Of a DNA stretch of 41,781 nt, positions 1-41,781 are shown one piece after another. Positions within the stretch are counted from its first letter, which is position 1; each line of letters starts with the position of its first letter. Below the pieces are notes generated by a model. That model searched no databases. It saw only the letters and a list, made by a program, of their open reading frames with translations, and had not been told where the DNA came from. This DNA is from a virus. Its lineage: Duplodnaviria > Caudoviricetes. The stretch lies in IMG/VR virus record IMGVR_UViG_3300049854_000029, positions 1 to 41,781 of that record. One strand, 5' to 3'. A program made the translations under genes and the position numbers.

Positions 1-127
1 AAATAAGGGTTTAGGCCCACCGCCGCCACAACAACAACAACATGCGCCGCCCTTTAGCAATTTGTCTTTTGCAATTCTAAGCATAGCTTCAAACAATACC
101 TTGGACTCATCTTCTCCATCAGTCTGT
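1..127. repeat. Terminal direct repeat (identical to 41655-41781); circular assembly overlap
   Basis: The first 127 nt match the last 127 nt exactly. 127 is a common assembler k-mer length, and the methyltransferase ORF reads continuously across the junction. Confidence 0.95.
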
Positions 128-339
128 ATTGGTCGTGGCACTGATTTGGAGGTGTCTCCACCAAATGCGGCTTCCCAAAGGGAAGCCAAATCACTGCCAC
201 CGTTATAGTTCAAACCATAAGGAGGGTCTGTCACTATCAAATCGAGGCGTTCCAATTCAGGCATGATCTCAAGCGAATTCCCATGATAAATGGTTATCCC
301 CGCCTTTGTGTCCTCATAGTAGGGTCTGGGCAAGGTCAT
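1..339 (-). CDS. DNA N6-adenine/N4-cytosine methyltransferase (beta class), N-terminal part; continues across the origin into 41654..41235 (252 aa total)
   Basis: Manual translation from ATG at 339: MTLPRPYYEDTKAGITIYHGNSLEIMPELERLDLIVTDPPYG...; contains catalytic DPPY; in frame with the 41235..41750 ORF. Confidence 0.92.
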   Translation of the reverse strand, partial: MTLPRPYYEDTKAGITIYHGNSLEIMPELERLDLIVTDPPYGLNYNGGSDLASLWEAAFGGDTSKSVPRPIQTDGEDESKVLFEAMLRIAKDKLLKGGACCCCCGGGGPKPLF

Positions 340-348
340 CCAAAGACC

Positions 349-528
349 TCACTTTTCACCTGGGACCTCCTCTTTCGTCTCGAATATAAGTCCATGACCA
401 AAACATAATGGACAATGATATGGTCCATTTGGTGTAGCAACCAAGGTCAGAAGACCTTCCACACTATATGGTGGATCATACACCCATTCACGACCATGAC
501 AACGGGGACATGTGTAACCAATAATCAT
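349..528 (-). CDS. Small zinc-finger protein (59 aa)
   Basis: Manual translation MIIGYTCPRCHG...HCPLCFGHG...; two CxxCxG motifs; ATGA overlap with the upstream stop. Confidence 0.7.
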   Translation of the reverse strand: MIIGYTCPRCHGREWVYDPPYSVEGLLTLVATPNGPYHCPLCFGHGLIFETKEEVPGEK

Positions 529-785
529 TTCAGTGCCTCCTCGATGGGAAATGTTTCTTCGAACAGTTTCTTGCTCTTGAAGAAATCATCACCTAACGGG
601 CTATATGCCTTGGCCCATGCTATTCTCTCACGCATCTTCTTCTGCCCCGCCTTGAAGCCTGCGCTGAAACCATGGGCATAGTACTTGGCAAGAGCCTGTT
701 TGAATTGAGCATAAGAACTCCATTCGGCATCTTCAGAAAGATCGTGTGTAATTGCCTTCCAAATACCAGCCAAAGGATCACTCAT
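525..785 (-). CDS. Hypothetical protein
   Basis: ORF track; GGAGGG RBS; ATGA overlaps with neighbours. Confidence 0.7.
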   Translation of the reverse strand: MSDPLAGIWKAITHDLSEDAEWSSYAQFKQALAKYYAHGFSAGFKAGQKKMRERIAWAKAYSPLGDDFFKSKKLFEETFPIEEALK

Positions 786-1030
786 CTCTTCCCTCCTCTG
801 TCGGAGGGGAAGATGGTGAGGCCGTCTATCCCCAAGATAAGAAGCTTTAAAAACTTCCCATGCAATTCGTCATCGCCATAAAAGTCCTCGACGAATTCAG
901 CCGCCTTCTTAAGCCCCGCGTTGTAGCCTTCGGCGTAAACTTTCTTCAATTCATCTTCGAGTTGTTCTAGCTTTGTGAAACACTTGGCACAATAGTTCGT
1001 CATTCCATGTGGACAACCAAATTCACTCAT
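782..1030 (-). CDS. Hypothetical protein (CPH...CxxC N-terminus)
   Basis: ORF track; translationally coupled; RBS present. Confidence 0.7.
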   Translation of the reverse strand: MSEFGCPHGMTNYCAKCFTKLEQLEDELKKVYAEGYNAGLKKAAEFVEDFYGDDELHGKFLKLLILGIDGLTIFPSDRGGKR

Positions 1031-1440
1031 CTCTTCCCTCTCCCTCCGGCCTCCTCGATGGCGACGAGATAACCGCCATAATATCCATTCGAGTTGTTCC
1101 TGAACTCAAGAACAATATTTCCTTTATCCGTGGAAAATATCTGATTATAGACTGACAAGAAATCGTGTCCGCATTTCCGATTAAAATCCACTTTCTCATC
1201 GCAAACATGACCGTCCCAAGGTGTGTCATTCCCTTCGCTTATGCTCAGGATCACAGATCCGTTGATTTCGTCAGGTAGTTCTAGATGTTCAATCCATGAC
1301 TCAGAGCAACAGTCTCCTTCAACGCAGAAGCGTCGAATAGTTTCGTCCTTGAAAGTAAAACGAATTTCTGATTTGTCATCGGTAAGACAAACAGATTCAA
1401 GCCGTTTGCCAATCATAGATTCAAAGTGGAGATCCCACAT
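1027..1440 (-). CDS. Phage hypothetical protein (DCCSESW and NGYYGG motifs)
   Basis: ORF track; start moved to ATG at 1440 behind GGAGGGGG; the motif pair resembles a common phage DUF family. Confidence 0.75.
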   Translation of the reverse strand: MWDLHFESMIGKRLESVCLTDDKSEIRFTFKDETIRRFCVEGDCCSESWIEHLELPDEINGSVILSISEGNDTPWDGHVCDEKVDFNRKCGHDFLSVYNQIFSTDKGNIVLEFRNNSNGYYGGYLVAIEEAGGRGKR

Positions 1441-1464
1441 ATTGATTTCCCCCTCCAAAGTGTT

Positions 1465-1628
1465 TGCCAATGGGACGGAATTGCACCGCCTTAGCTAGTT
1501 TCCACTGTCTTGGTCATGCTCCATGCCCGTGGGTGGATACTGCGCCCCGTTAACTCTAGCTGACATATATCCCTAGACGGGACCGAGCCAGGTAATTGCC
1601 GCATGTCTCTGTCCATACCGCCATTGGC
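1465..1628 (-). ncRNA. tRNA-like RNA with large insertion replacing the anticodon arm
   Basis: Acceptor-like stem GCCAAUGG/CCAUUGGC followed by A; T-arm GGCGG-UGCAAUU-CCGUC; D-like stem GUAUG/CAUGC; fills an intergenic gap. Confidence 0.55.
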
Positions 1629-1632
1629 AAAT

Positions 1633-1851
1633 TCAAAACAGTTCACCCTTCCAAGGCAGACGGTACCCAGCCAGGGTTTTCCCAGACTCCGTATGAATCT
1701 TGACAGTCTCTATCTCTAGCCCCTGTCTCCTTAAATCCTGGATTCTCGCAGCCAAGCGAAAGCTCCGAATCTCTGGGTCGTTCAATGCGTCAATCGGAGT
1801 TAAAAGTCGCCCCTGTTTAAGACGGTTGAGAATAGCTTCTGTCTGGGTCAT
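1633..1851 (-). CDS. Small winged helix-turn-helix protein
   Basis: MTQTEAILNRLKQGRLLTPIDAL...RLAARIQDLRRQGLEI is a typical phage wHTH pattern; start at an ATGA overlap. Confidence 0.8.
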   Translation of the reverse strand: MTQTEAILNRLKQGRLLTPIDALNDPEIRSFRLAARIQDLRRQGLEIETVKIHTESGKTLAGYRLPWKGELF

Positions 1852-2009
1852 TCGGGCTTTTTCTCCTGATGTTCTGCCCATTCCTTGTGGCTAGGTGGCC
1901 GGGGAACCTTTCTTCGCTCGCCTTCTACCTGCTTTTTCATTGAGTCGAAGATGATGTCAAAGGCCTTCTTGTGAAAGTCCCAAACCTTTTTGGGATCGTC
2001 CCAGTTCAC
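1848..2009 (-). CDS. Hypothetical protein (53 aa)
   Basis: Manual translation from GTG; fills the gap with 4-bp overlaps on both sides. Confidence 0.6.
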   Translation of the reverse strand: MNWDDPKKVWDFHKKAFDIIFDSMKKQVEGERRKVPRPPSHKEWAEHQEKKPE

Positions 2010-2383
2010 CGTGCCATCCCTCGCTCACCACGTTGCTGCTTCAAGATGGACTGAGCCAAATTGATCCGAAGCTCTATGGCGTCCACCAGAGTCTGCACTT
2101 TGTCTCGGTACTGCCTTTCACTGGTCACAGCCTCGTCACACCACGCCTTTTTCTCAGCGGCAGTGAGCACTCCACCGCAAACACCTAAATAATAGGCTGC
2201 CACAGCGCAGTCTAAGTCTCCGTTAGCTTCTGCAAGGCAGAACCCGCACCGAGAGTAGTGCGCTTCAACCAGTCGAAGATGATTGATGAGTTCAGATTCT
2301 TGGTCGGGCATGGGCTCGGACAAAAGCTTCTTTACAGCGAGGAGATATTTAAGAGTCTCGTCGTTCATCGTGCTTCCTATCAA
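2006..2383 (-). CDS. Helical hypothetical protein (possibly a UvsY-like recombination mediator)
   Basis: ORF track; coiled-coil character; lies beside the SSB and exonuclease genes; function is inference. Confidence 0.6.
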   Translation of the reverse strand: MIGSTMNDETLKYLLAVKKLLSEPMPDQESELINHLRLVEAHYSRCGFCLAEANGDLDCAVAAYYLGVCGGVLTAAEKKAWCDEAVTSERQYRDKVQTLVDAIELRINLAQSILKQQRGERGMAR

Positions 2384-2479
2384 AAAGGGAATCTAGCGCA
2401 GATTTAATGGTGATTATCCCCACAAAGTAAAATATCAAAAGCATCAAAATGATCCAGCCGGTGACCCACCAGCCAACGC

Positions 2480-2602
2480 TTACCGTGTGACCCACTCAAT
2501 CAACGAAATTCCAGAAAAGACCATCACGTACATGAGCCCCACACCTGCAGCAGTCAGTAACCCCACCCACACAACCACGTGCATCCATTCATATAGTTTC
2601 AT
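2480..2602 (-). CDS. Small membrane peptide (40 aa)
   Basis: MKLYEWMHVVVWVGLLTAAGVGLMYVMVFSGISLIEWVTR; ATGA-coupled to the exonuclease stop. Confidence 0.5.
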   Translation of the reverse strand: MKLYEWMHVVVWVGLLTAAGVGLMYVMVFSGISLIEWVTR

Positions 2603-3318
2603 CCATGAGCCCACTTCCAAAGTTCATATGCATGCAGAAACGTCTCGAATAAGGGTTCGAATCTCTCGGGACTTACACGCAGAATGTCTGTCGCTGGATC
2701 AAAGAGCCGTCCAGTCTTGTCAAACCTGTATATCTCAATCTCGTCTATTTTTTCTCCTGTCAATTCCCTGCACGCGTATAGGTACGCAACCGTCTGAATA
2801 CTATGCTCCGGGTAAATAGCGTTGCTCGTTTTCCAATCTCTTAAAATGACTCTCCCGTCTTCAGTCTTGATAATGGCGTCCAGTGTCCCTGCGTACTGGT
2901 ACTTCTTGGAGTACACAGTGGACTCGCTCTTAATCACCTCAAACTTCTCTTTACCTACGCTTGCAAGAAACGCTTCAGCCAGAGACTTGATCCGGGGCGG
3001 GACATCTTCAATATTCCACTTCAATCCTTTCATCCAATGGTCAAAGTACATATGAGCCGTAGACCCAATAGAAGCTGCGTCTTTTAGTTTCTCTGACCCA
3101 CTGTGAAAGAAGTCTTCTGGGAGATCTTTTAGGAGGGTTTCATGAACTCCGGGAGCGATGGCCTTCAGGTCGTTCAGTAACTTGAACGCTTTCTTTGTGC
3201 CGTTGGCTTCGTACCACTTAAGAAGGTGCACCCCTTTATTTATCACTTGGAGAATTGTCGTTACAGACGGCAATTTGCCAACGTGTGGAATGTCGTAGTA
3301 CCCTTGGGCATCTTTCAT
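2599..3318 (-). CDS. PD-(D/E)XK exonuclease (Cas4/RecB-like, phage recombination)
   Basis: PSVTTIL, GSTAH, YAGTLD...DWKTS and QxxAY motifs. Confidence 0.88.
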   Translation of the reverse strand: MKDAQGYYDIPHVGKLPSVTTILQVINKGVHLLKWYEANGTKKAFKLLNDLKAIAPGVHETLLKDLPEDFFHSGSEKLKDAASIGSTAHMYFDHWMKGLKWNIEDVPPRIKSLAEAFLASVGKEKFEVIKSESTVYSKKYQYAGTLDAIIKTEDGRVILRDWKTSNAIYPEHSIQTVAYLYACRELTGEKIDEIEIYRFDKTGRLFDPATDILRVSPERFEPLFETFLHAYELWKWAHG

Positions 3319-3345
3319 GGCTTACCCCTCCCGCGTGTTTGTCTG

Positions 3346-3849
3346 TTAGAACTTGGGCTCGTCTTCTTCTAACTCGACAACGTCTCTCTGGTACAAGTCG
3401 TTCAAGTTGTGCAGCTTGTGACCTTCCAACATGGCTGGAACGAATCTGCTGGGAACCACCGGGACAACTATGTACCGCGTTTCCATTTTGGTCCCCATCC
3501 TAGACACTTTGAAATCAACAGAGTCCAGGTTCCCGTTATACGCTTGAAACAGTGCGTAGATCTGATTGAATATCATGGGCCCGCCTTCCAACACTTTCAC
3601 TGGGCTCCCCTTGTCATTAAAGTCCCACACATTGATCGCAAAGCGGGTTTTCTTCGGGATGCCTCTGGAACATAAATCGCACGTTCTACCCTTACAATCA
3701 AAAGGCGGTTTCACATCCAATCCATAATGGCTTTGAAACTGTTCTGGTTCTTTGTCCAAGATGTGTATTGAACAGTCCCTCCCCGATTCAATCATCAAAT
3801 ATGAACCGCTCCTTCTGTTCGAACTTGCTAGTACGTTCCACCCTTTCAT
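3346..3849 (-). CDS. Single-stranded DNA-binding protein (gp32-like, Zn-binding)
   Basis: H...C-x4-C-x2-C cluster, FAINVWD, DFKVSRMG..TRY, and an acidic C-terminal tail ending in PKF. Confidence 0.7.
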   Translation of the reverse strand: MKGWNVLASSNRRSGSYLMIESGRDCSIHILDKEPEQFQSHYGLDVKPPFDCKGRTCDLCSRGIPKKTRFAINVWDFNDKGSPVKVLEGGPMIFNQIYALFQAYNGNLDSVDFKVSRMGTKMETRYIVVPVVPSRFVPAMLEGHKLHNLNDLYQRDVVELEEDEPKF

Positions 3850-3861
3850 TTGTCCTCCCCT

Positions 3862-4089
3862 TTACACGTAAAATAACTGGCTGTCTTCTTCTCTGTACGG
3901 CTTGTCATCCATCTTCTTTATGTGCACACATTCCCAAGCGAACAGCGGGCCTCGAATGAACCCGCCTTTCACTGCAAGAGCCAACTTGAACTGGGCTCTT
4001 ACCTCTGCGTTTCCTTTGCTGTTTGACACCACATACTCAACCCGAGTGTCGTCTGTCACGTCATTCTTGTAAGACACTTGATAAAGCAT
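3862..4089 (-). CDS. Hypothetical protein
   Basis: ORF track; GAGGA RBS. Confidence 0.65.
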   Translation of the reverse strand: MLYQVSYKNDVTDDTRVEYVVSNSKGNAEVRAQFKLALAVKGGFIRGPLFAWECVHIKKMDDKPYREEDSQLFYV

Positions 4090-4345
4090 TATCGGTCCTC
4101 TTCAACACGTATCCTCTCCCAGGACGAGGAGCCTCTTCAATGAAGTCGTAAAGCGTCTTTCCACACTCACATTGTCCCCAAGACGGCGTTTCTCCTGGGT
4201 TGTACAACACAGTCTCACAGTCCAGACACATCACCCACTCAATGGAGCTGCACTCGCAGGTCATCTCTTTGTTCCCACACAAAAGGCAATGCCTCTCTGG
4301 CGGATCAAGGAAAAAGTCATTTACATCGTCTGGCTTTGTCATCAC
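4061..4345 (-). CDS. Cys-rich hypothetical protein
   Basis: Several CxxC/CxC motifs. Confidence 0.65.
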   Translation of the reverse strand: MMTKPDDVNDFFLDPPERHCLLCGNKEMTCECSSIEWVMCLDCETVLYNPGETPSWGQCECGKTLYDFIEEAPRPGRGYVLKRTDNALSSVLQE

Positions 4346-4523
4346 AAAGAAGCGAGTAGTAATGCAGGTTCTTCAGTTTCATTGCGGCTTCCGTAGACTT
4401 GATCTTGATGTCCCTTAAGATGCTTTCACATACTCCAGGAGCAAGACTATAAGAAACAGTAACCCCGCCAACATGAGCAGCTTCCCAAACGTAATGGTCC
4501 CCCTCTTTCCTAACCTGGTGCAT
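4317..4523 (-). CDS. Hypothetical protein
   Basis: ORF track; GGGGGGAG RBS. Confidence 0.6.
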   Translation of the reverse strand: MHQVRKEGDHYVWEAAHVGGVTVSYSLAPGVCESILRDIKIKSTEAAMKLKNLHYYSLLCDDKARRCK

Positions 4524-4535
4524 ATGCTCCCCCCC

Positions 4536-4826
4536 TTACCATTCATTTGCACTCTGTCCGTCCATTTCCAACATTCTCTCGTCCAAATAAGCCAGAAGAG
4601 AGTCTCTGTCAATCCTAACACCCCGACCGTTTGTCCATGTCACGATGAACTTCACTCCTCTTTCTTGTAATAAGGGCTTCTTTCTCCAAAATGTCACCCG
4701 GTGAACTCCAAGCAAGTTGCAGCATTGCTCAATACTTAAAAGGTCTGGCAAATCGCTTACATCCATTGGAATCTCAGGCTTCTTTCTGTGGAAACTCCAA
4801 GATCTTTTATTCTTTTCATTTCCCAA
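4536..4826 (-). CDS. Excisionase-like HTH DNA-binding protein (start uncertain)
   Basis: LPDLLSIEQCCNLLGVHRVTFWR...GVRIDRDSLLAYL fits the MerR-like HTH_17/Xis pattern. Confidence 0.75.
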   Translation of the reverse strand: MGNEKNKRSWSFHRKKPEIPMDVSDLPDLLSIEQCCNLLGVHRVTFWRKKPLLQERGVKFIVTWTNGRGVRIDRDSLLAYLDERMLEMDGQSANEW

Positions 4827-5276
4827 TCGCGCGAGCTTAAATACTCTTTATATTTCATATTTGATATTTAACTCATCAACAGTATTAGCTTAGGTGTAAA
4901 CCCTACCCTGACCGGTAGAGGGAGCCATGGGCGTAGGTAAGTACGCCAAGCTAAGTAAATCTAGGATTATTCTTGCGGCCCATGGCCTTTCTCAAGGGTG
5001 GGTTGGGCGGCAACGAGAGCCATTCTCTCGTCCTGGGTCTTACCCTGTCGGCAGTGTTCGCCAGGTGGTCAAGGCATGAGTGACAAGGTCATGCGTAGGG
5101 TGCCTATTGACCTTGGCGGGAATCTAACCCACCACGTTTTCAATGTCAGTCCACCGTTTTTTAACGCTTGCCAAGGGGCCGGAACAGCACCATTGCTTGG
5201 CAAATAGAAAACGCCCGGAAACAGGTGGTACCTGAAAACCGGGCGCATCCCACGTTTGAAGAAATCGGTATTTCGT

Positions 5277-5462
5277 TCATTTTGCGTTCAACATCACAAA
5301 GCCGTCTAACCAATCCTGCTTAAAGAGGTATGTCCTGGAGCGTTTGGCGTACTTGAGCATCTTGCGTTTACACCAATACGCAATGACCTTCTTGGGGTGC
5401 TTGCCACCCATTCTTAAGTATTGAACAGCTTCGTCTAAGGTGATCCAGGGGGATGGGGTCAT
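5277..5462 (-). CDS. Excisionase-like HTH protein
   Basis: PWITLDEAVQYL...YLFKQDWLDGF fits the HTH_17 pattern. Confidence 0.75.
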   Translation of the reverse strand: MTPSPWITLDEAVQYLRMGGKHPKKVIAYWCKRKMLKYAKRSRTYLFKQDWLDGFVMLNAK

Positions 5463-5698
5463 GGTTTCCTCACATCCAAGAATCCGTAGTATCTGGGGTG
5501 AAGGTTTACTCCCATCACCCGTTCCACGGCCTTGGTGAATCCTGCTCTAGGCTCATTTTTTCCCTCGAAGAACGCGTAAACCTGCTCTGGTTTCACTTCG
5601 ATTTGAAACTCTTCAGTCATCTTCCGAGCAAGCTCGCTTTTCGTCCATCCTTTGGCCTCTAGGAGCTCTTCCAAAAAACTCGAATATTTCAGACCCAT
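5459..5698 (-). CDS. XRE-family (Cro-like) HTH regulator
   Basis: LLEAKGWTKSELARKM...VYAFFEGKNEP; first well-supported gene of the leftward early operon. Confidence 0.8.
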   Translation of the reverse strand: MGLKYSSFLEELLEAKGWTKSELARKMTEEFQIEVKPEQVYAFFEGKNEPRAGFTKAVERVMGVNLHPRYYGFLDVRKP

Positions 5699-6045
5699 AC
5701 TCGGAAACTCCCTAGTTGTTTATTTTCACCACTAATATATACTGGGCACAGAAAATTAAGGGCGCAACGTTAGAACTCGGCGAGAAAACTAACGTGCGCC
5801 CGGTGAAAATAAAACCCACGCCTTGTCGAAAAGGCTTGGGTTCGAGGGGTCCTGGAAACGCCGATGTTTTTCATTGCATTGAGCTCCTATATTTCCTTAA
5901 ACTGTGGCGAGGCTTGGAGGCTTCGCCAAGGAGAGACATGTAAGGCATGTCCCTCTACGTTCTTTGACTGATGCCTTCCGGGCTTCTCAGTCTCATGTGA
6001 GAACTGGGTAACCTCGTCGTAGATCATTGATGTTTTGATGATCAG

Positions 6046-6093
6046 GTTATCCATTGGATAACTGATGGTACCGCGCGGTTATCCATTTGTCAA
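6046..6093 (-). promoter_or_regulatory. Sigma70-type early promoter with overlapping operator repeats
   Basis: TTGACA (6093-6088), 17-bp spacer, TACCAT (6070-6065). GGTTATCCATT occurs twice, once within the palindrome GTTATCCA-T-TGGATAAC. Confidence 0.7.
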
Positions 6094-6143
6094 TGTTTGG
6101 CGTGTAAAATGTTTGTAAACAAACACGCATTGGGGAGGGACCT

Positions 6144-6677
6144 ATGGAGAATAGGCCCGGAAGAGATCAGTTAAACATTAAGAACGTCTCGAATCACCTG
6201 ATCGAGGAGTTCGACGCCCTCAGAAAGGGCAAGAATCCAGGTGATTTGAACCGGCCTCGGTGGGCACTCTTTGAGCAGATATTTACCGAGTGGAAAAAGT
6301 CACGCGCTCAACAAGAGAGTTCTCACCTTGAAGAGGAAATTATTGTCGAGCGACAGGCGACGACTCCGAAGGTGTTTGAGGCAATGAAACTTATCGGAGG
6401 CGTGAAGGGACCTTCTCGAAACTTTAGGTTTCCGAGGAGGCTCATCATGGAATTGAGGAAGGCTGGAATGGAATTCTTCGGGAAAGAGAGTGACGCCCAG
6501 GTGATATCGTACTTTGCTGCTTATGGGTTCATTCAGTGGCAAGAGATTCAGGCCCAACAACTCTTAGGTGCACGGACGGAAGTTTTGTCCGACGTTGGTG
6601 AGCATGAGATCGTCGTAGAGAATTTATCTGGGCTGCCAGGTCAGAAAGCTCGGCGTGAGAAAGTGGTACACGAATGA
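6144..6677 (+). CDS. Putative repressor with two ribbon-helix-helix-like motifs
   Basis: Divergent from the Cro-like gene and upstream of the integrase; QLNIKNVSNHLIEEF and RNFRFPRRLIMEL resemble Arc/Mnt strand-helix starts; GGGGAGG RBS. Confidence 0.6.
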   Translation: MENRPGRDQLNIKNVSNHLIEEFDALRKGKNPGDLNRPRWALFEQIFTEWKKSRAQQESSHLEEEIIVERQATTPKVFEAMKLIGGVKGPSRNFRFPRRLIMELRKAGMEFFGKESDAQVISYFAAYGFIQWQEIQAQQLLGARTEVLSDVGEHEIVVENLSGLPGQKARREKVVHE

Positions 6678-6738
6678 CTTTGCCGTTAACAGAAAAGATC
6701 AACTGGAAAGGTTGTGATTCTATAAGCTGAATATTCAC

Positions 6739-6938
6739 AAAAAACAGGGGGGCACGTGTCGTAATAAGGCTACGCAAATAACCCATACGACCGCCGCCCC
6801 CTGACTCTTTAGAGCCAAGCAGCAGCTTAGACTTCGGATTTGCGTATGCCCCACGGCGAGTGGAGGCTTGCCCCGCGCGAACGGGGCTCCGAACCAAGGT
6901 TGCATTCAGGTATGAGTCCTTCTGGAAGTTAAAACTTC
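6739..6938 (-). ncRNA. Candidate ~200-nt structured small RNA
   Basis: Preceded by TTGACA-17-TATAAG (6973-6945); ends in a CAGGGG...CCCCUG-U6 hairpin; several internal stems. Confidence 0.55.
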
Positions 6939-6994
6939 TGGATTCTTATACCGCATAGGGTGGACTTTGTCAATAGACAAAGGAGGGGCCTATT

Positions 6995-7111
6995 ATGTCC
7001 ATTACAGACTATCTAATCCATGTGCTTCGGATTCCTGTCTGGGTCATGTTGGCCGTCGTTGCCCTTGCTTTTTTGGTTTTAGGAATCATTGTGGGGGTGG
7101 GGTTCAGGTAA
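6995..7111 (+). CDS. Small single-TM membrane peptide (38 aa)
   Basis: AAGGAGG RBS; MSITDYLIHVLRIPVWVMLAVVALAFLVLGIIVGVGFR; stop lies 3 nt before the integrase ATG. Confidence 0.7.
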   Translation: MSITDYLIHVLRIPVWVMLAVVALAFLVLGIIVGVGFR

Positions 7112-7114
7112 GAT

Positions 7115-8113
7115 ATGGCACAAATCATCAAGCGAGGGAATGTGTGGTACAGCGATCTCCGAATTCAAGGGAAACGCGTCCACCGCGCCCTTTCTACAGA
7201 TAAACGTATTGCTCAGATCAAACTTGCCGAGATTATAAAGGACCGGGAGGCCTCGAGACATGGCCATCCGGTCCAGAATATTTCGTGGGAGTCTTTCAGG
7301 GACAAGTTCTTGGAAGAACAGGCCACAAAAGCGCAATCAACATTCGTCATTTACAAGGGAGCCATAAGACACCTAGAAGAATTTGCTCCGATTTATACCC
7401 TCTCCCAAATCACACCTAATCTTCTAACCCAGCTCTTCGTGAAGTGGAAACAAGATAACAGGGGCCTGTACATACGGAACAGGGAAATGCGCGCGATTAA
7501 AACCATGATGCGCCAGGCTGAAGCATTGGGTTACATTGAAAAACGTGACTGGTCATACCCCAAATTCGATAAAGAACCAACCGGGAGACTTCTATGGTAT
7601 ACACCAGAAGAACTCCAGAAGCTCAAGAAAGTCTGTAAGGGAGTCTGGAAGACACTCCTGTATTTATGTTCTAGGGCAGGACTGCGCCGCTCTGAGGCAT
7701 ATTGGTTAGAATGGACTGACGTTGATTTCGAACGGGGGAAGATTCACGTAGCCCCTAAAGATGGGTGGTCTCCAAAAGACCACGAAAGGAGATATGTGGA
7801 CATGACAGACGATCTTAGGGCCTATCTACAAGGCCTTCCAAGGCATTCACAGTGGGTTTTACAGGACAACGGGTCCAGGCCTAACCCGCATACTCTTTCT
7901 GTGTATTTTAGGACGCTTGTGCACAAAGCTGGCCTTAAAGGTCACATCCACGCTCTTAGACATTCCTTTGGTTCTCAACTGGCCTCCGCCGGGGTCAGCA
8001 TTTACGTTATTAGAGATTTGATGGGACACTCGAATGTAGCAACAACCCAAATCTACGCCCACCTCTCACCTGCTTCAAAAGAAGCCGCTGTTCACAAGCT
8101 TCCAAGCATCTAA
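7115..8113 (+). CDS. int: Tyrosine recombinase / phage integrase
   Basis: Catalytic set RAGLRRSE, K, HALRH, MGHS...TTQIY; N-terminal arm-binding-like beta domain. Confidence 0.96.
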   Translation: MAQIIKRGNVWYSDLRIQGKRVHRALSTDKRIAQIKLAEIIKDREASRHGHPVQNISWESFRDKFLEEQATKAQSTFVIYKGAIRHLEEFAPIYTLSQITPNLLTQLFVKWKQDNRGLYIRNREMRAIKTMMRQAEALGYIEKRDWSYPKFDKEPTGRLLWYTPEELQKLKKVCKGVWKTLLYLCSRAGLRRSEAYWLEWTDVDFERGKIHVAPKDGWSPKDHERRYVDMTDDLRAYLQGLPRHSQWVLQDNGSRPNPHTLSVYFRTLVHKAGLKGHIHALRHSFGSQLASAGVSIYVIRDLMGHSNVATTQIYAHLSPASKEAAVHKLPSI

Positions 8114-8125
8114 AGAGCGATCCGG

Positions 8126-8322
8126 CAAAAGCGGAACCAAAAGCGGAACCAGTCTCGACGGAAAAGAATTCCCACGGCGGGAGTTCACGAGGGAGCCCCC
8201 TCCTCTCCTCTAAGATCCCCTAAAACACCCCTTTTCCGTCGGTAAACCCCATAATTCTAGGTAAAGCCAAATAACACCCATTCCGCACCCACCGGAACCA
8301 AAGCGGAACCAAACTGGAACCA
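8126..8322. repeat. attP-like region: two clusters of (G)CGGAACCA arm-type repeats
   Basis: GCGGAACCA at 8131 and 8143; CGGAACCA at 8293, GCGGAACCA at 8303, TGGAACCA at 8315; intergenic, just downstream of int. Confidence 0.75.
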
Positions 8323-8337
8323 CGTTCCTGGCCCAAC

Positions 8338-8964
8338 TTAGAACAGTTTGGCACCCAATTTTGTCTTAACTTTTAAGAAATTGAAGATGATGGTGAGGAG
8401 CCCTGTCAGTGCCCCGGTGAGCCACATCTCAAGCTGTGCCGGGTCTATGGTAACCCCCATAGAAGCCAAAATAGGGGCAACCTTGATTGATGTGAGCCAA
8501 GATAGGGCCACTGTGACGATTGCCTTGATTCCTTTCTTTAGTGCCACTGTAAACAGCCAAACTTTGACTGGTGTCAATATTCCCATGCTAGTCTCCTTTG
8601 TCGAAGTGTCTCTTTCCCCGTCTGGCGGGAACCACCTGGTCGCCAAGGTAGGGAAAACACAGTAAAGATCAACGTCATCCCACCGAGTTCCAAATCTCCA
8701 ATGTCTGCCACCCTTCAACGTGAAGGCCACGTAAAGGCCCCAGAATGCCCAGAAAGGGGCCTGTGGGAAGAAGCTGACCTGGTAGCTCCCCGGTTCCCCT
8801 ATTGGCAAGGGATACCCATCCTTCTCCCTCGTCTGGTTCCCCCACAGAAAGGTCGGTTTCCCCCAGCACCATGCAGTCCAGCCCCGGGGGATGTACTTGA
8901 AGGGCCCCCACCAGTCCCAATGCCTTGTATCCCTTAAATGAGGCGGAAGACAGTCTTTTGGCAT
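8338..8964 (-). CDS. Trp-rich hypothetical domain in frame with a C-terminal holin-like domain (internal start at 8586)
   Basis: The ORF is continuous. The last 82 aa have 2-3 hydrophobic segments, a basic tail and their own AAAGGAG RBS. Confidence 0.65.
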   Translation of the reverse strand: MPKDCLPPHLRDTRHWDWWGPFKYIPRGWTAWCWGKPTFLWGNQTREKDGYPLPIGEPGSYQVSFFPQAPFWAFWGLYVAFTLKGGRHWRFGTRWDDVDLYCVFPTLATRWFPPDGERDTSTKETSMGILTPVKVWLFTVALKKGIKAIVTVALSWLTSIKVAPILASMGVTIDPAQLEMWLTGALTGLLTIIFNFLKVKTKLGAKLF

Positions 8965-8971
8965 GATACAC

Positions 8972-9583
8972 CTAAATCCTGGACCGCCTCTCGCTGTGCC
9001 ATTTGCCAGACCTGTCCCTCCAAAACTTGCCAAACCGGGCGATCATCCCGTTCGTAAGGGGATTACTCTTTTTGTGCGTGTCACAAACAGAGTTGATCTT
9101 TTTGGTTATGTACTCGTCTAAGAGTGCCGGGTTTACAAGCTGGGGCTTCTCCCAGAGATAATCTATGATCTCGAACCATTGCCAGGTGATCACCTTCTCC
9201 GCCTGCTTGTACCTCTCAATCTGGATCTCCATCTGGTCAGTGATAGACTTTCTCATCAACTTGAAACAGCGACACCCTCCCTTGGGATAAGAGTCAGACC
9301 TACAGCAGAGCTCGCTTTGCCACTGATGGAAGGATTTCCCGTCATGCTCAGCCCTGAAATGTTTCATGAGCTTCTTGTCACCCAGAAACGAGACCGGATT
9401 TGGCTTGTGATACTCGTCACAGAGATCGTTGAAGAACTTCCTGTTCCTGCGTATCAGCTCTGGAGAGACAAGCCATATGTTCTCCATAACCGTGTCAATA
9501 ATGTCCAAACCCATATAGTCTTCTTCTTTACTTATTCTCTTTGTCTGCTCCAGCCACTCCATTAAAGAATTGCCTTGTGCCAC
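8972..9583 (-). CDS. Hypothetical protein
   Basis: ORF track; AAGGAG RBS before GTG. Confidence 0.7.
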   Translation of the reverse strand: MAQGNSLMEWLEQTKRISKEEDYMGLDIIDTVMENIWLVSPELIRRNRKFFNDLCDEYHKPNPVSFLGDKKLMKHFRAEHDGKSFHQWQSELCCRSDSYPKGGCRCFKLMRKSITDQMEIQIERYKQAEKVITWQWFEIIDYLWEKPQLVNPALLDEYITKKINSVCDTHKKSNPLTNGMIARFGKFWRDRSGKWHSERRSRI

Positions 9584-9592
9584 ATTTTCTCC

Positions 9593-9952
9593 TTATGGTA
9601 TGGCCTTAAAGAGGAAACTTAAAATACCTCCAACAACCCCCGAAAAGGCCACCCAGAAAACCCATTTGTGTATGACTTTTACCTGCTCTGAAAGCATCAT
9701 AATGATCTGCTGCTTCTTCTCTAAGTCCACTGCCAAAGACGAAACTTGGTTGACTAGGTCCATGACCTTCTCTAAGGTCTTCTGTCCTGTGACGGCCACC
9801 CCATTGTCCACCCGGTCAGTCACCCTATCAATCCGCACTTTGATCTCTGACATTTGTTCGTTTATGCGACCCATGTCAGTCTTGATTTTTTCGATCTTGT
9901 CATCGGCCAGCCGGAATAGGAGAAACTCTTTTGGCGACTCGTCAACCATCAC
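9593..9952 (-). CDS. Coiled-coil protein with C-terminal TM helix (holin/XhlA-like lysis accessory)
   Basis: Heptad-rich body followed by WVFWVAFSGVVGGILSFLF; adjacent to the endolysin. Confidence 0.7.
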   Translation of the reverse strand: MMVDESPKEFLLFRLADDKIEKIKTDMGRINEQMSEIKVRIDRVTDRVDNGVAVTGQKTLEKVMDLVNQVSSLAVDLEKKQQIIMMLSEQVKVIHKWVFWVAFSGVVGGILSFLFKAIP

Positions 9953-10012
9953 TTCTTCCTCTTACAGCCGCCAAAGCGAATGGTGATCTTCAGGATGTAC
10001 CCATCGAGGAGT

Positions 10013-10468
10013 TTAAGAAGATAGTGCAACACGGAACTTGTCCAGATTGAACAGTTTACCCGGACAGCTCTTCCTCTGGTCCGGGGTGAGCCCTGCCATG
10101 GCCTGGGCTTCTCTGTGACCTATAACTCGGCTTGGATCAATCCCGTGATCCTCCATAAGCCACTGGCAAAGACCGACTGCCTTTTCCCACATGTCTATTG
10201 GAGGAGGTGCTATATCAAAATTTCCGATGAGACAAATCCCGTAAGCTTTCTTGTTCATTTCTCCGTGGCAGTGTGCGCCAACCTGGTCTGGCATTCTGCC
10301 AAAAAGGATCTCAACGTCCGGCCCGACACGGTCCAGTAAAAAGTGGTATCCCACATCTTTCCATCCAAGCGACTTATGATAAGCCCGGATAGCAGGAACG
10401 TCTAAGGTCCCATGATCTGTAGAGAAACTATGGTGAAGAACGACATATGACTTGGAAACGTTACTCAC
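10013..10468 (-). CDS. Endolysin, N-acetylmuramoyl-L-alanine amidase (Amidase_2, T7 lysozyme-like)
   Basis: VVLHHS, GWKDVGYHF, GAHC, GICLIGNF, GHRE and KSCPG motifs. Confidence 0.93.
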   Translation of the reverse strand: MSNVSKSYVVLHHSFSTDHGTLDVPAIRAYHKSLGWKDVGYHFLLDRVGPDVEILFGRMPDQVGAHCHGEMNKKAYGICLIGNFDIAPPPIDMWEKAVGLCQWLMEDHGIDPSRVIGHREAQAMAGLTPDQRKSCPGKLFNLDKFRVALSS

Positions 10469-10643
10469 CGGGACTCCATGCTTTCATTTCTCTCAAATGT
10501 CTCATGCTCTCATCTGCACATTCCCGACACATGTCTTTGTCTCTGTTGCGAATCTCTGTGATCATGTATGACCCAATGGGCTTGCCGGTCACCGAGTTGA
10601 AGTACCGCCCACAAAGCCTGCAAACCAAATAGTCCGAGTTCAT
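10461..10643 (-). CDS. Small Zn-ribbon protein
   Basis: CRLCG...CREC; GAGGTG RBS before ATG at 10643. Confidence 0.6.
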   Translation of the reverse strand: MNSDYLVCRLCGRYFNSVTGKPIGSYMITEIRNRDKDMCRECADESMRHLREMKAWSPGE

Positions 10644-10651
10644 GTCACCTC

Positions 10652-11881
10652 TTATTGGATTTTCGCAATTCTTAAATATACTGTTGAAGCCCCTTCTGAT
10701 GTTGTCTCGTCTCCGTCGGAATCTATATAGACATAAATGGACACTGTTTGCCCCGCTGTGAGATATAAAGGGACCGACAAGGATGGGGTGGCGTTCCAAC
10801 CAGTACCAGCGGAATTGTATGTTTGAACTGTTATTGTCCCGCTTACTTTTATCCACATTCCATATCTTGATTGATCTGCCACACCGTCAAAAACAACAGC
10901 TGATGAAACCATATAGACTCCGGCCACTGTTGCTGTAAAAGAGTCCGTTGTAACACTAAATTCGTTTTGTGTATCCGTCACTTCCGTGTCCCAATTTACT
11001 AGGGTCCAAGCAGCATCTGGAATGGTTTGATTGTTTGCTTGATAGACGGATACATATGATTGAGAAGACATTGAGACAATGCCAGCGGTATTGATGGTTA
11101 ATACATCGCCAACGCCATTAAAAGTATTACTATTCACTTTGCAAACTATTGATTTACCTTCTCCACTTTGAAGGACTAAAGCAGACTGGTTATACCCAAT
11201 TTGGTTACCGTTACTGTTTCTAAGGGTGATGAAATGATTATTATTTGTCCCGTCTCCTAGAACAAGAGCCTCGCCATTTCCAGTAGAATTAGCGGTGATA
11301 GGATCAACTACTGTAAGACCCCCTGACGTATTGATTTGCATCAAAAGATCTCCATTGCTGTTTTTCCAATTCAGATCTCTGGAGGTTTGAATGACTGAAA
11401 GCGCAGTGCCGGTATTCCTAAAATAAAGGACCGGGCTATATGTGTTGGAACCATTCGCATCAATCGTGAGAGTCACATTTCCGAGGGTACCTCCTCTGTT
11501 GACGGTCAATTTCCCGTTGGCTGTAGTAGTTCCAATGCAAACACTCCCGTCACCAAAAACAGAAAAAATATTTCCAGTTGTATCGTCTTGCGAAGATACA
11601 GAGACAATGAAATCCGACGGAGCATGGTTGGACACAATGTCCAGCATTGCATCTGGGGTTGTATCGTTTATTCCGATGTGACCATCCACACTCAAATTGT
11701 TGTCAATGTCCAGGTTCCCAGAGATCCGCTTCAAGCTGAAGATGTTTTGCTCTAAACGAGAAAAGTTCCTGTTGATGGCTGAGGTGTCGTTCTTGTTGTA
11801 CCTGTCTGTAATCACTTGCATCTGACCAGCCCAGACAGCGAGAGGAACCAGGAGGGCTAGAAGAAGAAAGGTGCGTTTCAT
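10652..11881 (-). CDS. Tail fibre/spike-like protein with N-terminal signal peptide and C-terminal C1q-like domain
   Basis: Start at an ATGA overlap: MKRTFLLLALLVPLAVWA; GxIGIxTTxP fibre repeats; C-terminus FTATVAGVYMVS...LYLTAGQTVSIYV. Confidence 0.75.
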   Translation of the reverse strand: MKRTFLLLALLVPLAVWAGQMQVITDRYNKNDTSAINRNFSRLEQNIFSLKRISGNLDIDNNLSVDGHIGINDTTPDAMLDIVSNHAPSDFIVSVSSQDDTTGNIFSVFGDGSVCIGTTTANGKLTVNRGGTLGNVTLTIDANGSNTYSPVLYFRNTGTALSVIQTSRDLNWKNSNGDLLMQINTSGGLTVVDPITANSTGNGEALVLGDGTNNNHFITLRNSNGNQIGYNQSALVLQSGEGKSIVCKVNSNTFNGVGDVLTINTAGIVSMSSQSYVSVYQANNQTIPDAAWTLVNWDTEVTDTQNEFSVTTDSFTATVAGVYMVSSAVVFDGVADQSRYGMWIKVSGTITVQTYNSAGTGWNATPSLSVPLYLTAGQTVSIYVYIDSDGDETTSEGASTVYLRIAKIQ

Positions 11882-13332
11882 TGGCGTTGCCTTTTTTTGT
11901 TGAGATAGTATTGGTATCCCATAGTTCCACCGGCAGTCATGGCAGGAGGAAGAGAAGCAACTGGCCACGCCAACTTGGTAAGATTTGCACCTATTCCCGC
12001 TCCCCGATTCCGTAGGCCTTGTAGAATTCCCAATGTCGTGAGAGCCCTACCTACGTTCCCAGACGCCAACTGGGCAGACCCAATGATGATAGAAGGTAAG
12101 CTGAACATGTTGTTCCCCTTCTCCCCCGTGAGTTTTTGCATGATTCCAGTCTTAGCATGCCTGGCAAGACCATAGTTTTTCTTTGCCTGGAGATATCTTG
12201 AAGCCATCTCTTCTCCTTCGGGGCCAAATCTTGACGCATTTCTCTCAACTTCCCCAGAAACTATAACGTCCATCCGGTCATATGCTTTCCTGTAAACTTT
12301 CGTGGCGGGGTCTTTGGAATCACCACGAAAGCCTGTGTTTCCCCATCTCTTTTGAAGTTGTTGGGCTTGGGCAATAGAAAGCGGGCGAGTTCCATCTTTT
12401 GTGAGCCTATTTATGTCGTCAGTAATAGACTTCATGGCGGCTTCTTCTTCCGCAAAGACAGGTTTGATTTCTGAAGCAAGTGCATGGTCCAATTTCTTTC
12501 CTTCCATTTGTGCCCCAAGTGCATCGGCTTGGGATATCACATCTTCCATTTTGCTCCATTCGGCGTTCAAGATATCATCAACTGCGTTCTTCGTTGATTG
12601 GATGCTGCCGGTTTTCGATATGAGACCTTCGTCTCGTAGAAACCTTGAGGACTCTTGTGCCCTCCTTACGAGGCGTTCTGTCTCTGCTGTGTTGCCAAGT
12701 TTGTGCATCGTAGATTTATTGAATCCTGCATGGCGCATCGCTAGATTCTCTCCAGCCAGGTCAACCTTCTTCCCACCCAATGGAATCATCCCAGACAATG
12801 TTCCAAGGGCCGCCTGCTGAATGAGATTACTGACCTGGTCACCCATTTTCTTGTCCAAGCCTGGAATTGGAATCCTTGGCAGTTCTTTGTTTACAAAGGG
12901 AATCGGGACAGGCACTTTAGGAGCCACCTCTGCTCCGAGGTAATGTCTTCCAATTTGCCTGGCAGATTCTCCCGCCGCAGCTCCCAACCCTGCCAACCCG
13001 CCAGCCCCTGCAAGCCCTATTCCCCCAGTGGAAGCTGCACCAATAACAGGGAAAGCTACTGTTCCTACTGCGGGGGCAGCTTCGAGAACATCCAACGCCG
13101 CCTGTTTTGGGTTTTGAACGATTCTTTTAATATCTTCACTTGCTGCTTTTGCCCTGAATGGGAGCGTCATCTTGAGCGCATTCCTCGCTCCCAGTCCTAC
13201 TCCTTGCTTTATTTGTTGCCATAGACTGGGCTTTTCTTCTGGTTGGGAAACAATTCCAAGTTCTTCATTGGTCGGAGGTGAATCCATCCACGAGAGCTCC
13301 TGTTTTGTCGGAGGAGAATCGTTCCAAGCCAT
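11878..13332 (-). CDS. Putative internal virion/DNA ejection protein
   Basis: A/G-rich helical protein with hydrophobic GxxxG stretches; third of three ORFs after the tail hub. Confidence 0.6.
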   Translation of the reverse strand: MAWNDSPPTKQELSWMDSPPTNEELGIVSQPEEKPSLWQQIKQGVGLGARNALKMTLPFRAKAASEDIKRIVQNPKQAALDVLEAAPAVGTVAFPVIGAASTGGIGLAGAGGLAGLGAAAGESARQIGRHYLGAEVAPKVPVPIPFVNKELPRIPIPGLDKKMGDQVSNLIQQAALGTLSGMIPLGGKKVDLAGENLAMRHAGFNKSTMHKLGNTAETERLVRRAQESSRFLRDEGLISKTGSIQSTKNAVDDILNAEWSKMEDVISQADALGAQMEGKKLDHALASEIKPVFAEEEAAMKSITDDINRLTKDGTRPLSIAQAQQLQKRWGNTGFRGDSKDPATKVYRKAYDRMDVIVSGEVERNASRFGPEGEEMASRYLQAKKNYGLARHAKTGIMQKLTGEKGNNMFSLPSIIIGSAQLASGNVGRALTTLGILQGLRNRGAGIGANLTKLAWPVASLPPAMTAGGTMGYQYYLNKKRQRQ

Positions 13333-13333
13333 C

Positions 13334-14389
13334 TTATTTTCCTCCTCGCCTGAGTTTGATTTGGTTGGCTTGTTCGGGACTTATTCCATATTTTGTGGCG
13401 TATTCAATGACATCTGAAGAAAATTGCACCGGCATTGGGTTTCCACCTGGGGTTGGCTGGGCGGGTTTGCCAGTAAGTGCTCCATAGGTACTTTCTGCCG
13501 CCTTTAGTTTCTCTGAGATCATGAGTTGCACATTGGTCATAGCAATATCTCTTTCCACCTGGGACATATTAGGCAGAGCACCGTAAACCTGATTGAGGTA
13601 CATTCGTTCGCTGTCTGAAAGTTGCCCTCCGAACGTTGACTTGAGAACCTGTGCAACCTGCGCCTGCATTGTGTTCACCACATCTGCCGTATTTTTGAAG
13701 GTTGGATCGTCCTTCCCTTTATTGAGCAGCGATTTCACTTTGAATGTGGCCCCACCGATAGCACCTCCATAGGAATTCTTGTTCAGTTCCTGGACTCTCG
13801 AAATCTCAGACAAGACTCCTTCAACCATGGGACGAACCTTTGAAAGATCTATTTGTGCCTTGACCTCTGCCTTGGCTTTCTCTCTTTGTTTTGTTGCCTC
13901 GTATGGAGATAGAGGAGCTGGCTTAGCGGCCTTGAGTTGCGGAACCGGGGCCACAGGTGCCTGTTCAACAGGTGGCTCCACCATTTGTCTTGGAAGTGAG
14001 TTGTAGCGTTGAATGCCAATGGATTTCAGGACATCCAACGGAGTGGGCTGAGCGGCCAAGGGAAGCTGTGTTTCTGGCATTGCCCCAGCCAAAAGTGCCT
14101 GTTCCTGTGGTGTAGGGGTCGTTCCCGGAAGCTCATTGACAGTTGTTGGAAGCGGTGCCCCAGTCCCATACTGGGCCACACCAGACCTTTGATCCTCAGC
14201 CAACTGCTGGTCGAGTTGCCTGTTCCGAATCTCCAACTGCTTCAATGCTATCTCGTTCTGTTTCTTCTTCAGGTTGTACTCCATCAACAGCTCAGGAAGA
14301 TTTGCTATTGATTTCCCCAGCGTCTCATTCAACGCTGCATACTTAGACGCTGGTGGACCGAAATTAGGTGGTTGAAATTGTAACGCCAT
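13334..14389 (-). CDS. Putative DNA ejection protein
   Basis: Pro/Gln-rich linker and GGQLSDSER motif; podovirus synteny. Confidence 0.6.
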   Translation of the reverse strand: MALQFQPPNFGPPASKYAALNETLGKSIANLPELLMEYNLKKKQNEIALKQLEIRNRQLDQQLAEDQRSGVAQYGTGAPLPTTVNELPGTTPTPQEQALLAGAMPETQLPLAAQPTPLDVLKSIGIQRYNSLPRQMVEPPVEQAPVAPVPQLKAAKPAPLSPYEATKQREKAKAEVKAQIDLSKVRPMVEGVLSEISRVQELNKNSYGGAIGGATFKVKSLLNKGKDDPTFKNTADVVNTMQAQVAQVLKSTFGGQLSDSERMYLNQVYGALPNMSQVERDIAMTNVQLMISEKLKAAESTYGALTGKPAQPTPGGNPMPVQFSSDVIEYATKYGISPEQANQIKLRRGGK

Positions 14390-14404
14390 ATGAGTGGTCT
14401 CCTT

Positions 14405-15526
14405 TTAGCCCCGTTTCATCAATGCTGTCGTGGCTGCTGAAGCAATATTTCCCGCAATGCCATATAACCCAGCTTTGTCTTGGGCTTTCATCTGTTGCCG
14501 CAAATAGTTGTTGTAATCGCTCTGCTGCCTGTAATAGTCCTCAATCTGCTGGGCTCGGCTGAGTGTCCGTTCTGCCTGTTGGTATGGGTACATAGCTTGA
14601 TAGTTTGTTAGGGCAGATTTAGCTTGATAATCTGGCGCACTGTCTCTCAAGTATTGGTCGTAAGCTTTGCCTTGCGTCCCAAGATAGTCTTCCCTGTTAT
14701 ACCCAAGCCCGCGCACAGCATCTTCGTACTGAAGCCCTGACATGTAGCTCTCACGGTTTTTGGACAGATCTGCTCTGGCGTTGGCTATGGCAGAATCTAA
14801 CCCAGAAGAGTTTATACGCCCGCTTCTCATGTACTCGGCAATGATTTGAGGAGTGGACCTCTTGAACGCTTCTTCCTCGGTTGCCAGCATCTGGGTCTGA
14901 AGTGCGTTTCTGGCAGCCTCGGCTTCTGTCGTGTACTTTTGCTGTTGGATGGTGTTTTGTTGTTCCAGGTACTCAGGGCTCTGCTTGAGCAGGTTTCCCA
15001 TCTCGTAGTTGGACATACCCCCAGCGATCTGGTCTGAGAAATAGTCCAGCTCGTCCTGGGTGGGGTCTCTGCCAATAATGCTCTTGAACGTGGCCGCAGC
15101 GTTGGTCTGATACCCTACCGTTTTGTCTGAAACAATCTTCTCACCTGTGAACGGGTCTTTTGTGGGGTCGCTCTGGGACTTGAGGGAAGCATTCCCAAGC
15201 TGAGTGACGATATGGTCGACGGCTGTCTCACTTATCCCATTTGAAAACCCGCCGCCATTGGCTTTCTTTGCAACCTCGAAAGCCTGTTGAGGTGTAAGGG
15301 TTAGACCATAGTCAGTAGCGTATGTCTGCGCCTGGGAAATGAGCCCTTGGATTGCACCCATAACTTCCCGGCCACGTTCGTTGTAATTCTTTGACCCTGC
15401 TGACCCATATACAAATTCCCAATCCTTTGCTGTTGGAGGCTCACCAAACGTAGCCTGCCATTCCTGCTCGAAAAGAGCTTTTTGTCCTTCTGGATCGTTA
15501 TGTGCTCCTGAACCGCTTGCTCCCAT
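14405..15526 (-). CDS. Putative DNA ejection (pilot) protein
   Basis: Q/A/Y-rich helical protein with an MG(S/A) N-terminus and a G/A-rich C-terminus; synteny. Confidence 0.6.
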   Translation of the reverse strand: MGASGSGAHNDPEGQKALFEQEWQATFGEPPTAKDWEFVYGSAGSKNYNERGREVMGAIQGLISQAQTYATDYGLTLTPQQAFEVAKKANGGGFSNGISETAVDHIVTQLGNASLKSQSDPTKDPFTGEKIVSDKTVGYQTNAAATFKSIIGRDPTQDELDYFSDQIAGGMSNYEMGNLLKQSPEYLEQQNTIQQQKYTTEAEAARNALQTQMLATEEEAFKRSTPQIIAEYMRSGRINSSGLDSAIANARADLSKNRESYMSGLQYEDAVRGLGYNREDYLGTQGKAYDQYLRDSAPDYQAKSALTNYQAMYPYQQAERTLSRAQQIEDYYRQQSDYNNYLRQQMKAQDKAGLYGIAGNIASAATTALMKRG

Positions 15527-15539
15527 CTTAGTTCTCCTT

Positions 15540-17888
15540 TTAAGGTATCACGCGCCAGGGTTTCGGCTCGTAAGAATAGCTGAGGCCATACACTTCCCAT
15601 GGGGCATCGCCTTCCTGGTTTCCGACCTGAAGGGAAAGAAAAGTGCCAAATGTGCCAGAGGGAAGGTAGTAATTGATTCGGTGGACGCTGTTTCCGTCCG
15701 CGTCCGTGAGGGTGAAATTGTTGCTGACTGAAGATGAGGTGTTGACCGTGTGAGTGATATCTAGGTTGGAACCTGTCTGTGACTTGGCCAGGATACTCAC
15801 AGAGTCATACATTTTCTCTTGGTAAGGCGCGGCTGAAAGGAAGTCTTTGCTCTTCCAGTACGATGTTATGGCTGACCCAGCATCTGTGTTCCCTGACGGG
15901 AATTGGTTGACTGTCCCAATGCTGGCTGTGCTAAAGTAAACCGTTCCGTCTACGTTTACGGGTGCATTGAAAGGAACGTCGTATTTAAGCCAGGTGTCGA
16001 ACCGGGGATCATAAATATAGGAAGTATTGTTTGATGCGCTCCCATCTTCTGCGACAGCCCAGACAATGCGGTGGTTTTTATCGACAACACCCCAGGTGAC
16101 AACACTGCCCCCTTCATTCCAACGCACGTCAACAGCGTTTACCGCAGGCGTCTCTGTGGAAACAGAGCGAGTGAAAGTGACGCCAACAGTTACATAAGCT
16201 GCCGTGGCAATAGTGGGGACACTGCCACTAGTTATGGTCTGGGAAGAAGTATATGTGCCAGTGTTGGACAGAGTAATACTTGTGTCGGTGTCACCATAGA
16301 TAGCATATGCTATGGAATCCCCTGTCCCTGAAAGTGTCTGATTTGCTTCAAAAATGCCCCAAGATGAAACATTTGATCCTGTTGCATGAGACTCAGATTG
16401 ATAAACAGAAGATGAATCAGCCACAAGGAAATACATGTCGTATTGCGGAGTTAAGGTTTGAGATCCAGCCAAAGCTGATGCAGACAAACCGCGCGAATAC
16501 ACATCTGAATTTTGATAGGACCAAGCCCAGGCATATGTACAAAGTGCTCCACAACTTTGGCTCGCCATTGTGCTTACAACAATCCAATATGTCGTATTTG
16601 CTGAAAGAGACACCGCGGGAGAAAATGTCACATTAAAATAACCTTGATTCGCCTCTAACACGTAAAATGTGGCAGTTGACAAAAATGTGCTTGACCACGC
16701 AGTTGTGCCGTTTGTGCGAATGGTCCAAGTGCTCGTCTGGGGATTAGTTGCTTCCTCCGGCCTCGATTCCGCAAGGTATAAGCGGGCGTAAGAAAGAATA
16801 AAGTCATTCTGAGGCCTAAACGATTGGCCTTTAGCACCGACCGACGTTTTAAGAAGAGAATTGCTGTATTGATTGCCTTCATAAGAATCAAATAGAGACC
16901 CCGGGGCTGAAGTCGAAGACAGATATCCTCCAAACGTTCCCGCCCCCCAATCGGCCTGCGATGTTATCGTCCACCCATTCATGCCTGGAATTGTGAAGTC
17001 ATCCACAGACCCGCTTATCTTCTTTGAAATCCAAGCGATAGAGTTTCCGTCATAGCTGTAAAAGTGCCCATCTTGACCCTGCCAATAGACCAACCCCAGA
17101 TCGTGAACAATGGAGTGTGACTGTACAGTCCCAATCGTGTTAGAAACATCTTCGAATGCACCGTCAAATTGGTTCGTCCCTGCCCAGTAAGCCAGTGTAT
17201 TCTTAGTCCATATGAGGAGTCTTCCGAAGACGTATTTAAGAGCCTGGATGCTTTGGCCTGGCATGCCAAAGGTCTCGTAGAAAGGGTCTTCTTCATTGTT
17301 CCCGGTTGTGAAATCGGTGGGATCTGCGAGCTTAGAGAAATTGATCCTGTTTGGGTTTGCCGTGGTTCCAGAGACCACGAACCTGTCTGGAGTAAATTCT
17401 AAGATGCTTCCCTTCGGTGTACTGGGATAATAGGTAAGCGTCGTCCCGTCGTATCTCCAAATCTCGTCATGGCTTGAGTTCCCCCCATACAAGTATCCCA
17501 AGCTGTCTGCGAAGTCCCAGTAAGAGTCCAGGGTGGCTGTTGTGAGGAAGTTCGTGTAAGCCCCGGAATTCCGACTTCTACTGACAAACTTGTTGTGAGC
17601 GTGGACTATGTTGTCGTACCCAGAGGTGTCCCTAAAGAAATGGGCCCCATTGACCGGAGCTGTTGAAACAGTGAGGCTCTTAAATTCTGCGTAACCTGAG
17701 CGTTTCTTGATTCCGTAACCGTTCTCTGTAACATCCACATTCAACAGATCCTGCGCCTCTTGATCTTCAATGAGAATGGACGCGTCCCCATCATTCAATC
17801 CGCGCATGCTCCCACCAATAGAAAACTGGGCAGCAAAGAGGTTACCAGCCAATCCAAAAGCAGCGAAGAAACCAAGTAGAGTTTTCAT
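15540..17888 (-). CDS. Tail hub/nozzle protein (P22 gp10 / T7 gp12-like) with N-terminal signal peptide
   Basis: GLN...EAQDLLNVD...IKKRSG N-terminal pattern, beta-propeller-like repeats (NRINFS), C-terminal ITSYWKSKDF...EKMY; directly follows the adaptor. Confidence 0.8.
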   Translation of the reverse strand: MKTLLGFFAAFGLAGNLFAAQFSIGGSMRGLNDGDASILIEDQEAQDLLNVDVTENGYGIKKRSGYAEFKSLTVSTAPVNGAHFFRDTSGYDNIVHAHNKFVSRSRNSGAYTNFLTTATLDSYWDFADSLGYLYGGNSSHDEIWRYDGTTLTYYPSTPKGSILEFTPDRFVVSGTTANPNRINFSKLADPTDFTTGNNEEDPFYETFGMPGQSIQALKYVFGRLLIWTKNTLAYWAGTNQFDGAFEDVSNTIGTVQSHSIVHDLGLVYWQGQDGHFYSYDGNSIAWISKKISGSVDDFTIPGMNGWTITSQADWGAGTFGGYLSSTSAPGSLFDSYEGNQYSNSLLKTSVGAKGQSFRPQNDFILSYARLYLAESRPEEATNPQTSTWTIRTNGTTAWSSTFLSTATFYVLEANQGYFNVTFSPAVSLSANTTYWIVVSTMASQSCGALCTYAWAWSYQNSDVYSRGLSASALAGSQTLTPQYDMYFLVADSSSVYQSESHATGSNVSSWGIFEANQTLSGTGDSIAYAIYGDTDTSITLSNTGTYTSSQTITSGSVPTIATAAYVTVGVTFTRSVSTETPAVNAVDVRWNEGGSVVTWGVVDKNHRIVWAVAEDGSASNNTSYIYDPRFDTWLKYDVPFNAPVNVDGTVYFSTASIGTVNQFPSGNTDAGSAITSYWKSKDFLSAAPYQEKMYDSVSILAKSQTGSNLDITHTVNTSSSVSNNFTLTDADGNSVHRINYYLPSGTFGTFLSLQVGNQEGDAPWEVYGLSYSYEPKPWRVIP

Positions 17889-18565
17889 AGACCTTTGAAA
17901 TACCTTCCTCCCCTCATGCGCATAGGAGTACTGGCGGCCATATGGTTAAAGGTCTCAATGCAATCAGAGACAAACTTGTCATATTCTTTCCGATACTCGG
18001 CAATCATGGCGAGGTGTTCTTGGGTGGGGTAAACGCGCAAGAGGTCCGCTGCTGCCCAATATGCTATGGCCATGTGGTAGGGGTAGAGGAGCGTGTGCCC
18101 GTCAAAGGGAACAGAACTGTCCCCAGTCAATGCCGGAGGCATCTTGATATATTCAATTCTTAGGTTGTTTGTCCCAGCGTCCCCACCTTCTGGAATGGGG
18201 TATAACCCAAGTTTCTGGTTGTTTGGGTCTATGTCGATGTAATAGTTTGTGGGTGAACCCGTGTCGTCTTGCCAGTCGTTCCCAGCCTCAATGTAGAGGT
18301 CATACTTTGATATACGCTTCAGTAAATCGTAGTTGGCAGAGACAGTGAGAATGTCAACCGTGTCTGTTGGGAGGGTGTACTCTGCTGTCCCGGAAACAAT
18401 GCTGTCCGTTGTGTTGTCAGTCAGAACCCTCGTATCAGAAACAAAGTGTTCTTGTCCTTCCTCGATCTTCGCCTGGACCTTAGATGTGCTCCAGCGACGG
18501 TTGTCTGGGTCTCCTGTTAAATCTCCTATTCGTTGCTGCAGTGTCAAACGTGTGAGCGACGGCAT
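17885..18565 (-). CDS. Head-tail adaptor (P22 gp4 / T7 gp11-like)
   Basis: SGTAEYTLPTD, GSPTNYY, LGLYPIP and YHMAIAYWAA patterns typical of podovirus adaptors. Confidence 0.8.
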   Translation of the reverse strand: MPSLTRLTLQQRIGDLTGDPDNRRWSTSKVQAKIEEGQEHFVSDTRVLTDNTTDSIVSGTAEYTLPTDTVDILTVSANYDLLKRISKYDLYIEAGNDWQDDTGSPTNYYIDIDPNNQKLGLYPIPEGGDAGTNNLRIEYIKMPPALTGDSSVPFDGHTLLYPYHMAIAYWAAADLLRVYPTQEHLAMIAEYRKEYDKFVSDCIETFNHMAASTPMRMRGGRYFKGL

Positions 18566-19649
18566 GCGTGATCTCCTTTAATAAAATGTTCTTGTACGTC
18601 ACAGCCATATCGGTTATGTTGAATTTCTGGAGCGCGTCCTGGTACGCCCTCTCTCCAATTTCAACCCGTTTCTTCTCATCTTTTATGAGCGTTTCCAGGT
18701 ATTCCACCCATTGGTCTGGGGTGTCTGCCAAATACCCGTTTACCCCATGTTCTATGGTCTGTTTGAAATGTGGGAGCGGAGAACAGACAGAAGGGGTTTT
18801 GAGCGAGGCGTATTCCAACCATCTGAGATTCGATTTGCCCCGGTTGAAATTGTTGTCAACCAGAGGGGCGATACCTATATCAAACCCAAAACTTGAGACC
18901 CAGTCTGGGTACTCATTTATTGGGGTGAACTCGTGGGTCCAATGAATTCTGTCGTGATGCTTGAAGAACTCAGGGCACCCGTGAATGCATTTGAAGGTCA
19001 CTTCAGGGTTTCGTTCCAGCACCTTGAAAATGGGATCTTTGACAAGTTCAAGGTCTGGGGTGTGGCTCCCTCCTCCGACCCAGCCAATAGTAACGCCCTG
19101 GCGGCCTGGGGAGGGAGACTTCTTCCGCCAGAGCGTAAAATCTATCGCATTCTCGGCAACGTGTATCCGAGGGTTCATTTCTTTGTACAAATCAGCCAGA
19201 AAGGGAGTAGATACAATGACCCCATCAGAGGCTTTCATCTGCTCGCAGAATATCTTGACGATCTCAGTCCCAGGCCCAAAAACCTGGGCTGCCGTGTTCC
19301 CAGGGGGAATGGAAAAGATGTAATCATCTATCTCCATGAGAAACGGCTTAGATTCAAACTGCCATCTGAGAGCCTGCCAGAGGTCCATGCTGTGCCGGGT
19401 GTGAAGGGCCATAAAGACCATGATGTCTGCCCATTCACAAGCCTTTTTCATCTGCTTTTCTATCTCAGGGCCATGTTCTAGGGTCAAAAGATCCGTCTCC
19501 CAGGGGTGCATCAAGTACCCGTTGTGCCCGTAGTACATGACCTTGGCTTCGACACCGATCTTCTTTAAGGCCTGGGCAGGCTGGTACACGCGCCAGAAGT
19601 TCACTCCAGAAACGTTTGTAGGTACGAAGATGACCTTTAGTTTAGGCAT
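18480..19649 (-). CDS. Glycosyltransferase, GT-B fold (GT4-like)
   Basis: EIDDY, IGWVGGGSHTPDL, DIGIAPLVDNNFNRGKSNLRWLEY, HGVNGYL. Confidence 0.9.
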   Translation of the reverse strand: MPKLKVIFVPTNVSGVNFWRVYQPAQALKKIGVEAKVMYYGHNGYLMHPWETDLLTLEHGPEIEKQMKKACEWADIMVFMALHTRHSMDLWQALRWQFESKPFLMEIDDYIFSIPPGNTAAQVFGPGTEIVKIFCEQMKASDGVIVSTPFLADLYKEMNPRIHVAENAIDFTLWRKKSPSPGRQGVTIGWVGGGSHTPDLELVKDPIFKVLERNPEVTFKCIHGCPEFFKHHDRIHWTHEFTPINEYPDWVSSFGFDIGIAPLVDNNFNRGKSNLRWLEYASLKTPSVCSPLPHFKQTIEHGVNGYLADTPDQWVEYLETLIKDEKKRVEIGERAYQDALQKFNITDMAVTYKNILLKEITHAVAHTFDTAATNRRFNRRPRQPSLEHI

Positions 19650-20317
19650 ATGACCTTCAGTTCACGGATCTTGTCAATGTCCCGTGGTTTATCTATTTGC
19701 CTGTAGATGGCCAGGTTCTTGTCAATGAACCCAAACTCGAACCCTGCCTTGTAAGCGTCCACCTGAAATTTCCAATCGTCTATCCCATGCTTAGAGAACT
19801 CTCCGTCTGTGTACCGGACCTGGTCAAAGACCTTACGCCTGAACGCCATGGTCGAGTGCCCTATGTGCGCGAGCCCGGTCTCTTTTAGGGTGTTCCAGTT
19901 AAAGGGTCTGGAGTCGCTTCTGCCAAACACTTCTCCCAGCTCGTGCATCACAAGGAAATGGCCGCTCAGGATGCTCATTTCTGGGTTCTTTTTGAAGTAG
20001 GTGAGGGTCCATTCTGCCCTCTCTTTCACAGACAGATCGTCCGCGTCCATCATGAGGAGAACGTCTGCCTGGGCTTCTTCAATACCCCGGTTCCTGGCGT
20101 TTGACCTGCCCCCATTCTCTTCGAGAGTGACGATCTTCAGCCTCTTGTCTTCCCCTGCCTTGGTCGTGAGAATGCTGCCAGTCCAGTCTGTGGACCCGTC
20201 GTTTACAACCACCACCTCAATGTCTTTTATGGTCTGGTTGAGGCATGAGTTGATAGCCTGCGCTATGTAGGGCTGGCCGTTAAATACTGGGATGATAAAA
20301 GACGCCTTGGGCTTCAT
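19637..20317 (-). CDS. Glycosyltransferase family 2
   Basis: SFIIPVFN, VVVNDGSTD, ARNRG, DADD; start at 20317 behind GGAGGTG. Confidence 0.92.
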   Translation of the reverse strand: MKPKASFIIPVFNGQPYIAQAINSCLNQTIKDIEVVVVNDGSTDWTGSILTTKAGEDKRLKIVTLEENGGRSNARNRGIEEAQADVLLMMDADDLSVKERAEWTLTYFKKNPEMSILSGHFLVMHELGEVFGRSDSRPFNWNTLKETGLAHIGHSTMAFRRKVFDQVRYTDGEFSKHGIDDWKFQVDAYKAGFEFGFIDKNLAIYRQIDKPRDIDKIRELKVICLN

Positions 20318-21822
20318 GACACCACCTCCAGCACCGGGGACCCTATTAAGGCAGACACCTTCTCTTTCAACTCGTTCCCGCTCCACAGGTCTAGGTAGTA
20401 ATCCTGCGCCTCTTTGTTTACCTCGGTCTTGGCCTCTATCTCTTTGATGCGGTTTATCATGTCGTTTATGAACGGGGTGACCTCTTTATCGGTGCTCAAA
20501 TACCCAGAATATGGGGCTGGGACGTTGGTGATGGGGTAACGCCCGTTAACCAGCATGAGCTTGGTTAACATCTCAAGCCGCTTTCCTTTGGTGAACTGGA
20601 TGATCCCTGAATAGTCCCGGATATCGACGTTCCCAACATTCATGATATTGTCGAACTTGATCCCTGGAAGAGCCTGCATGACTGTCCCCATGGCTGTCCC
20701 ATACACGTCATCTGTAAACACGAGCATCTTGAACTCCTCTGGCAGGGTCTTGTGAACGTCTCCCTCACCAACCGGGAAATTCACAAGTTCGGCCTTGATC
20801 CCAAGGTCATCCAGACGCCCCTGAGTCACCTTGTCGTCACAGAAGTGATAGTCAACACTATCGTTAAGAAACTTAACTAATGCGATAGCCGCACCAAACG
20901 GGCGGCTGGCGTAGAGTTTCTCAGCGTCTATCCCCATCCAAAAAATGGCCTTTTTTTCACATGTTTTCATCATATTGACTATGCCATAAACGTATTTCAT
21001 GTCGTCTACGACGGCCTCGGCCAGGACACAGCCAACATGAATGCCGAGCTTGTAGTTCCTCACGATGTAATAGGGACCATTGAAGGTGTCCGCATCGAGG
21101 ATTTTGGCCAGTCTCACTGCGTCGTATCTGAAAGCGTCAGCGTTTATCAGAACATCCTTGTCCTTATCCCCCCACCACCTCTTCCGCACCTCTTCAATGC
21201 GCGCCTGGACATCTACTCCAGGGCCTGAAATGGAGTTTTTGTCAGGCATGTCAGTAGAAAATCCGAAAGCCTGGAGCCACCGAGGTCTCACCCCGTTCTG
21301 TACGCACCTGCGCGCGTAGTCCCAGTCCTGGAGACCTTTGAGCTCCTCATTCCACTCAGGAGCCTTGTCCCTTTTGATGAAAGACATCGAAGAAATATAG
21401 TTGTATTTGGACAGCGTAAACGCGTCGAATGGCTCCCCATTGTGCCCTGGAAGTTCCGGGTTTGTGTACCTGTACCCCGTGTAAACCATGTCCACATCCG
21501 GGCTCTCAAACTCTTTTAAGACCAAGGCTGTCGTGTCTGGCTCAATGTAACAGTCTGCGTCCCAGGCGCACACAAGGTCACCTGTACACACCTTGAGCCC
21601 AGCATTCCTAGCCTTACACGCCCCACCATGCTCTATGTTAACCTTCTTAACCTTGCCCTCTTCTGCCAGTTTGTCCACATAAGACTCCACGATGGGGTCT
21701 TCTCCGTCAAACACGCACACCACCTCAACGTCTTTGTGGGACTGGTCCAACAGGGTCCCCAGGCACTTCTTCAGCTGGTCCAGCGATTTCTTGTATATTG
21801 GGACGTAGAACGAAACTTTCAT
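20314..21822 (-). CDS. Glycosyltransferase family 2 fused to a C-terminal domain (possibly a degenerate GT-B)
   Basis: SFYVPIY, VFDG, GACKARNAG, WDAD and QDWD in the N-terminal half. Confidence 0.85.
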   Translation of the reverse strand: MKVSFYVPIYKKSLDQLKKCLGTLLDQSHKDVEVVCVFDGEDPIVESYVDKLAEEGKVKKVNIEHGGACKARNAGLKVCTGDLVCAWDADCYIEPDTTALVLKEFESPDVDMVYTGYRYTNPELPGHNGEPFDAFTLSKYNYISSMSFIKRDKAPEWNEELKGLQDWDYARRCVQNGVRPRWLQAFGFSTDMPDKNSISGPGVDVQARIEEVRKRWWGDKDKDVLINADAFRYDAVRLAKILDADTFNGPYYIVRNYKLGIHVGCVLAEAVVDDMKYVYGIVNMMKTCEKKAIFWMGIDAEKLYASRPFGAAIALVKFLNDSVDYHFCDDKVTQGRLDDLGIKAELVNFPVGEGDVHKTLPEEFKMLVFTDDVYGTAMGTVMQALPGIKFDNIMNVGNVDIRDYSGIIQFTKGKRLEMLTKLMLVNGRYPITNVPAPYSGYLSTDKEVTPFINDMINRIKEIEAKTEVNKEAQDYYLDLWSGNELKEKVSALIGSPVLEVVS

Positions 21823-23459
21823 TAAGCCCTCCCCTTTTCGATCATGTAGTTGCCCAACACCAGAATGTCTATCCCAACCCCATAAAAGCAGCGAATTGCC
21901 TCTTCGGGGCTGCGAATGATGGGTTCCCCCATGACATTCAGGGATGTATTGAGCAAAACGGGATGGCCTGTCTTTTCGCCGAAAGCAGTCAAAAGCTCGT
22001 GAAATTTGGGATTGTCTTTGTGCCTAACAATCTGGGGCCGGGCTGTCTTGTCTACGTGGGTGACCGCAGGAATGCTCCCATTTCTGACTTTGCAGGCAAT
22101 GATCATGAATTCGTTTGCGCCGGCGTAGAAGTATTTGTCGTAAGCCTCTTCAGTGACAGAGGGACAAAAGGGCCTGAAACCCTCTCTGAACTTGACGTAT
22201 TTGTTGATGATGTCCTTGTTCTCTGCCTTGAGAGGGGACATTAGGATCGAACGGTTCCCGAGAGCCCTGGGGCCCCCTTCCATCTTCCCTTGGAACCAGC
22301 CCACAATCTTGTTCTCAGCCAAAGCCTCAGCCACGCGGTGGAGACTGTAAGGCTGGTAAGAGATCTTGTTCCTTTTAAGAATTGCCTCTATTTCTTGATC
22401 TGAATATTCAGAACCGTAGTAGAGATGTGAAAGCCTCTGCGGGACGTAAGGGTTTGTCTTGTGATATTCCAGGAGAGCAGCACCTATTGAAAGGCCAGAG
22501 TCTGAAGCCAAGGGAAAGGGCCAATAGTTGTCCAGGCCGCACTCTTCCATGATACGCTGGTTCAGCTTGACATTTAGGAACACCCCCCCTGCAGTACACA
22601 GGTTCTTTTGCCCGGTGCGTTTCATCCACCGCTTTATATAGGTAAGGATCTTGTTTTCAAGGATCTTCTGGGCTGAAGCTGCCACGTTCTCCCGCCCATA
22701 TTTGGCAATCATCTTCGTATACTCGTCCGCCGCCCCGAAGTGGTAGTACACCTGGCCATTGTTATGGTAGAAGCCCATCGGTTGCACCTTGTACATGTGC
22801 TCTTTCATCTCCCGTTCAGGCACCTTAGAAGCGTCTCCAAAAGGGGCCAGCCCCATGGTTTTCCCCTCGTCTTGGCAAGGTTTGGCAAACAAAGCCTCTG
22901 TAACAGACCCATAAAACCAGCCCCAGGAGTAAATGGACTCCTTCTTGTATTTCCTGACCCGGAACACACCGTCTTTGCCCCTGATGTAAACTCCGTCCGT
23001 CTTGACGTAAGCCATGGGCTTTATCTTTCCGCCAGATCCGATATACACGCACTGAGTAACATCGCTCCCAATCCCGTCAATCGTGATGATGAGGCTCTCC
23101 TTCAATCCAGAGGTGTAATACGCGCTCGCAGCATGACAATCGTGGTGCGGTATCTCGATGACAGCCTTAACGTCGTAGCCCTTCTGTTGGTATGGGACCG
23201 GCATCCCAAAAGAAGATTTGGCCTTAAATGCCACCTCAAAATGAACTCTCACAATATTGGTAAGACCGTCTGAAATGGCGATTTTGTCCACGTCTTCCAT
23301 CTTGTCTCCATTGAGACAAAACTTGACGGAATCGAGCACGCCATTGACCCCCGTCTTGATCCGGTTGAACCTTTCTTCTGCTATGTATCGAACGATCTTT
23401 CCATCTTCCACGAGACACGCATTCGAATCGTGCCCAATGGAAACTCCCAGAACTTTCAT
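21822..23459 (-). CDS. O-carbamoyltransferase (NodU/CmcH/TobZ family)
   Basis: GHDSNA, EERFNRIK, HHDCHAASAY, DGIG, EGKTMGLA, AGGVFLNVKLN, GPRALGNRSIL, REGFRPFCPS, LNTSLN. Confidence 0.95.
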   Translation of the reverse strand: MKVLGVSIGHDSNACLVEDGKIVRYIAEERFNRIKTGVNGVLDSVKFCLNGDKMEDVDKIAISDGLTNIVRVHFEVAFKAKSSFGMPVPYQQKGYDVKAVIEIPHHDCHAASAYYTSGLKESLIITIDGIGSDVTQCVYIGSGGKIKPMAYVKTDGVYIRGKDGVFRVRKYKKESIYSWGWFYGSVTEALFAKPCQDEGKTMGLAPFGDASKVPEREMKEHMYKVQPMGFYHNNGQVYYHFGAADEYTKMIAKYGRENVAASAQKILENKILTYIKRWMKRTGQKNLCTAGGVFLNVKLNQRIMEECGLDNYWPFPLASDSGLSIGAALLEYHKTNPYVPQRLSHLYYGSEYSDQEIEAILKRNKISYQPYSLHRVAEALAENKIVGWFQGKMEGGPRALGNRSILMSPLKAENKDIINKYVKFREGFRPFCPSVTEEAYDKYFYAGANEFMIIACKVRNGSIPAVTHVDKTARPQIVRHKDNPKFHELLTAFGEKTGHPVLLNTSLNVMGEPIIRSPEEAIRCFYGVGIDILVLGNYMIEKGRA

Positions 23460-24295
23460 TTCCCCCCCAATATCTTTTCGAACTCCTCTTTGTATTTGGA
23501 AAACACGTCAGGCAACGGGTCTTTCCTAGGCTCAAACATGAACGATCCAAAGACCCCAGACTGCGTTTGGAGGTGCACTCTGGGATGATTCTTTACCGCG
23601 TCCCAAACGTGCACATCGTCTTCCATCATGCACCCGTGAGTCACAGCCTCCACGCTTGTTGTTATAACTCGGTACATCTTCTCTTCCCGCCTCTGCAGGG
23701 GCTTACATTCGCAGAAATGCCAGATCTTGGCCCCGGAATCTTGGACCACAAACGGATAGTTCCCGAAGTCTTTGAAAAGTTTGTGGTCTGTGCCTGTAAT
23801 GTCCCCGAAATACATATCCTCTTCCTGCGCCCCGTAGAACCCGTGATAATGGAGGCCAAACCTGTTACGCATGATGGTCTTCCACTTGTCTGTCCGGCCT
23901 TTGGTGATCTCAAGGTCTAGGTCTTCTCCAGCGAAAGATCTCATGTTCACGTAGTAGGCCAAGACCTTCTTGTCCAAGCCTTGGAGGTTCCCTGGGTCCA
24001 CCACGATCATGTCAGGGTGCAAATACATCACATGGTCCTTGGTACAGGTCTTAAGGCACTCATCAAAGACCCTCGTATAATCTTCTTTGAAGTCCTTGAA
24101 GTCTTTGTCTCTGAACACTTTTATCTTGTTGTCTTTGTCGTAAGTGCCCTTGATGTAATCCAATAGTTCCAGAGTGCCATCAGTAGAGTTCCCGTCGAAG
24201 TAAATCACCTCGTCCGCGTAGGGCAGGACAGACATCAACCCATACCCTATGAACTGCCTCTCGTTCTTGATGACACTCCAAACGCTAAGAGACAT
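23456..24295 (-). CDS. Glycosyltransferase family 2-like
   Basis: IKNE...DEVIYFDGNSTDGT...LHPD. Confidence 0.82.
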   Translation of the reverse strand: MSLSVWSVIKNERQFIGYGLMSVLPYADEVIYFDGNSTDGTLELLDYIKGTYDKDNKIKVFRDKDFKDFKEDYTRVFDECLKTCTKDHVMYLHPDMIVVDPGNLQGLDKKVLAYYVNMRSFAGEDLDLEITKGRTDKWKTIMRNRFGLHYHGFYGAQEEDMYFGDITGTDHKLFKDFGNYPFVVQDSGAKIWHFCECKPLQRREEKMYRVITTSVEAVTHGCMMEDDVHVWDAVKNHPRVHLQTQSGVFGSFMFEPRKDPLPDVFSKYKEEFEKILGGK

Positions 24296-25315
24296 TTACC
24301 AACCCGCTGGCGCGGTGCCTCCAGCATTGATTTGTCCCCAATCACCGCAGTTTGCAGTCGCAGTCGAAATGATGACAGCCTTGTTCGTCGAGTCGTACCA
24401 CACCTCCCCCACCGCGGTCGGGGTTGACAGTTTGAGGTTTGCTTCTGTTTTGGAAGGCAGAATGAACGGACCGTTTAGTGTGAACGTCACACCGTCGTCC
24501 AATGTCAGGGCAGTTGGAGTCATGGTTGAGATGGCAGTCCCGGAACCCATCAGAAACTGATTTGTAACGGTTGCACTCGTGACAGACAGTGCACCGCTCA
24601 CGGAAACAGTGCCAGCAGTTCCGTTCGAGATCGTTTGCCCGTTTTCGAGGACAATGTCTGCGTCAGATATATTGGCTCCGCTCAAGTTCAGGCCATATTT
24701 ATATCCGCCACTTGCAGCGTTGCTGATATAGATTCCATTCGTGACAGCAACGGTTGGGTGTTCATTGTAGATCCACAGTCCGTGGAAATTGTTGACATTG
24801 GCAGTTGATATATTGGTGAAATATGGAGCCATCCAAATGCGAGCTCCCACGAATGCTGTCCCAGACTCGGCAGCAATGGCATCTCCCCCACTGTACGAAG
24901 CACGCGCGGAGAATTCGCCGCCCACACCAGTCCGCATGGTTGCCCCGGGAGCGATGTATGTCCTCCCATACACTCCGCGCCCTGTCATGGACTCGTCTGC
25001 TCCATAACTTGCAGACACACCTTCAACCCCTTCGGAAACGAAGTTACCGTTGTCTCCGACATACCAGTTGTACCGACCTCGAACGACTCCCACCTCAGCC
25101 GCACTGGCCGGGCTCGCCGTGATAGACGAGAGAAATGAGTAATACACCGTCCCATCCGAAGCAGCGGTCCCTTCGTTGTAGGTTGCACTCAACTTGCTGG
25201 CCGTTCCGAGGGTCACGTTCCCGCTGTGAATATTGGCATCTGAGTCAGCTTTCACCCCACCAGCCATTGCGACTGCGGGACACGATAAACAAATGAGAAC
25301 CAGTAACCGCCTCAT
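24296..25315 (-). CDS. Beta-rich putative virion spike/decoration protein with signal peptide
   Basis: MRRLLVLICLSCPAVAMA N-terminus; G/S/T/A-rich beta repeats; GEVWYDST motif. Confidence 0.65.
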   Translation of the reverse strand: MRRLLVLICLSCPAVAMAGGVKADSDANIHSGNVTLGTASKLSATYNEGTAASDGTVYYSFLSSITASPASAAEVGVVRGRYNWYVGDNGNFVSEGVEGVSASYGADESMTGRGVYGRTYIAPGATMRTGVGGEFSARASYSGGDAIAAESGTAFVGARIWMAPYFTNISTANVNNFHGLWIYNEHPTVAVTNGIYISNAASGGYKYGLNLSGANISDADIVLENGQTISNGTAGTVSVSGALSVTSATVTNQFLMGSGTAISTMTPTALTLDDGVTFTLNGPFILPSKTEANLKLSTPTAVGEVWYDSTNKAVIISTATANCGDWGQINAGGTAPAGW

Positions 25316-25698
25316 CGAAGTGCATCCGATTTGATCCAGTAAATGACCCGCACATTGGTGTCCCCTCCGGCGGCAGCGTCAGCCATGCCGTAAAGAGAAC
25401 CTGTATAAACACCGTCTGTGGTGAAGGTCTTAGAGGAGAGTATTGGAAGGCCCATTGTGGTCAATGACGTTGTATTGGACCCGATCCAGAGCGTGTAAGC
25501 GTTGTTGCAGAAAATGTCGACCGCTGCCGATTGGATGGCGTAAGTCGGATCAACAATCTGGGTGGCCGTGTGAGTCGTAACCGTTACGCTTGCCGTCCTA
25601 ATAGAGTTCCCGGCGTTCCGGCTCTTCGCCGTAGCCCAGGGATCTGCGAATAAACTTGTTGGAAGTAAACACAGCAGTACAGCTAAGGCTTTTTTCAT
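25312..25698 (-). CDS. Small beta-sandwich putative virion protein with signal peptide
   Basis: MKKALAVLLCLLPTSLFA N-terminus; AAGGAG RBS; T-rich beta pattern. Confidence 0.65.
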   Translation of the reverse strand: MKKALAVLLCLLPTSLFADPWATAKSRNAGNSIRTASVTVTTHTATQIVDPTYAIQSAAVDIFCNNAYTLWIGSNTTSLTTMGLPILSSKTFTTDGVYTGSLYGMADAAAGGDTNVRVIYWIKSDALR

Positions 25699-25720
25699 CT
25701 TTCTTCTCCTTTTTTAGGTC

Positions 25721-26236
25721 TTACTTGACAGCTTTTGCGTTTATCGAAATTGGCAAATTGAACATGCTATCTCTGATTCTTGACGCGTCTTTGAGTGCGT
25801 AAGGGAGAAGCGTGACCCGCTCAACCCTTGAGAACCCAGCGTCACTCAGCCTCCCTGACAAAACGGGGTATGTGAAGCATTGGTAATGACAGTGATGTGG
25901 TGTCTCCTGGTCTCCGTGGATCAAATGGTGCATCCACGTGGTCATCGACCGACCCGTCCTGATGTACATCTCAACGATGGCATCGAAGTCGGGTACAGAG
26001 AGCCAGAGAACACCACCCTTTTTGAGAACTCGACTCCAACCTTTGAGAACCACAGGAACCTCTTTGTTCATGAAATGTTCAAGGATATGACTCGCATATA
26101 TCTCCTCAACAGATTCGTCCTCGAAGTTGTACATGTCCCTGGCATTTTGCACATAGTCCACGTCTCCATGCTGAACAATGTCCAGACGTTTGAACCCTTC
26201 GATCTTCTCTCCCATGCAACCAATATGAAGTTTCAC
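25721..26236 (-). CDS. SAM-dependent methyltransferase (Methyltransf_11-like)
   Basis: LHIGC, EEIYASHILEHF, RVLKKGG...SVPD; a type often found in glycan clusters. Confidence 0.88.
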   Translation of the reverse strand: MKLHIGCMGEKIEGFKRLDIVQHGDVDYVQNARDMYNFEDESVEEIYASHILEHFMNKEVPVVLKGWSRVLKKGGVLWLSVPDFDAIVEMYIRTGRSMTTWMHHLIHGDQETPHHCHYQCFTYPVLSGRLSDAGFSRVERVTLLPYALKDASRIRDSMFNLPISINAKAVK

Positions 26237-26406
26237 GCTGGCGGCATGTCCCTCACTTGTAGCTGCACCTGTAAGGAGAACGTCCCGTCATCCCGAGCAA
26301 CCCATACAGGGACTGCAACTATCTGTTTCTTGTGTTCTCGGCACAAAGCCGAAAACCCTTCTGCGAAGGCTTCTGATGCTTTCTTTATCTTTACGTCTTC
26401 TTCCAT
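26233..26406 (-). CDS. Small hypothetical protein (57 aa), possible fibre chaperone
   Basis: Manual translation MEEDVKIKKASEAF...; GGAGGG RBS; GTGA overlap with the next gene. Confidence 0.65.
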   Translation of the reverse strand: MEEDVKIKKASEAFAEGFSALCREHKKQIVAVPVWVARDDGTFSLQVQLQVRDMPPA

Positions 26407-26418
26407 AATCCCTCCCCC

Positions 26419-29304
26419 TTAGACTGTGTATTCATCTGTAGATCCAAGCCGAGCAAGCTGGTAGTGAGCGTCAATGTACAAGAGACCACACTTGGCCCCT
26501 TCCGCGTTGTAGGTATCCCCCGCATTCGCACTGTCCCGGAACAGTCGGCCTATGAGCACAGACGAAACGCCGTCCTGCGATGTTGTGGGAGAAAGTGCGG
26601 TGAACTTCGAAATGTAGTGTTTGTGTTGGGTTATGTTCGCGTCTGTCCCGGCCTCTGTGTAATTGCTCCCGTCAGAATAAACGATGGTTGAGTCCCCGTA
26701 AGTAGCTCCATGTTCCGCCCACGCATATTCCAGACCCCACCTCGGAGCGGAGGTGGTGTCAGCCACAGCACCAACCCAATGGACGTGGATGGCTATGTCG
26801 TCCTGGTTCCAGGAGTGGGGGAGCTGCATGTTGAAGAAGACTTCCTTCTCGCTCCCACCCACTGCATCGTCAAATGAATATAAATAGACCCCTCTGGAGG
26901 TCCCGCCTGCGTCGTCGTACCACTTCTCAAATGTAGGGGAATTTGATCCGGTCGTTCTTGCGGTAGGTTCGATTCTCAAGTCGTCCCACGGCTGGGCAGT
27001 TCCAACCATAGTCTGGTGCCCTGTCACGTCCCATTTCGTGTAATTGGTTGAAAACCCGCCTAAAGTGACATTCCCGTCATCATCAATCCGCATTCTCTCA
27101 ACCAACGCATTCGCGGCTGTGCCAGATGCGCCAGGAAGTGCCGTCTTAAATATGATGTCTCCACCTGTGCCAGATCCGCTCCCCTGCCCGCCCGCGAGCG
27201 TGAGAGACGCCGCTGCGTTGTTTGTTCCAGACCCTCCAGTGGCATTGATCGTGACAGTGTGCGGGTTTGAACCATATACACCTTCTCCGAGGTATAGATC
27301 CGTGATATAAGAGGTGCTGCTGCCGATAACGAACTGGTTCGGGCCAAAGGCTTTGGCTCCGTAACACATCATTACTGAAGAGTTTTGGTCTGGAGGAAGG
27401 GTTCCGAGGTCGAAGGTGTTTGATGCGTCTGTGTCGTCCCCGGTATAGGTGACTGTAATGCTTCCGCTCACCCCATAATTCGCAAGAGGATTGATGGTGA
27501 TTGACCCGTTTCCGTTCCTGTTTCCTGAAGCGATCTTGGTGGTTTTACCCACCTCTTTGTAAATGTCGATTGTTCTGGTGGTACCAGAGTTGGTGAGGTT
27601 CCAGTAAACAACGCCATTCGTGGATTGGTTCTTGTCGACGTACCACAAAACAGGGAGAGTAAGTTGAGCACTGGCGTCCCCATTGATTGTGATGTCAGCC
27701 TTAGAGTCTGTGTAAATTGTGGTTGTGTTATCCGAAATTGTGGTTACGAGGTAGTAATGGCCTACAATGCCTGCGACAGTGCGATAAATCTTTCTAGCTG
27801 AACACGTCTTTGGACCGGTATAAGTAGGAATACTCGTGAGAGACACCTGACAATTACTTCCTGCTGTTGCCACATACTTCTCATCACCTAATCCTGTTTC
27901 AACGGTATCAAGAACAAAACTGACTCTGTACCTGTACCCTCCCACAGACAACCCAACACCAGCAACAGCGGACGCTCCCCCAATGCCTGTCGCTGTGTAG
28001 TATTCAGCCTGTGGAGAAAGGGAGACGTTGTATGAACCTGACACCAGATAATAGAGCGCATTGTTCCCAATGGCCACATTGTAAGAGCCGGTTGTGGCAT
28101 AGTAATTGGCACCATATCCCAAGGCCAAATTGTAGCTGCCAGAAGTATTTGAAAAGAGAGATAGGCTCCCGACAGCGGCGTTCCCTATGCCAATGTTGTT
28201 GTACCTGGTACTCTCTGACCCGAGTGCTAGATTGTGCGCTCCATAAAGGTTTTCTGAAAGGGTGAGGTTTCCGAAGGCGACGTTATAGCTTGAAGTCTTA
28301 TTCTGAAAGAGGGGCCTGTACCCGCAGGCGATATTATATTGACCAGTCGTGTTGTACGTCATGGCGCCGGTTCCAATAGCGATATTGTTCTCGCCGCTCG
28401 TATTGCTTCCAAGGACCTGGTCCCCAATAGCGACATTGGCGTTCCCGCTGTTTGAACCGCTCAGGGTGTAACGGCCTATTGCCACGTTGTAATGGGCCGC
28501 CTGATTCGCGTAAAGAGCCTGCATTCCAATGGCCACATTGTCACTGCCACCCAAATCGGCAAACAAAGCACGATACCCTATGGCCACATTCTCGTTCCCA
28601 GAGGTCATGGAATACCCTGCCTGATACCCCGCACATGTATTCTTGTTCCCACCGTTCAAGGTGTTAAGGGTCATAAACCCAAGGCCAGTATTCTCGTCCC
28701 CAGTTTGGTTGGTTGTCATTGAATTGAAGCCGAGTGCAGTGTTGGCGTATCCGTCTGTGTTGGCGTCCATTGCACCGTTACCGATAGCCACATTCCAATA
28801 ACCACTCGTATTGAGTTTCAAAACGTCTTGCCCCAAACCGAGATTGTTTATTCCTGTCATGGTGGTGTTCCCAGCACCATCTCCAAGGAAAAGGTCAGTC
28901 ACATCTCGGCCAGCATTACTGAAGAGAACTCCTCGCTCGTCGACACCTGCCAATACTGCACCGCCGCTCCCTTGCCACTCCTGAAGATCCGCTGACTGAG
29001 ACCCGGCTGCCTTAACCAAAAGAGGGATGCTCGCCGCTGCGTCAGCTATGAGACTCGACGCCCCAGTCACTTGCAGAGACCTGCCTGTGGTATTTACCGT
29101 CAAGACATTGGCGGAGGTAGATTGGTTGACGACAAGGGTGGTGGCCGAGTTGGCTGTGGGAGTAATCACCAAGTCACCTGTCATGGTATCCCCGGTGACG
29201 TTCACGTATCTTCCGTCTAAGGTCGTGAACGTGGTGATGTCTGTGTCAGGATGGTTGTGGAAAACAATGTTCCCATCAACCACCTTGTCAATTCTTAGAG
29301 ACAT
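26419..29304 (-). CDS. Large tail fibre/adhesin with YadA-head-like 14-aa repeats
   Basis: LDGRYVNVTGDTMTGDL, about 20 N(V/T)A(I/L)G repeats, multi-domain C-terminus. Confidence 0.85.
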   Translation of the reverse strand: MSLRIDKVVDGNIVFHNHPDTDITTFTTLDGRYVNVTGDTMTGDLVITPTANSATTLVVNQSTSANVLTVNTTGRSLQVTGASSLIADAAASIPLLVKAAGSQSADLQEWQGSGGAVLAGVDERGVLFSNAGRDVTDLFLGDGAGNTTMTGINNLGLGQDVLKLNTSGYWNVAIGNGAMDANTDGYANTALGFNSMTTNQTGDENTGLGFMTLNTLNGGNKNTCAGYQAGYSMTSGNENVAIGYRALFADLGGSDNVAIGMQALYANQAAHYNVAIGRYTLSGSNSGNANVAIGDQVLGSNTSGENNIAIGTGAMTYNTTGQYNIACGYRPLFQNKTSSYNVAFGNLTLSENLYGAHNLALGSESTRYNNIGIGNAAVGSLSLFSNTSGSYNLALGYGANYYATTGSYNVAIGNNALYYLVSGSYNVSLSPQAEYYTATGIGGASAVAGVGLSVGGYRYRVSFVLDTVETGLGDEKYVATAGSNCQVSLTSIPTYTGPKTCSARKIYRTVAGIVGHYYLVTTISDNTTTIYTDSKADITINGDASAQLTLPVLWYVDKNQSTNGVVYWNLTNSGTTRTIDIYKEVGKTTKIASGNRNGNGSITINPLANYGVSGSITVTYTGDDTDASNTFDLGTLPPDQNSSVMMCYGAKAFGPNQFVIGSSTSYITDLYLGEGVYGSNPHTVTINATGGSGTNNAAASLTLAGGQGSGSGTGGDIIFKTALPGASGTAANALVERMRIDDDGNVTLGGFSTNYTKWDVTGHQTMVGTAQPWDDLRIEPTARTTGSNSPTFEKWYDDAGGTSRGVYLYSFDDAVGGSEKEVFFNMQLPHSWNQDDIAIHVHWVGAVADTTSAPRWGLEYAWAEHGATYGDSTIVYSDGSNYTEAGTDANITQHKHYISKFTALSPTTSQDGVSSVLIGRLFRDSANAGDTYNAEGAKCGLLYIDAHYQLARLGSTDEYTV

Positions 29305-29314
29305 TCATGCTCCT

Positions 29315-29557
29315 TTAAGAATAATCCAGCGTCGTCCTGTTATCGGCTTCGTTGTCAAAGTTCTTGTTCCCGTCTGCGAACAAGATCCTTGTCTGCCCAG
29401 CAACCGAGGTATCGATCCTCTTTATCTGCCACACGGAGGTGGAAGTCGCGCTCCCAGGCTCGGCCAGGCAAATGTATGTGATTGTTGAGGTAGCCTCGTC
29501 AATCAAAGTTGTTAGACCGTTTACTGTTGAGGTTCTAGTTTGTCCGACCTCTGCCAT
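29315..29557 (-). CDS. Small putative virion protein
   Basis: TYICLAEPGSATSTSVWQIKRI is a recurring phage structural-protein pattern. Confidence 0.7.
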   Translation of the reverse strand: MAEVGQTRTSTVNGLTTLIDEATSTITYICLAEPGSATSTSVWQIKRIDTSVAGQTRILFADGNKNFDNEADNRTTLDYS

Positions 29558-29828
29558 GGTTCCACTTCCTTTCCAGGCAATACCTGATCCCGTTTATGTA
29601 GCCCAACGCATAATGGAGCTCTTTTACTTTGCCTGCGTGGTCTGCGTTGAAAGCTTCTTGCGCCCTTCTTTGAATCTCCTTTTCAAGTTCAGAAGCGTGC
29701 CTGGCGGCTGCAAGATAGGCGAGGAGGTTCCTTTGTCTTACCACAAACCACTTCATGACCCAGAAGGGGTAAAGTGTCAGCCTTAAAAGGCGAAACCGCC
29801 AAGACGCCCGCTGAATGTCATTCATCAA
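29535..29828 (-). CDS. Hypothetical protein
   Basis: ORF track; coupled overlaps. Confidence 0.55.
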   Translation of the reverse strand: MMNDIQRASWRFRLLRLTLYPFWVMKWFVVRQRNLLAYLAAARHASELEKEIQRRAQEAFNADHAGKVKELHYALGYINGIRYCLERKWNHGRGRTN

Positions 29829-30127
29829 TGCATGTCAAATCTGACCTTGAACGTCCCATCTGCTGAACTCTTTGCAATGACAACACTCGATGCTATAGCC
29901 AAAGAAAGCTCTTGAATCTCTGAAAGGGTCCCAACCACGGCTTCTCTTTTGATGATGAGGTCCCCTGCCCCGTCCTTAACTGAGATGTCGTACGAGGTGG
30001 TCTCTGCTGGGGGGATCACCCGAATGCGCCGTGCTATGGCCCAAATCCCAGTAATCGACCCGGTCCCTGTACCGGACGCCACTGTAATGCTCAACGGCCT
30101 GACTTCTTCTCTGCCTGGAGTCGTCAT
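29825..30127 (-). CDS. Small beta-rich putative capsid decoration/virion protein
   Basis: Follows the MCP gene; beta-strand pattern. Confidence 0.65.
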   Translation of the reverse strand: MTTPGREEVRPLSITVASGTGTGSITGIWAIARRIRVIPPAETTSYDISVKDGAGDLIIKREAVVGTLSEIQELSLAIASSVVIAKSSADGTFKVRFDMH

Positions 30128-30134
30128 ATAGGTT

Positions 30135-30178
30135 GGGACTTAGGGGAGAGGGTTTTACCCCCCTCCCCCTTGAGTCCC
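30135..30178 (-). terminator. Strong GC hairpin after the capsid gene (mRNA stabiliser or terminator; no U-tract)
   Basis: GGGACT..AGGGG/GAGGG stems pair with CCCTC/CCCCT..AGTCCC around a GGGTAAAA loop. Confidence 0.5.
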
Positions 30179-30185
30179 GAATGAT

Positions 30186-30347
30186 TTACGCCAAGTCGTG
30201 CACGAACAAAATAACGCCAGCTGAGGGGTTCAAACATGCCGCAGCGGCACTGATCTTGTAAGTGATCTGACTATAAGTCGAATATGGGTTGGAATGAGAT
30301 GCACCGCTGATTTGGTACATCTGAAGTCCGCCCATAATCTCTGTCAC
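30186..30347 (-). CDS. Major capsid protein, exon 2 (53 aa)
   Basis: VTEIMGGLQMYQISGASHSNPYSTYSQITYKISAAAACLNPSAGVILFVHDLA* matches the expected N4-gp56-type C-terminus (NP...Y/WK...A..LN). Confidence 0.9.
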   Translation of the reverse strand: MTEIMGGLQMYQISGASHSNPYSTYSQITYKISAAAACLNPSAGVILFVHDLA

Positions 30348-30537
30348 CGTGTGAATCCCATGGTTTTTTCGTTTAAGTTATTGCCATGGACTAGACTGTA
30401 TATCGCGGGTGTCTCCCGCCTCTTGTCAGTCGTTCGGGCGTTCAAGCTGCTAACGCCACGGTCTCTGCTGCTTCCAGCCTTTGACCGTTATTCGAGAATG
30501 CAATCACAGATTCCTCCGTGAAAGGGCATGTGTTTCT
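30348..30537 (-). ncRNA. Group I self-splicing intron, 190 nt, no ORF
   Basis: 5' splice site after U (GGU); terminal G; P7 A(C)GACUG/CAGUCU; J8/7 GAUAUA; P4 ACGGUC/GACCGU; P2, P3, P5, P6, P8, P9.0 and P9 all pair. Confidence 0.92.
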
Positions 30538-31410
30538 ACCGAATGCCTGTTGTCCGAAGATGAAGACCATGTTGACCGAGTGAGCTGCCACACGGTACTT
30601 TGGCGCGAGTGTGGAACTGATCCACCGCACGCCAACGGTCTTACCAACTTCGCCCTTGTACATCGTGGTCTGGCTGTTCTGGTACACGTTCCAATTTGCC
30701 CACGTGGGATCTTTTGAGAGGTTATGCAGAGCGTACGGGTGTGCATAGCCCACAAAGTAACCATCCCCGAAAGGTCGCGCATTTTGGACGCGAAGCTTAC
30801 GAACAGCTTTCCTGATCGAGTACACAGACAACTGAGCCGAGGTGGTCGGAGCGGTCTTGAGCACAGCAGAAAGCCGTGTGCAAGAAGTCCCGAAAACGCC
30901 TGGGAACTGGAACTGAATATCCCCGTTGTGAGTCCCGTTGGTTGAGCAGAATGCCGAAACAACGCTCGACATGTAGCTCGACAGGTTGCTCGTGGCCACC
31001 TGGTTCTTGTTGATGTCGCTCTTGTAAATGCCCATCTGGCAGACCCGCTCAAGAGTCTGCTTTGCAGACTGGTTGAGCGTTTCCATCGCGCCTTCACGGG
31101 CATTGAGGCTGTAGGTCCATTCAGCAACGTCTGTAACTTTGACTCCACGCCCATACTGAGCAATGGTTGCAGACACTCGGCGAGCCGAGAGAGCAACCGC
31201 TGTATTCGCTCCAGACTCAGCGAGAGCTGAAGATGCGCCTGCGAGCGCGATCCAGCCATTCCAGTACGTGATATTTCCTTCACCTTTTGGCTGAGGAGCT
31301 TTAACAGCGAACTCATAAAGAGGCGTCTCAGCGTAAAGCACCAAGAGGCTCTTTGGAATAAAATAATGGGAGAGTAAATTATCCCCCGTTGATGTGGTGG
31401 TATCCGTCAT
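30538..31410 (-). CDS. Major capsid protein (N4-gp56 family, HK97 fold), exon 1 (291 aa; spliced product 344 aa)
   Basis: QPKGEG..TYW, ATIAQYG, YAHP...L..DP.W, GEVGK..GVRWISS, IFGQQAFG; follows the scaffold gene. Confidence 0.92.
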
Positions 31411-31434
31411 TTAAGTTCTACGGCACTATTCGTT

Positions 31435-32460
31435 TCAGCGCATCTCTGTGAACTTAGCGATCACCAATCTGTCCTTTTGTCTCTGTATATCAGCGGCGCG
31501 AGCCCAATCTTTTGTTGCCAGGGCTTCCATCATGTCGCTGTTCAATTTTTGCAGTTGCGCTTGAGCGGACACACTTGGTTGACTCGTTACGGGAGGCACA
31601 GCTCGCCCAGCCCCTAAAATCGGGGTGGGTTTTGGGGCTTGTGCCACTTGCCCTTGCTGGGCCTGATATTCCGGCTTTCCGTCAATGAAGTGATAGGCGT
31701 CTCCATATGGGTCATGGCTCTGCCAAAGATACGGGCGTTCCTTGAACACGCTGTCAAACTTGCCCATGCCTTCGTCAGACAAAACCCACTCGTTTCCAGG
31801 TTTGGAAGCCAACTCGTCCAAACGCTTGTATATGCGCTCGTCCCGTTGAACTGCCTGTTCCTGTTGACGTTCCTGAACCAATGGATCAAGGGCAGACTTA
31901 ACGATTGCTGTAGTCGCCTTGAGCCACGTGCCCACAAAGTCTTGCTCCATGTCTTTCTGGAGCTTGTCCCGGAATTCAGGACTGAAGTCTTCAGGTCTTA
32001 ACCCAGCCTTGTAAAGGTCCACCTTCGGAACAACTTTTTCCTCGGATTTGACCTCTTGCGAGAGTTGGGTGTATTTCTTCTGAAGGTCTTTATACTTTGC
32101 GAGCTGCTCTTCTTTGCTTAGGATAGCCTTCTCGATGTGCTGGGTGGCTTTTTGGAGTTTAGCCTCATCCACCGTCCCGTCCGGCAGTCTCATGTGAGGC
32201 GGAACCTCGGCCTTTTTCCCTTCCGGTGCCTTTGCCTCCGGTTCAGGAGTGGCTGGTTCCGTCTTCTCTTGCGCTTCTGTGGCAGTCACAGCTTCCGGCT
32301 CTTTAGGCTTTGGCCTGTCAGGGAATGCCAGCTCGGGCTGCTCTGTCTCAAACTTTTTGATTTGAGCTTGGAGCTCTGCTACCGGGTCTTGGATTGTTTC
32401 CTGCACAGGCACTTCGGCCACTGTGGTGTTGCCTTCAATGTCAGGCATTTCTGTTACCAA
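31435..32460 (-). CDS. Capsid scaffolding protein
   Basis: Acidic E/P/Q-rich N-terminus, coiled coil, position immediately upstream of the MCP. Confidence 0.75.
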   Translation of the reverse strand: MVTEMPDIEGNTTVAEVPVQETIQDPVAELQAQIKKFETEQPELAFPDRPKPKEPEAVTATEAQEKTEPATPEPEAKAPEGKKAEVPPHMRLPDGTVDEAKLQKATQHIEKAILSKEEQLAKYKDLQKKYTQLSQEVKSEEKVVPKVDLYKAGLRPEDFSPEFRDKLQKDMEQDFVGTWLKATTAIVKSALDPLVQERQQEQAVQRDERIYKRLDELASKPGNEWVLSDEGMGKFDSVFKERPYLWQSHDPYGDAYHFIDGKPEYQAQQGQVAQAPKPTPILGAGRAVPPVTSQPSVSAQAQLQKLNSDMMEALATKDWARAADIQRQKDRLVIAKFTEMR

Positions 32461-32484
32461 CTAAGGACCGTTTTTCTTCCTCCC

Positions 32485-32724
32485 CTAAGAAGATTCCAGT
32501 CCTTGCTTTCTTAACTCTTCGAAGTCGTCCTCAATCTCACGAATCGCATTTCGGTATCCTGAAATGTACGCCAGGTTCTTATACGAGCCGTTAGTGAGAA
32601 TCAACTTGTCTATCCGTTCTCTTGCCGATTCCTTCTTCTCTTCTAGTCGCTTCCTAAAAAAAGGCATGTACCCTTGAGCGAAATTGTTAAACGCTTCTAT
32701 CTCAATCCGCTCATCTTCTGTCAC
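32485..32724 (-). CDS. Small hypothetical protein between portal and scaffold
   Basis: ORF track; typical synteny. Confidence 0.7.
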   Translation of the reverse strand: MTEDERIEIEAFNNFAQGYMPFFRKRLEEKKESARERIDKLILTNGSYKNLAYISGYRNAIREIEDDFEELRKQGLESS

Positions 32725-34685
32725 AGCGGTGCCATCGATCCGTTCCCGCCAGGTATAGCTGGAGCCGGTTTAGGCGTCCCTTGAGGTGCCGCCCGGCCTG
32801 GCATCTTTGATATAGACGGCATCCCTATCCCTTGGGACATAGGCGTGGGGATAGGCTTGTTCAGGTCTCCTACAATCTCGTAAACCTCTTCTGCGGTGAG
32901 CCCTTGTAAACTCCCGAGCCGTTTGGCTAGGTTTACGGGGTTCCATTGAGGGAGCGTAGTTGCCAAAAACTGACCGTAAGACATGAGGCTCTGCGCCTTC
33001 TGGAACTTTGTCTCTTCACTGAACACGTCATGGAATATGAAGTCATAGTCCATCTCGAGCTCGTGAGGGGCGACAGGCTTATATGACTGCCACTTCTGTA
33101 TGACCTCAAACTCGCCTGTGTCCATGTTCATGGTTTCTAAGGGCATGACCCCAAGGATGCGCCTAAGCATCTCTTCGTCTGTGTACTGGTACATTAACTC
33201 AAAGCATTTCCTGGCAGACCCAACCAACCCAGTTTTGCCCATGATGTAGGCGTAAGCAATGAACCTGTCCGCAGCAGATTTCTGGAGTAATTCCATCCCG
33301 CCGAGAGTTTGGTTGGCGTCTCTAACCTGCCCGGCAGACCCGGTTGTGACCCTGTTTGCACCTGTGACTTCTTGGATTTGACGCTCTAGTTCGAATGTCT
33401 CGCGGTAGGCTGACTGCGTTATATCTTGCATTTCAACTGGGTAAATGGCTTTTCTGGCGTCGTCTACGTCAGACCCTTTGATCCGCACAATGGCCCCTGG
33501 CATGGACCGGACTTCCTTGGTGTCCACCAGCTTCTTCTCAAGAACCACAAACATCTTGTTTATAACGAGGTTTACGTTATCTACCCTTAAATTTCTGATT
33601 TCATTTATCTCTTCTTGCAGACCTTCAATCAGCTGGGCTACCCCGGTCCCGTAAGTCTGCCCGGTCCTGATATAGTCCATTTGAACGAATGGGGGTTCCA
33701 TACACTGGTAAGGATTCTCTTCACTGGCAAGAAAGAACTTGTTCGAGGCCACCATGATCTTCCCAGGCACAATGTCATTGGCTTTCTTCGAATCGTCGCT
33801 AAGCTCAAGCTCAATCCATTTCCTGGGTATAGGACCCCAATACTCCCAAACAGTGTGCTGTTTATCGTATTTGGGTCGGTTTAGCTTGGGATCTTCGATC
33901 TCTTCTTCCCCTTTGATGTACTCCAGATCCTGCTCGAAATCGTCTGCTTCCTCTATATAGAGCAAGTCTGCCACAGACCCCTTATCGAAATACCCCTGAT
34001 CTGAGAGGCTCTTCAGTTCGTGATACGCGATCTTCTGCCTATGCAAAACGCGCTGTAAATCCGTGCTGTTTGGTTCCAGGAATATGTCCCGGATGTGCAC
34101 TTTCTCGCATTTGGGGCCTTTTCTGACCACCACATCTTGAACCTCTTGTTTGTACCCTTTAACCGATCCGGGCTTCTGTGGCTGTCCTTTTAAGACAGAT
34201 AATGCGCTTTCCATGTACCCAGCTTTGACAGGTACGTTGATCCGTCTCTTGTCTATCTTGGTTTCCCAGTACCACTTCAAAAACCCTGACCCGAAAATGA
34301 GGGCTTCTCTTACAGCGTCATTGAACTGGACCGTGAACCCAGACCTGTCTATCCCATACGCCAAAAGAGCGGTGTTCAGCTCCGCCTGGAGCCTGTCACC
34401 CATCTCCCGGGGCTTTAGACCCATAGGAACCTCTTTACCTAAAAGAACCTTCTGTAACGCCGCGCAGATCACCTCGACATTTGTGCAAGTAACCGGGATG
34501 AACATCTTTGCCTGCCAGTCCTCTTTTAAGGCTGTTATGTCCGGGTCGTAAATGTTCCTGTAGTTTCCTTCCCAAAGGTCCCACTTGTCGTGGTAGCTGT
34601 TCTGTCTCCACTCCCATGCAGTCCTATAAAAATTGCTGACGAAATCTGTTGCTTCAGCCTTGTGTATGTCTTTCCAGTTCGGCAT
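32721..34685 (-). CDS. Portal protein (P22/N4-like)
   Basis: 654 aa; ALIFGSGFLK, VWEYWG, YGTGV...LQEEIN.IRN.R.DN, PGAIV, IQEVTG; position in the head module. Confidence 0.9.
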   Translation of the reverse strand: MPNWKDIHKAEATDFVSNFYRTAWEWRQNSYHDKWDLWEGNYRNIYDPDITALKEDWQAKMFIPVTCTNVEVICAALQKVLLGKEVPMGLKPREMGDRLQAELNTALLAYGIDRSGFTVQFNDAVREALIFGSGFLKWYWETKIDKRRINVPVKAGYMESALSVLKGQPQKPGSVKGYKQEVQDVVVRKGPKCEKVHIRDIFLEPNSTDLQRVLHRQKIAYHELKSLSDQGYFDKGSVADLLYIEEADDFEQDLEYIKGEEEIEDPKLNRPKYDKQHTVWEYWGPIPRKWIELELSDDSKKANDIVPGKIMVASNKFFLASEENPYQCMEPPFVQMDYIRTGQTYGTGVAQLIEGLQEEINEIRNLRVDNVNLVINKMFVVLEKKLVDTKEVRSMPGAIVRIKGSDVDDARKAIYPVEMQDITQSAYRETFELERQIQEVTGANRVTTGSAGQVRDANQTLGGMELLQKSAADRFIAYAYIMGKTGLVGSARKCFELMYQYTDEEMLRRILGVMPLETMNMDTGEFEVIQKWQSYKPVAPHELEMDYDFIFHDVFSEETKFQKAQSLMSYGQFLATTLPQWNPVNLAKRLGSLQGLTAEEVYEIVGDLNKPIPTPMSQGIGMPSISKMPGRAAPQGTPKPAPAIPGGNGSMAPL

Positions 34686-34704
34686 GTGACATATCTCCTG
34701 TGCG

Positions 34705-34887
34705 TTACTTAAATTTGCCTATGACAACCGTTTCCCAAGAGGTCTTCCTCTTCTTCGAATCGGCAGACGGGAACATCTTCTTTGCGCCTCTTGAGGTGAT
34801 AGACTTGGAACCTCTCCCAGCCGGGTCAAGACTTCCCCTGACGTTGAACGGTTCCTCAACGAAAATGAAACTCTTAGAAAAGCTCAT
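34705..34887 (-). CDS. Small basic hypothetical protein
   Basis: ORF track; RBS; fills the gap. Confidence 0.55.
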   Translation of the reverse strand: MSFSKSFIFVEEPFNVRGSLDPAGRGSKSITSRGAKKMFPSADSKKRKTSWETVVIGKFK

Positions 34888-34950
34888 TTGCCTGCCCCCT
34901 TTATTTCTTAGGTCGTTTACCCTTTTTCTTGCACGGCACAGCGGGCCTCC

Positions 34951-35934
34951 CTATAAATGTGATTTGCCTTCTCTGTACTCGGTCACCATGTCAGCAACCG
35001 TCTCTTCCAAAGGTCTCTCTGGCACCCAGTGGACCAGGCTCTTAAGTCTGGTGTTGTCCACAGCTCGCCTTGCGTGCCCGTCTGGGTACTTGGTGTCAAA
35101 CCCGATTTTCAAGTCAGGTTTGCCGCACTCGTCTACAATCATGCGGCCCAAGTCCCCCATACTGATTTCTCTGTCATGCCCAATGTTTATAGGCCTTGCA
35201 TCTTGAGCGTCCGGGCACTCAGCCAACTTAACCAGGCCAAGAGCCAGGTCACGCGCATCCACAAAGCATCTCGTCTGGTTCCCAGTGCCCCACACCTTCA
35301 AAGGATCTTCTCCGTCCATGACGCGCCGGATAAGCCCTGGAATAACGTGGCTAGAGTCTCTGTCAAAATAGTCTCTCGGCCCACACGCATTTGAAAACCT
35401 GGTCACAACCACAGGAACCTTCAACTCTCTCCACAAGAACTCCCCTTGTTTCTCTAAGATTCCTTTGGCCAGGCCGTAGCCTTCGTTGGTCTCTTCCGGG
35501 TGAAGAGGCCAGCCCCAGTCTTCTTTGGTTGGAATAAGGACGTTGTGAGGGTACACGCACACTGTTGAGCACAAGACCGCCAACTGTGGCGGATACTTTT
35601 GCATGGACTCAATCAAGTTTGTGTTTATCCTTAAATTGTCTTGCAGCATGCCCAGATGATCTTTCCGGTTCATGTGAATATTCGTCACCCGGGCAGCCGT
35701 ATGAAAGACAATCTTTCCTTCAATCTGGTCTAGCTGCTCTTCTGCCAGGTCAACCACCTCCACCTTCAAAGACCCTGTTTCCATGGTGTCTTGCACATTT
35801 TCCATGTGCCCACGGCTCAAGTTGTCATACACCTGAACATTGGCACCGTACCCCACCAGAAGGTCCACCAAATGGCTCCCAATAAACCCGCACCCGCCAG
35901 TAACAACCACCTCTTCACGTTTCCAGTCGATCAT
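34951..35934 (-). CDS. NAD(P)-dependent nucleotide-sugar epimerase/reductase (GDP-L-fucose synthase / GDP-mannose 3,5-epimerase-like)
   Basis: TGGCGFIG, catalytic YGLAK, SSHVIPGLIRR, VWGTGNQTRCF. Confidence 0.9.
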   Translation of the reverse strand: MIDWKREEVVVTGGCGFIGSHLVDLLVGYGANVQVYDNLSRGHMENVQDTMETGSLKVEVVDLAEEQLDQIEGKIVFHTAARVTNIHMNRKDHLGMLQDNLRINTNLIESMQKYPPQLAVLCSTVCVYPHNVLIPTKEDWGWPLHPEETNEGYGLAKGILEKQGEFLWRELKVPVVVTRFSNACGPRDYFDRDSSHVIPGLIRRVMDGEDPLKVWGTGNQTRCFVDARDLALGLVKLAECPDAQDARPINIGHDREISMGDLGRMIVDECGKPDLKIGFDTKYPDGHARRAVDNTRLKSLVHWVPERPLEETVADMVTEYREGKSHL

Positions 35935-35941
35935 TGTCTCC

Positions 35942-37399
35942 TCACACTCTCCCCACCACATACGAATGCCTGCGCGGAGGTAACGGTCTGTGTTGATAAA
36001 CTTCAGGTTCAGACATGCAGATGTACCGCACCAAATCGAAGTGGTCCTTGTACGGGCTCAGGCGTTCCGGTTGCATCTTCTCGTCTCTGCGCCATCTTTG
36101 TAGGGACCTGATAATGTTCCGGCACCTCTCCTTAACTAGAAGCTTCGGGCTGTTCGATGGGCCCAGGGGCTGCTTCTTGTCGTACCTCAGATACGCTTTT
36201 ACCTTGTCTATCCCAGTCTCAATCTCTCTGTCTCCTAAGGTGTACGAGTCCTGGAAATCAAACCCCAGATCATCGTTCAACTCCATCTTCAAAGTCTTCC
36301 CCCCATAGCTCCTCTGGCTCGCTCCGTGCCGGTCCACTATGCGCCATTCCATGTGCCTGCCATATTCCACGTTTCTCATGATCTCTATATAGTCTCTGGT
36401 CGTGTACACCGTCTCCCTAGACTTAGAGAAGTCTGTCTCTGGGTACTCTGTGTCAATGACAATCTGCCCTTTTGTGTCTACCCAGTACCAGCACATAGCC
36501 CACGCTTTCCCAGGGGCCGGGTCTATGACCATGCCCCACTGCGCGTCCGGGGGAGGCTGATAATCGTTCCCCACCACATGAACCGCCTTATCAAAGCTCC
36601 CTGCCAAAATAACCGACGAGAGGTGCATGAACCGTCCCCTTGCCCTGGCTTGCACCTCGTCGTCGTCCATACTCGAGATAAGCAACTGAATCTGGTTATG
36701 GTCTAGCCTGCCTCGTACCCCATGTTCCAGGCAGTTATCTTCAATATCCGCAAATGTGATCCCATAATCCTTATTGGGGGCTTCTACCAGCTCATCTTGT
36801 ATCCAAGCCGAATCCATGAGCGGGGTCATGTAAAATAGGATGATTCCCCCTTCTCTCATTCTGGACAAGGTCGCGTGGAATATCTCTTTAGGAGGCGGCT
36901 CGTCAAAGCATGCCACTCCCAATGTCGCCGATTCCCATTCTTTGGTTTCTTGCTGGTACGACATCTTGTCAATCAAGAATCCGTTGTCTGTCTTGTACTG
37001 GCTAATCCACATCTTCCCAGCCTTGATTCCTTCGTATTTCCCTCTGGGCCACCACTTCTGAATCTCGGTATCAATGCTTCCTATAAGCTCTATGTTCTTT
37101 GACTCTGTCCCAATCCGAATCCTTTTGGGATGGGGGAACTTGTCATAGATTGGCATCCCCTGGAAATACTGGTTCTGCGGCCCCCATATGATGTTCCCCA
37201 GAATGTTTGCCAGTAACGCCGTTTTCCCAACCCCGTTCCCTCCAACAAACAAAGAGATGAACTTCTTTCCTTCTCCAACCAGCCGGATGAATTCTTCTTG
37301 TTTGCCGTTCGGGTCAAAGAATTCCCCTTTCCGCTCCTCTTTCCTCTTGTCCAGAAGAGCGTATAGAGCCTTTAACTGTTCCCCTTTGTGCCGGCTCAT
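35942..37399 (-). CDS. terL: Terminase large subunit
   Basis: Walker A GGNGVGKT, Walker B CFDEPP, coupling motif MTP, nuclease IDP and DHFDLVRY. Confidence 0.93.
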   Translation of the reverse strand: MSRHKGEQLKALYALLDKRKEERKGEFFDPNGKQEEFIRLVGEGKKFISLFVGGNGVGKTALLANILGNIIWGPQNQYFQGMPIYDKFPHPKRIRIGTESKNIELIGSIDTEIQKWWPRGKYEGIKAGKMWISQYKTDNGFLIDKMSYQQETKEWESATLGVACFDEPPPKEIFHATLSRMREGGIILFYMTPLMDSAWIQDELVEAPNKDYGITFADIEDNCLEHGVRGRLDHNQIQLLISSMDDDEVQARARGRFMHLSSVILAGSFDKAVHVVGNDYQPPPDAQWGMVIDPAPGKAWAMCWYWVDTKGQIVIDTEYPETDFSKSRETVYTTRDYIEIMRNVEYGRHMEWRIVDRHGASQRSYGGKTLKMELNDDLGFDFQDSYTLGDREIETGIDKVKAYLRYDKKQPLGPSNSPKLLVKERCRNIIRSLQRWRRDEKMQPERLSPYKDHFDLVRYICMSEPEVYQHRPLPPRRHSYVVGRV

Positions 37400-37992
37400 T
37401 CCTTAATCTTTATCTCGAACCCGAACCCTTCCGTGTCTTTTACCTCCACAACCAACCCGCAAAACATCTTCTGTACCCCGTTGTCCCCGTACCACGGATC
37501 AAGCCTCACCAAGTCAAATGTCCCGCCTTCCAAGACGAGCTTCTCTCCAACTTTCCCTTCAGCCTTGAACTTCTCTACCCCGTCTCTCACCTCTTGGGGC
37601 CCCACACCCTTCTTCGACGCCTTCTTCTCAACCACCTTTTCTTCAGCTTCCTTCTCTTTTGCCACCTGTGGCCTCCTTGCCTCTTCCTTAGATTTCTTTT
37701 TCATTGATAACCCTCCGAAAGGGAATTTCTTGATTCGGTACTTCGCAGGCTTCTTCGTCCCAATAATCTGAAATCCATGGTCTTCCCCAGGCATCCAAGA
37801 CATCTGTACAGGCACCCCAAACAGGCTCTCTACCTCCCCATCTACCACCCACCCAGATATCCCTCTAAGTTCCTTGTACGTCTCTCTTTCCAATATAAGC
37901 TTCTGCGGGACGTCGTCTGTCCAGCTCCTTAACGCTTCCCAAATCTCCCTCGCTTCCCACGCTTTTCTCCGCTCCCGTGTCCTCAGGTCCAC
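37396..37992 (-). CDS. Hypothetical protein (possible internal start at 37704)
   Basis: AAGGAGG before GTG at 37992; second GGAGGG before the in-frame ATG at 37704. Confidence 0.6.
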   Translation of the reverse strand: MDLRTRERRKAWEAREIWEALRSWTDDVPQKLILERETYKELRGISGWVVDGEVESLFGVPVQMSWMPGEDHGFQIIGTKKPAKYRIKKFPFGGLSMKKKSKEEARRPQVAKEKEAEEKVVEKKASKKGVGPQEVRDGVEKFKAEGKVGEKLVLEGGTFDLVRLDPWYGDNGVQKMFCGLVVEVKDTEGFGFEIKIKE

Positions 37993-38389
37993 TTAACGCC
38001 TCCTTCATCTCTATGACTTCCCTCACCTTCTCCTCCCCAGTGTCTAACCCCATCTCCTTGATTAGCTTGTACGCCCGCTGTGCAAGCTCCTTGGTACTTA
38101 AGTTCCCCAAATCTACCGACACACTCGTGTTCAGGCTCCTGCTCATCGGCTTTGTGCTCCCATACGCAGCCAAGATCTCCAAAGCCCTTAAGCTGTCCGC
38201 AACCTTAACCCCCTCAGCCCTTCCCATCGCTACCTCTACCAACCTGTGCCTTAAACCTGGACTGTTCAGTACCCCAGTACACCAGTCAACAAACTTCTCC
38301 GCCGCCCCAATATCTGCATCTTCCACAGAGTTTGTAATCAGCGAACTCTTGTACCTCCCCTTCCCACCCTTAATCCCTTTGTTGAACAT
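37865..38389 (-). CDS. Putative terminase small subunit
   Basis: First gene of the late cluster; helical core RALEILAAYG..KP...VDLGNLSTKEL is typical of TerS C-termini. Confidence 0.6.
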   Translation of the reverse strand: MFNKGIKGGKGRYKSSLITNSVEDADIGAAEKFVDWCTGVLNSPGLRHRLVEVAMGRAEGVKVADSLRALEILAAYGSTKPMSRSLNTSVSVDLGNLSTKELAQRAYKLIKEMGLDTGEEKVREVIEMKEALSGPEDTGAEKSVGSEGDLGSVKELDRRRPAEAYIGKRDVQGT

Positions 38390-39158
38390 TGGTACCCTCT
38401 CCCTTGAACCAAGTGAAGGATAGTGAACCTATTCTCGGTTATTTCATATGAATTCCCCTTGTATGGAAAAAATGGAAAGTAGCTTCACTATGGTTCACTT
38501 GCTTCACCCGAAGAGGTTAAAGGAACAAAGTGTGATTAGATGAGTGTGATTGGTCTGAGTGTGACAAGAGACTTTTTGAGAGGGAGATATGGATGGGAAT
38601 AATAATAATAACTATACAGGGATTTACGTTTGACCTACCCCTGGGGGTAGTTAAATTATTTGCTTTACATCTTTTTTACTTCCGATAATAATAAATTCCG
38701 TTAAATATAATCTGATGTTTTCCGTCGGAGAGAGAAGTTATGTGTTTATCTCAGTATAACTGTCACTCAATAGGATTGATAATCAATCACATTCTTTTGA
38801 GAGGAGGGAGATTAAATCTGTTTACATGTGTAGACGGTATTCTCCCAAATTCTCTAATTCCTTGCTCGGTATTGTCTCTCTTTAAGCGTAAGCGTGTATC
38901 ACTACACCTCATATCACACTGTCACACAATCACACACAATCGCATTTGATTGGGATGTAAGTTACTTGGGGTTCTATTTCAACACGCATACGCAGTTTTA
39001 TTGACGATAGCGAGCAAATAAGGAGAGCGGGATATGCAGAGATGGGCGCCCGTTTACGGGCGACTGAGTCTGCAACATCCCGCAACAGTTATAGATAGAG
39101 AAGGTGCACTGGGTTTTCTATTGGTGGGATTCCGCTGCTTTTTTCTTTTGTCAAGTTT

Positions 39159-39338
39159 ACCTATAGTTTAACGGATACGGTTTGTTGTCAACAGTTCCTC
39201 TCGAAGTGTTCAAAGAGGCTCCTACTATCAACCGTGAAGGCGTAACCTTTTCAGAGACGCGCTGATGGCTTTGCTTGGCTCAAAGATCATTTGATAGTCA
39301 CCCAGTAGAGACTACCTCAAAAACTATAGGTTCGTTAC
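39159..39338 (-). ncRNA. Candidate multi-branched structured RNA
   Basis: Starts just after the consensus promoter; closed by the 11-bp stem ACCUAUAGUUU/AAACUAUAGGU; 4 internal hairpins. Confidence 0.5.
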
Positions 39339-39344
39339 CTCTTA

Positions 39345-39374
39345 ATTATAAGGCCGTGCAACAAAGTATGTCAA
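39345..39374 (-). promoter_or_regulatory. Consensus sigma70 promoter
   Basis: TTGACA (39374-39369), 18-bp spacer, TATAAT (39350-39345), pointing into a ~1-kb non-coding region. Confidence 0.75.
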
Positions 39375-39402
39375 GATCTATTTCTTGTCACATCAACGCA
39401 TC

Positions 39403-39639
39403 TTAAAAATTGGCTCCTGGCCGTGGGATCGAACCACGCTTGTACCTGGTTAACAGCCAGGTCCCGTCACCTTGATGGGTAGCCAGGAATTGACAGTGGG
39501 CCGCGCCCGCCCGGTTTAGGTAGGAACCTTCCCCGGTAGCTACTTCCGAACGCAACGCGGTGGCCACTGCCAAATTAGTCATGTCTATACATCTTATAGA
39601 TAAGCCAAACAACTCTGTGGCCCGAGTGACTGTGTGCAA
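39403..39639 (-). CDS. Hypothetical protein (start uncertain)
   Basis: ORF track only. Confidence 0.35.
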   Translation of the reverse strand: MHTVTRATELFGLSIRCIDMTNLAVATALRSEVATGEGSYLNRAGAAHCQFLATHQGDGTWLLTRYKRGSIPRPGANF

Positions 39640-39811
39640 ATCTGGGGAACTTGATCATAACCTGGTCCGCCATGTAAGAAAGCACCTTATGCCTCAGATC
39701 CTTCTTCCTGTTGTCAAAGGCGTACACGCGCCGCATAGAACGCACCAGGATGCCATCCTTGCGCCTGTATCCCCATTTATGGACCATTCCAGCCTGAAAT
39801 GTAGCGTCCAC
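39575..39811 (-). CDS. Basic hypothetical protein
   Basis: ORF track; abuts the upstream stop. Confidence 0.45.
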   Translation of the reverse strand: MDATFQAGMVHKWGYRRKDGILVRSMRRVYAFDNRKKDLRHKVLSYMADQVMIKFPRFAHSHSGHRVVWLIYKMYRHD

Positions 39812-39812
39812 G

Positions 39813-40016
39813 TCAGTTTGATTTGTACATATGGGGCTTTACAACCTGAGGCGTGAACTCTTTGTATACCATGAGCAAATAGACCAGAAGCAGGTTTTTT
39901 AATGAGTGTACGTTGGCTCGCTCAATTAAAGACTTGGACGCAGCCATGCGCTCGTACATCTCTTCGTTTATCTGCAAGCTGTGTAATGTCATCTTTCCCC
40001 CCACATTTTTGTGCAT
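39813..40016 (-). CDS. Hypothetical protein
   Basis: GGAGG RBS. Confidence 0.6.
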   Translation of the reverse strand: MHKNVGGKMTLHSLQINEEMYERMAASKSLIERANVHSLKNLLLVYLLMVYKEFTPQVVKPHMYKSN

Positions 40017-40030
40017 AATCCTCCGACTGA

Positions 40031-40216
40031 TTAGTACTGATTCGCACGGTCCTTACGCATAAAAAGGGCCCACTGTTTCTTCATTTCTTCGTCGTTGGCC
40101 GCCATAATCAAAAACATGCCGATCTCGTGATACGATTTGAACATTCCATTCGAATTGGCCTTCACAATCTTCGCTGACTTGATCACAGATTCGAGAACAT
40201 TCCTTTTGTTACCCAT
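40031..40216 (-). CDS. Hypothetical protein
   Basis: GGGAGGT RBS. Confidence 0.65.
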   Translation of the reverse strand: MGNKRNVLESVIKSAKIVKANSNGMFKSYHEIGMFLIMAANDEEMKKQWALFMRKDRANQY

Positions 40217-40265
40217 GGTTTACCTCCCAGCTAGCAATTTACTAGACCAATGAGGGCAAAAAAAA

Positions 40266-40421
40266 TCATGCCCCGTATTTCTGCCTGTATTGGCTCACTA
40301 ACCATAACAAGAAGTTGGCCACAGAACGCTGCTCCCGCTTCGCAGATACCTCAATCTCAGCCTTCTCTTTCTCCGAAACCTTGATTGTGATCATTTTGTT
40401 CTTGACCTCTTTGTCTTCCAT
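40266..40421 (-). CDS. Ribbon-helix-helix DNA-binding protein (51 aa), probably leaderless
   Basis: Manual translation MEDKEVKNKMITIKVSEKEKAEIEVSAKREQRSVANFLLWLV...; classic RHH pattern. Confidence 0.8.
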   Translation of the reverse strand: MEDKEVKNKMITIKVSEKEKAEIEVSAKREQRSVANFLLWLVSQYRQKYGA

Positions 40422-40427
40422 ACTAAG

Positions 40428-40455
40428 AGTATAGCATGTATATAGCTATTGTCAA
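40428..40455 (-). promoter_or_regulatory. Sigma70 promoter of the RHH gene
   Basis: TTGACA, 16-bp spacer, TATACT with extended TG; ATG lies 7 nt after the -10; ATAGC...GCTAT inverted repeat spans the spacer. Confidence 0.7.
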
Positions 40456-40478
40456 GACAATGATTTGTAAACAAATTG

Positions 40479-40670
40479 TCAAATCCATTTCTCCAATATA
40501 ATGGCTATTTTCTCTCGAACCTCGTCTAATCGCCCCTTTGTGTACGCAGGCGCGTTCATTGAGTAACACTCAGCCCTGAGCTCGCTTTCTAAGATGTCAT
40601 TCTCCCATTCAATGGCCTCATCTAAGACGCGCAATATCTTCCTTGAAAGGGTTACCCTGTCCTCTTTCAT
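40479..40670 (-). CDS. Hypothetical protein
   Basis: ORF track; coupled overlap. Confidence 0.6.
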   Translation of the reverse strand: MKEDRVTLSRKILRVLDEAIEWENDILESELRAECYSMNAPAYTKGRLDEVREKIAIILEKWI

Positions 40671-40861
40671 GGCATCTTCCTGTTGTCCAGCTGCTCCAGA
40701 AGCTTCCTCGCGGTCTCGTTGGCCCGCTCAAGTTGAATGATCAAATCAGTCAGCTTCTGCCAGTGGTTCATGCTGTGAATCGTCGCCCTCTCTTCACTAA
40801 CCCTGATAATGACAGGGCCTCCACAAACCTCGCATTTGTCTATACGCTCAAATTGGGCCAA
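40667..40861 (-). CDS. Small CxxC protein
   Basis: KCEVCGG followed by a coiled coil. Confidence 0.55.
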   Translation of the reverse strand: MAQFERIDKCEVCGGPVIIRVSEERATIHSMNHWQKLTDLIIQLERANETARKLLEQLDNRKMP

Positions 40862-41222
40862 GGTATTCCTCTATCTCAGCTCGGGCTACCCACCAATCAA
40901 AATATACCCCTGTCTTGTACCCTTGAGAATGCAGGAGATTCAGCATCTCATCTTGCATGGGACTCACCCGCCCATTCTTTGACTTTATCTCTAACCAAAA
41001 TCCGTGCCACTCGCCTTTGGGTATACAGAGCACGTAATCGGGCGTCCCCGCTCTTAAACCCTCCAGCTTCTTCTTGTACCCAGCCCGCATTTGACCTGGC
41101 CCCCCAACCCGACCCTCGTTCGGAATGTGGATCAAAAGACGCTGGTCTATCTTTCTCCGGTTGGCTTCAAGAGACCACCAGGTCATGAGTGCAATGGCTT
41201 CTAAGTGTTCAAGGTTTCTCAT
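40848..41222 (-). CDS. VRR-NUC domain nuclease (Holliday junction resolvase-like)
   Basis: HIPNEG, GLRAGTPD, LEIKSKNGRVSPMQ. Confidence 0.9.
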   Translation of the reverse strand: MRNLEHLEAIALMTWWSLEANRRKIDQRLLIHIPNEGRVGGPGQMRAGYKKKLEGLRAGTPDYVLCIPKGEWHGFWLEIKSKNGRVSPMQDEMLNLLHSQGYKTGVYFDWWVARAEIEEYLGPI

Positions 41223-41234
41223 GCCAAGCCTTTA

Positions 41235-41781
41235 TCATAAAGACAACACCTCCTGGGCGAGTCTCTTAACTGCTATCTCACACCATCTTTCTTCTAAGTC
41301 TATCCCGATTGCTTTGCGCCCGAAGATCTTGGCAGCTTCAATAGTTGGCCCACTGCCCATAAATGGGTCAAGGATTGTGTCACCTGGGTTACTGAATAGT
41401 TCTATTTGCTTTGCCATCAGCTCCACTGGCTTAACGGTTGGGTGTTGGTCAGCTCTTGGGATAATCTTTCCTATTCTCCAAACATTAGGAGTCGTGTTCC
41501 CTCCATTCCATCTGTGTGCGGGAGAGCCATTCTGAGCTATTAAGACAAACTCGTAGTTCCTCCTGAAATGTATTCCCATCCCAAGTCCACCTTTGTCCCA
41601 AACCACTGCCTGCTTGAAACCAATGATCTTGTCCATCATCAAGGTCCACTCAGCAAATAAGGGTTTAGGCCCACCGCCGCCACAACAACAACAACATGCG
41701 CCGCCCTTTAGCAATTTGTCTTTTGCAATTCTAAGCATAGCTTCAAACAATACCTTGGACTCATCTTCTCCATCAGTCTGT
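41235..41781 (-). CDS. DNA methyltransferase (beta class), C-terminal part; starts at 339 across the origin
   Basis: HPTVKPVEL; SAM-binding ILDPFMGSG follows DPPY, which is the beta order. Confidence 0.92.
   Translation of the reverse strand, partial: QTDGEDESKVLFEAMLRIAKDKLLKGGACCCCCGGGGPKPLFAEWTLMMDKIIGFKQAVVWDKGGLGMGIHFRRNYEFVLIAQNGSPAHRWNGGNTTPNVWRIGKIIPRADQHPTVKPVELMAKQIELFSNPGDTILDPFMGSGPTIEAAKIFGRKAIGIDLEERWCEIAVKRLAQEVLSL
41655..41781. repeat. Terminal direct repeat copy (identical to 1-127)
   Basis: Exact match. Confidence 0.95.

Follow-up and report, generated by a model that had tools for sequence, protein, structure and literature searches.

The window, which is the whole stretch of DNA that we analyzed (41.8 kb), is the complete genome of an uncultured podophage that is temperate, as indicated by its integrase gene, and that carries one tail-hub gene (Table 1). 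The portal and the adaptor had SU10-type Pfam matches, and the major capsid protein gene was interrupted by a 190-nt insert; Rfam gave zero matches in the window and in this insert. Three to four glycosyltransferase genes lay between the capsid and adaptor genes at all loci that showed both (31/31). A search for matches among 50,697 GenBank phages returned none.

Table 1. Features of the phage genome on which the analysis draws
Feature	Coordinates	Strand	Remark
Lysis region	8338..10468	(-)	amidase and holin-like membrane proteins
Amidase, leaderless	10013-10468	(-)	in lysis region
Holin-like membrane proteins	9593-9952, 8338-8586	(-)	role suggested by hydrophobic segments
C1q/TNF-knob protein, 409 aa	10652..11881	(-)	PF00386; phrog_13286 tail protein
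Predicted leader of C1q protein, 18 aa	11828..11881	(-)	ATGA overlap
Three leaderless, cysteine-free proteins in ejection-protein position	11878..15526	(-)	role suggested by gene order
Tail hub/nozzle (P22 gp10, T7 gp12 type), 782 aa	15540..17888	(-)	single copy
Predicted Sec/SPase I leader of hub, 19 aa	17832..17888	(-)	ATGA overlap with adaptor stop
Head-tail adaptor, leaderless	17885..18565	(-)	PF24175 6e-23
Four glycosyltransferases and carbamoyltransferase, leaderless	18480..24295	(-)	
Leader-bearing protein, 339 aa, fibre-like	24296..25315	(-)	leader 25262-25315, 18 aa
Leader-bearing single jelly-roll protein, 128 aa	25312..25698	(-)	leader 25645-25698, 18 aa
Fibre/spike, 961 aa, leaderless	26419..29304	(-)	phrog_6002, phrog_4636
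Head module (portal, scaffold, major capsid protein), leaderless	30186..34685	(-)	

The hub gene sits between the adaptor and ejection genes in the portal-capsid-adaptor module, and the complete genome contained a single hub match. We modeled the hub with AF2 (pLDDT 84.7) and Foldseek matched the model to solved nozzles, which confirmed the gp10/gp12-like fold proposed in the sequence-only reading. The first ten PDB ranks were all podophage tail entries (E 2e-17 to 1e-10), led by the Pa223 tail (2e-17) and followed by LME-1, Carin-1, T7 and P22 gp10, and the matches in BFVD included proteins annotated as P22 gp10. The hub had no Pfam, PHROG or PDB-sequence match, and its closest named Atlas cluster, PF11134 at 0.80, is a lead only.

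The sequence-only reading had placed Sec-type leaders on the proteins starting at 17888, 11881, 25315 and 25698. All four were present at these positions with the layout that had been described, that is, a Lys/Arg start, an uncharged hydrophobic core, Pro or Gly before the cut and Ala at -1; the -3 residues were Leu, Val, Ala and Leu. They have the features of Sec/SPase I substrates (basic n-region, hydrophobic h-region, small -1 residue, about 15-30 aa). As to the starts, which had been regarded as fixed, we found an ATGA overlap with the upstream stop at 17888, 11881 and 25315 and an AGGAG 7 nt upstream of 25698, while the gap-free junction that had also been claimed occurred at none of the four. 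The leaders were called by a hand-made rule and not by SignalP; this rule passed 6 of the 55 window genes, namely the four, the holin-like gene 8338-8586 and one glycosyltransferase, and it passed 1.1% of shuffled proteins. The glycosyltransferase was set aside as a beta-strand false positive. No lipobox was found within the window, and the Tat consensus, compared by eye, was absent from the 25315 leader despite its MRR start. The capsid protein, portal, adaptor and 961-aa fibre lacked a leader, as had been stated.

Leaders were also kept in hub homologues, 75 of 85 passing the rule, and the hub ORFs of close viral loci had one in every case (33/33, by rule or by eye). The mean identity to the homologues was 23% over the leader and 52% over the following 50 residues; the sequence of the hub leader varies and its layout does not. 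In a quick tree, a branch with SH-aLRT 97 separated 31 leader-bearing hubs from seven leaderless distant hubs, and the N-termini of the latter, where intact, coincided with the predicted mature start. We rejected an internal, leaderless start at hub Met28 because this column was Phe or Trp in 66 of 72 aligned homologues.

All four proteins had been described as belonging to the virion module. The hub is firmly structural, while the remaining three are assigned to the virion by position, domain or fold, without a direct match. The C1q protein, judged from its sequence, is likely a tail needle or central fibre. It resembles the Sf6/HS1 tail needle, whose knob is TNF-like (PMC3741392), in having a short N-terminal helical segment, a shaft, a C-terminal C1q/TNF-superfamily knob and one gene per genome, but it differs in its leader and in that the tips at this position (C1q, collar, beta-helix) are exchanged freely among relatives; no sequence match of the C1q protein to gp26 was found. 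Just two other homologues were detected, with a poor, mosaic alignment. Relatives sharing its N-terminal motif passed the leader rule at five of six loci, and the sixth had a leader by eye. This N-terminal motif family and the post-hub family (needle families A and B) occurred together in 0 of 38 long loci, and their profile-profile comparison by hhalign gave no significant match (E 0.13). The 339-aa protein had no Pfam or PHROG match; its C-terminal module is common to post-hub proteins of relatives, and we infer a virion role for it. The 128-aa protein, also without a Pfam or PHROG family match, is likely a decoration or spike protein according to its AF2 model (pLDDT 88.3), for which Foldseek gave no significant PDB match and the best match was the PM2 spike P1 domain (Z 9.8, rmsd 2.7, 86 aligned). 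Among its 29 homologues, 24 passed the rule, four more had a leader by eye and one was leaderless. The missing family matches of these last two proteins and the middling jelly-roll matches would suit a reading in which, of the four, the hub alone belongs to the virion, or the leaders are relics, and the remaining three, acquired from the host, are secreted and act at its surface or in lysogenic conversion. We regard this as very improbable: it leaves the hub unexplained, leader-bearing relatives carry virion domains (tail collar PF07484, pectate-lyase tailspike, SU10 adaptor), of which the collar and tailspike occupy the same slots, and relics would not last across 27-50% identity or under the adaptor-gene overlap.

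We counted leaders by family and found none in the capsid (0/34), portal (0/19), scaffold (0/19) and first ejection (0/30) proteins. The adaptor family, whose alignment was highly variable, had leaders in 2 of 36, both from one relative (L021). A capsid-based scan yielded four loci and no leaderless sister clade. Leaders are confined to outer particle parts and are conserved across the clade. Because they are real, clade-conserved and limited to the outer parts, and because the single hub gene of this complete genome bears one, their best reading is that part of the particle is exported. Membrane tethering, which had been offered beside export, is less likely because the leaders appear cleavable. 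In its full form, tethering would mean that uncleaved leaders hold the tail parts at the inner membrane, where heads dock and the particle is finished. The N-terminal segments are hydrophobic, and residues 2-14 of the hub are helical in the AF2 model, as such an anchor would have it, but the h-regions are short, small -1 residues directly precede the conserved mature start, and a 19-residue hydrophobic window was found in only two of the four proteins. Moreover, by the positive-inside rule a basic n-region puts the protein body outside and not on the cytoplasmic face, and we give this arrangement little chance.

The sequence-only reading had tentatively linked export to glycosylation or disulfide formation. 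We found S-[S/T]-x-T enriched 2-5 fold in leader-bearing proteins, the motif having been chosen post hoc. Observed and expected counts were 483 and 256 in hubs and 37 and 8.1 in the jelly-roll family, and 67 of 77 dereplicated proteins lay above expectation. The leaderless families gave x0.85 (capsid), x0.71 (adaptors) and x1.09 (distant hubs), whereas the leader-bearing adaptors of L021 had 3 against 0.5 expected; one leaderless family (relatives of 29825-30127) was also enriched (5 vs 1.1). The window's own enrichment was weak (9 vs 4.6, P=0.037), with four motifs in the 339-aa protein and none in the C1q protein; the leaderless 961-aa fibre, an internal control, had 0 against 2.0 expected (P=0.13). 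S-[S/T]-x-T resembles the S/T alternation of beta-strands. The variants were unequally enriched (SSxT x3.2, STxT x2.5, TSxT x1.3, TTxT x1.2), an asymmetry that suggests selection for a modification. The enrichment lends indirect support to glycosylation of the leader-bearing proteins. In L021, two of the phage glycosyltransferases are absent from the genome and the motif was still enriched (16 vs 5.1), indicating that a host periplasmic enzyme, and not the phage cassette, is the likely modifier. The N-x-[S/T] sequon was not enriched (x1.04 in hubs, x1.00 in other leader proteins), nor was D-[S/T]-[ALVIMT], the Bacteroidota O-glycosylation motif (x0.74 and x0.85, respectively), nor [S/T]-G-x-[S/T]. 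The disulfide link proved minor in this phage, the four mature proteins having 2, 2, 1 and 1 Cys, and disulfide folding as the main driver was rejected here on account of so few Cys. Counts in relatives lean even. Weak Cys pairing in the phage and in hubs (even in 30 of 54), and an exported set made up of exactly the late-added outer parts, would agree with real export whose main use is to keep tail proteins away from immune sensors in the cytoplasm or to prevent arming of heads before lysis, with folding and glycosylation as side effects. The motif asymmetry speaks against this, and we think it improbable as the main purpose. It has the split-assembly step in common with our best model.

We consider it reasonably probable that assembly of the particle is split between two compartments. 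The head parts, which are leaderless, would remain in the cytoplasm, while the hub, the likely needle or central fibre and the two likely surface proteins would leave it via Sec, lose their leaders and fold on the far side of the inner membrane, where a host enzyme would modify them at S-[S/T]-x-T, most plausibly by O-glycosylation. The portal valve or internal proteins would keep DNA-filled heads shut up to the point at which the inner membrane is breached by the holin-like proteins and the two pools mix within a still-closed outer envelope, which we take to be closed because no spanin-type lipoprotein was found in the lysis region 8338..10468. The hub and needle would then seal the heads. 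The T7 portal can close, briefly retaining DNA without a tail, but the T7 adaptor stabilizes the open portal and the nozzle gates seal (PMC6702177). A cytoplasmic adaptor without a hub should therefore leak, and as 34 of 36 adaptors are leaderless this counts against the model. The leaderless state of the large 961-aa fibre in the same phage also counts against it, as do the indirect assignment of three of the four proteins to the virion, the motif-free C1q protein, the weak enrichment in the window and the enriched leaderless family. The difficulty of retaining DNA, which follows from the T7 findings (PMC6702177), would vanish if export were leaky, a cytoplasmic share of the hub entering virions and the exported share serving as an envelope decoy or superinfection block. 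The temperate lifestyle would suit such a dual use, as would 11 close loci in which the leader is retained but no canonical start codon precedes it, which implies unusual translation in the clade; candidate starts in relatives are ACG, ATC, CTG and GTC. However, there is no conserved internal hub start, the needle-like, fibre and jelly-roll proteins and both L021 adaptors bear the same leader type, the genes are situated in the late operon and, across families, the motif enrichment follows the leader, so that we find two hub pools unlikely, if the least so among the alternatives. Extended to the clade, our two-compartment reading would comprise a Sec-exported, DNA-sealing tail end, glycosylation by an undescribed host enzyme reading S-[S/T]-x-T, virion completion as the pools mix at lysis, and an export boundary that shifts in evolution, as the leaders on the L021 adaptors suggest; we advance this whole only tentatively.

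The accepted view is that tailed phages assemble wholly in the cytoplasm and that the nozzle closes the head as soon as packaging ends. To our knowledge, known podovirus nozzles have no leader, and they join in the cytoplasm immediately after packaging. Such all-cytoplasmic assembly expects leaderless tail proteins, in contrast to the 75 of 85 hub homologues here that bear a leader by the rule. Virion proteins with cleavable leaders are found in filamentous phage Ff (pIII, pVIII), where they remain anchored in the membrane while the virion is extruded, but Ff has neither a preformed DNA-filled head nor lysis. We searched the tailed-phage literature and found no precedent for an exported-tail route; the parts are of known kinds and the route would be new. 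Portal-adaptor-nozzle genes and a beta-propeller nozzle fold are common to this phage and the podovirus tail machines (P22 gp4/gp10/gp26, T7 gp11/gp12, SU10 gp11/gp17/gp18, Pa223; PDB 9nwi, 8eap, 6r21, 7z47; PMC6702177, PMC9509320), the difference being the predicted export leaders on the nozzle and likely needle; the term 'signal peptide' occurs 0 times in PMC9509320. Bdellovibrio MAT fibres (PMC10769870) are phage-tail-fibre-like proteins that have a signal peptide and reach the cell surface, but they are bacterial adhesins, not phage particle parts, and come without a nozzle or adaptor. Porphyromonas Nixviridae also have predicted signal peptides on tailed-phage genes, but these lie on capsid proteins, where prohead-protease cleavage was given as the reason, on spanins and on unknown proteins taken to modify the host membrane, and no exported tail was proposed (PMC10367356). 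Glycosylated mycobacteriophages resemble this phage in having phage-encoded glycosyltransferases and proposed glycan-coated particles; as cited in PMC11256854, their major capsid proteins bear the glycans, with no description of an export step, whereas here the motif tracks the leader and persists without two phage enzymes.

If the nozzle is exported, lysis becomes an assembly step and heads hold DNA unsealed for longer, while phage parts can be folded and modified in the periplasm and escape sensors in the cytoplasm. S-[S/T]-x-T would offer a direct way to trace the host and what may be an unknown bacterial O-glycosylation system. No host flanking DNA was seen at the seven loci inspected. A GTDB scan gave a 1.9-kb fragment in a Saccharibacteria MAG as its sole match; as 101 genomes of this phylum held nothing else convincing (two weak partial matches), we read the fragment as probable mis-binning. 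One hub homologue was on a 25.6-kb contig labelled Chloracidobacterium. The integrase relatives included Elusimicrobia bacterium CG1_02_63_36 (36%), the only organism-named one among the 52 proteins listed, which is a weak hint of an Elusimicrobiota host.

We examined the four proteins for which the sequence-only reading had proposed Sec-type signal peptides (leaders), and all four leaders were found as described, their gene starts being set by three ATGA overlaps and one AGGAG site. Leader calls were made by hand-made rules, and the leaders are predicted from sequence. The strict rule, which 1.1% of shuffled proteins pass, was passed by six of the 55 window genes, namely the four leader genes, one holin-like gene and one glycosyltransferase, a false positive. 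The record has direct terminal repeats with completeness rated at 100%, and the phage is a temperate podophage to which none of 50,697 GenBank phages matched.

Coordinates, strands and basis of the features discussed
Feature	Record	Position	Strand	Basis or remark
Portal	window		-	PF23899
Capsid	window		-	phrog_1357
Adaptor	window		-	PF24175
Terminase-like, scaffold and three ejection-position genes	window		-	roles from gene order
Tail hub	window	15540..17888	-	same strand as head genes
C1q protein	window	10652-11881	-	same strand as head genes
Lysis region	window		-	same strand as head genes
Integrase	window		+	
339-aa leader protein	window	24296-25315		
128-aa jelly-roll protein	window	25312-25698		
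Sugar-modifying cassette	window	18480-26236 and 34951-35961	-	
Capsid-gene insert	window	30348-30537	-	190 nt
Beta-rich 100-aa protein	window	29825-30127	-	
Holin-like ORF with upstream ORF	window	8338-8880	-	
Repeat region	window	8125-8325		
tRNA-Asn(GTT)	window	39411-39488	-	ARAGORN
AT-rich non-coding stretch	window	~38400-39400		
Hub leaders without canonical start	L017, L019, L025, L026, L028-L032, L034, L035	hub start near 9900-10000		
Tandem SU10-type adaptors	L021	8449-9911		
tRNA-Leu(TAA) and partial copy	L027	21024-21259		

The hub had been read as a P22 gp10/T7 gp12-type nozzle, and its AlphaFold2 model (72-row alignment, pLDDT 84.7, residues 441-485 modelled poorly) bore this out. 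The first ten rows of a Foldseek search of the PDB were all podophage tails (Pa223 at 2e-17, LME-1, A4, Pan3, Carin-1, PhiM1, VP1, T7, P-SCSP1u and E1004), and P22 gp10 was matched at 8e-10; whole-chain TM-scores were only 0.25-0.42. On the predicted structure, the hub is a real nozzle. The genome contains one hub-type gene, and the virions must therefore use the leader-bearing hub.

Hub homologues were found to keep their leaders, as the n-plus-h rule was passed by 76 of the 86 proteins from the search, or by 75 of 85 once the query itself is set aside. Among the ten that failed, five had a leader by eye, two began inside the leader, two had gene calls beginning at the mature start or beyond it, and the last had an N-terminus of unrelated sequence. 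Against the query, the leader showed 23% identity and the 50 residues after it 52%. When protein classes of the viral loci and the window were counted by rule, leaders were absent from capsid (0/34), portal (0/19), scaffold (0/19) and first ejection protein (0/30), and present in 2 of 36 adaptors and 19 of 20 post-hub proteins; false positives among glycosyltransferases were 1/66 and 1/34. Nineteen of the 33 hub ORFs in close loci had a leader by rule and the remaining 14 an in-frame leader by eye. Eleven of these 14 (one a near-duplicate) had no ATG, GTG or TTG ahead of the basic region. For these hubs, which cluster in two to three lineages, ACG, ATC, CTG or GTC are candidate starts from the sequence, often within the end of the adaptor gene and some behind a good Shine-Dalgarno site; such starts may tune the hub-to-adaptor ratio. 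Five distant hubs (L036, L038, L040, L041 and L042) are leaderless, with the N-terminus at the predicted mature start. In a quick tree of 38 hubs, with six rows omitted as duplicates or fragments and long-branch warnings on the outgroup, one branch (SH-aLRT 97) parted 31 leader-bearing from 7 leaderless hubs. Both tandem adaptors of L021, a complete genome of a related phage, carry a leader, indicating that the export boundary can move. The leader feature is real, clade-wide and selective.

The C1q protein has a C-terminal C1q domain and a match to a PHROG tail family, and its Atlas look-alikes were viral. Its N-terminal motif (family B) and that of the small post-hub gene of other relatives (family A) were mutually exclusive in 38 loci, duplicates included (A in 24, B in 7, neither by pattern in 7), and their profile alignment gave no link (E 0.13). 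In SU10, the number of the needle gene directly follows that of the nozzle gene (PMC9509320), and the Sf6 needle has a TNF-like knob at its end (PMC3741392). The product is likely a needle or central fibre. The jelly-roll protein is predicted to fold as a single jelly-roll, its best match, with a middling score, being the PM2 spike domain (Z 9.8, rmsd 2.7, 86 aligned); 24 of its 29 homologues passed the rule, four more had a leader by eye and one was leaderless. The 339-aa protein has a C-terminal module in common with the post-hub proteins of relatives. Of 96 leader-bearing proteins listed for relatives, 87 were searched against Pfam; two of these have the phage tail collar domain, three have pectate-lyase domains and two are adaptors, the majority being without a match.

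We then counted sequence motifs against shuffles, and S-[S/T]-x-T was picked post hoc as the top of an unbiased count. It occurred 483 times in 85 hub homologues against 256 expected and 37 times in the jelly-roll family against 8.1, homologues in these counts not being independent. In 95 other leader proteins, drawn from 1039 dereplicated ORFs and having an S+T content of 16% or more, SSxT and STxT were enriched 3.2- and 2.5-fold, against 1.3 for TSxT, 1.2 for TTxT and 0.7 for STxS. After clustering at 40% identity, 67 of 77 proteins exceeded expectation. Leaderless sets gave ratios of 0.85 (capsid), 0.71 (adaptors), 0.73 (portal) and 1.09 (distant hubs), and the leader-bearing L021 adaptors 3 against 0.5. 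None occurs in the C1q protein, the total for the window is 9 against 4.6 (P=0.037), and the leaderless family related to the beta-rich protein had 5 against 1.1. N-x-S/T and the Bacteroidota motif were not enriched in these counts. The predicted modification at S-[S/T]-x-T would most plausibly be glycosylation. Three to four leaderless glycosyltransferases lie between the capsid and adaptor genes in all 31 loci showing both. Neither of the two clade glycosyltransferases sought is present in L021, yet it has 16 motifs against 5.1, which points to a host enzyme. Of 68 dereplicated leader proteins, 52 had an even number of cysteines, a share that was about half or less in controls; among hubs it was only 30 of 54, and the window's four leader proteins have 2, 2, 1 and 1.

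The virion operon also holds a sugar-modifying cassette of four glycosyltransferases, a carbamoyltransferase, a methyltransferase and an epimerase, all leaderless. Capsid, a host glycan or a lipid-linked precursor are its candidate substrates.

The only organism name among the 52 integrase relatives listed was an Elusimicrobia MAG (36%), a weak hint from sequence of an Elusimicrobiota host. The hub fragments seen in two MAGs, one of Saccharibacteria and one of Chloracidobacterium, were on short or phage-sized contigs. In the related locus L027, a tRNA-Leu is followed by a partial second copy; the arrangement resembles an attachment site and might allow the host to be identified.

P22 and T7 assemble in the cytoplasm, and Ff coat proteins carry leaders. 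In our best model, tail parts would be exported via Sec and joined to cytoplasmic heads after a holin breach. Two small membrane proteins are candidate holins, and the amidase is leaderless. If the host is diderm, a breach without spanins would let the contents of cytoplasm and periplasm mingle within the outer membrane. The window yielded no lipoprotein, and a search downstream of the hub in 40 long loci gave a match in only one. DNA retention is the weak point of the model. In T7 the portal valve retains DNA briefly but opens once the adaptor binds, and sealing is done by the nozzle (PMC6702177); here the leaderless adaptor would stay inside. The adaptor might bind only jointly with the hub, or internal proteins might plug the channel. 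Split assembly in some form, which a rival reading based on immune evasion shares, is in our judgement probable, while the full model with host glycosylation at S-[S/T]-x-T remains tentative. By its parts the particle is an ordinary podovirus, and the implied assembly route was not found described: the literature searched, mostly outside subscription journals, yielded no paper on tailed phages in which tail hubs are exported or assembly is split between compartments. A list of phage proteins for which signal peptides are predicted is given in Supplementary Data 4 of PMC10367356 and may be relevant to whether the route has a precedent.

Several minor features were noted in the window. A structured insert that begins after U and ends in G interrupts the capsid gene, and the 53 codons downstream match the capsid C-terminus of the related locus L001 (54%). 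We take the insert to resemble a group I intron; it had no Rfam match, no similar insert was found in other loci, and loci where both capsid parts matched had no gap. The tRNA-Asn precedes a long non-coding stretch that is rich in A+T. No stop codon separates the 82-aa holin-like ORF from an aromatic-rich ORF that lies upstream in the same frame; in relatives the upstream part ends separately (L057) or the holin-like part stands alone (L001 and L060). Between the end of the integrase and the lysis genes, AAAGCGGAACC-type words recur, and that region is a candidate attP. The leaderless beta-rich protein, encoded after the capsid gene and present in 8 other loci, may be a decoration protein that stays in the cytoplasm, in addition to the exported one.

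Follow-up and report, generated by a model that had tools for sequence, protein, structure and literature searches.

A 190-nt group I intron in a phage major capsid gene is a member of a compact intron family without ORFs that also occurs in tRNA-Thr(GGU) genes

The window, that is, the whole stretch of DNA analysed here (41,781 nt, IMG/VR record IMGVR_UViG_3300049854_000029, Caudoviricetes), is a phage record of 41.8 kb that is rated complete and carries terminal repeats, and PHROG matches identified an integrase, a portal and other structural genes in it. The major capsid gene is found in two pieces flanking an insert:

30538..31410, minus strand: exon 1 of the major capsid gene (N4-gp56-like, PHROG 1357), 291 aa, ending ...FIFGQQAFG at GGU
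30348..30537, minus strand: the insert, a 190-nt ORF-less group I intron, last base G30348
30186..30347, minus strand: exon 2, capsid C-terminus, 53 aa plus stop, 74% identical to residues 292-344 of P0002

With one nucleotide over a multiple of three, the 190-nt insert shifts the frame by one, and the unspliced ORF (31410-30442) encodes 322 aa whose match to PHROG 1357 (major head protein) stops at position 291-292 of the 356-position profile. This ORF of capsid exon 1 was the only one of the 34 scanned with a major-head PHROG match. Deletion of 30348-30537 gave a 344-aa protein aligning gap-free, at 79.9% identity over residues 1-344, with the intron-less P0002 (344 aa), which its source labels an N4-gp56 family major capsid protein. 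The preliminary description, made from the sequence alone, had predicted this 344-aa product and proposed comparing it with intron-less N4-gp56-family proteins, and the end-to-end alignment over the full length bears the prediction out. Among the 120 homologues listed, exon 2 was matched by 118 (E<1e-3); the two it missed were the read-through protein of the window itself and P0037, which is likewise read through an intron. Of the 120, only the window's own protein matched the unspliced tail, so that homologues aligning to the tail, which had been named as evidence against the intron, did not appear. Gly291, immediately before the insertion site, was invariant in all 119 of 119 homologues. Nearly all the homologues listed were intron-less at this site, and the same was found for one locus from a metagenome scan for capsid relatives and for L001, L003, L004 and L006 (L002 lies outside the motif's resolution). 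Given how widely the listed homologues lack it, the intron appears to be carried along and tolerated, not required. Two proteins of the capsid family depart from the consensus at their C-termini, P0121 (266 aa) after KDPTW... and P0034 (360 aa) after ...NPSCGVI, each possibly owing to another insertion or a frameshift.

Elsewhere in the window, a 485-aa ORF (35942-37399, minus strand) occupies the terminase position and had no PHROG, Pfam or PDB match; it is likely a divergent large terminase, and a split terminase was rejected, since by eye the ORF looks intact with Walker A/B-like motifs. A cluster of glycosyltransferase, carbamoyltransferase and methyltransferase genes lies among the structural genes, and together with an epimerase gene between terminase and portal (18480-26236 and 34951-35961 for all of these genes) it possibly serves virion or DNA glycosylation. 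About 1 kb (38400-39400) contains no long ORF (only a 69-aa ORF on the plus strand) and adjoins a tRNA-Asn gene (39411-39488); this partly AT-rich region had no Rfam match.

The predicted elements of the intron RNA are as follows:

30525..30540, minus strand: P1, exon G30540 G30539 U30538 with guide G30527 C30526 C30525, plus A30537-U30528
30530-30528, minus strand: P10 candidate, CAU that can pair with exon 2 GUG in the window
30501..30524, minus strand: P2 hairpin with a GGAA (GNRA) loop, two-sided changes in 10 of 10 pairs
30493..30496, minus strand: 5' strand of P3, CUCG, pairing with 30425-30420
30458..30488, minus strand: P4 (30488-30483/30463-30458) with P5 (30478-30467, GAAG loop), J4/5 AAAG, J5/4 AGA
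30437..30457, minus strand: P6/P6a hairpin, containing the UAG (30444-30442) that ends the 322-aa read-through
30433-30427 (bulged C30432)/30398-30393, minus strand: P7, predicted G-binding pair G30431-C30394
30419-30405, minus strand: P8, followed by J8/7 GAUAUA (30404-30399); the P7-P3-P8 region spans 30393..30433
30348..30391, minus strand: P9.0 (G30391-C30349 and U30390-A30350), P9 hairpin (30389-30357) and omega-G (30348)

All 190 nt could be assigned to helices, every core pair is intact in the window copy, and the strand folded with z = -3.0 against 200 shuffles, one of which was equally good.

Relatives of the intron were collected with patterns for the P7 region, which yielded 20 viral and 97 genome loci, and further patterns added viral copies; loose-pattern matches (117) were mostly chance, and this way of sampling favours copies whose P7 resembles the window's. 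Of the genome matches, 98 in all, a tRNA-stem rule resolved 85; removing the insert turned 84 of these into tRNA-Thr(GGU) genes, each split at 36/37, just 3' of the anticodon (loci L144-L240). The 13 unresolved matches comprised six whose model scores suggest this tRNA intron again, two protein-gene copies in L188 and five that look like chance; one row without an ARAGORN call and one duplicate or masked row were also left out. The resulting family of compact, ORF-less introns comprised 105 analysed copies, 83 in tRNA-Thr(GGU) genes and 22 in protein genes including the window's, the latter set excluding viral L127, L130 and L262/L260 (ends not fixed) and duplicate contigs. CPR (Patescibacteria) lineages are named in 66 of the 83 tRNA record titles, and some other titles name Gammaproteobacteria, Bdellovibrionales, Coxiellaceae or Acidobacteriota. 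The window intron shares core sequence and helix layout with the tRNA-Thr(GGU) copies, of which the nearest is 65% identical. With the window excluded from training, a tRNA-only profile (88.7 bits, E 5e-27) and an mRNA-only profile (97.5 bits, E 1e-29) each found the intron as the sole match in the window, and the covariance model detected no second family copy there. The preliminary description had missed what, judged from sequence and predicted structure, is membership in a large family common to tRNA-Thr(GGU) and other phage capsid genes.

The tRNA copies measure 169-241 nt (median 194), the smallest being L161, L172 and L221 at 169-170 nt, and the protein-gene copies 181-205 nt (median 190). 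The window intron is smaller than the 205-nt Azoarcus intron, but its earlier placing among the most compact group I introns was overstated: the description fits only the family as a whole, in which 30 of 83 tRNA and 7 of 21 other protein-gene copies fall below 190 nt, the shortest having 169 nt. With 37 of 104 relatives shorter, a claim to the smallest natural group I intron was rejected; a literature search for that phrase found no paper.

The 21 other protein-gene copies lie on 19 contigs, one of which is in an Omnitrophota bin. Against PHROGs, nine of the interrupted proteins matched major head, one portal and 11 none, and five of these 11 align with two of the head-protein matches at 41-72% identity. 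The insertion sites vary from copy to copy. In L259 (1381-1590, minus strand), a 205-nt member with a GAU target interrupts a gene of the window's own N4-gp56-like capsid family at another place, following ...DKSDPFD and 23 codons downstream of the window's site. P0037 and P0123 are read-through products at this second site, and P0122 and P0124 of the same 90% cluster are intron-less. Three copies occur in one capsid-like gene of L252 (1453-1647, 1919-2117 and 2742-2930), and L265 is also a multi-copy case; the arrangement recalls Twort orf142, which reportedly holds several introns in one gene. A copy in a portal gene (L125:1457-1652, minus strand), with an HNH gene upstream, is predicted to present C.A instead of U.G (exon GGC, guide ACC). 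The near-identical pair in the Omnitrophota bin (L188:1448-1658 and 1804-1984, minus strand) lies 346 nt apart near the end of a non-capsid gene and sits at a contig end, possibly as an assembly duplicate, and the copy at L127:1460-1674 (minus strand) has a similar position in a non-capsid gene. Group I-like cores that are more distant but have GACUG/CAGUC at P7 were seen on other viral contigs, in L008, L012 and L121 at 19-28 bits and in L057 and L100 by eye.

Next, the predicted helices were evaluated across the family. In a rule-free MAFFT alignment of 59 distinct rows, 91.7% of the cells were paired, compared with 76.8% in shuffled and at most 48.7% in slid controls, and two-sided changes occurred in 27 of 45 pairs. 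P4, P5 and P6 were paired in 100%, 99.4% and 97% of cells with compensatory changes, and the P9 columns align poorly there (50.8%). Among all 105 copies, P4 pair 54:84 is AU in 91 and UA in 14, P6 pair 85:105 is GC in 80 and AU in 23, P3 pair 47:121 is CG in 94, UA in 10 and UG in 1, and P7 pair 109:149 is AU in 101 and GC in 4, the bulged C being A in the same four copies; part of the P7 invariance follows from the search patterns themselves. The U.G pair at the 5' splice site (U30538.G30527) is UG in 58 of the 59 rows, and exon position -2 covaries with the guide (GC 52, AU 5, CG 2). Exon triplet and guide were GGU/GCC in 97, GAU/GUC in 5, GCU/GGC in 2 and GGC/ACC in 1 of the 105 copies, counts in which the guide was located by a pairing rule and for which the rule-free alignment gave the same columns. 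A GNRA word occupies the P2 loop in 101 copies, omega-G is present in all 105, and U stands at -1 in 104. Taken together, covariation supports the predicted P1, P2 and P4-P8 and a short P3 of 3-4 pairs.

P1, P2, P4 through P8, J8/7, the P9 hairpin and omega-G agree with the preliminary description, and three of its pairings fared differently. Its P3 (UUCUCG/CAAGAG) is out of register: its pairs 47:119 and 48:118 form in 11 and 9 of 105 copies, and a register shifted by one forms in 105, 105 and 103, giving C30496-G30420, U30495-A30421, C30494-G30422 and a likely fourth pair, G30493-C30425, across two bulged A. Its P9.0 (AGUCC/GGAUU) was mis-paired; G30391-C30349 and U30390-A30350 are paired in 102 and 98 of 105 copies with two-sided changes, slid registers in 9-55. 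Its P10 (CAU/GUG) can form in the window and is only moderately supported across the family (88, 70 and 69 of 105 at the three positions). The 3' ends of the protein-gene members were chosen by hand from the reading frame; those of the tRNA copies are set by the tRNA stem alone, so P9.0 pairing there (81 and 80 of 83) constitutes independent support for the 3' splice site. The restored protein and the joint in the RNA run described below uphold both splice sites, and 30348-30537 are the exact intron coordinates.

The assignment of the insert to group I, as predicted from its sequence, is well supported by the helices, omega-G, P9.0, the U.G pair and covariation: it passes all structural features tested, and fails RF00028 and subgroup IA2. 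The P3-P7 core comprises a P7 of six pairs with a bulge and predicted G-binding site and a covarying P3 of 3-4 pairs; group I introns studied so far generally have a P3 of 6-7 pairs. No gathering-score match to Rfam RF00028 (Intron_gpI) was found in the window, and the search proposed earlier with this covariance model left the intron unmatched even at E<=10 across 30000-31000; loci of six relatives gave no match at E<=1. Subgroup IA2 is defined by P7.1/P7.2 insertions between P7 and P3. Since only 7 nt (ACAAGGG, ACAAGAG or ACAAAGG) separate P7 from P8 in 105 of 105 copies, P7.1 and P7.2 are absent, as the preliminary description had stated in setting the intron apart from the T4/Twort type. 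The family's AACGACU motif resembles the class IA consensus, and serves as a lead only. No intron-encoded endonuclease ORF was found in the 190 nt. In 50,697 annotated phage records, similar DNA was limited to three chance-level matches of 38-43 nt.

To relate these predictions to transcripts, three public runs that contain the capsid-intron region were compared with the window. In the metatranscriptomic RNA run X2, a 238-nt contig joins 30190-30347 to 30538-30617, skipping exactly 190 nt, with an unambiguous joint, 0 other letters and 0 substitutions; this is one contig of depth 5.4 from one study, and such contigs carry neither strand nor level. The predicted exon junction, for which RT-PCR had been suggested, is thereby present in a contig of this RNA run. 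Compared with the window, the three X2 contigs (238, 448 and 145 aligned nt) have 0 substitutions over 831 letters and one 2-nt gap, which lies at 30868 in exon 1 in a contig of depth 5.5 and is probably an error. No intron-containing RNA contig was found among the X2 contigs placed on the window. Most of the 24.5 kb compared is without X2 contigs, a gap in coverage that constitutes no evidence. The simplest reading is that the X2 contig is spliced mRNA of the window's own strain, and because it joins the gene halves exactly at the intron ends, the intron was likely removed by self-splicing. In DNA run X1, which may be the record's own source, a single contig crosses the stretch unbroken. DNA run X3 also has a joined contig, and its intron-less strain differs from the window at 4/151 and 5/151 letters (~97% identical). 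Since the joined form occurs here as DNA, an intron-less allele exists in nature, and an intron-less near-clone may, with lower probability, have supplied the X2 contig. Two short X3 contigs match only the P6-P7 core (30422-30464) and then diverge, pointing to further family members in that sample.

Given the invariant Gly291 site, the restored protein, P1-P9.0 with compensatory changes and the exact RNA joint, we consider it highly probable that an ORF-less group I intron lies in the major capsid gene, likely excised from the mRNA by its own catalysis, which would restore the 344-aa protein. The intron-less allele in X3 and, for the second site, a 90% protein cluster with both intron-bearing and intron-less members would also suit a genuine intron that splices poorly or needs a host or phage protein, the joined RNA then coming from an intron-less sibling phage. 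A P3 of only 3-4 pairs is in keeping with this, and implies that a helper protein may be needed for splicing; moreover, ribosomes on unspliced RNA would run 96 nt into the intron, through P1-P5, to the UAG in P6. This explanation is nevertheless improbable, because X2 equals the window at 831 aligned letters save the 2-nt gap, the known intron-less strain being ~3% off, because all core pairs of the window copy are intact, and because the interrupted gene is the sole major-head ORF among the 34 scanned in a record rated complete. The idea that the protein-gene copies retain an early in-frame stop so that ribosomes halt ahead of the core was rejected, such stops occurring in 18 of 22 cases in frame and in 33 of 44 in the other frames. 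Scarcely credible is the absence of any splicing, with the capsid supplied as a 322-aa read-through and a second, 53-aa polypeptide started at GUG 30347, ribosomal bypass or an assembly artefact: exon 2 does start with GUG and is listed as an ORF, and the insert does shift the frame, but the conserved, covarying ribozyme core, the exactly joined RNA and the read-through tail without a homologue match speak against it, as do the unbroken contig of X1 (possibly the record's source) and the insert's relatives in protein genes of 19 other contigs and in 83 tRNA genes.

Following established group I chemistry, self-splicing of the capsid intron would begin with P1 presenting the U.G pair at the 5' splice site, which free guanosine bound at the P7 G-C pair would attack; omega-G, positioned by P9.0, would then take the guanosine's place in P7, and exon 1 would attack the 3' site with P10 aligning exon 2. 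Docking of the GNRA loop probably stabilises the core, with its P3 of only 3-4 pairs. As for spread, the absence of an own nuclease and the many sites with matched guides lead us to infer that the introns likely get to new sites through reverse splicing, at G-N-U triplets of abundant RNAs. There the guide would be retuned to GGU, GAU, GCU or GGC targets, and copies would then travel from phage to phage through recombination or with the help of free-standing nucleases that are borrowed. In the window, no HNH, GIY-YIG or LAGLIDADG Pfam match was found among 92 ORF or exon translations of the 177 ORFs listed, and the nucleases seen were a VRR-NUC nuclease and a PD-(D/E)XK exonuclease. HNH, Endo VII, LAGLIDADG or GIY-YIG genes lie within 1.5 kb of the intron on at least 6 of the 19 other contigs (55 of 80 listed ORFs scanned), and such neighbours would fit borrowed homing.

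For the origin of the window copy, the other protein-gene copies form one clade (21 rows, support 100/99) and the window copy falls outside it in both trees, with 0% of bootstrap trees placing all protein-gene copies together. It carries tRNA-type states at P4 54:84, P6 85:105 and positions 150 and 154, and in the core it comes closest to a tRNA intron, from which it differs at 9 of 87 columns (versus 15 for the nearest protein-gene copy). These observations point to an independent jump from a bacterial tRNA-Thr(GGU) gene into capsid mRNA by way of the common GGU triplet, which we regard as a tentative possibility, on the unlikely side: the window copy sits on a long branch (0.64-0.78), a single protein-gene clade is not rejected by AU tests (p 0.26 and 0.41), the nearest tRNA and nearest protein-gene copies are both 65% identical to it, the mRNA-only profile scores higher (97.5 vs 88.7 bits), and its P2, P5 and P9 loops are like those of phage copies. 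Alternatively, it may be an early-branching phage copy. Neither a tRNA-Thr gene nor an attP in tRNA-Thr was found in the window, where the tRNA-Asn gene was the only tRNA gene. A broader and more doubtful proposal is that nuclease-free minimal ribozymes with a P3 of 3-4 pairs might move back and forth between the anticodon loops of bacterial tRNAs and the capsid mRNAs of phages, reverse splicing at G-N-U and retuning the 3-base guide at every new site, the window copy being an independent jump caught splicing in sediment RNA. If true, nature would have recorded how introns transpose at the RNA level from one class of RNA to another, and would also supply ribozymes that are smaller than Azoarcus.

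In practical terms, standard annotation yields a truncated capsid protein of 322 aa whose tail is false (P0001), and P0037 and P0123 are affected likewise. Because Rfam is also blind to the family, the capsid genes of a number of freshwater and sediment phages are annotated wrongly, as are the tRNA-Thr(GGU) genes in many CPR genomes. Natural group I introns of 169-205 nt with a reduced P3 provide a test of minimal core size, and ORF-less copies at many sites of one capsid gene family with matched guides make nuclease-free spread a testable question.

Among known systems, the Azoarcus intron (205 nt; PMC13168695, accessible part) is likewise compact and ORF-less, has helices P2-P9 and P9.0, and lies in a tRNA anticodon loop as most family members do; it belongs to subgroup IC3, from the Ile class of Williams 2020 (bioRxiv 10.1101/2020.01.27.920355). 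At 190 nt, the window intron is smaller, as previously claimed, and the family differs from Azoarcus in its median size (190-194 nt), its P7 (A-C-G-A-C-U-G/C-A-G-U-C-U), a P3 of 3-4 pairs, a large A-rich P9 loop and the lack of an RF00028 match. The td, nrdB and nrdD introns of T4 and the Twort-type introns (IA2) also reside in essential phage genes, and the window intron differs from them in having no P7.1/P7.2. According to the accessible part of PMC3706429 (Pope et al. 2013), the capsid gene of LittleE contains an 819-bp intron that encodes an endonuclease and whose junction was established by RT-PCR and protein sequencing, a precedent for efficient splicing from a capsid gene; a tail gene of BAKA and Optimus contains a 265-bp insertion, no size for a long ORF, and a capsid-gene intron of Tuc2009 is cited. 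As described there, the LittleE, BAKA and Optimus introns resemble the window intron in being group I-type, in a virion structural gene and spliced in a late transcript, the LittleE intron differing in its 819 bp with an endonuclease versus 190 nt without. The introns of Bastillevirinae, with non-coding parts of 350 +/- 108 nt, align to RF00028, which the window intron does not match, and phage introns are reported to be more diverse than the present subgroups allow for (PMC11878797, accessible part). Jug phages hold 2513 group I introns averaging ~206 nt, 37 of 76 with metatranscriptome support (PMC12880540, accessible part); by description only, these are small phage introns with RNA evidence, as here. 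Phage capsid introns and small phage introns are thus already in print, which limits the surprise of the present one. In the accessible parts of PMC8450103 and PMC11835236, nothing on a compact intron family was found, and a link between tRNA and phage introns was not found in print, most relevant tRNA-intron papers lying outside the search, so that its absence is not established. For tRNA genes, 21 settings of group I introns have been catalogued (Williams 2020, bioRxiv 10.1101/2020.01.27.920355). Closest of all to the window intron are the tRNA-Thr(GGU) introns at 36/37, which share its guide, P2-P9.0 layout, size and invisibility to Rfam, and differ in the RNA that hosts them, a tRNA rather than a phage capsid mRNA.
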